Positions 1-64,000 of a DNA stretch of 64,000 nucleotides are shown one piece after another. Numbering within the stretch: the first letter of the stretch is position 1; the number at the start of each line of letters is the position of its first letter. The DNA is from a virus. Location of the stretch: IMG/VR virus record IMGVR_UViG_3300035698_026847, positions 6,511-70,510 of that record; one strand, given 5' to 3'. The position numbers were made by a program, and so were the translations under genes. A model generated the notes under the pieces. It saw only the letters and a program-made list of their open reading frames with translations, did no database searches and was not told where the DNA came from.

Positions 1-180
1 TTGAAATGAAGTGTCGGCAGCATCTGAAGATACCAAATCTCCCTCAAGGCCAACTTCGTTTAAATTTTCCTGAGCAAATTGTTTTAAATTTCCTAATCCG
101 GCAAAAACATGAACTGGTTTTACATCCGGAGACTTATCTTCCGTGTCTATAGTTAAGCTATTACAATTAAGATGAAACAT
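1..180 (-). CDS. hypothetical protein, runs off the window edge (MFHLNCNSLTIDTEDKSPDV...)
   Basis: ATG at 180 directly after the stop of the upstream gene; open for 60 codons to the window edge. Confidence 0.6.
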   Translation of the reverse strand, partial: MFHLNCNSLTIDTEDKSPDVKPVHVFAGLGNLKQFAQENLNEVGLEGDLVSSDAADTSFQ

Positions 181-181
181 T

Positions 182-1228
182 TTACCCTTCTCCATTTGAA
201 CGAGTCAAATTCAAAATTTTATTGCTTCTATCTACTTTCTTTTTATTAATAAACTCTGGCTCAGGATTGTCTAAATAATAACCAGACCTAGCTCGTTCTA
301 ATATATTGAATTTTTTTTCTGTCCTTTGCGTTTGCTCTCTTTTTTTTCTTCTCATATATGCTTTATGTTTTTCACGATCTTTAAAAAGTCTATTCATCAT
401 TGGAGTTTGGGCAATTTTCATTGTCGAAGCTGTTGGGGAAATGGTAGTGCCAAACATTTGCTCTTTTATTCCCTGTTGTAAATCTGCATTACTTGGTAAA
501 TGTTCTAATAGTCCATATCTTTCGTAAAACTCAATAGCCCTTTGAGGATCTACATCCATTGTCTTCTTAATTGTTCGCTGAACCATTTGACTATTAGGAT
601 GCTCTTGAAGAAACTCTACAAGATAAGGAATGAATTTTGGAATCTCTCTTTCATAATCTTCATCTACCGTCAAGTCAAACTGAACTGTAAATCTAATTCC
701 TCTTAGAATGATCTTGGGATTAATCGCTAGAGTCTTCTTTGGTTCCAATGGTGTTCTAAGAATTTTATTTTCTATGTCTGAAACTCCATACCCAGTAACA
801 TCCTGAATACCACCAGAATCCGGATCAAACAATAAAGTATTAATCGTAAAATCTCTCGAATAGACATCTTTATTTAATGGCGTTGGCTCGACTCCAAGTG
901 AATAAAGCTGATCTATAATATGAGGAACATTAAAAAAAGCATTATGAAATTCTATATCTCTTCCACTTGGCATTTGAATAAACGCTGTACCGGAAGATTC
1001 ATATATTTCAGGTTCCATAAGGTTATATTTTGCAGATACGAAAAATGCTAAATCAAAGGCATTGCCATAACCTTCTGTGACATCAAGATCGGTATCGTCA
1101 GAAACTCCCAATCCCATGACAAGATCACGAGGAAACCCTCCAACTACATATAACTTCATTTGGAGGTCTTTTGCAACGACATCTATTTGAGCTAAATCTT
1201 TAGCTATTTCTGATGGAAGCTGTATCAT
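182..1228 (-). CDS. tRNA nucleotidyltransferase (CCA-adding)/poly(A) polymerase family
   Basis: Class II nucleotidyltransferase motifs YVVGGFPRD, DLD, SRDFTINTL and RGIRF; basic C-terminal extension. Confidence 0.9.
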   Translation of the reverse strand: MIQLPSEIAKDLAQIDVVAKDLQMKLYVVGGFPRDLVMGLGVSDDTDLDVTEGYGNAFDLAFFVSAKYNLMEPEIYESSGTAFIQMPSGRDIEFHNAFFNVPHIIDQLYSLGVEPTPLNKDVYSRDFTINTLLFDPDSGGIQDVTGYGVSDIENKILRTPLEPKKTLAINPKIILRGIRFTVQFDLTVDEDYEREIPKFIPYLVEFLQEHPNSQMVQRTIKKTMDVDPQRAIEFYERYGLLEHLPSNADLQQGIKEQMFGTTISPTASTMKIAQTPMMNRLFKDREKHKAYMRRKKREQTQRTEKKFNILERARSGYYLDNPEPEFINKKKVDRSNKILNLTRSNGEG

Positions 1229-1569
1229 TTAAAAACAACCTCGTTATCATTCTTAATCATTCTTCTTCCTTTCGTTATACGATACTGATTAGGAGCGTCT
1301 ATATGTGATTCAATTACATATTTAATATCATAAACATCTGGTTTAATCGATCTTGTTTGCTGTGCGTTTAAGCGTTTTATATCTAATACTTCTCCTGAGG
1401 CGTTACAAAAAATAAGCGAAATTGGAAAATCAACATTTTTATTCCAGAATGTATGCTGTCCTTCTCTTGGGAAATCGAAAAAAGCACATTCATTTTTTTC
1501 CAAAGGACGATGATACATCAACCCTCTTGTTCTTTTCATATCGGTATCTGCGAGAAGAACAATTTTCAT
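1225..1569 (-). CDS. DUF192 family protein
   Basis: RTRGLMY...FWNKNVDFPISLIF...YVIE resembles the DUF192 pattern. Confidence 0.75.
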   Translation of the reverse strand: MKIVLLADTDMKRTRGLMYHRPLEKNECAFFDFPREGQHTFWNKNVDFPISLIFCNASGEVLDIKRLNAQQTRSIKPDVYDIKYVIESHIDAPNQYRITKGRRMIKNDNEVVFK

Positions 1570-2276
1570 CTTGAGTTTATCTCCGTCATAATAATTTCTG
1601 CAAAAGCTTTAATTCTATGGACGGGGACAGAAGACTTTGATGCTAGAGCTATTTTTCCTGAATTATCCAAAATCCTTTTCGACAGATGTAATACCTTGAC
1701 TAGTTCTTCGTCTGTATATTCTGTCAGACTCTTTCTCTCACCACTTGTTTTTTTTGTTTGAATTTCGTATGAAGAAAATTTGATTGGTTTAATGTTTTTC
1801 TGAGAAAAAGCTTTTTTAGGAATTGAAATAAATCTTGTTCCAAATTTTTCAGGATGACTTACCCTAACTAAAACCTCTTTTCCGAAATCATAGCTATTTT
1901 TTGATATAAGTTGTTTGGAAGCCTGTTTACAGAATGAAGATTCTTCTTCGTTTAAAATGGATTCCTTTAGAACCCTTTTACCAATCTGAGTAAGTCTAAA
2001 AACCCCTTCCTCTCCATCTATTAATCCCTTTGACTTTAGTATGGAAATATTTTGATGGGACATATCTTCGGCAATTCTCATTTTATCTTCGCCAAGATCA
2101 GTGGACTTTAACCACATCTCTTTCATCGCCTCCTTTTCCCTCTTCCCAGCCATTGGTTCTAGCAGAACAAATAATGGCTGATTCTGCATAAATGGAAGTA
2201 GCGAACTTATATCGCCTGGATCAAAATATTGTGCTTCTGACTCAATATCCTGAATTTTTCTGATTGGTAATGGCAT
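1566..2276 (-). CDS. hypothetical protein with a possible winged-helix segment
   Basis: AGGAG RBS; ILKSKGLIDG...FRLTQIGK resembles a winged-helix wing. Confidence 0.6.
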   Translation of the reverse strand: MPLPIRKIQDIESEAQYFDPGDISSLLPFMQNQPLFVLLEPMAGKREKEAMKEMWLKSTDLGEDKMRIAEDMSHQNISILKSKGLIDGEEGVFRLTQIGKRVLKESILNEEESSFCKQASKQLISKNSYDFGKEVLVRVSHPEKFGTRFISIPKKAFSQKNIKPIKFSSYEIQTKKTSGERKSLTEYTDEELVKVLHLSKRILDNSGKIALASKSSVPVHRIKAFAEIIMTEINSR

Positions 2277-2313
2277 CTGATTTCTCCTTAATTACTTTAC
2301 AATATATTTTGTT

Positions 2314-2628
2314 TCATCTACGCCTAGCGAATGTGTCTCTTGGTAAACGCTGTATTCTTCTTGCATTAAAATCTTCTATTCCACCCATTGGTTGACCGGA
2401 CAGAAGTTTTTCAGTAGTTTCAATTACAGTATTAAATATATCAGTTAAAGCGTCTCCGTCAATAGGTCCTTGACTTTCTCTTTTTGAAACTGCATCTTCT
2501 ATAACCTTTTCCGTTTTATAATCAAGACTAGTAAGCCCCATGTGCTCTGCAATTTTTTGCTTTATAGATTCCAAATTTAATGAAGTATCTTCTACTAATT
2601 CTTCAGCTTGTTTATACCATCCTCGCAT
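2314..2628 (-). CDS. hypothetical protein (MRGWYKQAE...)
   Basis: Start refined to ATG 2628 with AGGAGA RBS at 2635-2640. Confidence 0.7.
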   Translation of the reverse strand: MRGWYKQAEELVEDTSLNLESIKQKIAEHMGLTSLDYKTEKVIEDAVSKRESQGPIDGDALTDIFNTVIETTEKLLSGQPMGGIEDFNARRIQRLPRDTFARRR

Positions 2629-2639
2629 TGTGAATCTCC

Positions 2640-3569
2640 TTAATATGGTTTCAGCATGCCCATATTTCCCTTCTCCTGGACATAGGTTGACCATGGAACA
2701 ACTCTTTCTCTCATATCGCTATTAAATCTATTTTTATCCATTCCAGATTGATACCATCCTTCGTTATCATCTCTGTTATGTGGCCAAGCACCTGGATTCC
2801 CTTTGCGTGGGTTACCAGGATTATATCTTGGATCTTTTTTTCTTCGTCCTCTAATTTTATATGTATTGGCTGGAGCAATAGCATCTCCGCCAGTATCTAC
2901 TTTTTCTACTCTAATATATCTTTCTGAACCATTTTTACCCTTTACCTTGATGACTTTGTATGATTTTCTATTCTTCTGTTTCCAATCGTCATATTCTTCT
3001 AGAGCATATTCGTTCATTTGAGACCATGGAATAACTCTTGCGTCTTCGCTTAAGTCAGTTCTACCCATCATCTGATTCGCCGGATTGTTATATGAAATAC
3101 CAGGTATCGCTGGAGTGGCTGCTACGGTATACGATCTGCGAAGTGTAATTTTATTACTAAGCCTTGTTGATTTTTGTGTTCTAATTCTTTGTTTTTTAGG
3201 TTTCTTCGTATACTGAATGTCGAAAGGTTTCATTGAATGTTTGCATTTTGTGCATTCGTATGTCAGATAATCATCTCCATCAATTGAAATGCTATAATTT
3301 CCCCAGATTCCATTCTCAGATAAATCAGCACCACAACCGTTGGCCCCTGGTTCTTCGCCACATCTATCAAGTTTAATTGGATCTGACGAATCTTTATTCA
3401 TTTTACGAACATCAGTTATCATCCCCGGTAATCTCTGTGAACCATCAGGAGAAAGTTGATTTCCTCGTAAAAGATTTTGATCAGCAAGATTCCCCGGAGT
3501 CATCACAGCATCTGGGCCAATAAATTCATTTGCCTGCTTGTTTAGTCTTTTGTACCAATTATCTAACAT
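2640..3569 (-). CDS. hypothetical protein (MLDNWYKR...) with Cys motifs, possible virion protein
   Basis: Start refined to ATG 3569 with AAGGA RBS; lies downstream of a terminator and a promoter-like motif. Confidence 0.7.
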   Translation of the reverse strand: MLDNWYKRLNKQANEFIGPDAVMTPGNLADQNLLRGNQLSPDGSQRLPGMITDVRKMNKDSSDPIKLDRCGEEPGANGCGADLSENGIWGNYSISIDGDDYLTYECTKCKHSMKPFDIQYTKKPKKQRIRTQKSTRLSNKITLRRSYTVAATPAIPGISYNNPANQMMGRTDLSEDARVIPWSQMNEYALEEYDDWKQKNRKSYKVIKVKGKNGSERYIRVEKVDTGGDAIAPANTYKIRGRRKKDPRYNPGNPRKGNPGAWPHNRDDNEGWYQSGMDKNRFNSDMRERVVPWSTYVQEKGNMGMLKPY

Positions 3570-3604
3570 TTCATACTGTTCCTTCAGACATGTATTATGT
3601 CTAA

Positions 3605-3634
3605 TATATTCGAGTATCAAGACCAAAATTCCTT
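3605..3634 (-). promoter_or_regulatory. SigH-like promoter AAGGA-N18-GAATATA
   Basis: Minus strand AAGGAATTTTGGTCTTGATACTCGAATATA; same pattern at 10248-10277; resembles the Bacillus sigma-H consensus AGGA-N17/18-GAAT. Confidence 0.5.
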
Positions 3635-3639
3635 GCACT

Positions 3640-3684
3640 AAAAAGAAAAGACCCATCTTTATTCTATGGAATAAAGACGGGCCT
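3640..3684 (-). terminator. Rho-independent terminator after the helicase gene
   Basis: Minus strand AGGCCCGTCTTTATTC-CATA-GAATAAAGATGGGTCT stem (with G:U pairs) followed by a T tract. Confidence 0.8.
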
Positions 3685-3708
3685 AAACAATTTACTTAAT
3701 AAAACTTA

Positions 3709-6700
3709 TTAGAGATTTAAATGTTCATAAACCTTTTTATATGTCGTTTTACCGATTGCCTTTTCGCAGACATCTTTATTTGATGGATCTAAAATTTGAG
3801 ATTGGGAAGTAATACCTTTTGCCTCAAGGTTTTCTGCCCTTTTCTTACCTATATTCGGAATATCGACTAACTCTGCCAATGTTCCGCGAACACCATACTT
3901 CAACCTACATTCAAGATTCTTCCAATCTCTACCCCATCCAAATCCCGGAACTTTACCTGGATTTCGTTTATGGAAATATCTTCCGACATACATGTCGCAT
4001 TGTCTCAAAGTGGAGATAACTCTTTCTATGTCTCTTGTTATACCCATAAAATACGAATTTAAAGGAGAACTAACCTCTTTGCCGCTTAATAATCTGTAAA
4101 AAATAGCTACATACTTTATGTTTGGATTGTTATCTGGAGCCATATTCAGCAAATTTGCCACTTCCATAACATCTTCTGTGGCTTTTTCAAGATTAGTGAT
4201 ATAGACGCCTGCACTTGGTGCTTGAACAAATTTCCTAGTAAATTCATCATACTTCCATGTAATACCCCAGTTATAACATCTTGCTAATGCAGTAGCAATT
4301 CTTAAATTATCTTGAACTTCGACATCATATGGGGCTCCTACTTTTGTTTTTATTCTATAAATTTTACTAAAATTCTTAAACCAATCAGACACATCGAGAG
4401 GGCTCATGTACATTTTGGCGGTTATTTCGCCAAGTTTTGTAGCCTTATATTCTCCATTTTTTAGCGATATCATTGATCGCATACGCAGATTTTCAAGAAC
4501 CGTGTTACATTTTTCAACTGATAATGGTTTTCCCTGAAGACTGGCAAGTGTCTTCTTATACCATTCGAAAAAGTCTTCTGCGTTTTTGATAATCCCATCA
4601 CATATATAGGAAAGAATATGGAACATCAATAGATTAGGATCACTAAGAGTTGATTCGATTAGATAGTCTTGAAAAATTCTCTTTTGCTCTTTTGCTTTCT
4701 CATGAGCTGGGATAACGACTATTGCATCACCTTTATCGCTCCATCCTGTTCTACCGGCTCTACCAATCGCCTGAATAATATTTGATGGATGCATTGGAGT
4801 TAATCCAAATTTTGTATGTGACTGGATAACATATCTTGCAGCTGAATTAATTCCCCAAGATAAAGTGGTGGTGGCAATCAATACATTAAAGTCTCCATTA
4901 CGAAAGCCTTCTTCAATGTCTTTTCTCCCATGAACAGTTATACTACCATTTTCACCTTTTATTTTCTTAGTTTCTCGTCCAATATCAGCATTATGGAAAC
5001 GATGATCAATTTTCTTTCTTAGTAATTCTGAAGACAGTTTTCTACCAAATGCTTTTGATCCGGTAAATACCAATATTGGCTCATCCTTATAGCGATCAAC
5101 TAGATCTACTACTTTGGAAAGTCTCTTTTCTTCAATTTTCGCATATGCTCTTTGAGAGCTGAATGTTTCAACACGTTTATTCAATTTACATGGTCTATAA
5201 CTACTAACGATCATTTTTGACGGTCTGCCAGTCATATGTTCTAACCATTTCCCAAAGTCATCTACATTGGGGAGTGTTGCCGATAGAAATAACGCTCTTG
5301 ATTTTGGAGAATTTTCAAAGTATTGAATCAATCCAACTTCTAAAGCATCACCTCTTCCTTCAAGCCCGATTAAATGACAATTTGAAACTAAAACCGAATT
5401 TGCGAAATAATTATGATTATCTTCAACTTCTAAATTGTAAACATGTTTTATTTTTCCGCTTCCAAATTTATTGACTTCAATTACCTTACAGTCATGATTT
5501 CCTATGAAAGTTTTAATTTTTTCTTTATCTATTTTTTTAGCATCTAGATATAGGCATTTGTATTTAATTTCATTATATTTTTTTATTATTTCATTTTTTT
5601 CTTCTATAGTATGCCAATATTCAAAATCTCCAACTTCTATAACCTTTTTCTGTCCTTCGATTATAAAATCTGGATTTTTATTTTTTCCATTTTTAAATCT
5701 AACCCAAAAAGATCCGTCTCCAGTATATTTTAAATCTTTTAATTCCATTTTAATTATTTCTAATTCACATGATGTCTTTCTGTCTTTATTATAATATGGA
5801 GCATTCATGAAAATTTGTATTCTTTTATTCCTTTCTTCTTCAGGCATATTATCCCACCATTTTTTTATTCCATATTTCATTTTTTTCAATGTATCTTCAT
5901 GCCTGAATACAGGATTATTTTTTCCTCTCCTTTTCTCTCCCATTTTCTTCATTGATTTCCAGAATTCAGGATTGTTTAATCTTTTTTTTGTATCTTTTTC
6001 TATATCTATTTTCGAATGCATATCATTATGAGCAACTTGAGTATGACCCATTAGTTGATATTTATTGTCAAATTTTCTATTGCATAAATCGCATTTAATT
6101 GAATATTCAATTCCATGATTTTTCATATAATGTTTAGATAATGTTTTTTCATTTTTATAATATGTTTTGCATTTCTCACAATGCCAATTTTTTTTTGCTG
6201 TTTTGTTTTTATGAGAAGATATATGTCTATTCATTTCACCTTTCATCAAAAAGGTATCAAAACATAAAGGACATTCATATTTTGTTCCACAATTTTTTTT
6301 ATGTTTTGTAAAATCACTAAACCTTCTGTATATCCTGTCACATACACTACATTTATAATTCATTCCTCTTAGATGACTTTCAATATAATGTGGAACTAGT
6401 ATTTTCTTATGTATTTTTTTATTGCAAATTGGACATATATTATCTCTAGATGTACCTATTGTTTTTATAATGTCATTTTCTTTAATATTTTCTGCCTTAA
6501 TAAATCCTTTATTTTTTACCCATATTTTATGGTTTTTAGTACAGACAATTTTCTTCTCGTCTTCATTATCGTTTAAAAATTTTATAGAAACCATTCCGCT
6601 TCCAGAAAAATCGTTTTTTATTTTTCTAATAACTTTTTTCTTTTCAAATTTTTTTTCTTCAAAGTTATATGACATTACATGCGTTATAGAATCGGATTCG

Positions 6701-7263
6701 TATATACTTTTAATTGGGACTTCTATATTTTCATCAATTAATATTTTTGTTTTAGCAGGAAAACATTCATCAGTTACTAATGTAGAATCTTTGAGCCAGG
6801 TATGTACATTGAAAAAACGGCATTTCGAATTGAACATCTCTGGCGTCAGTATGATTAAATTAGCCTTTTTTAATCTACTTTTTAGCTCATCGGTGACATC
6901 TATGTCCCCTGTTAATATTTCAATTCTAAATTTACTGAAAGTATGTTCTTTGCTTGTCCATTCTCGATATTTTTCATCAGCCAAAGCCTTCATTGGAGCG
7001 ATGTATAGAACTCGTTTTTTCGTTTTAATTGCTCTTGCCGCGAATAACTCAGCGATAACTGTTTTACCACCTGATGTTGCGGCAGCAACAACGACATTTA
7101 CATCATCTTCTTCGTTATATGGAAGATAATCGCTCTGTGGTGGATTCAAATATTCAAACGGTAATGAGAGATATTCTTTCACCTCATCCGTATGAACACA
7201 TGGATATGGTTTATTGTGCTTACCAAGAGGTTGCACAACTTTTGTTGGATATTTTTTTGGCAT
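3709..7263 (-). CDS. Ski2/Hel308-like SF2 helicase containing an intein
   Basis: ATSGGKT (motif I), APMKALA, TPE, spliced DE|CH motif II, LSAT, QAIGRAGR (motif VI), C-terminal HhH (IPNIGKKRA). Confidence 0.9.
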   Translation of the reverse strand: MPKKYPTKVVQPLGKHNKPYPCVHTDEVKEYLSLPFEYLNPPQSDYLPYNEEDDVNVVVAAATSGGKTVIAELFAARAIKTKKRVLYIAPMKALADEKYREWTSKEHTFSKFRIEILTGDIDVTDELKSRLKKANLIILTPEMFNSKCRFFNVHTWLKDSTLVTDECFPAKTKILIDENIEVPIKSIYESDSITHVMSYNFEEKKFEKKKVIRKIKNDFSGSGMVSIKFLNDNEDEKKIVCTKNHKIWVKNKGFIKAENIKENDIIKTIGTSRDNICPICNKKIHKKILVPHYIESHLRGMNYKCSVCDRIYRRFSDFTKHKKNCGTKYECPLCFDTFLMKGEMNRHISSHKNKTAKKNWHCEKCKTYYKNEKTLSKHYMKNHGIEYSIKCDLCNRKFDNKYQLMGHTQVAHNDMHSKIDIEKDTKKRLNNPEFWKSMKKMGEKRRGKNNPVFRHEDTLKKMKYGIKKWWDNMPEEERNKRIQIFMNAPYYNKDRKTSCELEIIKMELKDLKYTGDGSFWVRFKNGKNKNPDFIIEGQKKVIEVGDFEYWHTIEEKNEIIKKYNEIKYKCLYLDAKKIDKEKIKTFIGNHDCKVIEVNKFGSGKIKHVYNLEVEDNHNYFANSVLVSNCHLIGLEGRGDALEVGLIQYFENSPKSRALFLSATLPNVDDFGKWLEHMTGRPSKMIVSSYRPCKLNKRVETFSSQRAYAKIEEKRLSKVVDLVDRYKDEPILVFTGSKAFGRKLSSELLRKKIDHRFHNADIGRETKKIKGENGSITVHGRKDIEEGFRNGDFNVLIATTTLSWGINSAARYVIQSHTKFGLTPMHPSNIIQAIGRAGRTGWSDKGDAIVVIPAHEKAKEQKRIFQDYLIESTLSDPNLLMFHILSYICDGIIKNAEDFFEWYKKTLASLQGKPLSVEKCNTVLENLRMRSMISLKNGEYKATKLGEITAKMYMSPLDVSDWFKNFSKIYRIKTKVGAPYDVEVQDNLRIATALARCYNWGITWKYDEFTRKFVQAPSAGVYITNLEKATEDVMEVANLLNMAPDNNPNIKYVAIFYRLLSGKEVSSPLNSYFMGITRDIERVISTLRQCDMYVGRYFHKRNPGKVPGFGWGRDWKNLECRLKYGVRGTLAELVDIPNIGKKRAENLEAKGITSQSQILDPSNKDVCEKAIGKTTYKKVYEHLNL
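5380..6765 (-). mobile_element. 462-aa intein in helicase motif II with a C2H2 zinc-finger array and Vsr/PD-(D/E)xK-like endonuclease
   Basis: Starts CFPAKTKILI; block B CTKNHKIW; block F VYNLEVEDNHNYFAN; ends VLVSN|C; removal restores DECH. Confidence 0.92.
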
Positions 7264-7289
7264 TTTTTTCCGCTTTCCAAGAGATTAAT

Positions 7290-7829
7290 TTAAAGGCGAC
7301 GCTTTCTCTTACGGAAATTATACGATGATTGAGGTGAGTTTTTTGATTTCGGTTCTGTTTGATGTTTTCGTGGAGACATAAGTCTTTCTTTAATTAAATC
7401 GATATGTTTCTGAAATTCACTTCTTGCAGGATTATCATCTATATCATTATTTTTTTTATTTCGTTTAAATTGCCTAGATAATCTGTCAAGCTTCTTAATC
7501 AATCCTACTACTTTACATGGACGAATCATGATTTTTTGAGAACCAGAAGACATTGGCTTCAAAAATAAACTGATATTGTCATGAGATATATTATTGTCAA
7601 TACCTATGAATTTTTCCAACAAAGTAACAAGTCCAAACATTTCTTCTGGAGTTTCTGGATCGTGTAAACCTCTTGCAACAACTGTTTTTAGAACAGTATA
7701 TCTTGATGCCGCGTTTAGTTTCCTGTCTTGTTCTTCAAAACCATCTATAATGATATCAAGATTATTAAACAAAAATTCTTTTTGTTCTCGATTAAGATTA
7801 AATGCTTTTTTGTAAAGATTATATAACAC
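7290..7829 (-). CDS. hypothetical protein (MLYNLYKKAF...)
   Basis: 179-aa ORF packed between genes on the coding strand. Confidence 0.65.
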   Translation of the reverse strand: MLYNLYKKAFNLNREQKEFLFNNLDIIIDGFEEQDRKLNAASRYTVLKTVVARGLHDPETPEEMFGLVTLLEKFIGIDNNISHDNISLFLKPMSSGSQKIMIRPCKVVGLIKKLDRLSRQFKRNKKNNDIDDNPARSEFQKHIDLIKERLMSPRKHQTEPKSKNSPQSSYNFRKRKRRL

Positions 7830-7831
7830 TT

Positions 7832-8917
7832 TTATCCCTCTATGAATTCAAACTTGATATTGTTTTGCTTTAGAAATGGTTTTACCACATCAATTGGAAT
7901 AGCTGCATTTAATCCGGAATCTCCACCTTCTTCAGTATTGATTACAGCTGCTGCAATTCCGATTACTGCTCCGTTTGATATCTTAACAACCGGACCTCCG
8001 CTATTCCCTGGATTGATATTTGTTGACACGAATAGGTATTGTTTGGCACCCTCACCTTCTTGATAGTCAATTGGAGAGCTTGAAACAATTCCTTTTCCTA
8101 GAACATTTTCAAATCCAAGTGGAGTTCCAACGGTTATGATTTCTTCTCCGGGGCTAATCTGACTTGAATTTCCAAGACGCAGAGGACTATTGAATGCGAA
8201 AGATGGATCTGCGATAGAAATGACTGCGGCATCAATGTTTACGTCATGTGCGACAATTTGACCTGGATAATCTTGTTTATCAATACGTATCGAAATCTGA
8301 GCATCAAGTGATTTAAATCCTGGGATAACGACGTGGGCACATGTTAATATAAGATTTGGACCTATGAAAAAACCACTACCTATTTCACGAACACCATCCA
8401 AGGTTGTATTGATCGTAATCGTTGATTGAAAAACAGATAAAGTAATATCTTTACTGTTCTGTTCCGGTTGAGGCTGCTGTGATTGTTGCTGTTGTGGTTG
8501 TGGTTGCTGTTGTTCTTGCTCTTCTTTGTCTCCTTTCATGATTTCTTTATATGTGTTAGAGAACCAATCAGAACCTCCCCATGTCGGCATTTTTGGCCCT
8601 TCGGTTCCCCATTGAGATTCTTTTTTCAATCTATTAAAGAAGGCACTAATAGTTGTTTTTTTTATTCTTTTACGATTTTTTTTCTTTTTCTTTTTTTTTA
8701 ATTCTTCTAATTTCTTTTCTACTAGTGGATTTTTATCGTCTTTCTCCATATATCGATTAGCGTGTCCTTTACCCGTACTCGGTTCAAGTAATCCAAAATG
8801 TTCATCTCCACCAGCATGTCCCCATGGAGAAGTACGAGTTTTGTCGGTAAGCTCGGAAGGACCAAATGGATCTACTCCGAAAAGACTGGAAATTTTATAC
8901 CAATATTGATTTTTCAT
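7832..8917 (-). CDS. trypsin-like (S1/HtrA-type) serine protease with a long low-complexity N-terminus and no PDZ domain
   Basis: Catalytic triad contexts TCAHVV, IDAAVI and NPGNSGGP; poly-K and Q/P-rich linker. Confidence 0.9.
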   Translation of the reverse strand: MKNQYWYKISSLFGVDPFGPSELTDKTRTSPWGHAGGDEHFGLLEPSTGKGHANRYMEKDDKNPLVEKKLEELKKKKKKKNRKRIKKTTISAFFNRLKKESQWGTEGPKMPTWGGSDWFSNTYKEIMKGDKEEQEQQQPQPQQQQSQQPQPEQNSKDITLSVFQSTITINTTLDGVREIGSGFFIGPNLILTCAHVVIPGFKSLDAQISIRIDKQDYPGQIVAHDVNIDAAVISIADPSFAFNSPLRLGNSSQISPGEEIITVGTPLGFENVLGKGIVSSSPIDYQEGEGAKQYLFVSTNINPGNSGGPVVKISNGAVIGIAAAVINTEEGGDSGLNAAIPIDVVKPFLKQNNIKFEFIEG

Positions 8918-9770
8918 AAGAAAATCTCCAACCTTTAACTGTTTTTATTTTTCCGCTTAAACACATACTTATGTTAGAAGAAAATAGACCTAATTTTTTA
9001 GCAGCATTAGTTTGTGAATTAAAATCTATAATTTTATTTCCTTTTTTAGCATAAAATACCTTATAAATATCTGTTTTTATAATTTCATCATAGTTAATTT
9101 TATCATATGAAAAATGCCATCCATCAACTGTGTTTCCATTCCCCTTTCCGTTTAGAATTGCATTAATATAATGTCTTTTAATTCCAATTGATCTTTCTCC
9201 CTCTCTTTCACTATAAAATTCTAAAATTAAATTTTCTTTTTGTGCGAAAAAAAGATTTGGATGATTTTCATCTTTATTATATGTAAAAAACCAGCCGTTT
9301 GATGTATTTCTTTTTCCTTTTTTCTTTAATATTTCAGAAACATGTCTTCTGTTACATTTGATTTCTTTAACCGCATCTGATATTAAATTAAATTCCAATG
9401 TCCAGCCGTTTTTCTTAGCAAAAAAAGACTTTCCTCCCTTTTTTCTACTTATTTTTATTTTCGTTTCCGCTGAATGTTTTCCGCCTCTTCCACCGTCTTT
9501 TATATTATATCCTATATTTTTATCTGTTGAATCGAATTTTATTATATAAAAAGATTCTAATTCATCTAGTTCTTTTTGATTATCTGATTCTGCTAAAATT
9601 TTCCAATCAAAATTATCTTTACCGTATTTCCTTAGTGATCTGCCTATTAACATAGATCTTTTTTCTCTATAATGATTCCCAATTCTTGTTTTTAGACTTT
9701 TCCATGTTTGGCCAATATATATTTTTTCATTTATTTTATTTTTCCCAAGATATATGATTCCTTTTTTCAT
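8895..9770 (-). CDS. free-standing GIY-YIG homing endonuclease with NUMOD-like DNA-binding repeats
   Basis: GIIY...YIGQT, conserved R and E residues, GYN, HSAETKIKIS (NUMOD3-like), three HTH repeats ending GWxF. Confidence 0.9.
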   Translation of the reverse strand: MKKGIIYLGKNKINEKIYIGQTWKSLKTRIGNHYREKRSMLIGRSLRKYGKDNFDWKILAESDNQKELDELESFYIIKFDSTDKNIGYNIKDGGRGGKHSAETKIKISRKKGGKSFFAKKNGWTLEFNLISDAVKEIKCNRRHVSEILKKKGKRNTSNGWFFTYNKDENHPNLFFAQKENLILEFYSEREGERSIGIKRHYINAILNGKGNGNTVDGWHFSYDKINYDEIIKTDIYKVFYAKKGNKIIDFNSQTNAAKKLGLFSSNISMCLSGKIKTVKGWRFSYEKSILV

Positions 9771-9785
9771 TTTAATTAATCTTCT

Positions 9786-19904: not shown

Positions 19905-21142
19905 TGGATACTCTTCACAACGCTTGAGATAAGGCAGACATTTTTATCTTCGTCAACGATTTGAACCGGATCATGTGAACTGATTATTTTGAATGTAATT
20001 AAATCACCAGAGCATCTATTAAGCATTTCTCCAAGATCGTCAATCGTCAATACAATTTGATCATTAAATTCTTCACCTTCAATGTGGTCGTTGTCTAACG
20101 GTTCGGTTTCGTTATGATACGACTTAATAATCGTCGAATCACCTACGGCATTAAGCGAGAAATCTATTTTTCTTTCGTCTGTACTGAAATCCATTCTAAT
20201 TCCGAACTCACCACCAGTAGCTAGATTTGATGATTTAATACAATTGACTAAATTGTCTCGTGGAACTTTGATGACGGTTTTGGTAAGATCGTCTTTAGAA
20301 GATGCAATCGATCTCCAGTTTGGCATCGTCTCTTTTGCTGTTTGAATGGCGTTTGGTATGGCATGCCATTGATGTGTCTGTTTTATTAGTGTGTATTTCT
20401 CTCCAATCTGAAGAATACAATCTTTGCCCTTCTTCAGACTTTTTAATGCAGGCATAAAACCGGCTCGAAGCGGGCATACGACTGCTTTTGGCTTTACATC
20501 TTTCCGATCATGACCCTTTTTATCATACCAGCAAATCTTCATCTTATTTGCAGCACATGAGGCTATGTCTTCTTTTGAGAAAATTTGAATCTGGACTCCC
20601 CAAAGATGTCTTCTCATCTCATGGGTATCCGCAATAAATTCAACCGACTCAACTGCCTCAATCAAACTTTCCGGATCTACTTCTACATCTTTTCTTTTTT
20701 CATTTGGAGGATTTTCATCAAAGAATCTAGGCTTTATTGATGTAAACCCCGTTTTCTTTTTTCTTCCTTTTTTGCCAAAGTCCGTACAGTGGACAACCAG
20801 ATTGACACCTTTATTTTTGTCTTCTGTTTGAAAATTAATAACAGATCCTTTTGGATATGTTGCCATTGAATCGATGAAATTTTGTCCATCGACGAAAAAC
20901 TTTCCAGGCTCATCTATCGAAAAGAGATCCGATACATCGTCAGAATCATCAGAAAAAGTAGATTTATTTATCAATGAACATACCCAAAATCCTACATTGG
21001 TTGCCATAAATAAGATTTTCTCATCGCTAACATCGATGAGAAGAGGAATTATTTCTTCCCCTTCTATTTTACTGAAAGCATTTGACTTTTTAATAATCGA
21101 CAATGTTTCGTGAAGACTGTTTCGTGATACTTTGAATTTCAT
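19889..21142 (-). CDS. dnaN: DNA polymerase III beta sliding clamp-like protein
   Basis: MKFKVSRNSL start, MATN, PGKFFVDG, LWGV, PNWRSI; three-domain length. Confidence 0.75.
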   Translation of the reverse strand: MKFKVSRNSLHETLSIIKKSNAFSKIEGEEIIPLLIDVSDEKILFMATNVGFWVCSLINKSTFSDDSDDVSDLFSIDEPGKFFVDGQNFIDSMATYPKGSVINFQTEDKNKGVNLVVHCTDFGKKGRKKKTGFTSIKPRFFDENPPNEKRKDVEVDPESLIEAVESVEFIADTHEMRRHLWGVQIQIFSKEDIASCAANKMKICWYDKKGHDRKDVKPKAVVCPLRAGFMPALKSLKKGKDCILQIGEKYTLIKQTHQWHAIPNAIQTAKETMPNWRSIASSKDDLTKTVIKVPRDNLVNCIKSSNLATGGEFGIRMDFSTDERKIDFSLNAVGDSTIIKSYHNETEPLDNDHIEGEEFNDQIVLTIDDLGEMLNRCSGDLITFKIISSHDPVQIVDEDKNVCLISSVVKSIQCQPQ

Positions 21143-21154
21143 TCTGTTCTCCAA

Positions 21155-21934
21155 TCAATCAAAATGTTTTATACTGTTTATTTTTTCTGGCTGTTTTGCT
21201 AGAATATCATACTGCGGCTTTCCAGACCATTTCCGATCATAATATGCTCTATTACCTTCTCCGCCCCTTACATGTCTGCTGGTGCTTCCAACGGCGTGAT
21301 AAATCATAGCTGTTGATGTCATTGATACTTTTTTACCAGATTCCAAAATCCTATTGATAAAATCCAAATCTTCATAATATCTAACATCAAATCCTTCGTC
21401 AAAAACTCCCAATTCGTCAAAACATATTCTTGGGCACATAAAGCAGCATCCAACGACATAGTTGTCTACCGTTACTCCATATCTTAATTGTTCATAATGA
21501 TGTGGACGACGAATTATTTTTTTGGGATTTTTTTCATAGCAAGTCGTTGGAGATGTCCAGTACACAAGTTTTAATCTTTGAAGATTTTTTCTCATTTCCC
21601 GTATGGTGTCAAGAAAAATAAACTCAATATCATTATTGGTTATGCATATGAAATTGTACTTAGAAATCTTTATCCCCTGATTCCATGATTTTGACACGCC
21701 AACATTTTGTTCATTCTTCAATATAGTAAATTTATCTGCTCCAATTATATTTTTATATATTCCCAATAAATCATCTGTCTCTTTATCTTTACCATTGTTT
21801 ATTACGATTATTTCAAACAATAAATTTGATAGATCGTGAGACCCAATGAAGCTTTTAAAAAAAGCATCCGTAAGATGAGATTTTTCTAATACTGGGATAA
21901 CAATACTGATTCCTTCGTCTATTTTTTCTGACAT
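21155..21934 (-). CDS. family 2 glycosyltransferase
   Basis: ISIVIP, NNG, NVGVSKSWNQG, NNDI, GCCF, FDEGF, EDLD. Confidence 0.9.
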   Translation of the reverse strand: MSEKIDEGISIVIPVLEKSHLTDAFFKSFIGSHDLSNLLFEIIVINNGKDKETDDLLGIYKNIIGADKFTILKNEQNVGVSKSWNQGIKISKYNFICITNNDIEFIFLDTIREMRKNLQRLKLVYWTSPTTCYEKNPKKIIRRPHHYEQLRYGVTVDNYVVGCCFMCPRICFDELGVFDEGFDVRYYEDLDFINRILESGKKVSMTSTAMIYHAVGSTSRHVRGGEGNRAYYDRKWSGKPQYDILAKQPEKINSIKHFD

Positions 21935-22657
21935 TTAAAACAACGCCTCCATCTGAACCTTCCCCTTAACATATATTTCTGTTTTGTTATGCTTGTTTGT
22001 TTTAATTATTTCAAGCATTTTTTTCTGATTATCAGACAAAAAGTCCCAGACAATTTCTCCTCTTCTCCATCTCCAGAAATACATAGAAAAGCTTTTTGAT
22101 TGACTGTTTTTCCCAGGAGAGTCATAGCAATCCGAGAAAAAGAACATATTATTCCCTTCGAGAATTTCTAATGATTGTCTTATGTTTTTCTTTTCGTGTT
22201 CGATTCCAAGCCAATACACAATATCATGAAGATCGGAAAGAGATGATGTTGCGAATTGATGACCAAACAAATCAATACCTATTATTGTTTTCTTTTTAAA
22301 TCCTGATTTTTTATACAAAGAAGTGTTGCCGTCAACATCGTAGAGGTAATGCTGATTCCCATCATTTGCAAGAACCTTTGAACCCTGGTAAACTGATTCT
22401 GAATTGAGAATCTGTTTCCCCATCTTCAATGACAATGATGCTGTTCTAATTGATCTTCCAAACCTAAATTCAGACTGTTTACTGATTTCAAGATGTTCCG
22501 TTGTTTGACAATTAAATGTTCGACAAATTGCCTTTTTATACGCTTCGTAGTTATATTCGTTTACGATTCCTTCTTCCCACTCAAAAATCAATTGAACGAT
22601 TTCATCTTTATTAGCAGTGTCATATATTGGAATCTTTCTCATGGCATTAGCCCTCAT
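21935..22657 (-). CDS. hypothetical protein
   Basis: 240-aa ORF; exact start uncertain. Confidence 0.6.
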   Translation of the reverse strand: MRANAMRKIPIYDTANKDEIVQLIFEWEEGIVNEYNYEAYKKAICRTFNCQTTEHLEISKQSEFRFGRSIRTASLSLKMGKQILNSESVYQGSKVLANDGNQHYLYDVDGNTSLYKKSGFKKKTIIGIDLFGHQFATSSLSDLHDIVYWLGIEHEKKNIRQSLEILEGNNMFFFSDCYDSPGKNSQSKSFSMYFWRWRRGEIVWDFLSDNQKKMLEIIKTNKHNKTEIYVKGKVQMEALF

Positions 22658-22680
22658 AAAATATATACGATATTTGAGGT

Positions 22681-23313
22681 CTATTTACCGTCAACAAGCC
22701 TTCCTATAATAATTCCTATCTCGTACCAATCTTCAGCAAAAAAAATATTCTTCTCTATTTTTTCCATTACTTTTTCTTTGGTAATTAATCTAAGACCATT
22801 TAAGTCGAATGATCTATTCCATTTTCTGATTGGAACGATTGTTTTTACATCAGCTGCACATAAAGAAATTGCAATCCGAGGATCGTCTTCGACGGCAACA
22901 TTGATCCCATATGTTTTTACGATTTTAGTTTTATCGGATTCAACAATCTGTCCATTAATATTTATATTTTTGTTCTGTAATGCTTCCGCCAAACGGAATT
23001 GAATCTCTTCAGTTGGTAAAGAGATAGTAGGATTATTATCAAATACTATAATAGTCTGTGTATCTGTTGGCGATTTTCCAAAAAACGAGGAAACTACCTC
23101 TTTTGACTGAGGGTATACTTCTGACATTTTGAAAAATTTATCTTGAATCTTATTGAAATAATTCTCTCCACCAATAGATCTAATTTTCTTCCAAGAATCG
23201 GGAGATTCCCATTTTGTTTTTTCATTTCCAGATTTATATGCAATATAATTAAATAAATCAACATCTCTTGTTAGGGTATTCCCCCAATCTATCATTATCC
23301 TTAATGAATCCAT
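22681..23313 (-). CDS. HAD-superfamily 5'(3')-nucleotidase-like protein
   Basis: Degenerate motif I IMIDWGNTL; K...VAVEDD; WN motif. Confidence 0.6.
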   Translation of the reverse strand: MDSLRIMIDWGNTLTRDVDLFNYIAYKSGNEKTKWESPDSWKKIRSIGGENYFNKIQDKFFKMSEVYPQSKEVVSSFFGKSPTDTQTIIVFDNNPTISLPTEEIQFRLAEALQNKNININGQIVESDKTKIVKTYGINVAVEDDPRIAISLCAADVKTIVPIRKWNRSFDLNGLRLITKEKVMEKIEKNIFFAEDWYEIGIIIGRLVDGK

Positions 23314-23323
23314 TTTGTTTTTC

Positions 23324-23692
23324 CTAAAATATCTTAGAAGGATCTATCATCTCAACTTCGCCCGGACGAACAATATTATCAATTCTTATAGCTTGTGGTC
23401 GTTCATTGTCATGCATCTTTTTAGTCAATCCATCTTCGGTAGTCCCTTCTGTAGTTTCTAATATAATTACTTTTGCTAATTGTCTGGACTGCACCCCTAC
23501 AGCATACAGCTCTTCGTCTATAGAGGTGTTGCTTATCGGATCAGGTACTCGAAGCTGATTTATTACCTCTGCATTTTCATCAGTTTCTTGTGTTGTTTCG
23601 ATTATTTGTTTTGTTGTTGTTTTTCTCGTTAACATAAAAGTTTCGTCAGTAGAATCACTTTTTACAATTAGTATTTTTGTGGCTCTTGGCAT
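23324..23692 (-). CDS. hypothetical protein
   Basis: 122-aa ORF with AGGAG RBS. Confidence 0.6.
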   Translation of the reverse strand: MPRATKILIVKSDSTDETFMLTRKTTTKQIIETTQETDENAEVINQLRVPDPISNTSIDEELYAVGVQSRQLAKVIILETTEGTTEDGLTKKMHDNERPQAIRIDNIVRPGEVEMIDPSKIF

Positions 23693-23701
23693 TTTTAATA
23701 T

Positions 23702-24484
23702 CTATCTCCTTTGAATTGTTTTACTTATTTTTATATCATCAACTTTTTTTTCAAAAACTTTAGGATTAATATTTAACCTTTCTAGAGTTTTTTTTATTTT
23801 TGGACGACTTCTTACTATCGCATTATCTATACTTTTTGAATCTAATATTGTTTTTCCATCTTTATTCTTTTTGTAGAACGAAAGAATACTTGCAACTTCT
23901 TTATAGGAATATCCTTCGATAAATCTTAAAACAAAAACCTTTTGTTCCATATCTGATAAATTTTTTGAAACTTCTTCAATCAAATACTCTTCGTAGTCTC
24001 TTGATATTACTTCCATCGAATTTCCAAGTGAAGAATTACCCATGGATTTTTCCGACGCCACTGTTTCTATATACGATACGGAATCTCCTTCATCGTTTTG
24101 GATACTATCATCTAAACTAAAAGAAGTATTGAGAATTACACGTTTTTTAGCCATCTCTCTATTGATAGTAGTTATTATGTGTTTTCTAATAGATGACTGT
24201 GCAAAGGCCATAAAACTCCCTTTATTCGAATCATACTTATCAATAACATTAATAAGTTTAAGTGCTCCCTCTTGAAAAACATCTTGCGGCTCACCACCCT
24301 GGATAAAAAATTCTTTAGTTAAATGAGCTAAATATCCATACATATGACAAAGTATAGATTTAAAAGCTGCTTCGTCTTTGTTTTTCGCAAGTTTTATTTT
24401 TTCTTCCAATTCCTTCTTTGTAAGTTTTATATGTTTAATTCCTGGAAAGAAACCGAAATTTAACTCTTCTTTACGATTCATCAA
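23702..24484 (-). CDS. sigma-H (Spo0H)-like RNA polymerase sigma factor
   Basis: FFIQGGEPQDVFQEG, SFMAFAQSSIRKHIIT, LNTSFSLD, LSDMEQKV...EGYSYKEVA, KSIDNAIVR are SigH-type motifs. Confidence 0.85.
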   Translation of the reverse strand: MMNRKEELNFGFFPGIKHIKLTKKELEEKIKLAKNKDEAAFKSILCHMYGYLAHLTKEFFIQGGEPQDVFQEGALKLINVIDKYDSNKGSFMAFAQSSIRKHIITTINREMAKKRVILNTSFSLDDSIQNDEGDSVSYIETVASEKSMGNSSLGNSMEVISRDYEEYLIEEVSKNLSDMEQKVFVLRFIEGYSYKEVASILSFYKKNKDGKTILDSKSIDNAIVRSRPKIKKTLERLNINPKVFEKKVDDIKISKTIQRR

Positions 24485-24556
24485 TACGCCTCCATGTGAT
24501 AATTACTACTCACAAAAAGGTATATTGTGTATTTTGTTAATTATGTCAACTTTCTA

Positions 24557-25663
24557 TTACATTTTACCATTTTCTATCTCTCTAATCATTTCTACAATAC
24601 ATGTGTCCAATAGAATATCTGTTCTATTTACATTTCTTATTTCATTCACATATGATGAAAATTTCTTTACCATATATATAACTAGATCTACACTGACTTT
24701 CGACTTAACCTCAGACCATTGTTTTCTTGATGGTTCTTCGACATGAAGAACGTCTTTCCCTACACTTTTACAAATCATCATTGTGTGTGCATTTTCAAGG
24801 AGATCTTCCAAAATTGCTTCTGGAAGTTTTCCTTTATTCACTATCTTCTTTACGAGATGCAATGATCCAAGGTAATCCTTGTTTTGCATAGAAACAAGAA
24901 GATCGCAAAAGAATCCTTGACCAAGGCTACGGCCAATGCATTCGTCTACCAATTTTACATCTATTGAGATTCCATCGCTTTGGCTGATAATCGGTTCAAG
25001 AATTGTTAAGGCATCTCTAACGCTTCCCTTTGCCGCCTTAGCAATACTCATTATTGCTTCGTTTTGAAATTTGGTTATCCCTTCTTTTTGGGCTATGATG
25101 TTTATAAATTTAGCTATCGTCTTTGTCTGGATTGCCTGTAAATTGAATTTTTGACATCTTGATCTAATCGTCGGTAGAATACGATGTCCTTCCGTTGTTG
25201 CTAGAATGAACATTGCTGATTCTGGAGGTTCCTCTAAGATTTTCAGCAAGGCCGAAGCTGCCGGACCCTTAAGGCAATGAACCTCATCTATAATAAACAC
25301 TCTCTTCCTGCACATTATTGGATAATTCATTGCGGTTTTACGAATATCACGAATATTATCAATTGAAGTATTCGTTGCTGCGTCTAATTCGATAATATCT
25401 CCTGCGGCGTTACTGTTCTCAATCGCAGAACATATTGGGCTTTTGATATCATATTCTAGACTTGGACCGTCTTCGCAGTTTACAATCATAGAAATTATTC
25501 TTGCGATTGTAGTTTTACCAACGCCTCTTGGGCCATGCAGAAGATAGGCATGAGACAGCATGTCTTTCGCAACAGCCTTCTCAAAATATTTCTTTACATG
25601 TTCTTGTCCGATAATATTCTTTAGTTTTTTCGGTCTGTATTTCGTATAAAGTGATGTGTTCAT
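24557..25663 (-). CDS. dnaX: DNA polymerase III gamma/tau clamp-loader ATPase (short, gamma-like)
   Basis: KYRP, HAYLLHGPRGVGKTT, ELDAA, IIDEVH, LLKILEEPP, TIRSRC, GSVRDA. Confidence 0.95.
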   Translation of the reverse strand: MNTSLYTKYRPKKLKNIIGQEHVKKYFEKAVAKDMLSHAYLLHGPRGVGKTTIARIISMIVNCEDGPSLEYDIKSPICSAIENSNAAGDIIELDAATNTSIDNIRDIRKTAMNYPIMCRKRVFIIDEVHCLKGPAASALLKILEEPPESAMFILATTEGHRILPTIRSRCQKFNLQAIQTKTIAKFINIIAQKEGITKFQNEAIMSIAKAAKGSVRDALTILEPIISQSDGISIDVKLVDECIGRSLGQGFFCDLLVSMQNKDYLGSLHLVKKIVNKGKLPEAILEDLLENAHTMMICKSVGKDVLHVEEPSRKQWSEVKSKVSVDLVIYMVKKFSSYVNEIRNVNRTDILLDTCIVEMIREIENGKM

Positions 25664-25671
25664 TTTTTTCT

Positions 25672-26268
25672 TTACTCCGTAACTCTATCATGATAAAAAA
25701 TCATAGAATCAAATTCATCGTGCCCTTTACTTTCAGGACAATACCATCTTATATAATCTTTTCTTTTTCCATCGTAATCTATAGTTCTCCAATCAATCAA
25801 ATCATAAACTACTTCATTGAAGAATGGAAAATACATAATATTGTCGTCATCTTTAGATTTTACATCCGCATGAATAATGTTCAGGAAAATTTTATCTGCT
25901 ATTCTAAACTTGATAAAATGTTCATATACAGATCTCCCTCCTGCAATCATTATTTCGTTACCGGGTAAAGTCTCTGCAAACCATAATGCCTTATCTATAG
26001 TGTTGAATGTATGATACGGTTTAGAATCGTCATGAAGGCACAGCGAAGTATATCCATCATAATCGGCGTCTAAGACTATTATGTTTCTGCCATCCAACGG
26101 AAACCCAATTGTATCATATGTTGTCTTGCCCATTATTACTGGTTTCCCTAAAGTTTTTTCACGAAAATAGCGAAAATCCCCAGAGCAATGCCAGGGGATT
26201 TCGCCATTCTTCGCAATAATTCCTGTACGATCAGTAGCAACGATTAAGGAAATTGTCTTCTTACCCAT
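25672..26268 (-). CDS. folA: dihydrofolate reductase
   Basis: SLIVA, IPWH..GD..YF, VIMGKTTY, PLDGRNIIV, IAGG. Confidence 0.9.
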   Translation of the reverse strand: MGKKTISLIVATDRTGIIAKNGEIPWHCSGDFRYFREKTLGKPVIMGKTTYDTIGFPLDGRNIIVLDADYDGYTSLCLHDDSKPYHTFNTIDKALWFAETLPGNEIMIAGGRSVYEHFIKFRIADKIFLNIIHADVKSKDDDNIMYFPFFNEVVYDLIDWRTIDYDGKRKDYIRWYCPESKGHDEFDSMIFYHDRVTE

Positions 26269-26458
26269 TATATTCAGTTGACCATTTTGCATCTAGTCTA
26301 CCAAGTCTTCCAAGCTTATTGTACGCCGCTTTCTTGCTTGTCTTTAGCTTGACTGCGACCCTAGAATATTTGTCTTTCTTGTGTCTGAATCTATCATGCC
26401 ACATAATCAATCTACTTATTCTTTGATCCGTCCAATAGGTTTTGCTTTTCTTTTCCAT
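26261..26458 (-). CDS. small HTH-like protein
   Basis: WTDQRI...VAVKLKTSKKAAYNKL resembles Myb/GcrA-type HTH; GGGAG RBS. Confidence 0.55.
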   Translation of the reverse strand: MEKKSKTYWTDQRISRLIMWHDRFRHKKDKYSRVAVKLKTSKKAAYNKLGRLGRLDAKWSTEYNG

Positions 26459-26500
26459 GTTGTTTCTCCCTTTCGACTATTATACGACATCGTTGTCGAT

Positions 26501-27241
26501 TTAACTCATCTTTTCTTTTGTATAGAAATATTCTCTTAGGCAATTTCCACATCTATGACATACTGATGTTCCTTTTTCTCCTTCAATTTTCCCACATGAA
26601 TATACCCATTTATTGTACTTGTATCTTTCCATGACAGATTCCCAGGCTGCGGTAGTGATGGCGTTATACGAATTTAAAGTACGTTTTCTATAGATGTATG
26701 AGTCCTTATGCTCTTCTGGAACATCGCCTGTAAAATATGCCATGAAAGTCAGAATGATTGGAATTTCTTTTTCTGAGTAATAGTTTACAACCCTTTCTAC
26801 TAGATCAAGATTCCACAGATTCGTTCTGACTCTAACCATCATTAAATTTCTAGGAATTGGATCAATTAGATGAGCATTAAAATCGGTCATTTTACCAGGA
26901 TTCACCGTCAATGCAACGGGATCTATAAATTCTTCGAGATCAGCTGGGATACATGTATTGAAGAACTTCATAGGATAATGTGTAGCAGAATCAATAACTG
27001 AATCTTTTTGATTGTTACTGTCATTTCCATCGTTCATTCTTACGACTCTTGTTTTACAATCTTCAATATCAGGCATATTAGGTAGATTTTCATCAAGAGG
27101 TTCAAGATACGATCTACCAGACTGAAAGAAACAATCCTCACAGTTCATTGGGCAAACTCCGGTCTGCGGAATAGCACATAGAATACCACTTCCTTTTGTT
27201 TTTGGATTTACTTTATATTCTCTGCGAATATAGGTTTTCAT
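26501..27241 (-). CDS. radical SAM-like protein
   Basis: CxxxCxxC motif CPMNCEDC; additional C-terminal Cys cluster C..CHRCGNC. Confidence 0.6.
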   Translation of the reverse strand: MKTYIRREYKVNPKTKGSGILCAIPQTGVCPMNCEDCFFQSGRSYLEPLDENLPNMPDIEDCKTRVVRMNDGNDSNNQKDSVIDSATHYPMKFFNTCIPADLEEFIDPVALTVNPGKMTDFNAHLIDPIPRNLMMVRVRTNLWNLDLVERVVNYYSEKEIPIILTFMAYFTGDVPEEHKDSYIYRKRTLNSYNAITTAAWESVMERYKYNKWVYSCGKIEGEKGTSVCHRCGNCLREYFYTKEKMS

Positions 27242-27268
27242 TTTTTATCTCCTGTTTTTTATTATTAA

Positions 27269-28150
27269 TTAAACTGCCATCTCCATTTTTATTGATGGAT
27301 GATGTTTATAGTCAATTAATTCAATATCTTCGTATTTAAATTCAAATATATCTTTTATATCAGGATTTAACTTTATTCTGGGGAATGTGTACGGTTTTCT
27401 TTTTATTTGTTCTTTTATTGCGTCAAAATGATTTTCGTATATATGAGCATCGTTGGCTACATAATTAAATATTCCTGGTTTTAAACCGCAAACATGTGAG
27501 AACATGTGCGTAAGCAATGCATAGGATGCGATGTTAAAAGGGGCACCCAGTCCAAAATCGTTTGATCTAATATACATTGTACAGTGTAACCTATCCTCAT
27601 CCACGGAAAATTGAAACATTAAATGGCACGGCGGCAACGCCATTTTCGGTATATCAGCAGGATTCCATGCCGAAACAATAATCCTTCTGCTTTCTGGATT
27701 ATTTTTTATTTGATCAATTGCCCATGAAATTTGGTCGATAGGTTCATTCTCATAATGTTCTTCTTCCAATATATAACCAACGGAACGCCCTTCTTTTTTT
27801 ATATAATTTGGAAATTTACGCCATTGATTTCCATAAACTGGGCCTAACTCTCCATCTTCACATCCTGTTTTTTCTTGATAATCTTTTGCGTTAGCGTCCC
27901 AAATATGAACATTGTTATCTTGTAGATATTTAATATTCGTATCTCCAGACAAAAACCACAAGAGCTCATGAACAACGCCTTTCCAGTATACTTTTTTTGT
28001 AGTTAATAGAGGGAATTCTTCAGACAAATCAAACTTCATAACCTCACAGAGAAGTCTTCTTGTAGCGATCCCAGTCCTATTTTCGTGCCTTTTACCTTCT
28101 CGAAGAATTTTTCTAAGAACTCCAAGATATTCATTTTCTTGATGATACAT
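27269..28150 (-). CDS. thyA: thymidylate synthase
   Basis: RTG, PLLTTKK, ELLWF, LGPVYG.QWR, SRR, ALPPCH, RSND, PFNIASY, HIYENH. Confidence 0.97.
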   Translation of the reverse strand: MYHQENEYLGVLRKILREGKRHENRTGIATRRLLCEVMKFDLSEEFPLLTTKKVYWKGVVHELLWFLSGDTNIKYLQDNNVHIWDANAKDYQEKTGCEDGELGPVYGNQWRKFPNYIKKEGRSVGYILEEEHYENEPIDQISWAIDQIKNNPESRRIIVSAWNPADIPKMALPPCHLMFQFSVDEDRLHCTMYIRSNDFGLGAPFNIASYALLTHMFSHVCGLKPGIFNYVANDAHIYENHFDAIKEQIKRKPYTFPRIKLNPDIKDIFEFKYEDIELIDYKHHPSIKMEMAV

Positions 28151-28234
28151 TTTATAGATCCTTTCCTTTTTAAATTAGTCCTTGACTTTTTTTATATCCT
28201 TTCCTTTTTAAATTAGTCCTTGACTTTTTTTATA

Positions 28235-28405
28235 TCAAAGTTTATCGTAATATCTATTCCACATCTCTACATATTCTTTTCTAATGAATGGTTTAATTAC
28301 CACTCGCCTAAACCCATTAGCCCCAAGAGTTGTTTCGTAGATGATCTCATTGGCATTTTGCTTAGTTTGTGCGAATGTTGAAATTTGACACCAGGTCTCA
28401 GTCAT
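28235..28405 (-). CDS. small hypothetical protein, 56 aa (MTETWCQIST...)
   Basis: Translated by hand; not in the ORF track; weak RBS. Confidence 0.4.
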   Translation of the reverse strand: MTETWCQISTFAQTKQNANEIIYETTLGANGFRRVVIKPFIRKEYVEMWNRYYDKL

Positions 28406-28420
28406 TTCTTGGTTCGGTTT

Positions 28421-28879
28421 TTATCTATTTAATTTAAGTTGATTACTGAAAAATCCTTTTGGCTTCATATGTTTGTTAATGAATTTCTCCAACCTTGGAT
28501 CGAATTCAACATCGCAAACATCAACTACAACTCTCCCGTTGGGAGAATTAAGACATCCATTATATTCCCACCCATTTATTGTGGTGTTGGCTCTTGTTTC
28601 TGTTTTCTTAGGACGGCCTGACCATTCGCCCCAATTGTAGCGAGAATAGTATAATTCCTCTTGAGAATCAACTCCAAATGAATTAACTTTTATTATGCGA
28701 CACGGAATAATTTGTCCTAAAAATTCACCAGGTTTACCGTTGATATCCCATGCTTCTAGTCGAATAATTTCGACCCAATAGACTGTATCTCCAACTTGAG
28801 GTTTCATATCATAAGACAGAGATGTTAGCGGCAATGCCCCCGCTATTGATCCGCATGCAATAAATCTTCTTCGGTTCAT
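28421..28879 (-). CDS. hypothetical protein with a twin-arginine (Tat)-like signal peptide
   Basis: MNRRRFIACGSIAGALPL; GAGGTGG RBS. Confidence 0.6.
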   Translation of the reverse strand: MNRRRFIACGSIAGALPLTSLSYDMKPQVGDTVYWVEIIRLEAWDINGKPGEFLGQIIPCRIIKVNSFGVDSQEELYYSRYNWGEWSGRPKKTETRANTTINGWEYNGCLNSPNGRVVVDVCDVEFDPRLEKFINKHMKPKGFFSNQLKLNR

Positions 28880-28921
28880 TAAAACCACCTCTCACTAATT
28901 GTTTTATCGATCCTTTCCCTT

Positions 28922-29530
28922 TTAAATTAGTCCTTCTGATCCGTTGGCAATTAATTTAACCTTTTCCTCAAGGCGTTCAATTGTTCCGTTGTTGTTAACT
29001 GTTCCATTAAAACCTTCATAATTCTGAAGTGCGTTTTCAACAACATGTTGATCTTTTTCTTCTTGATCGTTTATTGGCATTTTTATAAGATAAACCTTAC
29101 CTCCGATTCTTTTAATCTCATCGGCTTCGTATGGGCTTCTAACTCCTCCCAGAACAACATTTTCACCTTCCATAAACTCATCTATTCCATCGGCAGCAAT
29201 TTCTGATCTAACGCCTACTAAGTTGTAATAATATAGGAAAGATGTTGATATAGACTCCGTTACGATCCCCCATTTTTTTCGTCTCGTCAAACCAAGGGTG
29301 TGATACAGCCAAATTGTAGGATCGATTTTTTTCGACATCAAACCTAGTTCTTGCAAAATCAATCTTTGATTTGGATCGTTTTTATTTCCGTTATACCCGA
29401 AAAAACGTTCTGCCAAAACAATGATTGGATCGGACATTTCGGAATGTAAAAAATTATGATCCCGCCTCAATATGTTTGCGATTGTTGTTTTGCCAACTTG
29501 AGGTCGAATACTCGAAAGGCCAATGAGCAT
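28922..29530 (-). CDS. phage deoxynucleoside monophosphate kinase-like protein
   Basis: MLIGL...VGKTT P-loop, RLILQELG, GVRSPYEAD, NNNGTIERL. Confidence 0.8.
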   Translation of the reverse strand: MLIGLSSIRPQVGKTTIANILRRDHNFLHSEMSDPIIVLAERFFGYNGNKNDPNQRLILQELGLMSKKIDPTIWLYHTLGLTRRKKWGIVTESISTSFLYYYNLVGVRSEIAADGIDEFMEGENVVLGGVRSPYEADEIKRIGGKVYLIKMPINDQEEKDQHVVENALQNYEGFNGTVNNNGTIERLEEKVKLIANGSEGLI

Positions 29531-29565
29531 TGTGGTCTCCTTGTTACTTTATTTTGATTTTTGTA

Positions 29566-40088: not shown

Positions 40089-41441
40089 TTATCTATCTAG
40101 TTCAATATCATAATTCCATGTTTTACCATGCTTATTAATTCCGAAGAATTTTTGAGTAGGAACAGATGCAGTAACTAGGTCGTTTATACTGTAGTCGTCT
40201 CCTCCAATAAAAGATGAATTCATGATGATTCTACCACCGGAACTTGTATCTACTTCTCCTCCCTGATGGAAATGGCCTAAAACAAAATAATCAAAAGAGC
40301 GAACATAATTGAATGTAAATTCCATCATCTCTTTCGTATTCGATTGATCAATTCCCTGGCTCCGCATCTCATCCCACATTCGTTCAATACTTTTATTACC
40401 ATCAAGAAGACTTCTGTATTTTGCTTCGGTTCTAGTTATCCCATACCAGGGGATTCCCATATATGATCTTATTCCGCTTCCATGAATGAGAAGGAATTTT
40501 TTACCCATCACTTGCATAATTTGAAATGGTGATCTTGGAATGGTAAAATTAATATTACTATAATGGGAAAGAGAAGATTCCATAAACCGATACAGGACAT
40601 AATCCCAATTTACAAACTTCTTCTCCATATTGAATTTTCCAACTCTACCATGATTTCCATAAACACACTGAACATCTACGCTTTGGAAAACCTGAGCGAG
40701 TTTAACTAACGCTTTGGGAAATTCAGAAGATGCCTCAAATAGCTGATCTACCACATTCTGTTCTGTATGTAGAAAACCCCATTTTCCAGCGTCATTAGAT
40801 CCATGAACTAAATCTCCAAGGAAAGCAATATGAAGTTTCTCTATGTTATGTGTTTTCCTATGAAGCTCAGTAATACGGATAACCGCAGCCACATAACGCT
40901 CCATTCTCTTTTTGAATGTTTCAAGGCAGTATCTGCCAAGTCCTCCAACTTCTTCAGGTCGTACAGCAAGACCTAGATGAGGATCTGAAATTAACATTAC
41001 CGCTTCTTGAGGGCTGGTTGAATGTTTTGGATGTTGAATTTTTTCTGGTATAATTACCGGAATCTTACTAACTGCACTTACAATCTTGTCAAGAACAAGG
41101 TTTTCTTCTGCCAAATTGGTTAAATGTTCATTAACTCTTCTTTGTTCGGCTTTTTCTAATATCTTTGCCTTTCTTTCTTCTATTAGATTTCTTGCTCTCT
41201 CTTGTATCTCGACTGGATCTCCATCCATTTGAACTTCATCTGCCTGATCTTGAAGTTCATCAATACTTATGTTTTGCTCTGCGAGGAACGCTTCCCAATC
41301 CGTTCTATTGAAAACCGATCTAACTGCTGGGCCTGTTGATTTGAATTGTTTTGCGAATTTTGCCCACTGTCTTCCTTCTAGTAGATACATTTGATAAAGT
41401 TGGACTTTTTCAATTACAGTCCATTGTCCATTTACTGGCAT
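40089..41441 (-). CDS. calcineurin-like metallophosphoesterase with N-terminal HTH/coiled coil
   Basis: SDPH, GDLVHG, GNHG, IHG, GHFH. Confidence 0.85.
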   Translation of the reverse strand: MPVNGQWTVIEKVQLYQMYLLEGRQWAKFAKQFKSTGPAVRSVFNRTDWEAFLAEQNISIDELQDQADEVQMDGDPVEIQERARNLIEERKAKILEKAEQRRVNEHLTNLAEENLVLDKIVSAVSKIPVIIPEKIQHPKHSTSPQEAVMLISDPHLGLAVRPEEVGGLGRYCLETFKKRMERYVAAVIRITELHRKTHNIEKLHIAFLGDLVHGSNDAGKWGFLHTEQNVVDQLFEASSEFPKALVKLAQVFQSVDVQCVYGNHGRVGKFNMEKKFVNWDYVLYRFMESSLSHYSNINFTIPRSPFQIMQVMGKKFLLIHGSGIRSYMGIPWYGITRTEAKYRSLLDGNKSIERMWDEMRSQGIDQSNTKEMMEFTFNYVRSFDYFVLGHFHQGGEVDTSSGGRIIMNSSFIGGDDYSINDLVTASVPTQKFFGINKHGKTWNYDIELDR

Positions 41442-41490
41442 ACGAATTCTCCTCTTGTAAGATACTAAGATAATACGATAATACGATATA

Positions 41491-42600
41491 CTAGACCGAT
41501 AAATCCTTCTGGATAGACATGAAATTTGGAAAAGATTTTTCGTTTATTGGTATTTCTCTTATCTTCTCTAGAATATCATCAGATATTTTATCTGAAGGAA
41601 GTTCATATAAAATCTTAATATACTGATTTCCAAAAACATCTAATCTAACTTGTTTTCTAAACCCCTTTTTCTTAAGAGTAATAACATATTCGTCTCCTGG
41701 ATTTGGAGGTATGGTATATTTCTCGGTTCCATGAAGGGTTGGAATTTTAATTTCTCCGCCAGAAAAAACAAAATGTACAGGGACTGGCATATTCATATAT
41801 ATGTCGTAATTATTTAATGTAAAAATATTATGCCTTAATAGGTTCGTCTGAAACAACACATCTCCAAACATACCATCCTTTTTTTGGTTTCCTTTTCCAC
41901 GAACCTTAATGGAAAGATTATCGTGAGTTCCAGGAGGAATTTTTAATATGTGTTTTTCTGTTTTTTGTTTAAATCCATTACCAGAACACTCTTTACATTT
42001 GTTCTGTATTTCCTGTCCAGAGCCAGCACACTTAAGGCATATTGTCCTTGAGGAAAAAAACCCTCCTCTATTTGATATTCTGACTCCAGCTCCGTTACAA
42101 TAACTACATGTTATTACATTTGGTTTTCCATCTGCTCCTGATCCTGAACATTTTTCACAACGAAAAATTCGATTATATTCTATTTCTTTTTCACATCCAT
42201 TAAACGCCTCTTCTATGGTTATTTCAATTATTATCTTAATATTTACTGGAGGTGCCTTTCTTTGGCCGGTTCTTTGTTGATTGTATTGGTTTCCTGTAGC
42301 AAATCTTTCAAAAATATTAAATGGATTAAATTCTCTATTTCCGAATGATCCCATGTTAAAAGACTGATTATTGAAGGAGAAGTTTATTGTATTCACTCCT
42401 CCATGATCATACATCTGTCTTTTATTTTCGTCAGAAAGAGTCTCATAGGCTTCTGAGACTTCTTTAAATTTATCTTCTGCTGAAGAATCGTTTGGATTTT
42501 TATCTGGATGATACTTTAAAGCTAGCTTTCTGTAAGCTTTTTTAATCTCATCCTGTGTTGAATTCTTTTTAACATTTAGAATTTTATAATAGTCTTTCAT
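41491..42600 (-). CDS. dnaJ: DnaJ chaperone
   Basis: J domain with HPD; four CxxCxGxG repeats; C-terminal domain. Confidence 0.95.
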
Positions 42601-44189
42601 TAAAATAAATTATCCTGCATAATAAGAGCATCTTGCATAGATGTAATACTAACATCAAACTCTTCTTCTTTCTCTAAAATTTTAAATCTCTCTTTTGAAT
42701 GATCGGAAACCCATCTTCCGCCATCCATAAAGTCAAAAACATAAGATTTTTGTTTTTCGTATGATATTTTTGGATCTACTCTAATTACCCTACCGACTCT
42801 CTGTTTGGCTCTAGTAGCTGCTTTTCCCCCTCCAGCTAGTATCAATCCACTAAGACATGGTAGATCCAGACCTTCGTCAGCAATAACAGATCCTATCAGA
42901 ATTGATATTTTCCCATTAACAAAATCAGACAAAGTATTTCTTCTCTCTTTCTTAGGGGATGAACCGTGAAGAAAAACTGAACCTGGCAATTGAGATTTCA
43001 ACATTTTACCATGTGCTATTATCTGAACAAGGATCATCGTTTTTATATCTTGACTCATTAAAAGATTCGCCAAACTAATTATACACTGATTTCTTTGTTC
43101 ATTCTCTGTAATATGTGATTTTCTGTCTTCTGACCAAGTATTTACTAAAAACGGTTTTTGTTTTAAGTCGATAAATTTTATGTTTGGTTTAACAAGATAT
43201 TTTAACTTAATCAATTCTGAAGCTGTAACGACTGATGTTTTTCTCCCAAAAAGACCCTCTATAGTTAAATACGAGTTGTCTATTCGTTCTGGAGTCGCAG
43301 ATCCCCCAAAACGATAATAAGCGTTTGGAGATTTTAACATTATAGATTTACATGTTTTTGTAGAAAAATGGTGAACTTCATCTGCATATATCCCAACAGT
43401 TTCTGTTATCAATTTTTTTATTAAGTTTCTTTTCTCTTCACTTTCAAGATGTTTAAGATCTTCTTTTTTAAACTCTTTATATTCGGATTCATCCCATTCT
43501 GCAGCGTTTTTAATTTCTTTAAGATATTTTTCTATTGCTTTTTTTGATTTTCCACTAAGATAACATGTAGTAGCTGTTTGAACTGTAACGATGTTTATAT
43601 CTCTTATATCACACTGTCCATCTCCTACAAGACCTACTTTTAATCCTGGGATTGCTTCTTCTAATTTTTCTTGAGATTGGTACATTAAGTCTTTTGTTAG
43701 AACATAAAAGATAAATGGAGCAACACCAAGCTCCTGAATAATCTTAGCTACTATTAGAGTTTTTCCTCCGCCAGTGCAGCACTCTATTATTCCCCTTCCT
43801 CTTCTAATACAGTTTTCAACAATCTCTGTTTGATATTCTTTCCTTAATTTATACTTTTCATGATTCCATGAAAGATCTAATGTTTTGTTTGGTTTTTTAG
43901 TTTCCCAAACGATATCTGGAGTTATGTTATAGTTTTTTCTAAAAAAAGTAACTACTTGATGTGCCAACCCAGAAAGAAAGGTACTTGTTTGTCTTCTATA
44001 AAGATGTATCTTTCCATCCCAAGCTTTTTTCTTTTCTTCTGGATCTTCAATATTTCCAATATATTTATCAGAATATTGACATCCAGGAACTATGAAAGAG
44101 AGATATTCGTATAATTCTCCTCTTACATTATATGGAATGTTTTCTACAGTAGACCATAAATTGCGTAGTCTTATTTTTGGTTTAGCCAT
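42600..44189 (-). CDS. UvsW-like SF2 helicase
   Basis: [31 protein letters not shown]. Confidence 0.9.
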
Positions 44190-44268
44190 CTTATTCTGTC
44201 TATTTCCTCTACCAGTATATAAGATAAAGTGATTCTGGTCTTTTTAAATTATGTTTTAGAAAAATTAT

Positions 44269-44601
44269 TTTTTCTTACCAAGACACTCCGCAGGAGAGTC
44301 TTGCCAGACCACGAAGTGGCTGGCTAATAAAGAAAATTATGCAGAGAATGTTGTTTGATTGATGTTAGATTTTTATTTTTGAAAAAGGTATAATGCTGAA
44401 TCTACTTGGTTTACGAGATTTTCAGAAAAAAAAATGAAGAAAGAGCTAAAACTTTTCCTAAAATTTACGATATTAAGACCGGGTACGGGCTCAGAACCTA
44501 TGTTTCTAAACTTTGGCTTCTAATCTTATTCTAATTTCTTTCTAAGCCAGCCACTTCGTGGTCTGGCAAGACTCTCCTGCGGAGTGTCTTGGTAAGAAAA
44601 A
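44269..44601. repeat. perfect 57-bp inverted repeat (44269-44325 / 44545-44601) with 219-bp spacer at the strand switch; candidate replication origin
   Basis: Arms checked base by base as reverse complements; each arm holds two hairpins with C-GCA-G and C-GAA-G loops. Confidence 0.9.
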
Positions 44602-44774
44602 TATATAAACATATGAAACAGAAACCTATTATAAGCTTCAAATAAATTTAGAAATAAGCTTATTAGAAAAAAAAAAAATATTATATGTTCGAATTTTAAG
44701 AAGTTTATAATAAGTAAAAATTTTTTATATGTTTCGTTTTTCACTAAAATATTTAGCGATTTTATCGATACTAT

Positions 44775-45623
44775 ATGAGAGATCTTAAGATGATATTAGA
44801 AGATATTATATATAAGAAGCCAGAAAGACGTAGACCCAAAGATACTCCGTTATGTGCCTATAGTCCAATTGATTGGTTTCATCTTTTTGCCGCTAAGTAT
44901 CTATATCACACAGGAGAAAGATATAAGTTTACTAATTATAAGAATCAGATTTGGTATATATCAACTATATATGGAATTGTTGTTAATAAATATAATTGGA
45001 GTGCTAGAGATTTTGAAAAATTTATAACAGATATCGCAATTAGATATACTCTTAAAAGGGGTAGAACTCCTAGTTTAAGAGTATTTGCGTTAAATAGTAA
45101 ATCTCATGGTCTAATTAGGATGTTTGATGAGATATTAGTAAGAGAAAGAACACATGATTATTTTGAAAGAATTGTTTTTGTTAAGTTTTACCCACTTAGG
45201 CCAAGTCAAAGAGATCTTGAATTATTTTTTAACAATATGCATAATGAAGGCATTTTATATAATTATGGAATAGTTAATTACCAGAGGTATATTCAGATAA
45301 AACACAAACTATCTTTATCTGAATCGATTAATAAAACTAAAGAAGATTTCCTTAAATATGCTTCCAAAATAAAGAGAGATATAAAAACAAGAGATAGATT
45401 TATTGTTGGAGTTTTCAAGAACTCGGTGTTATGGGAACCGTATACTACTCGTAAGCAGCGAGACATGTATGGCGAAGATAATCTAATTGTAAATTGGAGA
45501 AATGTTTTTAAGAAGATTATCGATCATTTTGATCTTCAAAAAGAAAAATGGTGGAAAGATAAATCATATACATATGAGATTATACAAATAAAAGCAGTGA
45601 ATGATTTTTTCAAAACATTATGA
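44775..45623 (+). CDS. hypothetical basic protein, candidate replication initiator
   Basis: First gene after the inverted repeat and upstream of DnaC-like and DnaB genes; function inferred from position only. Confidence 0.5.
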   Translation: MRDLKMILEDIIYKKPERRRPKDTPLCAYSPIDWFHLFAAKYLYHTGERYKFTNYKNQIWYISTIYGIVVNKYNWSARDFEKFITDIAIRYTLKRGRTPSLRVFALNSKSHGLIRMFDEILVRERTHDYFERIVFVKFYPLRPSQRDLELFFNNMHNEGILYNYGIVNYQRYIQIKHKLSLSESINKTKEDFLKYASKIKRDIKTRDRFIVGVFKNSVLWEPYTTRKQRDMYGEDNLIVNWRNVFKKIIDHFDLQKEKWWKDKSYTYEIIQIKAVNDFFKTL

Positions 45624-45635
45624 AGGATTTAATTT

Positions 45636-46487
45636 ATGTCAAAAGAACATATTGGATGTGAGGATTTACCAGACGATAGAATGAAAAATATTCTTTCCGC
45701 ACATATTGGTTTAGAAAATAGAATTAAAGAAAAACTTAAAAAAGAAAGTAATATTCCAAAGATTTATTGGAAATATAGTTGGAAAAGCTATCAGCCTAAA
45801 AACAACATAAGAGAGACTGGAGATATTAATATTCCAGGAGTTGTTAAATCAAGATTGGAAGCGAAGAAGAAATGTTTACTTTTTGTTAGAGATATAATAT
45901 CTTCATATAAAGAAAAAGACAATAAAGATGAAAAAAATTCATTATGTTTAATTGGTCATAGCGGATCTGGGAAGTCTGTTCTTGGAACTTTAATATTAAG
46001 GAACGTCATACATTTCCTTAAAGAATCTGTATTTTACGAGACATTTAACCAATTAGTAATAGACTGTAGGACGGCTAATTTCAAAGAACATGCAGAAGAA
46101 TTGTTTGATAAATATATTGAACCAGAATTTCTAATGATTGACGAAATAGAAAGGGGATATTATTTAGATGAGAAAATAAAAACATACATTTCTATTATCA
46201 TTGGAAGAAGAGCTTCAGAATGTAGACCGACAATTTTAACGGCGAACATAGAGATATCAGAAGAACTTTCAAATATTTTAGGAGTTTCTACATATAGGGT
46301 GTTGGAAAGAGGATCGGTATACTATAAACCTATTGAAATAGACACCCTAGTTAAACATAAAAGAATTGATTTAAAAAAATTAAAAAAAGAATTAGAATCT
46401 GAAAAATATAATAGAAAATATTATATTTCACGAGAAGATTTTAGTGAAATGACAACAAGGTGTATAGAGGGGTATTTTCATGGGTAA
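45636..46487 (+). CDS. DnaC/IstB-like helicase loader ATPase
   Basis: SNIPKIY, GHSGSGKS, LMIDEI, PTILTAN. Confidence 0.85.
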   Translation: MSKEHIGCEDLPDDRMKNILSAHIGLENRIKEKLKKESNIPKIYWKYSWKSYQPKNNIRETGDINIPGVVKSRLEAKKKCLLFVRDIISSYKEKDNKDEKNSLCLIGHSGSGKSVLGTLILRNVIHFLKESVFYETFNQLVIDCRTANFKEHAEELFDKYIEPEFLMIDEIERGYYLDEKIKTYISIIIGRRASECRPTILTANIEISEELSNILGVSTYRVLERGSVYYKPIEIDTLVKHKRIDLKKLKKELESEKYNRKYYISREDFSEMTTRCIEGYFHG

Positions 46488-48186
46488 GGAAAAACTAAGC
46501 GGAATTATAACTGAATATGAGAAAAATATTCTTCATTATGTTTTATCAGACATTAAACATCTTCAGTATGTGTTTGGCGAAAGAAAAATTAAGACATTAT
46601 ATTTTAAAGATCCAGATATTAAACTGCTTCTAGATATTGCAACTGATAATTTTCGTCAGCATCAAACAAAATTAGTAAGAGAAGAGTTGGAATTACATCT
46701 TGACGCCAAAAGAACGGCCAAAAGTATAGATAAAATTGAATATCAAAATCTACTTGGCGTGTTTGATGAAGTTACTGGTCCTGATTATGATTTGAAAGAT
46801 GAGCAATTTACGAGAGTCTTTAAGTCGTGGCTTGAAATTGAAGCGTCTCCGAGAGTAGAAACAATAATACAAAAAAACCTTCATCTCGTAAAGGAAAATA
46901 AAGGTCTTGAGTTTGTTAGAGTGATGAATGAGGCTTTTGAAAAAGATCTGGTTTATCCAGATAAATTTGCGTCTGTAATTTCATCTCTAGATATAAAAAG
47001 AGATTCAAATAGACAAGTACAAGATTTTGAAGACAGAAGAGACCCAGAAAAAAGAAAGGAATTAATTGGTATTCCTACGGGGATTCCAAAGCTAGACAAA
47101 ATATTTGCCGGTTTCGAAACAAAAGGAGGATCATTAACTTTAGTTGGTGGATTAGTTGGACATGGGAAATCGACCCTTATGCTTAATATTAGCAGAAATC
47201 AAGCAATGAAGCCAAGTATAGGGAAGAAGATTTTAACCGTAACATTAGAAATGCCAGATATCCAATGGGTTAGGAAATTTAATTGTATTGATTTACAGAT
47301 GAAATATTTAGACTTTCTTGTGGGAGATAGAAAATCAGTTTCAGAGACTCAGGCAGAACAATTTATACAGAAAATAAAAAATAGAAGTTCGTCAATGCCA
47401 GGAGAATATAAAGTTCTATTTATTCCGGCAAAGGCTTATTCGTGGGATCAGATCGTCAACGAAATAGATAAAAGATTCCCAGGATATAATCCCGATATTA
47501 TTTATATAGATCAGTTATCTTTGATTGGTTTTGGTAAATATTCAAAAGAGAGACCGGATTATGCGTTAGGATTAATAGTTAGAGATATGAGAGCATATGC
47601 TCAAATTAGAAAGATTGCTATCGTACTGGCCGTTCAGGCAAATAGAGCTTCAGTAATAAGATCGAAGAATGGAGAAAGAGAAATTGATATTAATATTGAA
47701 AATGTAGAAGATTCAAATAAAGTTGGAGCTCATGCTGATAATTTTATAGCAATTCATCAAGAGGGAGATGAAAAAATATTTATTAAAATAGCAAAACAAA
47801 GAGAGGGAGCAAAAAAGGTAATTTCACTAAAAGCGAATCAAGATATGTGTTTGTTTTATGACGAGGGAGACCCCGATATGATATGTAAATTACCAGAGAT
47901 TGAGGGTGATGATAGCGATGACGATTCCGACGAAACGATTTTTGCTGAAGAAATTGAAGAAATTGGAGGAGTTGAAAAAAAGAAAACTCTAGATGATGTA
48001 CTTAGAAATGTTAATTCGAAAAAAAATTCAAAATCTAATATCAAAAAAGTGGAATTAGACGATGTGTTTGACGAAGACACAAACTCTCTTTTCGAGCTTG
48101 ATAATGAAGAAATTAATAATGTGCTAAAGGAAGATGTCGAAGAAAACAAGACTAAAACTAAAGATGCGATAATGGATCTGCTGTAA
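46480..48186 (+). CDS. dnaB: DnaB-like replicative helicase with acidic tail
   Basis: GIPTG...LD, GLVGHGKST, TLEM, IYIDQL, QANR, ADNFI, KQREG. Confidence 0.9.
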   Translation: MGKEKLSGIITEYEKNILHYVLSDIKHLQYVFGERKIKTLYFKDPDIKLLLDIATDNFRQHQTKLVREELELHLDAKRTAKSIDKIEYQNLLGVFDEVTGPDYDLKDEQFTRVFKSWLEIEASPRVETIIQKNLHLVKENKGLEFVRVMNEAFEKDLVYPDKFASVISSLDIKRDSNRQVQDFEDRRDPEKRKELIGIPTGIPKLDKIFAGFETKGGSLTLVGGLVGHGKSTLMLNISRNQAMKPSIGKKILTVTLEMPDIQWVRKFNCIDLQMKYLDFLVGDRKSVSETQAEQFIQKIKNRSSSMPGEYKVLFIPAKAYSWDQIVNEIDKRFPGYNPDIIYIDQLSLIGFGKYSKERPDYALGLIVRDMRAYAQIRKIAIVLAVQANRASVIRSKNGEREIDINIENVEDSNKVGAHADNFIAIHQEGDEKIFIKIAKQREGAKKVISLKANQDMCLFYDEGDPDMICKLPEIEGDDSDDDSDETIFAEEIEEIGGVEKKKTLDDVLRNVNSKKNSKSNIKKVELDDVFDEDTNSLFELDNEEINNVLKEDVEENKTKTKDAIMDLL

Positions 48187-48767
48187 TGGCTTCTGAAAAC
48201 AAATTAATATATACGGATATATGCGAAGAAATCAAAGCAACCGTCAGTCTCCAGGACGAAATGGAGAAGCATGGAGTGACTTTATTGAGGTCGGGTAGGC
48301 GTTTGCGTTGTGTATGCCCATTTCATGACGATTCAGATCCGTCTATGTATATTAATATTGAAGATGATCCGGAATGGTTTTTCTGCTTTGGATGTGATAA
48401 AAACGGAACAGTAATAGATTTTATACAGTATTTTCAAGGAACGAATCTTACAGATACTATAAAATATTTTTGCGACAATTATGCATTTAAGAATTCAGTA
48501 AATGTTGTTAGCATAGAAGACCTACTTGCAAAAGATTTAAAAAAAAAGAAAATTAGGCATCTTGTTATTCCATTTGCAATGAAATCCTCTATTTTGGTTA
48601 ACTCTTTTCTAAAAGAGTCTTCTGATAAAAAAAGAGATCTAAAATCAATTAAACCTCTTTTGAAGGAAATTGATCGTGCCGTTGAGATGGAAGACAGAGT
48701 TTATTTGAAGTCTGCGTGTAGGGTTTTGGACAATGTTATAGAGGCCAAGAAAAAAAAGAGAAACTGA
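48186..48767 (+). CDS. stand-alone DnaG-type CHC2 zinc-binding domain protein
   Basis: CPFHDDSDPS...FFCFGC..NGTVIDF; no TOPRIM domain. Confidence 0.85.
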   Translation: MASENKLIYTDICEEIKATVSLQDEMEKHGVTLLRSGRRLRCVCPFHDDSDPSMYINIEDDPEWFFCFGCDKNGTVIDFIQYFQGTNLTDTIKYFCDNYAFKNSVNVVSIEDLLAKDLKKKKIRHLVIPFAMKSSILVNSFLKESSDKKRDLKSIKPLLKEIDRAVEMEDRVYLKSACRVLDNVIEAKKKKRN

Positions 48768-48830
48768 AATAATTATCTAAAAGAATTTGGCATTTTCACG
48801 ATAACTTATATAGAGAAGGGCGAACCATCC

Positions 48831-49346
48831 ATGAACACTATTAACGCAGAGAGCATGAATGGCATTTTGCAATATGTCGGTGGCGTTGAGGATTTTCATA
48901 AACAATATTCAACTGTTGATCAAACATTTTTATATCATTATGAATGCCTGGACTGTTCTCTTAAGTATGGGTTTCTAATTAATTTTATCGATGAACATCA
49001 AGAGCAATGGAGTGTAAATGTTCCGCTGAGCTTACGAGCATATCTGAATGTAAAATTTTATTCTGATTTACATTCCATTCGAATATCAACGATGCATAAC
49101 TTTATGAATGTAATCTCAAACAGATATAAGGTAAGTTTTGTTTGTGCGATAATAAGAGACTTACATAATGAATATTTCGAGACTTATCTAATAGTTGGAG
49201 ATGGTAAGAAGTTTACGGCATTAGATATTAGTATTTCGGATATTTTATCGATAACTAACACTATATCTTTTCCGATATATATGAATAATAAAATAATAGA
49301 AAAAAGAAAAATAAACAAAAAAACTGTAATGGGATACCTAGAATAG
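48831..49346 (+). CDS. bifunctional nuclease (BFN/DUF151)-like protein
   Basis: TMHNFM...IRDLHNEYFETYL...DISISDILSI...PIYMN resembles DUF151. Confidence 0.55.
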   Translation: MNTINAESMNGILQYVGGVEDFHKQYSTVDQTFLYHYECLDCSLKYGFLINFIDEHQEQWSVNVPLSLRAYLNVKFYSDLHSIRISTMHNFMNVISNRYKVSFVCAIIRDLHNEYFETYLIVGDGKKFTALDISISDILSITNTISFPIYMNNKIIEKRKINKKTVMGYLE

Positions 49347-49356
49347 GATTATTATA

Positions 49357-50049
49357 ATGACTGAAAAAAATAAGATCTCTCAAGAAGATGAAGAAGTTGT
49401 TTTTCAGGTTGAAGATGTTGATAATGATCTTAGTGAGGAAATTCTAAAAGTACTTGGAATTGAATCTCCGGCAATTCAGGATACCTCTCTTGAATATTTA
49501 CGGAGAATTACAAATAGAAAGATTTATTTATTTGGGGACGTAACTACAGATTCTATTCTAAATGTAATATACCAAATACATATATTGGAACAAATTGATC
49601 CAAACAAAGATATTGAACTGATAATAAACAGTTGTGGTGGAGATGTTATTGATTGTTTAGCTTTAATTGACGTTATGAATATATCATCATGCGATTTCCA
49701 CATTTCTGTTTTAGGTTTAGCCGCAAGTGCTGCGTGTTTAATTGCGTCCAACGGTACAAAAGGGAAAAGGAATGCCGGACCAAATTCAGAGTTTATGTTT
49801 CATGAGATAACGGGAACAATTCCGGCAATGAAAACAAGTGAAGTGACATATTATAAACAAGAGGCAGTTAGAGTACAGAAAAAATTTAATGCAATTTTTG
49901 CAAAAAACACTGGAAGAACAGTAAAGGAAATAGAAAAAGTCTTTTATCGTGGAGATAAGGATGTGTATATGACGGCTAATGAGTCTAGGAAATTTGGCAT
50001 AGTTGACCATGTGTATAGCAACAGAAGAGCTAGAAGAGAGAAAAAATAA
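49357..50049 (+). CDS. clpP: ATP-dependent Clp protease proteolytic subunit
   Basis: RKIYLFG, INSCGG, GLAASAA (catalytic Ser), FMFHE, DVYMTA.E...FGIVD. Confidence 0.9.
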   Translation: MTEKNKISQEDEEVVFQVEDVDNDLSEEILKVLGIESPAIQDTSLEYLRRITNRKIYLFGDVTTDSILNVIYQIHILEQIDPNKDIELIINSCGGDVIDCLALIDVMNISSCDFHISVLGLAASAACLIASNGTKGKRNAGPNSEFMFHEITGTIPAMKTSEVTYYKQEAVRVQKKFNAIFAKNTGRTVKEIEKVFYRGDKDVYMTANESRKFGIVDHVYSNRRARREKK

Positions 50050-50060
50050 AGGAGTAAATT

Positions 50061-53000
50061 ATGACTGTTGAATTCGTTCATCTACATTGTCATACAGATT
50101 ATTCGCTGTATGACGGATTTATGTCGCCTGAAAATCTTGTTAAGCGAGTATCTGCCTTAGAGCAGTCTGCCGTAGCAATTACAGAGCATGGCAAGGCTGC
50201 TGGGTTTATTAAGTTCCAGGATGCATGTAAGGAAAACAATGTAAAGCCTATTTTTGGTTGTGAGCTTTATATGTCTCACGATCTTGATATAAAGAAAACA
50301 AAGCGTTATCATATACTTATTCTTGCCAAGGATAATGAAGGATTAAAAAATATTTATAGACTTTCTGCGGAGGGACATAAAAATTCAGCATATGGCTTCC
50401 CGAGGGTTAATTTTGATATATTAAAAGATCATAAAGAAGGGCTTATTATTCTTTCTGCCTGTATCGGAGGAGAAATACCACAACTGCTTTTGGCAGATAA
50501 AGAGGACGAGGCAACGAAAGTTGCTCAGCAATATAAGGATGTTTGGGGAGATGACTTTTATCTAGAAATTGATTGGCATGGGCTTCCTGATCAAAAGAGA
50601 GTAATTCCAGGAATTAGGAGAATTGCAAAAGATCTTGATATAAAAACGGTAGTGACTAACGATTGTCATTACATAAGCAAGCGTGATGCAAAGTATCAAC
50701 AGTTTAAGAAGTCCATTTTACAAGGAAGACCTATACCGGATAGCGATTTAGATGTTGAAGAATATTATGTAAAATCATATGAAGAGATGGCTGGACTTTT
50801 CCCTGGCAAAAAAGCTTGGTTGAAGGCTATGCATAACACGGTTGAGATTGCAAACAAATGTAACGCTGAAATTGTTTTTGGAGAGGCCAATCTGCCAAAG
50901 TTCATTTTCGAAGAAACCGATGAATATAAAGAATTTAGAGATTCTCAGTTTGGCAAAAACGAAGAACAGATGTATTTGAAGTTTAAGGCGTTGGAAGGTC
51001 TCAAGTGGAGAGGGCTGGACCAGGACAATAAGTATAGAGATAGACTGGAAGAGGAACTTGAGACGATTCGTTTTACGGGATTTGATCGTTATTTCCTAAT
51101 TGTTGCTGAATATTGCGAGTGGGCCAGGAATGAGAATCTTCGTCTCGGTGCGGGACGCGGCTCGGGTGTAGGTAGCCTTGTGTTATACTGCCTTGGAGTT
51201 ACTGGAATTGACCCAATTAAATATAAACTTGGAATGGATAGATTTCTTTATTCAGAGGCAGAATATCGGGTTGGAATTGGAGATTTTTTCCAAGATCAAG
51301 AAAATCCTGTTTGGGAATCACAAGGAAAAGGAAGCCGAACAAGAGAGAGGACCGAAGAGGAGAAGATGAGTGGTAAAAAAATTCTGGACGCTTGTAAGAA
51401 AAGAATAGAAAAATTAGGACTGTCAGAAAAAGAGACAAAAAGAATAAAAGATGAACTTAAATTCATTTTATTCAAACCTACTCTTGTTGATGATATTGTT
51501 GATATAGTAAAATATAAAAAAGAATCTGGTAAGATTGGAGACGTAAACAAAGTAAACTCTTCCCTGTTTAATGTCCTTGGAATAACATCTAAAGAGGCAG
51601 ATGTTTTAAAAGATTTTCATTTTGAATTTATCGTAGATAAACAACAGAGTCGTATCAGTCCTCCTGATATTGATATTGATTTTGAACACAGAGAGAGAAT
51701 CCTTCAGCATTTATGTGAAATATATGGGGAAGATCAGGTTGCTTTAATTGGCACGGTGAATAAATTTAAACCAAAAGCTGCTATTCAGTTCGCTGCAAAA
51801 GCTACAAACATTGTAAACACTCAATATACAGATGAAAAAAGGTTTAGTTCAGAAAACGATCAAGAAGCAAAGCGTATTTCTAAAATAATGTTAAACCTCC
51901 CAATAACGCTCTCTCAGTGGACTGGAGAAGATCCAGATTTTTCCCCAACAAACAAACGAGTACGAGAGGCGATGGATGCCATTAAGGTTGAGAAGAGGAA
52001 ATATCCACTTGCCTTCGATGTGGCTTCTCGACTTGAAGGAAAAATCAAAGCTTACGGCACTCATGCCGCAGGAGTTGTAATATCTTCAAGACCAATTACG
52101 GAAGATATACCGCCTCATGTTGCCAAGGTACAGAGGGATAATTTGATTGATTCTGGCTTAAGTTGGGATGACCATGATTTGATCAAAAAACAAAAAACAC
52201 ATGATTTAATGACGACGCAGTTCGATATGGATGAAGTTGAAAGACTTGGTCTACTTAAGTTTGATTTCCTGCAATTAAACACTTTAAGGCAGATATCTTT
52301 AACATTGGATCTCATTAAGGCTGTAGGTAAAGAGGTAGATTTTGATATCGATGGTCTTGAGACTGATGATAAAGAAGTTTTCAAAACAATTAATGATATG
52401 AAACTTGAGGGTTTGTTTCAGATCTCGGGAGATGCTTTTAGAGGAAAAGATTGGCATAAAAACGATAAAGAAACCGGAGAGAAGGCTTATAAAAAAAACA
52501 AGAAAGGAGAATATATATTAGACGAAAACGGGAAAAAGGTTGCTGATATTTGGCATCAGAAAGGCGTGATGGAGATTATTGGTTGCTCTAATTTCGATGA
52601 TATTGTTGCTCCAAACGCCCTTGGTCGTCCAGGCCCACTTGCCTGCAACATGCCTAAGGCATATGCTGAGGGGAAAAAGAATCCTGATAGGATTGAATAT
52701 CCACATGAGAAACTGAAAGATATACTTGAGCCAACATACGGAACTTTATGTTTTCAGGAACAGCTTATAAAGATGGCTCAGATTCTTGCCGGGTTTACGT
52801 TCTCTGAGGCAGACGGTCTAAGGAAGGCGTGTGCAAAAAAGAAAATCGAAATGCTTGCCCCTATTGAGCCGAAGTTTAGGGCTGGATGTAAGAAAAATGG
52901 GGTAGATGAAGATATTGTTGATTTAATGTGGGGCATAGCTATAGAATTCGGCGAATATGCTTTTAATCTTTCACATTGTTTATCTGAAAATTCCCTATTG

Positions 53001-53267
53001 TTCGATAAGGAAAAAAACGAATTTATCGAAGTGAAAGATATTTATGGTGGATGTATTTTAGACTCTTATCTTGATGGAAATTTAGTAGAAGATGAAGTTG
53101 ATGAGTTGATATATGCTGGGGTCCAGGATGTTTATGAGGTGGAATTGTCAAGTGGACAAAAAACAGAATGTACATTGGAACATAAATTTTTATGTTCTGA
53201 TGAAAAATATAGAACAGTTAGTGAGATAATAGAAGGTGATTTTGAAATTTTATACGAAGTCTCATAG
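50061..53267 (+). CDS. dnaE: DNA polymerase III alpha, N-terminal part fused to a split N-intein
   Basis: HLHCHTDYS.YDG PHP domain, GRGSG, PDIDID, HAAG, KFDFL, RPGP, FQEQ, FNLSH|C then intein blocks A/B. Confidence 0.95.
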   Translation: MTVEFVHLHCHTDYSLYDGFMSPENLVKRVSALEQSAVAITEHGKAAGFIKFQDACKENNVKPIFGCELYMSHDLDIKKTKRYHILILAKDNEGLKNIYRLSAEGHKNSAYGFPRVNFDILKDHKEGLIILSACIGGEIPQLLLADKEDEATKVAQQYKDVWGDDFYLEIDWHGLPDQKRVIPGIRRIAKDLDIKTVVTNDCHYISKRDAKYQQFKKSILQGRPIPDSDLDVEEYYVKSYEEMAGLFPGKKAWLKAMHNTVEIANKCNAEIVFGEANLPKFIFEETDEYKEFRDSQFGKNEEQMYLKFKALEGLKWRGLDQDNKYRDRLEEELETIRFTGFDRYFLIVAEYCEWARNENLRLGAGRGSGVGSLVLYCLGVTGIDPIKYKLGMDRFLYSEAEYRVGIGDFFQDQENPVWESQGKGSRTRERTEEEKMSGKKILDACKKRIEKLGLSEKETKRIKDELKFILFKPTLVDDIVDIVKYKKESGKIGDVNKVNSSLFNVLGITSKEADVLKDFHFEFIVDKQQSRISPPDIDIDFEHRERILQHLCEIYGEDQVALIGTVNKFKPKAAIQFAAKATNIVNTQYTDEKRFSSENDQEAKRISKIMLNLPITLSQWTGEDPDFSPTNKRVREAMDAIKVEKRKYPLAFDVASRLEGKIKAYGTHAAGVVISSRPITEDIPPHVAKVQRDNLIDSGLSWDDHDLIKKQKTHDLMTTQFDMDEVERLGLLKFDFLQLNTLRQISLTLDLIKAVGKEVDFDIDGLETDDKEVFKTINDMKLEGLFQISGDAFRGKDWHKNDKETGEKAYKKNKKGEYILDENGKKVADIWHQKGVMEIIGCSNFDDIVAPNALGRPGPLACNMPKAYAEGKKNPDRIEYPHEKLKDILEPTYGTLCFQEQLIKMAQILAGFTFSEADGLRKACAKKKIEMLAPIEPKFRAGCKKNGVDEDIVDLMWGIAIEFGEYAFNLSHCLSENSLLFDKEKNEFIEVKDIYGGCILDSYLDGNLVEDEVDELIYAGVQDVYEVELSSGQKTECTLEHKFLCSDEKYRTVSEIIEGDFEILYEVS
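52977..53267 (+). mobile_element. split intein N-fragment (96 aa, acidic)
   Basis: CLSENSLLF...CTLEHKF (TxxH block B) then a stop codon. Confidence 0.9.
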
Positions 53268-53295
53268 AGTATGTTTCGATAAGGAGATTCGTGTA

Positions 53296-54438
53296 ATGAC
53301 CAAGGAAAGGATAGCTCCAAACAGAGTTGAAGTATCTATAGAAAATTATAGAATAATAAGAAAATTATATTTTCAAAGTAATTCTCTTGAGAAAATACAT
53401 AAAAAAACAAAATTTACAGTTAGAGTGCTGCAGAGAGTTAGGAATGAAAATAAATTAATAGAAAAAAGAGAAAGATATTATAGATTTTTATGTTATTTAT
53501 CCTTTTCTACAGAAACTAGATTAGAAAATATATGTAAAAAAACAGGAGTTAGATACACATCTTTAATTAAGTTTAGGAAAAGAAAATGCATAAGGACTAG
53601 GAAAAAATTACATCCAAAAAACAAGAGAATGACCGATAAGTTAGAGAATAAGATAATAAATGATTATAATAACGGATTGGTATCTCGTGAAATAGCTTTG
53701 AAATATGGGTTTAAAACGGGAAAAACTGTTTTGGATGTTCTAGAAGATAAAGATATCAAAAGAAGAGAATCTAAGAAAATAACATTTTATAATGTTGAGT
53801 ATTTTGATAAAATAAATTCAAATGAAAAGGCTTATATTTTAGGATTGCTTTTGACGGATGGTTATGTTTTGAAAAATTATGACGGGATTGCAATTCAGCT
53901 TATAATTGATGATAAGTATATTCTTGAGAAAATTGCTAATGAATTAGGTAAATCCGCAACAGTCATAGATATAGACTGTTCAGTTAGAAGGAAGAAGAGT
54001 AAATATAACATCAAAGACGCGGCTAGGATGTCATGTCACTCTAAGGAAATATCAATGAGTTTAAGGAAGTTCGGAGTCGTTAGAAACAAAACATTAATTT
54101 TAAAATGTCCTATTATATATAAAAAGTATTTATCCCATTTTTTTAGAGGACTGATTGATGGCGATGGATGTATTGGGAAAAATAAAGATGGGTATTTGTG
54201 GGTGAACTTAGTGAGTGCATCAAAAGATTTCGTTGAGGGCGTTATTGAACTACCTTCTGGATTTAAATTTAGTTTAACAGAAAGGAAACCGGAAAATGAA
54301 AAGCATAATTTAATTTATAAAATGAGTGTTCTTGGAGGGCAGATCGAGAGGATTCGTTTTTTGAGATGGATGTATAAAAATAATGATGGATGGTTTTTAA
54401 GGAGAAAATATGAAAAAGTGCAAAGTTTTATCAACTAA
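53296..54438 (+). CDS. free-standing double-motif LAGLIDADG homing endonuclease with N-terminal HTH repeats
   Basis: YILGLLLTDG and FFRGLIDGDG; start refined to ATG 53296 after AAGGAG. Confidence 0.9.
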   Translation: MTKERIAPNRVEVSIENYRIIRKLYFQSNSLEKIHKKTKFTVRVLQRVRNENKLIEKRERYYRFLCYLSFSTETRLENICKKTGVRYTSLIKFRKRKCIRTRKKLHPKNKRMTDKLENKIINDYNNGLVSREIALKYGFKTGKTVLDVLEDKDIKRRESKKITFYNVEYFDKINSNEKAYILGLLLTDGYVLKNYDGIAIQLIIDDKYILEKIANELGKSATVIDIDCSVRRKKSKYNIKDAARMSCHSKEISMSLRKFGVVRNKTLILKCPIIYKKYLSHFFRGLIDGDGCIGKNKDGYLWVNLVSASKDFVEGVIELPSGFKFSLTERKPENEKHNLIYKMSVLGGQIERIRFLRWMYKNNDGWFLRRKYEKVQSFIN

Positions 54439-55084
54439 AAAGATAGGTGAAAAACAGACATTTAACATTTCAATGAAGTCAAACCAACATAATTATGCTG
54501 TTTTTGGAGAAGATAAAAAAAGATTTGTAATCAGTAAAAATTCAACAGCTTATGGATATATAACATATCAAACAGCTTATCTAAAAACATATTATCCAGC
54601 AGAGTTTATGTCTGCTCTTTTGACCAGTGCCGCGTCTCAAAGTGATGATAAACTTGAACTTGTTAAGTCTAGATTGAAAGAAGAATATAAGAAAATGGAG
54701 ATTATTTTACCAGATATTAATTCTAGTAAAAAAACATATTCTCCAACCGAAGACTCGACAAATAGCAAACCTAAAATAAGAGCACCATTCATGTCAATGA
54801 AAGGTGTAGGGACAAAGGTGTCCGACGCAATTGTCGATGCGAGGGAAGAATATGGAGAATTTATATCTATTGAGCATTTTCTTGGGGCATTGAATTCTGG
54901 TGTGAAATCAATGGTGTCAAACTCCTTGGCTGAGCTTTTAATTTTAAAAGGATCATTTGATAGTATTGGAGATAAAGAGAAGATTATGCAAGATATGGTT
55001 AGATATAATTCAATTAGAAAAAGAGTTATGAAAGGAAAGAAGAGCTATAATGATCCGCTGATTGAGCAAGAACCGGTTTGGTGA
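54410..55084 (+). CDS. dnaE: split intein C-fragment (44 aa) fused to the DnaE C-terminal part
   Basis: KIGEKQTFNI...HNYAV...ISKN|STAYGYITYQTAYLKTYYPAEF, PDINSS, HhH motif KGVG. Confidence 0.92.
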   Translation: MKKCKVLSTKKIGEKQTFNISMKSNQHNYAVFGEDKKRFVISKNSTAYGYITYQTAYLKTYYPAEFMSALLTSAASQSDDKLELVKSRLKEEYKKMEIILPDINSSKKTYSPTEDSTNSKPKIRAPFMSMKGVGTKVSDAIVDAREEYGEFISIEHFLGALNSGVKSMVSNSLAELLILKGSFDSIGDKEKIMQDMVRYNSIRKRVMKGKKSYNDPLIEQEPVW

Positions 55085-55142
55085 TCGTATAACTATGTAA
55101 AGCCTTATGAAGGTCTTAAATAAATCGTTAGGAGAATGAATA

Positions 55143-55841
55143 ATGTCACTTAGAACATTTGAACCAAGAACAATGAAGGTTACGAAATGTGCCGAAAGAA
55201 AAGTCAATCTTGATGGAATTTCCAGTAAGTATGACAATATAAGCTGGAGTACCTTTATTTCTCATGAGTTTGATTTTTCTTCAGAAGAAGAATATGAAGA
55301 AAGAATACAAGAAATTTCAGATAAAGCTGTTTTCCAGGTCGAGAAAGATATAAGAAATAATCTTATTATGCTTAAGGTTATGGCTGAAGATATCAATAAT
55401 GATGCGTTATTAGGAACTGGTCCCAATCTTGAGTATAGTGAAGAAGAAGCAGAAGGAATGAGAGTTTTCATAGCGAGAATTCAAAAGCTTGAGAAAAGAA
55501 AACAAGTCAAACAGATCGATAAAGCTGTTACAAATTCTCCTTCGAAAAAAGATACAACAACTGAATTGTTAGATTCTGATGATGGTGAAGACTTTTTGTT
55601 TGGAGAAGAAGAGAGCGGAACGGAAGATGGCGATGTAGAGATCGTTGTAGATGACAGTAGTGCTATTGTAACTACAGATGATGATATCGGTTTATTTGAC
55701 GACGATGATGATGAACCAGAGTCTACGACGGAGCCAGATAAAAAAGAACCAGAACTTGCATTGACGATAGAAGATCCCGAAGATGTTGATCTTGATGATT
55801 TCAATTTTGATGATTTTACAGACGGATTGTTAGATGACTGA
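55143..55841 (+). CDS. hypothetical protein with very acidic C-terminus
   Basis: 232-aa ORF preceded by the ATCGTATAA motif and a GGAG RBS. Confidence 0.65.
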   Translation: MSLRTFEPRTMKVTKCAERKVNLDGISSKYDNISWSTFISHEFDFSSEEEYEERIQEISDKAVFQVEKDIRNNLIMLKVMAEDINNDALLGTGPNLEYSEEEAEGMRVFIARIQKLEKRKQVKQIDKAVTNSPSKKDTTTELLDSDDGEDFLFGEEESGTEDGDVEIVVDDSSAIVTTDDDIGLFDDDDDEPESTTEPDKKEPELALTIEDPEDVDLDDFNFDDFTDGLLDD

Positions 55842-56526
55842 GGCGATCATGGACGAAAACGAAAAAATATCATTTCTAGGTTCTGATGAAATCAACAATC
55901 TTCTACTTGAAGATAAAAACAGACCATTTAGGTCGTTGCTTCTTAAGAAGGTTGAGCAACTTCATGATCGTAATTTCTTAGATGTTGACTCCGTAGAAAA
56001 AGAGTTAGATAAAGTAATCAATAAAAGTCTTATAGAGTCAGAATATGACTACGATTATGATGATCTTGAGTTATATGGTAGACTTATTGGTGATATTGAT
56101 CAATATCGCTCTAGGCTTTCGGATCTATTAAGTAAATCTTATTCAGACATGCATACGGTTGATGAATATTATTCGCTATTGGAGGATGTTTGGATCGGGA
56201 AATATTCTAATCTTTCTTCCACCGACAAAAGAAAAGGTGAAGCTAAAGAAATTTTGGCTTTTTTGTTGGATGAAAAAATTATAAGAAAAAATCTACATGA
56301 ATCTGTAAAGAATAAATTTCATCTGATGAATAGTAAACTTGATTCTTTAAGTAGAAAAATTACTATAAAACAAGAATCTTCAAAACATTATAGGGGTCAA
56401 TATGTTGAATATAAAAGTGACGGAGATTCTAGGTCGATTGAAAAGACTAATATAGAAGAATCTCAGAAAAGGGATTTAGAGAAAACTACATGGGATTCGT
56501 TAGCAGACGACCTATTTAATGGTTGA
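55834..56526 (+). CDS. helical hypothetical protein, possibly a UvsY-like recombination mediator
   Basis: Coiled-coil character and position before ssb/recA; weak inference. Confidence 0.4.
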   Translation: MTEAIMDENEKISFLGSDEINNLLLEDKNRPFRSLLLKKVEQLHDRNFLDVDSVEKELDKVINKSLIESEYDYDYDDLELYGRLIGDIDQYRSRLSDLLSKSYSDMHTVDEYYSLLEDVWIGKYSNLSSTDKRKGEAKEILAFLLDEKIIRKNLHESVKNKFHLMNSKLDSLSRKITIKQESSKHYRGQYVEYKSDGDSRSIEKTNIEESQKRDLEKTTWDSLADDLFNG

Positions 56527-56692
56527 TTTTTCATGTTTTTGAAAAATAATCATTATAGGCAGGATGTTGATCTGGATAAATCGTATAATACTATTGCAGC
56601 CCAAAGTGCTGCCAGAAAATTGTCGGCGGAGACAAAAATCCGCACCAAACTAAACGACGGAATGCAATAGGCATTCCCAAAGGAGCAAGACT

Positions 56693-57589
56693 ATGAGTGA
56701 TAGCGTGTATGACCAAATTGCAGAAGATGAGAAGAAAAGAGAATTAGCACCAAAAGGACGGAAGGGCGGATCAACGGAAATCTTCATGAAGACCTCGGCG
56801 GGGAAGTATCAGGTCCGGTTGATCGGAGAGCCCAAGAAAGTCTATACCCTCTGGGATAATAAAACAAAGAAAAAGCATATTGTACCTGAGGATCTCGTTA
56901 AGAAACTTCGAGATGCGAAACTTGGTGTTCGTGAGCAGATTGCTTCGAATATCTTTGATCGTGCCGACAACAAGGCTAGAAAAGAAAGCGGTAGTGGCGT
57001 TCGTATAAAGATTATGGAAAAAGGTTCTACCGTTTTCAAGCCAATCATTACCCGTTATGTAGAAGTTACTGGTAAGGATGGAGAAAAGGTTCACCCAGGT
57101 GGACCAAAAGCTAGCGATTGGCTTATTAAGGTTACTGTTTCAGATCCTGACGATCTTCGAAGCACAGAGTATAATGTGACGAACCTTCAAGATTCTCCAT
57201 TCTCGAAAGAAGAGATGTCTTTTATCGCCAGAACACCAGATCCAAATCTTATTAAAGATCTGCTTCCTGCGAATGTTTTTAGGAAAGCTGTCGAGTCAGA
57301 ATATGCTGAAAAGTATAAGGATCAAGTCCTTGGAGAAAAAGGGTTGATTGATCTTGATGCGTTCTATAATGCCGAGAAACACAGAGAAGCGTTGTTGGAA
57401 TTATTGGAAGCGGAAGGCGGATCAGCTCCATCTGCTGACGAAGATGTACTTGAAGATCTCGATGTTTCTTCAACGCAAGACGTTAAGGAACTGGATATTA
57501 GCGATTCAGATGTGGTCCAGGAACAGGCAAAATCAGATTCTGAGCCTACTCCAGTATCAGACGAAGATTTAGACAGCATTCTTTACTGA
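56693..57589 (+). CDS. single-stranded DNA-binding protein (gp32-like)
   Basis: FMK...GKYQVRLIG, SNIFDR, TEYNV, long acidic tail ending DEDLDSILY; replication/recombination context. Confidence 0.65.
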   Translation: MSDSVYDQIAEDEKKRELAPKGRKGGSTEIFMKTSAGKYQVRLIGEPKKVYTLWDNKTKKKHIVPEDLVKKLRDAKLGVREQIASNIFDRADNKARKESGSGVRIKIMEKGSTVFKPIITRYVEVTGKDGEKVHPGGPKASDWLIKVTVSDPDDLRSTEYNVTNLQDSPFSKEEMSFIARTPDPNLIKDLLPANVFRKAVESEYAEKYKDQVLGEKGLIDLDAFYNAEKHREALLELLEAEGGSAPSADEDVLEDLDVSSTQDVKELDISDSDVVQEQAKSDSEPTPVSDEDLDSILY

Positions 57590-57605
57590 TTTACGACGAT
57601 TTCTC

Positions 57606-58848
57606 AACTCATCCCACGACTAAAGTCGTGGGATGAGTTTGGGATAAAAGTAACATTTCAGATATATGATTAAAACATACAAATATAAGTTATATAATTC
57701 AAATAAGAATCGTGCTTTGCACGATTCTATAAATACAGCATGCTTGGTGTATAATCATTGTATTTCTCTTCATAAGCGATATTATCGTTTATATAAAAAA
57801 ACATTAAACACTTATCATCTTCAAAAACATTTAACAAAACTAAAGAAATTAGATAAATATAAAAAATGGAAAACATTAAATTCTCAAACAATTCAAGATA
57901 TATCAGAAAGAATAGAGAAATCATATAGACAATTTTTTAGAAATTTAAAGAAACATAGACCGCCAAAATTTAGATCAAGATATCATTATAAATCTATAAC
58001 ATTTAAACAATGTGGATTTAAATTATTAGACGACAATAAAATCAAAATAGGAGGAAGGACATATAGATATTGGAGATCGAGAGGTTTCCGGGGAAAAATA
58101 AAACAATTCCTTGTAAAACGAGATACATTGGGAGATTTTTATATTTTCTTTTCCGTAGAGAAAGAATTAGAACAAAAGGCATTCAAGACGGGTAAAATCG
58201 CAGGATGCGATTTTGGTTTAAAAATTTTTCTAACTACTTCGGATAATGAAAAAATAGAATCTCCATTGCATTTTATGAATAATTTGAATGAATTAAGAAG
58301 AAGAAGTAGAAATCTATCAAAGAAGAAAAAATGTTCCAATAATAGAATAAAGGCAAGATTAAGTATTGCTAGAACCCATCGAAAGATTCAGAATCAAAGA
58401 CATGATTTTCATTTTAAATTAGCAAATAAATTAGTTGAAAAATATGATAAACTTTATTTCGAAGATTTAAATTTAGATGGAATGAAAAGATTGTGGGGTC
58501 GCAAGGTCTCTGACCTTGCTTTTGATCGGTTTTTAAGAATCCTAGAATGGAAGGCGTTAGAAGAGGGAAAAGAAGTAGAATATATAGATAGGTTTTTCCC
58601 AAGCAGCAAACTTTGCAGTAACTGTGGAACGATTAATAAAAATTTGCAGTTGAAAGAGAGGGAATGGACCTGCGTCTGCGGCACAGTCCATGATCGAGAC
58701 TTTAATGCTGCTAAGAATATATTAAGAGCTGGGACATCAGCTTATGAAGGAGATAAATCCTCTTACTCTTCTCGTCAGAGAAGAGTAAAGGTTTATTGTT
58801 GATATCAAGAATTCTTCGACTTTAGTCGCAGTCGCAGGAGTATGTCAA
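57606..58848 (+). mobile_element. IS200/IS605-family (IS1341-type, tnpB-only) element
   Basis: Left hairpin AACTCATCCCACGACT-AA-AGTCGTGGGATGAGTT; right end CGACTTTAGTCG...GGAGTATGTCAA; exact left boundary uncertain. Confidence 0.8.
57666..58802 (+). CDS. tnpB: TnpB RNA-guided endonuclease
   Basis: KTYKYKLY, RuvC-I GCDFG, RuvC-II FEDL, Zn ribbon CSNC...CVC, RuvC-III HDRDFNAAKNI. Confidence 0.95.
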   Translation: MIKTYKYKLYNSNKNRALHDSINTACLVYNHCISLHKRYYRLYKKTLNTYHLQKHLTKLKKLDKYKKWKTLNSQTIQDISERIEKSYRQFFRNLKKHRPPKFRSRYHYKSITFKQCGFKLLDDNKIKIGGRTYRYWRSRGFRGKIKQFLVKRDTLGDFYIFFSVEKELEQKAFKTGKIAGCDFGLKIFLTTSDNEKIESPLHFMNNLNELRRRSRNLSKKKKCSNNRIKARLSIARTHRKIQNQRHDFHFKLANKLVEKYDKLYFEDLNLDGMKRLWGRKVSDLAFDRFLRILEWKALEEGKEVEYIDRFFPSSKLCSNCGTINKNLQLKEREWTCVCGTVHDRDFNAAKNILRAGTSAYEGDKSSYSSRQRRVKVYC

Positions 58849-58941
58849 AACCCTAGCAATGCATACGGATTTATGGTGAATTTTATATCTTATTTGTATG
58901 GTGTTTATGTGCGGTTTTGTTTTATAAAAAGGGGATTTAAA

Positions 58942-60234
58942 ATGGCTAATAAAAAACAATCTAATCTAGAAAAAGTTGTTGATGGTTTTGATGGAGAAGA
59001 ATCTGCAGAAGATAATATGGAAGTTGAAGAAGATGATAAACAAAAGCAAGCAAAAGATATGATAGATAAAAAAAGAGCAGAAATTCAAAAGAAAAAGCAA
59101 GATGCAGACCGTAAGGCGGAAAAGGAAGCAAAAAAGGTAGAAGAAGAAACGAAAAAGACTTTAGATGTATTGAACAAGAAATATAAAACTGGTATCGTCA
59201 CGTTTGGATCAAGTAGTCTTGCAAATGTTGAGTGGTTAGATAGCGGGATAGAAGAGTTGAACGAGACGATCTCCGGGATTAAAGACGGTGGTTGGCCAAG
59301 AGGAAGAATGATTGAATTGTTTGGTCCGGAAAGTTCTGGGAAGACTGCAATGTTGTCGTGGGCCTATGCCTCTGCTCAGAAAAAAGGACTGAAGGTTCTA
59401 CATTATGATGCTGAAGGAACTTACAATAAAGAATTCGCCGCAATGAATGGTGTTGATGTTTCTAAGTTGCATTATTCAGAAGAAGATCGGTGTGAAAAGA
59501 TCTTTGAAGAAATAGAAGGATTCTGTTTGAATAATGAATATGATATTATTGGAGTCGATTCACTTGCTGCTTTAGTTCCAACTAGAATGGCGGAATCCGA
59601 AATGGGTAAACAAGATTATAGTCCATTGGCTGGAGCTATTTCAAGATGTATGCCGAAAGTAAGTAGTGCAATTAAGAGGAGTAAAACGGTTGTTATTTTC
59701 GTAAATCAGGTCAGAGATAATGTCGGTGTAAAGTATGGGGATGCAGAGAAAACCCCAGGTGGAAGAACATTAAAATTCTATGCTTCTCTTCGTATTGATG
59801 TTAGAAGGAAATCTTCCAAAAAAGGAGAGTTTCCATATTTATATGATGCGGATGGACGACCAATTGGTCATCGTATGAATGTCAAGATGGCGAAGAATAA
59901 GCTTTCTATTCCTTTCGGTCAGTGTATTATAGATCTCATGTACAAGAAGCCAAGTCCTATTATGCAGATTGTTTCAGAGGCAATTGAAACAGATGTGATA
60001 GAAAGACAGCGAAGGAAAGATGGGGTACTTTGGGGTAAGAAATTAACCTATATGGATCGTAATTTTGCTCCAAATTCAAAATACAGTGCAAGTGAAACTA
60101 TTTTCTGGCTAAAGGAAAACGGATTGCTCTGTAGTCTTTTGGCGGATATGGGCGTTGAAGATTTTGATGAGTTTATTGAAGCTGGAGATCTTTCAGAAGA
60201 CGATATAACAAGTTATTTGGTCTCGACAATATAA
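58942..60234 (+). CDS. recA: RecA recombinase with charged N-terminal extension
   Basis: GGWPRGRMIELFGPESSGKT, DAE, VDSLAAL, FVNQVR, TPGGRTLKFYASLR, KNK; start refined to 58942. Confidence 0.95.
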   Translation: MANKKQSNLEKVVDGFDGEESAEDNMEVEEDDKQKQAKDMIDKKRAEIQKKKQDADRKAEKEAKKVEEETKKTLDVLNKKYKTGIVTFGSSSLANVEWLDSGIEELNETISGIKDGGWPRGRMIELFGPESSGKTAMLSWAYASAQKKGLKVLHYDAEGTYNKEFAAMNGVDVSKLHYSEEDRCEKIFEEIEGFCLNNEYDIIGVDSLAALVPTRMAESEMGKQDYSPLAGAISRCMPKVSSAIKRSKTVVIFVNQVRDNVGVKYGDAEKTPGGRTLKFYASLRIDVRRKSSKKGEFPYLYDADGRPIGHRMNVKMAKNKLSIPFGQCIIDLMYKKPSPIMQIVSEAIETDVIERQRRKDGVLWGKKLTYMDRNFAPNSKYSASETIFWLKENGLLCSLLADMGVEDFDEFIEAGDLSEDDITSYLVSTI

Positions 60235-60278
60235 TTTCGCACCATGTACTATGTGGACTAAGAAAAGAAAAAGCTAAA

Positions 60279-61034
60279 ATGTCTCTCTATTTGAACGATA
60301 ACTTAAGTATAGAGTATGAGAAGGCATGTCGGTTCTTCCAAAGACAACTTTATGATGGTGATAAATCAAATGTCGCAACGGAGTATTTGGAGAAAAGGGG
60401 TATCAGTCGAGATGTTGCTGAAAAATTTTCTGTTGGTTGGTGCCCTTCAGATACAAAAATATGGAAGAAGTTAGAACAGTTGAAGGGAATGGTTATTTTC
60501 CCAATAAAAGACGAATATGGTGATATTTTGGCTTTCTCTGGAAGATCGCCAAATGATAAAAGTGAGATAAAAAGTGGAACAAAGAGATGGTGGAATGAGT
60601 CTTACAATAAATCGTTTTTCTTTTATGGTCTTGATGCGGCTCTGCCAAATATTCTTAAAAGAGATTATATGATAATAGTCGAAGGCCAGACGGATGTAAT
60701 ATCTTGTCATAAATTTGGTTTAGATTTTGCAGTAGGTTTAATGAGTAAAGATCTTTCAGAGATGCATATAGCTAAACTTTCTAGATTCACATTTAATATC
60801 ATTCTAATGTTAGATGGAGATAATGCCGGAAGGCAAGCTACAGAAAAGATAAAACAAACATTAAAGTTGCATCGTTTGCCGGGCCATGATTATAGAAAGG
60901 GGTATAATGTTATAGATATCAACATGAATGCGAAGGGCGTTTCGTATGATCCTGATGAGTTTTTAAGGAAATACGGTCCTCGTTCTTTGATTAAAGAAAT
61001 CGGAAGACAGAAAAAACTTATTGAAAGTCAATAG
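60279..61034 (+). CDS. DnaG primase catalytic core (TOPRIM) lacking the zinc-binding domain
   Basis: YLEKRGI, IFPI...AFSGR, VEGQTDV, LDGDNAG, DPDEF. Confidence 0.9.
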   Translation: MSLYLNDNLSIEYEKACRFFQRQLYDGDKSNVATEYLEKRGISRDVAEKFSVGWCPSDTKIWKKLEQLKGMVIFPIKDEYGDILAFSGRSPNDKSEIKSGTKRWWNESYNKSFFFYGLDAALPNILKRDYMIIVEGQTDVISCHKFGLDFAVGLMSKDLSEMHIAKLSRFTFNIILMLDGDNAGRQATEKIKQTLKLHRLPGHDYRKGYNVIDINMNAKGVSYDPDEFLRKYGPRSLIKEIGRQKKLIESQ

Positions 61035-61052
61035 AGAAGGGAGAACATATAA

Positions 61053-61907
61053 ATGAGTAGTAATATGGATGATTTGGTTAAAGGTGTTATGATGCATGAG
61101 GTTGCTATTCCTCATTATAATAGATATCTTGAAAAAAAGGGCATATCGAGCAGAGATAACAGAGGATATCTTCATTTTCATCCGTCTGCATTTGGTGATT
61201 GCATAAGAAAGATGGCCTTACAGTATCACTCGGAAACTAATGAAAAATTTAAAATTGAGCAACCAATTGATTTAAAATTTATGAGGATATGTGACGCTGG
61301 TCATGCGTTTCATTATCGTATGCAACAAGACATGTCGATTATGGGAATTCTCAGAGGACTTTGGCGATGTAGATCTTGTGGAAAAGTTAAAGGAAAAGAA
61401 GATAGGTTGGGAACATTTTTGCCAGATTCTTGCGAATGTCAAGAAAAATCAGATAAAAGGAGAGGTATTAAGCTTTTTGAATACGAAGAAATTTTTCTCA
61501 AAAGTGAACCTGAGTATAATTTTAAGGGTAATTGCGACGGTGTTATCGAGGTTGTTCCAGGAGACGAAACAACTAGGTATATTATAGATTTTAAATCTAT
61601 GAAATCTGAACGTTTTGCGTTCCTTAGAAAACCAGACGAAAAACATGTAGTACAGGTTATGATATACATGTGGCTTTCCGGAGTTGACAAGGCTATAATT
61701 TATTATGAAGATAAAAACGAACATGCAGTAAAAGAGTTTATAATACCTTATAATAGGAAATTGGTTGATAAAATTAAACTAAATTCAAAGAAGCTAAAAG
61801 TAGTTGTTGAAGCGGGAAAAGCTCCATCAATTCCGAAGAAATATTCAAAAACAAAAGCTCCATGTCGGTGGTGTGAGTATAAAGACTATTGCTTTTCGAA
61901 GAGGTAA
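61053..61907 (+). CDS. Cas4-like PD-(D/E)xK exonuclease
   Basis: HPSAFGDCIRK, G..FH, GNCDG, IDFKS, QVMIYM, CRWCEYKDYC Fe-S cysteines. Confidence 0.85.
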   Translation: MSSNMDDLVKGVMMHEVAIPHYNRYLEKKGISSRDNRGYLHFHPSAFGDCIRKMALQYHSETNEKFKIEQPIDLKFMRICDAGHAFHYRMQQDMSIMGILRGLWRCRSCGKVKGKEDRLGTFLPDSCECQEKSDKRRGIKLFEYEEIFLKSEPEYNFKGNCDGVIEVVPGDETTRYIIDFKSMKSERFAFLRKPDEKHVVQVMIYMWLSGVDKAIIYYEDKNEHAVKEFIIPYNRKLVDKIKLNSKKLKVVVEAGKAPSIPKKYSKTKAPCRWCEYKDYCFSKR

Positions 61908-61910
61908 AAA

Positions 61911-63203
61911 ATGCGTTTTGTAGAAGATTTCGATGTAATTAAGGTAAGTAAAAAAGAATCGTTATCCGGATTTTCAGATTTTCAATTGGTTAGACTTTTT
62001 CAGGACGATATTGACCAATATAGAAAGAAATGTTGGTGGGTATGTCCAGCGTGTGGATGTCGGATTAGATATATAGATTCTATGTTGTTGCGTGGGGAGT
62101 ATTATGTTCATGTGATGAGATGTCCGCAGGAAGTTAATAGGAAAAATAGTTCTGTTATTTCCGTTTGTTATAAGAATATGAATTTGGTTCATTCTTTAGG
62201 TTATAATTTAGATTCTGAATATTTCAATGAATTATTTGCGAGATATCAGGACAGATTGATTTTTGAAAGCAAGAAAAGCTGGGCTATTGATTCTCCAGAT
62301 GAAGTTTATTCGATACTGTCATCTTGTTTTACAAAGATAGTTGCTCAGTTTGCCAGGAAAAAAGAGTTTAAAAGCAGAACCGATAAATGGTTTTCAAGCT
62401 TTTTTTGGTCTTCGATTCAGAATAGGATTGCAGATCTTCAGAAAACTAGAAATTATCTCAAGAGAACCCCTCCGATTCAATGTCAGATTTCTGGAAAAAT
62501 TCTTGGTCAGATTACATCAAGACATCTCTATAAGGAAGCTCGTAAAGAGATTACCGATAAGATAGTAGAGAGAATGGGAAGAAGGATTTTGGAAGATTCT
62601 GGCGAGTTGTCATGTTGTTTTTCGATACCAGAATCTGATGAAAAAATAGAAAAAAGAAGTTTAATGATTGGATATAATAAATTTAATTCTTATTCCGAGA
62701 AAAGACGAAAAGAGATTTTTAATCTTGAATGCATAGAAATTTATATGAGTATGTTTCCTGGGTGTTTGATTAAAAACCATGTTCTCTCTATTCATCATCC
62801 GTTATCCTCTGATGATAATTCTGAAGTTGAGGCGGTTGCAAACATTGATGTTTTATCGTCTCCTAGCGATCCGATAGCCGATTTCGAAACTAGAGATTTG
62901 GTTAGTGCTTTATCCGATGTTGTTTTTGAAGAGATTGGTGATGAACCTGATTTGTTTAGCTCGGAAATTACAGATGATCAAAAGAGAGAAACTATATTAT
63001 TAATTATCGAAAAGAAAATATCGTATGATAATGAAGAAGATGATGATGGATTATATTGCAATATGGCTATAGATTTGGAATTGGAGAAGACAAAAGTCGG
63101 AGCAACTTCTTTCATTATCGATTTTATTAGAAAAAGTTTAAGGTGTAGAGAAATAATGGGATTAATATCTACCGAAGAATGTGCTAAAACTGGTGCAATA
63201 TAA
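61911..63203 (+). CDS. hypothetical protein with Zn motifs and sigma-region-2-like segment
   Basis: CPAC and CQISG...H motifs; FSSFFWSSIQNRIADL. Confidence 0.5.
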   Translation: MRFVEDFDVIKVSKKESLSGFSDFQLVRLFQDDIDQYRKKCWWVCPACGCRIRYIDSMLLRGEYYVHVMRCPQEVNRKNSSVISVCYKNMNLVHSLGYNLDSEYFNELFARYQDRLIFESKKSWAIDSPDEVYSILSSCFTKIVAQFARKKEFKSRTDKWFSSFFWSSIQNRIADLQKTRNYLKRTPPIQCQISGKILGQITSRHLYKEARKEITDKIVERMGRRILEDSGELSCCFSIPESDEKIEKRSLMIGYNKFNSYSEKRRKEIFNLECIEIYMSMFPGCLIKNHVLSIHHPLSSDDNSEVEAVANIDVLSSPSDPIADFETRDLVSALSDVVFEEIGDEPDLFSSEITDDQKRETILLIIEKKISYDNEEDDDGLYCNMAIDLELEKTKVGATSFIIDFIRKSLRCREIMGLISTEECAKTGAI

Positions 63204-63219
63204 AAAGGGGAAAGTTACT

Positions 63220-63552
63220 ATGACGAAGCAGAACGAAGATTCGATTGATGCAATGAATATTCAGGATGAGAAAACGAGAGTACCAGATCTGGCGGAATTA
63301 AGATCTAAATCGATTTCTAAATCAAAAGATATGTCTCACGCTATTATAGCTAAATTTAAAGAGCATGGATATGTTAAGATTAGAGCAATTGGTCCAGCAG
63401 CTATTGGGAAGGCGTATACCGCATTTACAATCGCAAGAAGTAAGTTTATACTAAACGATATTGAAGCGATCAGTTATGGATCTTTTTTTGATATTAAAAT
63501 GGAAAATGGAGAAGTTAAAACCGGAATCACATTGACAATCGAGGACAGATAA
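63220..63552 (+). CDS. spoVS: SpoVS family protein
   Basis: SKSKDMSHAIIA...VKIRAIGPAAIGKAYTAFTIAR...FFDI...GITL matches SpoVS. Confidence 0.8.
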   Translation: MTKQNEDSIDAMNIQDEKTRVPDLAELRSKSISKSKDMSHAIIAKFKEHGYVKIRAIGPAAIGKAYTAFTIARSKFILNDIEAISYGSFFDIKMENGEVKTGITLTIEDR

Positions 63553-63573
63553 GTTCTGAAAGGTCAAGATATC

Positions 63574-64000
63574 ATGATAGGTTATAAAGGAACAGGAAAA
63601 GGTAAATGTCTTCATCTCAAATATGAGGTTGGTAAAACATATGAACTTATAGAAGGTGAATTAAAAATATGCGAAACTGGATTTCATTTCTGTAATAATT
63701 TCAATGATATTCATTATTATTATCCTTTTTCAGATAGAGATATTATTATATTCGAAGCAGAAGTATTGGGAAAAGTAGAAGAGGAAGAAAACAAATCTGT
63801 CACAGATAAGATTAAGATAATTAGGGAGATTCCTAAATCAGAATATAACAAGCTGTCTGATAATAGATTTGAATACGACGAAAATGGGAATATGATAAAG
63901 TCTGAAGATTCAAATGGTTACTGGCAAAAATATAAATACGATGAAAAAGGAAATAAAATAAAGTCTGAAGATTCAAATGGTTACTGGAGAAAATTTGAAT
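63574..64000 (+). CDS. phage protein with YKG...YEVGKTY...GFHFC N-domain followed by YD-like repeats (truncated)
   Basis: Hand translation MIGYKGTGK...KYEVGKTYE...ICETGFHFC; repeats YDENGNMIKSEDSNGYW / YDEKGNKIKSEDSNGYW. Confidence 0.75.
   Translation, partial: MIGYKGTGKGKCLHLKYEVGKTYELIEGELKICETGFHFCNNFNDIHYYYPFSDRDIIIFEAEVLGKVEEEENKSVTDKIKIIREIPKSEYNKLSDNRFEYDENGNMIKSEDSNGYWQKYKYDEKGNKIKSEDSNGYWRKFE

What the first reader, a model, noticed from the sequence alone, without database searches (positions are those of the whole stretch)
5380..6765. Intein carrying a natural zinc-finger nuclease: five tandem C2H2-type fingers fused to a Vsr/PD-(D/E)xK-like endonuclease
Seen: between the intein splicing blocks, at 6028-6435, are five consecutive fingers: CPIC-x11-H-x4-H, CSVC-x12-H-x3-C, CPLC-x12-H-x3-H, CEKC-x12-H-x4-H and CDLC-x12-H-x4-H, mostly with the aromatic/hydrophobic core residues of classical fingers. 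They are followed by a NUMOD-like basic segment (GEKRRGKNNPVF) and a nuclease-like domain TSCE...NPDFIIEGQKKVIEVGDFEYWH. Known: intein homing endonucleases are usually LAGLIDADG or HNH; Vsr-like (EDxHD) homing nucleases exist; tandem classical C2H2 arrays are chiefly eukaryotic. Inference: this is a homing endonuclease whose specificity for the intein-less DECH codons is read by a modular finger array, paralleling engineered ZFN architecture.
Basis: partly seen in the sequence, partly recalled or inferred. Interest (0 to 1): 0.9.

Follow-up and report, generated by a model that had tools for sequence, protein, structure and literature searches.

The report
Phage intein with zinc-finger nuclease
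A phage helicase gene carries a self-splicing intein whose built-in homing nuclease joins five classical zinc fingers to a Vsr-like DNA-cutting domain, a natural counterpart of engineered zinc-finger nucleases that has not yet been tested at the bench.

Summary
Window 5380-6765 (- strand) is a 462-aa class-1 intein inserted at motif II (DE|CH) of a 1184-aa phage SF2 helicase. It holds five tandem C2H2-type fingers at 6028-6435. Shuffles give at most one, and the array matches CTCF, ZNF568 and Zif268 chains.

The following domain is a Vsr-like/EDxHD nuclease. The best structural match is I-Bth0305I, Z 9.3, and 10 of 23 relatives hit Pfam Vsr.

It belongs to a large metagenomic family of 650 clusters. 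Of 157 relatives examined, 65 are helicase inteins, with 0-4 fingers among the 46 with clean junctions, so five is the maximum seen. Of the 36 closest helicase orthologues, 34 lack the intein and 2 keep only a mini-intein there, as expected for a mobile element.

The claim that the fingers read the DECH codons is not supported, because one-finger relatives sit at the same site.

Vsr-like homing nucleases and phage C2H2+DUF559 proteins are already known. I rate this a new variant of a known kind. The scan's notes show no earlier sighting. Activity is untested.

The parts
3709..7263 (-). Host gene: SF2 DEAD/DEAH-type ('replicative superfamily II') helicase precursor, 1184 aa, of a phage-like virus contig
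   Evidence: ORF and translation. Pfam DEAD 1.9e-18, Helicase_C 3.6e-13, ResIII. Intein-less orthologues of 700-726 aa, best P0164 at 74% identity. Phage context: terminase, RNR, Pol III alpha, RecA-like. The record is a 70.5-kb IMG/VR virus contig.
6766..7263 (-). N-extein (helicase residues 1-166), ending in motif II Asp-Glu
   Evidence...LVTDE | C
5380..6765 (-). Class-1 intein, 462 aa (Cys1 ... Ser461-Asn462, then Cys+1)
   Evidence: Pfam Intein_splicing 8.1e-16. TIGR01445 and TIGR01443. In the 45-row alignment C1, T76 and N462 are invariant and H79 and the +1 Cys are >=90% conserved.
6451..6765 (-). Intein N-terminal splicing subdomain (residues 1-105; block A Cys1, block B T76-x-x-H79)
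   Evidence: Beta-rich with pLDDT 85-97. TIGR01445 covers 1-82. Retained in the mini-intein of P0172.
6373..6435 (-). Finger 1 (residues 111-131), C-x2-C-x11-H-x4-H; the family-conserved finger
   Evidence: C111 and C114 are invariant and H126 is >=90% conserved in 45 sequences. Modelled with two bridge residues plus helix 120-132 at pLDDT 85-90. Best Pfam hit is only zf-Di19, E 0.0026.
6289..6351 (-). Finger 2 (residues 139-159), C-x2-C-x12-H-x3-C (C2HC)
   Evidence: zf-C2H2 E 5.7e-5. Strands 137-138 and 145-146 plus helix 149-158, pLDDT about 77.
6211..6273 (-). Finger 3 (residues 165-185), C-x2-C-x12-H-x3-H
   Evidence: zf-C2H2_4 E 1e-5. Aligns to CTCF fingers. Not modelled with confidence: residues 169-191 have pLDDT < 50.
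6115..6180 (-). Finger 4 (residues 196-217), C-x2-C-x12-H-x4-H
   Evidence: zf-C2H2 E 0.011. Strands 194-195 and 202-203 plus helix 206-217, pLDDT 74-82.
6028..6093 (-). Finger 5 (residues 225-246), C-x2-C-x12-H-x4-H
   Evidence: zf-C2H2 E 3.7e-5. Strands 223-224 and 231-232 plus helix 235-246, pLDDT about 80.
5776..6027 (-). Helical basic linker (residues 247-330) with the family motif R-x-G-x-N-N-P; aligned with NUMOD3 repeats of relatives
   Evidence: Helices 255-263, 266-278, 292-305 and 309-321. N284 and P285 are >=90% conserved. 3 of 23 relatives hit Pfam NUMOD3, best 1.3e-7. The window's own segment has no NUMOD hit.
5500..5775 (-). Vsr-like (EDxHD-type) nuclease core (residues 331-422); candidate catalytic residues E334 (5764-5766), D366 (5668-5670), E377 (5635-5637), H385 (5611-5613)
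   Evidence: AF2 model with pLDDT 88.1. Foldseek top hit 3r3p_B, E 7.9e-3, prob 0.99. VIA-align 3r3p_A Z 9.3, rmsd 2.6 over 85 aa, and Vsr 1cw0 Z 7.6. In the profile search of PDB sequences the only 4 hits are three Vsr entries plus 3r3p. Invariant N-P-D-F, E and H.
5380..5499 (-). Intein C-terminal splicing subdomain (residues 423-462; blocks F/G ...YNLEVEDNHNYFANSVLVSN)
   Evidence: TIGR01443 covers 441-462. Strands 423-461 at pLDDT 89-97. Conserved in 45 sequences.
3709..5379 (-). C-extein (helicase residues 629-1184 plus stop), starting Cys-His of motif II
   Evidence: Orthologues found.

Best explanation
This is a mobile (homing) intein of a large phage. It is translated inside the helicase and splices itself out by the class-1 route (Cys1, Thr-x-x-His, terminal Asn, Cys+1), which restores the DECH motif II.

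The freed 462-aa intein is a bipartite homing endonuclease. A DNA-binding arm holds it on the intein-less helicase allele of a co-infecting relative. The arm consists of one family-conserved C2H2-like finger, four further classical fingers and a basic helical NUMOD3-like linker. A C-terminal Vsr-like (EDxHD, I-Bth0305I-type) Mg-dependent nuclease cuts near the DE|(C)H codons. Recombinational repair then copies the intein in, together with the Cys+1 codon.

The conserved parts (finger 1, linker, nuclease) most likely recognise the shared motif-II site. Fingers 2-5 were added stepwise in this helicase lineage. They most likely extend contacts into the flanking, lineage-specific helicase DNA, giving extra length and specificity.

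Shown here: the domain identities, their order, family conservation, the presence/absence polymorphism and the HE-less derivatives. Inferred: zinc binding, DNA binding, the cut site, and the division of labour between fingers and nuclease.
For: Intein: Pfam and NCBIfam hits and invariant splicing residues in 45 sequences.

Fingers:
- Five motifs against at most one in 100,000 shuffles.
- Pfam zf-C2H2 and zf-C2H2_4 above their cut-offs.
- 84 PDB sequences at E<=0.01, all of the 60 listed being C2H2 poly-finger proteins. The best are CTCF 2.2e-15, ZNF568 and Aart, with Zif268 about 1e-6, and some alignments span query 7-140.
- Beta-beta-alpha pattern with pLDDT 74-90 for 4 of 5 fingers.

Nuclease:
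- Model pLDDT 88.1.
- Best structural matches are I-Bth0305I (Z 9.3), the DUF559-like 3hrl (8.6), Bax1 (8.1) and Vsr (7.6).
- The profile search of all PDB sequences returned only three Vsr entries plus 3r3p.
- 10 of 23 relatives hit Pfam Vsr and 3 of 23 hit DUF559.
- E334, D366, E377 and H385 are conserved. They line up with Vsr-family E25, D51, the family's invariant Glu and H69, as described in PMC3239194 and PMC2677866 (passages).

Mobility:
- 34 of the 36 closest helicase orthologues have an uninterrupted DExH, including P0164 (74% identity, 724 aa = 1184-462+2).
- 2 of 36 (P0172, P0196) carry a related mini-intein at the same site, lacking exactly the finger-nuclease insert.

Family: 650 clusters at E<=1e-3. 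Of 157 relatives examined, 65 are inteins, 16 have the N-intein block only and 74 have no intein block. The 3-5-finger inteins cluster together and sit in the same helicase family.
Against: - No experiment exists. Zinc binding, DNA binding, cleavage and splicing are all inferred.
- The window's own nuclease segment does not reach any Pfam nuclease family.
- The PDB profile hits are marginal (E 0.028-0.045). Foldseek's best E is 7.9e-3, above its 0.001 line. Z 9.3 is only moderately above the 'middling' range the tool warns about.
- The fifth EDxHD residue (I-Bth0305I Asp222) has no clear counterpart. Only E388/E389 lie nearby, and the alignment puts Asp222 in an insert.
- Finger 3 is not confidently modelled. 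Finger 1 is atypical (x11; best Pfam E 0.0026).
- Relatives with one or no regex finger occupy the same site, so the extra fingers are not needed to find it.
- For I-Bth0305I the paper places most specificity in the dimeric nuclease domains and calls the N-terminal contacts largely non-specific (PMC3239194, passage).
- The closest intein-less orthologue reads DEIH, not DECH.
Confidence: 0.6

Rival explanations
1. The architecture is the same, but the fingers are not sequence readers. They act as a non-specific DNA clamp, spacer or distance ruler. Specificity lies in the Vsr-like domain (perhaps as a dimer) and the conserved linker, as proposed for I-Bth0305I.
For: The I-Bth0305I paper assigns specificity mainly to the nuclease domains and calls the N-terminal contacts largely non-specific (PMC3239194, passage). 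One-finger and no-finger relatives share the DE|CH site. Some relatives carry arrays of C4-type zinc modules instead of C2H2 fingers (P0019, P0025), which suggests interchangeable accessory modules.
Against: Fingers 2-5 have the canonical C-x2-C-x3-aromatic-x5-hydrophobic-x2-H spacing and match sequence-specific DNA-binding arrays best (CTCF, ZNF568, Zif268). Finger number rises stepwise within one helicase lineage, which looks like selection for added recognition length.
Confidence: 0.25
2. The endonuclease is decaying or already inactive. The intein persists by vertical descent only, and the finger array has no present function.
For: HE loss does occur at this very site: P0172 and P0196 keep only mini-inteins. 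No second copy or target exists in the held contig.
Against: The 462-codon frame is open. All 20 zinc ligands and the family-invariant nuclease residues are intact. The closest relative, P0014, keeps the same fingers and nuclease at 57% identity.
Confidence: 0.08
3. The fingers serve something other than homing, for example zinc- or redox-conditional control of protein splicing, or RNA binding.
For: Weak Pfam hits to RNA-binding finger types for finger 5 (zf-C2H2_jaz E 0.0012, zf-met 0.0028). The array lies next to the splicing domain.
Against: The array is always coupled to the nuclease in the family. It is lost together with the nuclease in the mini-inteins, and zinc modules also precede the nuclease in relatives that lack a complete intein.
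Confidence: 0.05

Closest known systems
I-Bth0305I and the EDxHD (Vsr-like) homing endonuclease family (Dassa et al. 2009, PMC2677866; Taylor et al. 2011, PMC3239194; PDB 3r3p)
   Same: Same nuclease fold, and the best structural match (Z 9.3). Conserved Glu / Pro-Asp / Glu / Trp-His residues. Same order: DNA-binding modules N-terminal, nuclease C-terminal. Found in phages in DNA-metabolism genes.
   Different: Those enzymes are free-standing ORFs, either in group I introns or between split-intein halves. Dassa et al. wrote that Vsr-like enzymes were 'not known to be present in inteins' (passage). Here the module is fused in frame inside a contiguous intein. Their DNA-binding region is NUMOD/HTH; here it is a C2H2 array plus linker. 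The word 'finger' does not occur in PMC2677866. The equivalent of Asp222 is unclear here.
Free-standing phage 'DUF559 / zinc finger C2H2' proteins (automatic names of ESM Atlas clusters)
   Same: C2H2-type finger(s) followed by a Vsr/DUF559-type nuclease in Uroviricota proteins of about 214-290 aa (scores 0.90-0.91, leads only).
   Different: They are short proteins, not inside inteins.
Engineered zinc-finger nucleases (C2H2 array fused to the FokI cleavage domain); recalled, not from a call
   Same: A tandem C2H2 array joined by a linker to a separate, non-specific-looking restriction-fold nuclease domain.
   Different: This one is natural. The nuclease is Vsr-like, not FokI. The fingers are N-terminal with a helical linker of about 85 aa. 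It is embedded in an intein. Modular 3-bp reading and any need to dimerise are unproven.
R2 non-LTR retrotransposon protein (N-terminal C2H2 fingers plus a restriction-like endonuclease)
   Same: A site-specific mobile element that combines C2H2 fingers with a PD-(D/E)xK-superfamily nuclease. R2 structures appear among the weaker fold matches (9dou Z 4.9, 9nl2 Z 4.5). That R2 has N-terminal fingers is recalled.
   Different: Different nuclease subfamily and a different mobility mechanism (target-primed reverse transcription). It is eukaryotic.
[quoted passage not shown]
   Same: Vsr-like homing nuclease physically associated with a full intein in phages (passages).
   Different: In the first the nuclease is encoded on the opposite strand, not in frame. 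The second is a one-sentence mention. Neither text contains the word 'zinc'.

Membership tests
Intein (HINT, class 1) | N-terminal Cys/Ser nucleophile, block B Thr-x-x-His, C-terminal Asn, +1 Cys/Ser/Thr | tested here: met
   C1, T76, H79, N462 and Cys+1 are present and conserved in 45 sequences. The penultimate residue is Ser, not His, across the family. This is a variation and, from recall, not a defining feature.
Intein (HINT, class 1) | Curated profile match | tested here: met
   PF14890 58.6 bits against a cut-off of 35.8. TIGR01443 27.4 against 15.6. TIGR01445 23.2 against 24.5, just under.
Intein (HINT, class 1) | Protein splicing activity | not testable with these tools
   Needs expression of the precursor.
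EDxHD / Vsr-like homing endonucleases | Vsr-type alpha/beta nuclease fold | tested here: met
   3r3p_A Z 9.3, rmsd 2.6 over 85 of 97 residues. 3hrl Z 8.6 and 1cw0 Z 7.6. Foldseek rank 1 is 3r3p_B, prob 0.99.
EDxHD / Vsr-like homing endonucleases | Composite motif E, D, x, H, D (I-Bth0305I E170, D196, N208, H213, D222) | tested here: inconclusive
   E334, D366 and H385 are conserved, as is the family's extra invariant Glu (E377). The last Asp has no clear equivalent: Asp222 falls in an insert of the HMM alignment, and E388/E389 are the nearest acids.
EDxHD / Vsr-like homing endonucleases | Sequence-profile membership (Pfam Vsr / DUF559) | tested here: inconclusive
   The window's own segment has no hit at E<=1. 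Its phmmer relatives hit Vsr (10 of 23, best 5.3e-5) and DUF559 (3 of 23). The profile of the family hits only Vsr and 3r3p in the PDB, at E 0.028-0.045.
EDxHD / Vsr-like homing endonucleases | Site-specific double-strand cleavage next to the insertion site | not testable with these tools
   Bench assay needed.
Classical C2H2 zinc finger (zf-C2H2) | C-x2-4-C-x12-H-x3-5-H ligand spacing with a conserved hydrophobic core | tested here: met
   Fingers 3, 4 and 5 are exact. Finger 2 ends in Cys (C2HC). Finger 1 has x11.
Classical C2H2 zinc finger (zf-C2H2) | Curated profile match | tested here: met
   On the intein, PF13894 scores 34.9 against 27 and PF00096 scores 32.7 against 25.2. Single fingers each fall below the cut-off on their own, with best E 1e-5 to 0.011 for fingers 2-5.
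Classical C2H2 zinc finger (zf-C2H2) | Beta-beta-alpha fold | tested here: inconclusive
   The DSSP pattern is present for fingers 1, 2, 4 and 5 at pLDDT 74-90. Finger 3 (residues 169-191) has pLDDT < 50.
Classical C2H2 zinc finger (zf-C2H2) | Zinc and DNA binding | not testable with these tools
   Needs metal analysis and binding assays.
NUMOD3 DNA-binding motif | Pfam PF07460 match in the linker | tested here: not met
   No NUMOD hit for the window's segment at E<=1. 3 of 23 relatives hit it (best 1.3e-7), at positions aligned with the window's FRHEDTLKKMKYGIKKWW. It may work like one, but it is not filed as a member.

The most novel reading that the evidence does not exclude
Phages have evolved their own modular zinc-finger nucleases. 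In this intein lineage classical C2H2 fingers were added one at a time (1 to 3 to 4 to 5) to a Vsr-like cleavage module, with each finger reading about 3 bp of flanking helicase DNA. On this reading, target length and specificity are tuned by finger gain, and the module moves between free-standing, N-intein-fused and fully intein-embedded forms. If so, it is a natural and compact alternative to FokI-based ZFNs, and a live example of the step 'endonuclease gene inserted in frame into an intein' that Dassa et al. proposed.
Probability: 0.3. Interest if true: 0.8.

Novelty: new variant of a known kind. Interest (0 to 1): 0.6.

Why it matters
Homing endonucleases inside inteins are almost always LAGLIDADG or HNH. 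The texts I could search describe the Vsr-like (EDxHD) family only in three settings: free-standing genes, genes beside split inteins, and genes antisense to inteins. [quoted passage not shown]

Here a Vsr-like module sits in frame within a contiguous intein. It also carries a five-finger classical C2H2 array, a DNA-reading device best known from eukaryotic transcription factors and engineered nucleases. The family offers a natural series to study: 0-5 fingers, C4 modules in place of C2H2 fingers, mini-inteins that lost the module, and forms fused only to the N-intein.

That series could show how modular DNA recognition is bolted onto a nuclease and how endonucleases enter and leave inteins. 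If the fingers are specific, it could also yield small new cleavage or binding scaffolds for genome engineering. Everything functional is still prediction.

Tried and rejected
1. INPHARED phages: megablast of window 3000-12000 and tblastn of the intein found no match. The tool notes that records near the window may be left out.

With the single intein it found no relative. With the 5-row alignment A2 it gave 27 viral loci.

3. Pfam on ten short relatives found no nuclease family. The link to Vsr came only from scanning all A1 members.

4. Pseudo-palindrome idea. The window's joined flanks contain ATGA-n3-TCAT around the insertion point. The three relatives with both junctions in held DNA use other codons (GATGAA|TGCCAC, GACGAG|TGCCAT, GACGAG|TGCCAC), so I dropped it as a family feature.

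5. Ectopic targets. The joined 18-, 12- and 11-nt target strings occur nowhere else in the window. The second SF2 helicase (42600-44189) reads DEVH.

6. Complex prediction on two copies of the nuclease core (A1 residues 80-179) gave no verdict, score 0.09 against a mark of 0.42. This is neither for nor against dimerisation.

7. The search of earlier findings returned nothing on this element or on look-alikes elsewhere.

8. Literature:
- 'intein' + 'homing endonuclease' + 'C2H2' gave 6 papers, none on such an element by title or abstract start.
- 'zinc finger' + 'homing endonuclease' + 'Vsr-like' gave 4 papers, none describing one.
- The phrases 'natural zinc finger nuclease', 'zinc finger homing endonuclease' and 'C2H2 homing endonuclease' have 0 occurrences.
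- These searches cover only the held library. Supplements are closed and I did not open them. The supplementary alignments of PMC2677866, PMC3239194 and bioRxiv 2022.08.31.505936 could contain finger-bearing members.

9. I did not attempt a recognition-code prediction of finger targets. It would rest on recalled rules and was not tested.

Papers and what I saw of them:
- PMC3239194: passages.
- PMC2677866: passages.
- bioRxiv 10.1101/2025.01.02.630785: passages.
- PMC12768974: passages.
- bioRxiv 10.1101/2022.08.31.505936: passages.
- PMC3592412 and the others: search listing only.

Full report
**What is there.** The window is part of a 70.5-kb IMG/VR virus record that CheckV rates 34% complete. 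Its genes are phage-like: large terminase, class II ribonucleotide reductase, Pol III alpha, DnaB-like and RecA/UvsX-like proteins.

On the minus strand, 3709-7263 encodes a 1184-aa SF2 helicase with DEAD, ResIII and Helicase_C domains. Coordinates 5380-6765 translate without a stop into 462 residues. The segment begins with Cys, ends Ser-Asn and is followed by Cys-His. The flanks read LVTDE | CHLIG, so the insert splits helicase motif II. Pfam Intein_splicing scores 58.6 bits against a cut-off of 35.8, and the NCBIfam intein N- and C-terminal models confirm an intein.

**The fingers.**
- In 100,000 residue shuffles of the intein the motif never occurred more than once.
- Pfam zf-C2H2_4 and zf-C2H2 pass their cut-offs on the intein.
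- Taken singly, fingers 2, 3 and 5 reach E 1e-5 to 6e-5, finger 4 reaches 0.011, and finger 1 only 0.0026, to zf-Di19.
- Against all PDB sequences the 146-aa array matches 84 distinct chains at E<=0.01. All 60 listed are C2H2 poly-finger proteins: CTCF 2.2e-15, ZNF568, Aart, TFIIIA, and Zif268 near 1e-6. The alignments run across all five fingers.
- In an AlphaFold2 model of the whole intein (45-row alignment, mean pLDDT 84.9), fingers 1, 2, 4 and 5 show two short strands followed by a helix at pLDDT 74-90. Finger 3 (residues 169-191) is below 50.

The beta-beta-alpha fold is therefore predicted for four fingers. For the third it rests on sequence only.

**The nuclease.** Residues 247-425 hit no Pfam family. 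An exhaustive phmmer search with that segment found 650 representative clusters at E<=1e-3, of which 140 are at <=1e-10.

I aligned it with 22 short relatives. The invariant columns are N-P-D-F, a Glu, a His and a Cys, and a Glu in the first core helix is nearly invariant. In intein numbering these are E334, N364-F367, E377, H385 and C404.
- The profile of this alignment, searched against every PDB sequence at E<=10, returned only four sequences: three Vsr endonuclease entries and 3r3p, the I-Bth0305I catalytic domain, at E 0.028-0.045.
- The AlphaFold2 model has pLDDT 88.1. Foldseek ranks 3r3p first, at E 7.9e-3 and probability 0.99.
- VIA-align gives 3r3p_A Z 9.3 (rmsd 2.6, 85 residues), then the DUF559-like 3hrl at 8.6, Bax1 at 8.1, RAP-domain mitoribosomal proteins at 7.5-7.9 and Vsr 1cw0 at 7.6.
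- Ten of the 23 aligned members hit Pfam Vsr on their own (best 5.3e-5) and three hit DUF559.

According to the I-Bth0305I paper the family motif EDxHD stands for E170, D196, N208, H213 and D222, equivalent to Vsr E25, D51, H64, H69 and D97 (PMC3239194, passages). Dassa et al. note an extra invariant Glu at the Vsr Phe62 position (PMC2677866, passage). E334, D366, E377 and H385 fit these. The last Asp has no clear counterpart. I therefore call the domain Vsr-like/EDxHD-type, with one motif position unresolved.

**The linker.** Residues 247-330 are helical and basic. They hold the family-conserved R-x-G-x-N-N-P. They do not hit NUMOD models themselves, but three relatives hit NUMOD3 at aligned positions.

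**The family.** I examined 157 relatives, dropping two eukaryotic zinc-finger proteins that matched only the array (P0005, P0013).
- 65 have BLAST matches to both the N- and C-terminal splicing parts of this intein.
- For 46 of those 65 the extrapolated junctions read exactly DE|C and N|C, so they share the helicase motif-II site.
- 16 have only the N-terminal part, and ten of these end 62-68 residues after the nuclease core.
- 74 have neither part, are 84-505 aa long, and are free-standing genes or fragments.

The hosts are different SF2 helicase families: DEAD/Helicase_C, XPD-like Helicase_C_2, and RAD25-like with an N-terminal PDDEXK_1 domain.

The first finger's two cysteines are invariant and its first histidine is >=90% conserved across 45 aligned inteins. 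By a loose regex the 46 clean inteins carry 0 (10), 1 (22), 2 (9), 3 (4) or 4 (1) fingers, and the window's five is the most seen. Reading the sequences shows that several of the 'zero' cases have a C-x2-C...H half-motif or C4 modules.

In a FastTree tree built from the non-finger columns (midpoint-rooted; support values not inspected), the 3-, 4- and 5-finger inteins form one group. All four that I scanned (P0016, P0017, P0020, P0038) sit in DEAD/Helicase_C hosts like the window's. The closest relative, P0014, is 57% identical over the insert. It is an N-terminally truncated gene call that starts inside its finger array and shows at least three fingers.

**Evidence for mobility.** I searched with the C-extein and inspected the 36 best helicase orthologues.
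- 34 have an uninterrupted DE-x-H, with x = Ile 17, Cys 6, Ala 5, Ser 3, and Thr, Val and Met once each.
- This includes the best hit, P0164, at 74% identity and 724 aa.
- Two (P0172, P0196) are interrupted at the same point by short inteins. Their splicing blocks closely resemble the window's, but they lack the whole finger-linker-nuclease insert.

Empty sites, full inteins and endonuclease-less mini-inteins in one orthologue group are what the homing cycle predicts. Most empty sites lack the Cys codon, so the Cys+1 is probably carried in with the intein by co-conversion. That last point is inference.

**How it most likely works.** After translation the intein splices out. It then acts as a bipartite homing endonuclease: the DNA-binding arm anchors it on an intein-less allele, and the Vsr-like domain cuts near the DE|xH codons.

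One-finger relatives use the same site, so the conserved parts probably recognise it. Fingers 2-5 are a lineage-specific extension and probably contact flanking helicase DNA, which differs between lineages. Whether they read bases or merely add affinity is open. For I-Bth0305I the authors place specificity mainly in the dimeric nuclease. A homodimer prediction for the nuclease core gave no verdict (listed under Tried and rejected only).

**Comparison with what is known.**
- Vsr-like homing endonucleases were described as free-standing genes between split-intein halves, in group I introns and elsewhere. The authors stated that they were not known inside inteins, and their model proposed in-frame insertion as a possible step (PMC2677866, passages).
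- A 2025 preprint reports antisense Vsr-like genes within actinophage inteins and says the only earlier intein-associated report was the split-intein one.
- The word 'finger' does not occur in PMC2677866, and 'zinc' does not occur in either preprint. In PMC3239194 the 'zinc' passage I read concerns Vsr's own zinc site; I did not read its 'zinc finger' mentions.
- ESM Atlas clusters of short phage proteins are automatically named 'DUF559/Zinc finger, C2H2 type' (scores 0.90-0.91, leads only). The finger-plus-Vsr pairing therefore already exists in databases.
- My library searches found no paper on a C2H2-bearing intein endonuclease. Supplements were closed.

I therefore rate this a new variant of a known kind. 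It is an in-frame EDxHD-type endonuclease in a contiguous intein, carrying the longest classical finger array seen in its family.

**Limits.** Everything functional is predicted. The structural and profile links to Vsr are consistent but individually modest. Finger 3 is unmodelled. Finger counts depend on a regex. The tree's support was not assessed.

Noticed in passing
window 30892-34311 (-) and 34861-38598 (-): Two more intein-bearing genes sit in the same window. One is a ClpB-like AAA+ ATPase (1139 aa) with a LAGLIDADG_3 hit at residues 469-522. The other is a class II ribonucleotide reductase (1245 aa) with Intein_splicing at 363-709 plus LAGLIDADG_3. This phage therefore carries at least three inteins with two endonuclease types. 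The scan's note e1-6181002 calls the Clp one a class 3 intein.
   Followed up: partly
window 8895-9770 (-): Free-standing 291-aa homing-endonuclease-like gene two genes from the helicase. PHROG 'homing endonuclease' families hit it (phrog_314 5.9e-28), one of them described as 'homing endonuclease with GIY-YIG motif' (phrog_5123).
   Followed up: no
relatives P0019, P0025, P0031 (terminase-like), P0028 (helicase) and others: Ten relatives have the N-extein, the N-terminal intein part, zinc modules and the nuclease in one ORF that stops 62-68 residues after the nuclease core, with no C-terminal intein block. This looks like the endonuclease fused to the N-half of a split intein, an intermediate between 'fractured genes' and contiguous inteins. 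P0019 and P0025 carry about five or six tandem C4-type modules (C-x2-C ... C-x2-4-C, often F-C-S-x2-C) instead of C2H2 fingers.
   Followed up: partly
relatives P0172 and P0196; Mini-inteins at the same motif-II site in orthologous helicases. Their splicing blocks are very like the window's, but the whole endonuclease insert is missing. P0172 also has a second intein further downstream.
   Followed up: partly
relatives P0016 and P0020; Helicase orthologues of about 1515 aa carry the three-finger Vsr-type intein at motif II and also a second intein with a LAGLIDADG domain later in the protein.
   Followed up: no
window 42600-44189 (-): A second SF2 helicase (ResIII, Helicase_C, ERCC3_RAD25_C) with motif II DEVH and no intein. 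Relatives of this intein do occupy RAD25-like helicases elsewhere.
   Followed up: partly
window about 44000-46000: Gene strand switches here (minus-strand genes up to 44189, plus-strand genes from 44775). GC skew changes sign between 42001-44000 (-0.168) and 44001-46000 (+0.162), with the lowest G+C of the window (0.286). The scan's note e1-6180994 proposes an origin here. I did not examine it.
   Followed up: no
window 6422-7129 (+): A 235-aa ORF antisense to the intein/N-extein region. It is rich in Phe, Ser, Leu and Ile and lies wholly inside the helicase gene. It is most likely a chance frame in AT-rich DNA.
   Followed up: no
relative P0023 (3117 aa); A very long protein with three matched stretches to the nuclease segment (best at 1757-1889). 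Its architecture was not examined.
   Followed up: no

Follow-up and report, generated by a model that had tools for sequence, protein, structure and literature searches.

The locus described here raises the question of why a long intergenic gap should hold the same pair of hairpins twice, in mirror image, at the point where the genes of a giant phage begin to run in opposite directions. The source is an uncultured salt-lake giant phage with a genome of about 200 kb, of which the contig (70,510 nt) covers 34%. The window analyzed is a stretch of 64,000 nt of this contig, and positions are those of the window unless stated otherwise. Within it, a gap of 585 nt (44190-44774) separates two diverging gene blocks, whose genes keep one direction over at least 44 kb in one block and at least 19 kb in the other.

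Structure and copy number of the mirrored hairpins

An earlier reading made from the letters of the window, referred to here as the sequence-only reading, had described a 57-bp unit perfectly inverted across 219 bp, with two adjacent hairpins closed by C-GNA-G loops in each unit. The inversion is exact, with the perfect 57-nt core at 44269-44325 and 44545-44601 and a core-to-core distance of 219 nt. It extends to arms of 67 nt that are 97% complementary and 199 nt apart, the mismatches lying at 44326 and 44328. The hairpin sequences were likewise borne out (Table 1). The two hairpins of the left arm, h1 and h2, share one G (44303), their perfect top stems are 4 bp long, and the central base of the loop is C in h1 and A in h2. 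Because the folds add an outer A/T stem of 6 to 7 bp (TTTTCTT/AAGAAAA in the left arm) that encloses both hairpins, each arm forms a three-way junction. The z-scores were -3.9 to -4.9 for the RNA folds and -5.4 and -6.3 for the DNA folds, and none of 200 shuffles was as stable as the arms in any of the six folds. Folding of the arms is thus far beyond chance, and they fold equally well as RNA and as DNA. Such hairpins are infrequent: both strands of the contig together hold 13 C-GNA-G hairpins with a stem of at least 4 bp (30 shuffles gave 4.7 +/- 2.2), and the arms account for 4 of these. Each arm hairpin is in addition an imperfect palindrome in the duplex, of 25 and 22 bp. The observation of mirrored double hairpins is confirmed.

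Table 1. Features of the gap and of the genes around it (window positions)
Feature	Position	Strand	Description or evidence
SF2 helicase	42600..44189	-	Domain matches (ResIII, Helicase_C; faint UvsW_N); first gene of the leftward block
Helicase-side flank	44190..44268	-	24% GC
Left arm	44269..44335	+ carries GNA-loop hairpins	Inverted repeat, DNA/RNA folds
h1, left arm	44279-44303	+	CAAGAC-A-CTCC[GCA]GGAG-A-GTCTTG; loop GCA at 44290-92; A.A mismatch
h2, left arm	44303-44324	+	GCCAG-A-CCAC[GAA]GTGG-CTGGC; loop GAA at 44313-15; bulged A at 44308
Spacer between arms	44336..44534	.	199 nt, 30% GC
Right arm	44535..44601	- carries GNA-loop hairpins	Inverted repeat, folds, counterpart in L002
h2', right arm	44546-44567		As read on the + strand, loop TTC
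h1', right arm	44567-44591		As read on the + strand, loop TGC
AT-rich flank, candidate DNA-unwinding element	44602..44774	.	173 nt, 17% GC
282-aa protein, initiator position	44775..45623	+	New all-alpha family, first in operon
IstB/DnaC-like AAA+ protein, putative helicase loader	45636..46487	+	IstB_IS21, E 6.3e-07
DnaB-type replicative helicase	46480..48186	+	DnaB_C, E 1.1e-19
Stand-alone DnaG CHC2 zinc-ribbon protein	48186..48767	+	Zn_ribbon_DnaG, E 2.6e-17
DnaG catalytic core (DNAG_N + Toprim)	60279..61034	+	Domain matches

The unit has two sites in the 70,510-nt contig and no others, as judged with a 47-nt probe at up to 12 substitutions and with the single hairpins at up to 5. Two pattern scans of IMG/VR gave no match. 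Among 185,579 genomes, the pattern matched once, inside the ruvA reading frame of a Saccharibacteria MAG; this match was not counted as a unit because about one chance match is expected by our estimate. No Rfam family reached its gathering score in the whole window, a search of 44150-44800 by E-value returned unrelated families at E of at least 0.17, and no tRNA or tmRNA was found. Megablast of positions 43000-47000 gave no match among 50,697 phage records. The SF2 helicase was used as the marker to find relatives; all of its tblastn matches were below 60% identity, and an ENA relative (P0001) has a helicase that is 72% identical.

We rejected the reading of the arms as terminators: a scan of 43800-45000 found no terminator-like site, and the arms are without T-runs. 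Elsewhere in the window, a hairpin at 3647 has Ts directly after it. The hairpins at 57601 and 58753 were rejected as terminators as well; they flank the TnpB gene at 57666-58802 and are more likely insertion sequence ends or omega-RNA.

Gene order, melting tract, and the gaps of relatives

The genes downstream of the gap had been read as an unknown protein, a DnaC-like protein, DnaB, and a primase zinc domain, and this order holds up in the domain matches. The stand-alone zinc-ribbon protein is, from its domain content, predicted to be the template-recognition part of a split primase: the DnaG-type enzyme is divided between two genes, with the zinc ribbon and the Toprim core 11.5 kb apart. 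The 282-aa protein in front of the DnaC-like loader belongs to a new all-alpha family, whose gene invariably opens the operon, ahead of the loader and DnaB. Identity across the relatives is 24 to 45%, and one long-form relative bears an N-terminal winged helix. The 282-aa protein had no match in a word-based homologue search or in Pfam, and none of nine family members matched PHROGs. A profile search of the PDB gave only matches at E of at least 0.05, and Foldseek against the PDB gave nothing at E of 0.001 or less. The best structural match (VIA wide) was a DnaD domain with a Z of 5.4, a value within the noise for helical models, and the Atlas matches were all below 0.9 or had a TM below 0.4. 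The structure searches thus confirmed no DNA-binding or initiator fold for this family.

The least stable duplex of the 70.5-kb contig is the AT-rich flank beside the right arm (44602-44774). In the scan of duplex instability, positions 44630-44813 rank first in the contig at windows of 100 and 170 nt and third at 60 nt. The flank includes an A12 tract at 44667-78, the length of which differs by 1 in run X1, and the gap holds AAGCTT twice (44633 and 44656) plus short A/T-rich repeats. Repeat and DnaA box scans agree with the earlier statement that the gap has neither obvious iterons nor DnaA boxes: no clear iteron was found in the gap and no DnaA box in 44190-44774, and the one-mismatch matches in the window number 11, compared with a shuffled mean of 20.6.

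Promoter-like motifs of a recurrent type sit on the gene sides of the arms. The motif TTATCGATACTAT lies at 44762-74, in the AT-rich flank before the 44775 gene, and on the helicase side of the left arm a weak motif, ATCTTATATAC, runs on the minus strand from 44225 down to 44215, ahead of the helicase gene. In several relatives, TTGTCG(A/T)TAWW-type motifs recur 20 to 45 nt ahead of the start codon of each of the two genes. Because these motifs sit between the arms and the genes, the arms are upstream of the nearest promoters; they are 80 to 170 nt from the gene starts and clear of the promoter-like motifs. The spacer holds a TATAAT on the plus strand (44389-94) and a TATCG-type promoter-like motif on the minus strand (44463-75), and these two candidates point towards each other and not outward from a common center. 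A consensus scan for sigma-70-type promoters found none between the arms, its three matches all lying outside 44269-44601.

The sequence-only reading had also noted a change of base composition at the gap, from T/C-rich to A/G-rich. The change is real, and the cumulative GC skew of the whole contig has its minimum at the gene strand switch, at about 50,500 of the contig or about 44,000 of the window. As evidence for an origin it is not independent, because skew follows the gene strand in two relatives: in G002 its sign tracks the strand of the open reading frames at every switch (at about 20, 82-90, 116, and 144 kb), and in G001, where the genes at the homologous locus are co-oriented, it is positive on both sides.

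The gene order DnaB, DnaC-like, family protein, long gap, helicase is kept in L003, L004, L007, L009, L017, L021, and L022. Gaps of the relatives carry T-tracts and iterons: that of L003 has GCTTGTAC(A) four times plus GCTTTT four times, those of L004 and L021 have TTATAAAGG-type repeats, and in L101 many TTTCGCAGAT-type repeats lie immediately before the homologous domain, on its upstream side. The gap of the closest relative, L002, aligns with spacer bases 44380-44523 at 63%, and the TATCG core and flanking bases of the motif at 44463-75 are part of what aligns. L002 also has a two-hairpin unit of different sequence at 1572-1619; when the two gaps are aligned, this unit falls opposite the right arm. 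MAFFT put the window and L002 units out of structural register, and a descriptor was therefore used instead of a covariance model: two adjacent triloop hairpins, each with at least eight pairs, at least four of them G-C, and at most one interruption. Over 1,306,781 bases on both strands, the descriptor matched the two arms of the window and the one L002 site only. It is therefore the shape of the unit and not its sequence that is conserved between the window and L002.

The L002 unit has one C-GTA-G loop, so that three of the four distinct loops in the window and L002 are C-GNA-G on the same strand. Its three imperfect pairs are G.T on the strand equivalent to the GNA strand of the window; the chance that all three fall on one strand, if they are transitions, is about 0.25 by our estimate. 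As RNA, the GNA-equivalent strand folds at -26.9 kcal/mol and the outward-reading strand at -20.6 kcal/mol; as DNA, the values are -13.4 and -11.0 kcal/mol, and the unit is only weakly exceptional (z of -2.5). The G.T pairs suit RNA better than DNA. The second, mirrored copy is absent from L002, which has an IscB element in its place. The left arm may be an inverted duplicate of the right arm, or L002 may have lost the equivalent of it. The comparison with L002 thus bore out the two-hairpin unit at the position of the right arm but not the mirrored copy. Relatives other than L002 have single, unrelated hairpins in the gap. C-GNA-G or GNNA mini-hairpins number 9 in the 6.03 kb of eight such gaps, compared with a background of 0.44 per kb, but three of the eight gaps have none and the strand geometry is inconsistent, and the enrichment is only mild.

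The gap as a candidate replication origin

Within the contig, no place is a better origin candidate than the gap. It lies directly upstream of the conserved operon that encodes the initiator-position protein, the DnaC-like loader, DnaB, and the zinc-ribbon protein; that the least stable duplex is found there, and that the gaps of relatives carry iterons and T-tracts, supports this further. On these grounds, it is probably a replication origin region. Whether the hairpins serve initiation is a separate matter, and we only tentatively predict, from their fold and layout, that they are single-strand initiation signals. Our main reading combines the two, namely, that the gap is an origin region in which the hairpin units serve as single-strand initiation signals in the manner of ssiA and ssiB of RSF1010, and we give it a probability of about 0.4.

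According to this reading, the 17%-GC tract adjoining the initiator-position gene would open first, perhaps aided by negative supercoiling from the two diverging transcription units, and the DnaC-like protein would, as its gene context suggests, load DnaB onto the opened DNA. Spreading unwinding would then expose the arms, which could form SSB-resistant C-GNA-G hairpins, on the minus strand at the right arm and on the plus strand at the left arm; for this step the fold is computed and the role inferred. As the layout of the sequence suggests, each GNA-bearing strand, taken as a template, would be copied towards its own 5' end, outward on both sides. Because of this outward geometry, the units would mark leading-strand starts, either for the split DnaG primase or for helicase loading, as the analogy with ssiA/ssiB and the G4 origin suggests.

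Passages of PMC8567376 describe ssiA and ssiB of the RSF1010 oriV as a pair of inverted repeats, each 40 nt long and placed on complementary strands, in which nt 7-27 form a hairpin, and passages of PMC13037366 place a CCGAAGG mini-hairpin in ssiA and further mini-hairpins at the G4 origin and in N4 promoters. The sites are exposed by the helicase after an AT-rich region opens, and each starts one leading strand, according to parts of the same two papers (PMC8567376, PMC13037366). The phage units resemble them in being near-identical, inverted on complementary strands, and equipped with a C-GAA-G-capped mini-hairpin (h2), with the origin status of the gap being predicted here. Unlike the 40-nt, one-hairpin ssi sites, however, each phage unit has two hairpins in 57 to 67 nt, the units are 199 to 219 nt apart, and there is no sequence similarity. 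RSF1010 is moreover an IncQ plasmid with the RepB' primase, whereas the phage has a split primase of the DnaG type, DnaB, and a DnaC-like loader in a double-stranded genome of about 200 kb; searches of the contig, which is 34% complete, matched neither a RepB'-type nor a Prim-Pol primase, the PF16793 control being silent too. In G4-type origins (G4, St-1, and alpha3), clustered GNA/GNNA mini-hairpins resist SSB and direct a DnaG-type primase, as stated in part of PMC13037366. The phage likewise has clustered, stable C-GNA-G hairpins, two per unit, on the putative template strand and encodes a DnaG zinc ribbon and Toprim core, but G4 is a single-stranded DNA phage with one site on one strand, while here two mirrored sites lie in a double-stranded genome and recognition by the primase is a prediction.

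Gene context, melting, the gaps of relatives, and the L002 unit thus speak for the origin interpretation of the sequence-only reading, while skew and the second copy do not. The absence of the mirrored copy from L002 weakens the reading, as a relative shares no more than the unit nearer the 44775 gene, and the origin model does not need two identical arms. The proposal of a symmetric origin centered on the spacer is doubtful because the DNA that melts most easily lies between the right arm and the 44775 gene and not in the spacer. The stronger form of the idea, a double-stranded DNA jumbo phage with a structure-specified bidirectional origin in which mirrored C-GNA-G hairpin pairs on opposite strands, beside a meltable tract, would be leading-strand start signals read by a primase split into a free zinc-ribbon reader and a separate Toprim core, strikes us as doubtful.

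Several other readings were weighed against the origin reading. It is conceivable, though unlikely, that the arms act as RNA: promoters in the spacer would fire outward, and both diverging transcripts would start with the same two-stem leader, about 60 nt long, whose loops would read UUC and UGC and whose stems would include a U bulge and a U.U mismatch; the leader would act in cis on RNA polymerase or be bound by a phage protein. Such leaders could cause antitermination across the long blocks, stabilize the RNA, or co-regulate the two units, on the model of putL/putR of HK022 and nutL/nutR of lambda, and processive antitermination would be useful here because of the length over which the blocks run one way. 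In the relevant passages of PMC9378689, putL and putR are about 70 nt each, with two bulged stem-loops and shared sequence, downstream of the diverging PL and PR. The arms have the same layout of mirrored two-stem-loop elements between diverging units (their transcription being putative), their folds as RNA and as DNA are equally good, and outward reading keeps the place of the interruption in both the window and L002 (5 bp, break, 4 bp, triloop). The spacer offers the TATAAT and the TATCG-type motif shared with L002 as promoters, but these face each other, the sigma-70-type scan found no promoter between the arms, and the promoter-like motif that recurs among relatives is downstream of the arms, on the gene side, unlike the arrangement at put or nut sites, to which the arms have no sequence or Rfam similarity. 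The outward reading of L002 is also the weaker fold. The GNA bias of the loops falls on the strand opposite in sense to the putative transcript, and for the transcript itself it has no known meaning. Binding of proteins to the double-stranded sites, with palindrome pairs bound by dimeric regulators, looping of the spacer as at OL/OR of lambda, or extruded cruciforms, is decidedly unlikely. Two identical mirrored clusters would suit looping, each hairpin is palindromic in the duplex, and the symmetric change of half-sites between the window and L002 fits a co-evolving dimer site. Yet the two palindromes within an arm have neither sequence nor spacing in common and would need two proteins; the sites do not lie over the promoter-like motifs, a domain search of the neighbors found no repressor-like gene adjoining the gap, and the C-GNA-G centers in three of the four loops are left unexplained.

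Very unlikely, in turn, are promoters of the N4 type, in which GNA hairpins on the template strand would serve a single-subunit phage RNA polymerase in early transcription running outward. The geometry is right on both sides, and parts of PMC13037366 describe hairpins of the N4 virion RNA polymerase that are extruded from duplex DNA on the template strand, whose 5-bp stem is closed by a loop of three nucleotides (GGA or GAA), the enzyme contacting the central G of GGA. The GAA loop of h2 fits this, but the top stems of the phage have 4 bp before the interruption, and the loop center is C in h1 and T in L002 where both N4 loops described in that part of the paper (PMC13037366) have a purine, so that two of the three GNA loops misfit. 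The phage encodes a sigma-like factor (a faint Sigma70_ECF match), and no T7-like RNA polymerase domain was matched in the contig, which is 34% of the genome, in a search whose control was silent in every genome. A selfish or neutral repeat, either a MITE-like insertion of 333 bp or a recent inverted duplication without function, has a slight chance of being correct. The identity of the arms over 57 nt fits a recent event, a 3-nt TAT may stand on both outer sides, and mobile elements occur in these phages (TnpB here, IscB in L002). However, the 333 bp are not one insertion because L002 has counterparts of both the spacer and the right arm, and TAT is weak, nonsignificant evidence in DNA of 25% GC. 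There are no copies beyond the two in the contig, IMG/VR has none, the other genomes gave one chance-level match, and no convincing target site duplication was seen, results that speak against the MITE explanation which the sequence-only reading had named as an objection to an origin. No Y1 transposase was found in the domain search, and IS200/IS605 ends or a REPIN were rejected on this ground and because the arms are inverted, not direct, and number only two. The reading with the least chance, hardly more than a formal one, is an invertible switch, with a recombinase flipping the 199-nt spacer and thereby redirecting a promoter, as the inverted repeats around a short TATAAT-bearing segment might suggest. 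Known recombinase sites are far shorter than the arms, L002 has a single unit, and no serine or tyrosine recombinase domain (Resolvase, Phage_integrase) was found in the 70.5-kb contig of this incomplete genome, with both controls positive; a supposed resolvase of the contig was rejected, the protein being a PDDEXK endonuclease. In contigs of runs X1 (record 2) and X3 (record 18), the spacer continues through the right arm into the flank beyond it, in the orientation of the window only, and none of four runs had a joint of the inverted form, in low-depth Logan contigs (2 to 4.5) and not reads, assembled contigs of such depth being liable to drop rare forms and leaving parts of the stretch uncovered in some runs.

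Significance for giant phage replication

To our knowledge, the replication origins of giant phages, which are mostly uncultured, are largely unmapped, and a full-text literature search returned, among the matches listed, no paper on jumbo phage origins that links them to hairpins, inverted repeats, and DnaB. If the RNA reading were true, put-like antitermination would extend well beyond the lambdoid phages. If instead the gap is an origin region with single-strand initiation signals, the logic of G4 and of the RSF1010 ssi sites would have been moved into a theta origin of the DnaB/DnaC type. This would be a second independent case of the ssi principle, which has so far been tied to IncQ plasmids and single-stranded phages, and the units would lend themselves, as natural substrates, to the study of start-site choice by a split DnaG primase. 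Mirrored mini-hairpin units beside a melting tract would then also be an origin landmark that can be read from sequence in metagenomic phage genomes.

Gene layout and duplex stability around the gap

The IMG/VR source record is linear and 70,510 nt long, with the window comprising its bases 6511-70510; since CheckV rates it as 34% complete, the phage genome is estimated at about 200 kb. Four salt-lake metagenome runs hold contigs with pieces of the record, identical over the compared parts. At the start of the contig (bases 1-530), before the window begins, the initial 20 bases are repeated at base 511 and CCAGAA-type repeats occur, probably reflecting a repetitive coding region.

Every long ORF left of 44189 lies on the minus strand and every one right of 44775 on the plus strand, and the 585-nt gap between these positions contains the inverted repeat (see the table). 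Domain searches placed an SF2 helicase (ResIII, Helicase_C, faint UvsW_N), many relatives of which contain inteins (Pfam), directly left of the gap. To the right follow a 282-aa protein, an IstB/DnaC-like ATPase, DnaB, a stand-alone DnaG zinc ribbon, ClpP, and a split DnaE, in agreement with the sequence-only reading, which had named an unknown protein, a DnaC-like protein, DnaB, and a primase Zn domain. No T7-like RNA polymerase or RepB primase was matched in the contig, in domain searches whose positive controls were silent too. Inteins or LAGLIDADG inserts interrupt a DEAD helicase and a ClpB-like ATPase, and also a class II ribonucleotide reductase and DnaE. The hairpins at 57601 (-27 kcal/mol) and 58753, the strongest two of the plus-strand block, flank a TnpB gene (OrfB_IS605 E 1.3e-23, Cas12f1-like TNB). 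They are more likely to be the ends of an insertion sequence or omega-RNA than terminators; a TnpA was not found in the contig.

Coordinates of features in the window and in loci of related phages
Feature	Coordinates	Strand	Details
Inverted-repeat arms	44269-44335 and 44535-44601		67 nt each, 97% complementary, 199 nt apart
Hairpin h1, left arm	44279-44303	+	CAAGAC-A-CTCC[GCA]GGAG-A-GTCTTG
Hairpin h2, left arm	44303-44324	+	GCCAG-A-CCAC[GAA]GTGG-CTGGC
Flank, right arm to 44775 gene	44602-44774		17% GC, A12 tract
SF2 helicase	42600-44189	-	directly left of gap
Family gene	44775-45623	+	282-aa protein
TnpB gene	57666-58802		within 57590-58870
RecA	58873-60234
DnaG catalytic core	60279-61034
Inteins or LAGLIDADG inserts	3709-7263, 30892-34311, 34861-38598, 50061-55084
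IscB gene, L002	2192-3436		414 aa; RRXRR E 2.1e-56, HNH; at the place of the second copy of unit, before helicase
Inverted repeat, L004	2297-2355 / 3066-3124		59 nt, 83%
Inverted repeat, L021	3651-3715 / 4355-4419		65 nt, 85%
CCCCACCC-ACAAG-GGGTGGGG hairpin	L102:17469-17495, L102:19333-19359, L019:408-460

The cumulative GC-skew minimum sits at the gap, where the gene strand also switches. In G002, a related contig of 146.8 kb, however, the sign of the skew tracks the ORF strand at every switch (~20, 82-90, 116, and 144 kb), and in the 140-kb contig G001 the 282-aa homologue lies among co-oriented genes with positive skew on both sides. Skew therefore reflects the coding strand and was not counted as origin evidence, so the minimum foreseen by the sequence-only reading is present but uninformative. 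At the 100-nt and 170-nt scales, the contig has its least stable duplex in the flank that separates the right arm from the 44775 gene, which ranks third at 60 nt, and thus the melting centre lies beside the inverted repeat and not inside it. The A12 tract in this flank (44667-44678) has one A fewer in the contig from run X1, homopolymer length differing between samples.

The mirrored double-hairpin unit

The arms share a perfect core of 57 nt with a core-to-core distance of 219 nt, and the right arm carries the same hairpin letters as the left but on the minus strand. Both the perfect inversion and the two adjacent C-GNA-G hairpins per unit, as proposed from the sequence alone, were borne out, the latter also by folding, which adds an outer A/T stem of 6-7 bp to give a predicted three-way junction per arm. 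The arms have fold z-scores of -3.9 to -4.9 as RNA and of -5.4 and -6.3 as DNA, with none of 200 shuffles as stable as the arm in any of the folds. C-GNA-G hairpins with a stem of at least 4 number 13 in the contig (4.7 +/- 2.2 by chance); four of these belong to the arms, and once the arms are set aside such hairpins are near chance level. A hypothetical single transcript across both arms is predicted to form a 67-bp duplex of -145 kcal/mol.

Two readings of the repeat are disfavoured. The unit occurs only twice in the contig, as the two arms, has no match in IMG/VR, and has one match in 185,579 genomes, inside ruvA and at chance level; it is thus unlikely to be a mobile (MITE-like) repeat, and the 333 bp are not one insertion, because the spacer and right arm have counterparts in the closest relative, L002. 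As for an invertible switch, domain searches of the contig found no serine or tyrosine recombinase, Y1 transposase, or Prim-Pol, and its putative "resolvase" is a PDDEXK endonuclease. Contigs from runs X1 (44318-44766) and X3 (44473-44661) join spacer, right arm, and right flank in the orientation of the window, while that from X4 (44256-44524) covers the left flank for 13 nt only. An inverted-spacer joint was found in none of the four runs, in contigs of depth 2-4.5, which drop rare forms.

Counterparts in related phages

The helicase has relatives at identities from 72% to about 45%, and a helicase alignment retrieved 65 metagenome and 34 viral loci. The order DnaB, DnaC-like protein, 275-325-aa protein, 600-900-nt gap, and helicase is kept in seven loci (L003, L004, L007, L009, L017, L021, and L022), and their 275-325-aa proteins are homologous to the 282-aa protein of the window (24-45% identity). 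Together, these proteins (alignment A2) are a new small family: a search of 1.84 billion proteins gave 49 representatives at E <=0.001, of which 36 reach <=1e-30. The family is predicted to be all-alpha (mean pLDDT 80.6); it has no Pfam, PHROG, or PDB-sequence match, and Foldseek with the family model found nothing. A wide structural search ranked a DnaD domain first (Z 5.4, rmsd 3.0, 72 residues), a resemblance within noise for helical models. About six long forms carry an additional N-terminal half of about 300 aa, with a winged helix in one of six (HTH_5, 23.7 bits; cut-off 22). We call this protein the initiator-position protein, because only its position points to a putative role as initiator or replication organiser.

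L002 is 72% identical to the window in the helicase and 45% in the family protein, and its gap aligns at 63% over 147 nt in the spacer (E 1e-6) and at 63% over 126 nt beside the family gene. At the right-arm position, L002 has GGCGGGAAC[GTA]GTTTTCGCC, four bases, and GCCATTCACG[ATT]CGTGGATGGC, that is, two adjacent triloop hairpins unlike the window unit in sequence; sequence common to both is limited to the second hairpin's four lowest pairs and to CCAAG and TGGCTT in the flanks. A tandem-hairpin descriptor run on both strands of all fetched loci and the window (1,306,781 bases) matched only the window arms and this site, in L002 solely on the helicase-sense strand, which is the strand bearing the GNA loops in the right arm of the window. 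On this strand the unit is more stable than on the other, both as RNA (-26.9 vs -20.6 kcal/mol) and as DNA (-13.4 vs -11.0). Of the four distinct loops in the window and L002, three are C-GNA-G on that strand, and each hairpin has a stem irregularity at the same height (bulge or mismatch in the window, wobble in L002).

The comparison in relatives called for by the sequence-only reading thus yielded a two-hairpin unit at the right-arm site of L002 but no second, inverted copy, and therefore only the unit on the family-gene side is common to a relative. The left arm could have arisen by inverted duplication, or L002 could have lost the matching copy; there, an insertion (1900-3436) separates the origin-like gap from the start of the helicase, and in it, about 290 nt of GC-rich hairpins, likely the omega-RNA, precede an IscB gene.

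In sequence, the corresponding gaps in relatives resemble origins. L003 has four copies of GCTTGTAC(A) around a T17 tract and four of GCTTTT, and in L004 and L021 repeats of the TTATAAAGG/TTTAAAAGG type come after long T-tracts. The inverted repeats of L004 and L021 adjoin both diverging gene starts and include the promoter-like motif; they look like mirrored copies of a promoter and leader, not like hairpin units, and a third copy is present in L004 (2918-2953). L101 has numerous TTTCGCAGAT-type repeats in both direct and inverted orientation immediately upstream of the homologous domain, and its extra N-terminal half is encoded by this iteron-rich DNA, reminiscent of the lambda ori, which is situated inside gene O. 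In relatives other than L002, the hairpins are single and unrelated and lie 130-290 nt from the family gene; they fold better on the helicase-sense strand in L003 (-15.9 vs -10.7) and L007 (-13.9 vs -10.5) but show the opposite preference in L009. Mini-hairpins of the C-GNA-G/GNNA kind show a mild enrichment across eight gaps (9 in 6.03 kb vs 0.44 per kb), with inconstant strand geometry and none in three of the eight. A GC-rich hairpin, CCCCACCC-ACAAG-GGGTGGGG, followed by TTC/TTTTCT, is an element common to distant relatives: G002 has two copies, one of them 17 nt upstream of the 282-aa homologue, and in the L019 version, 45 nt upstream of the helicase, the loop contains an inserted C-TTC-G hairpin.

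Candidate functions of the hairpin units

A promoter-like motif (TCGTATAAT / TTGTCG(A/T)TAWW) precedes at least five window genes in sense orientation. Motifs of this type lie 20-45 nt before the start codon of the helicase in L001/L019, L003, L004, and L021, and of the family gene in the window, L002, L003, L009, and L021. The stretch before the 44775 gene may hold a motif common to another abundant entity: in all four runs, an abundant contig (depth 19-105 vs 2-4) matches 35 nt (44741-44775) with 5 differences and diverges on both sides.

The units could act as leader RNA, which we consider unlikely. HK022 putL/putR each comprise two bulged stem-loops within ~70 nt and lie one after each of the diverging early promoters (PMC9378689), a layout that the arms resemble. 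The three imperfect pairs of the L002 unit are G.T on the helicase-sense strand and A.C on the other, its DNA z-score is weak (-2.5), and the spacer holds two promoter-like hexamers, at 44389-94 (+) and 44463-75 (-), the latter with a TATCG core and flanking bases that align with L002. However, the nearest promoter-like motifs in the window lie between arms and genes and therefore would not transcribe the arms. Double-strand palindromic operators that loop, a still less probable function, would also explain the symmetric change between the window and L002 but leave both the GNA bias and the difference between the two palindromes of an arm unexplained.

A single-stranded DNA reading is favoured by the GNA bias, the outward geometry, and the position of the promoter-like motifs, and d(GNA) loops with a C-G closing pair are unusually stable (PMC3201870; PMC13037366). 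The closest known system is the ssiA/ssiB pair of RSF1010 oriV, whose 40-nt units form an inverted repeat with one unit on each complementary strand and whose hairpin with a CCGAAGG cap is exposed by helicase and read by primase (PMC8567376; PMC13037366), followed by the DnaG-dependent G4-type origin. The window unit is a member of neither family, because it has no sequence likeness to them, comprises two hairpins, and occurs in a phage with a primase of another type than RepB'.

Several known arrangements fit an origin model: in plasmid R1, a G4-type site downstream of oriR starts the leading strand; in lambda and SPP1, the origin lies in or beside the initiator gene; and diverging transcription leaves negative supercoils in the DNA between promoters. 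The origin proposed from the sequence alone is partly supported, by the origin-like gaps of relatives and the meltable flank, without the skew and with the melting centre outside the inverted repeat. Taken together, we regard the gap as probably an origin region (probability about 0.6) and, more tentatively, at somewhat less than even odds, the hairpin units as its single-strand initiation signals; with each GNA strand as template, synthesis would then be directed outward.
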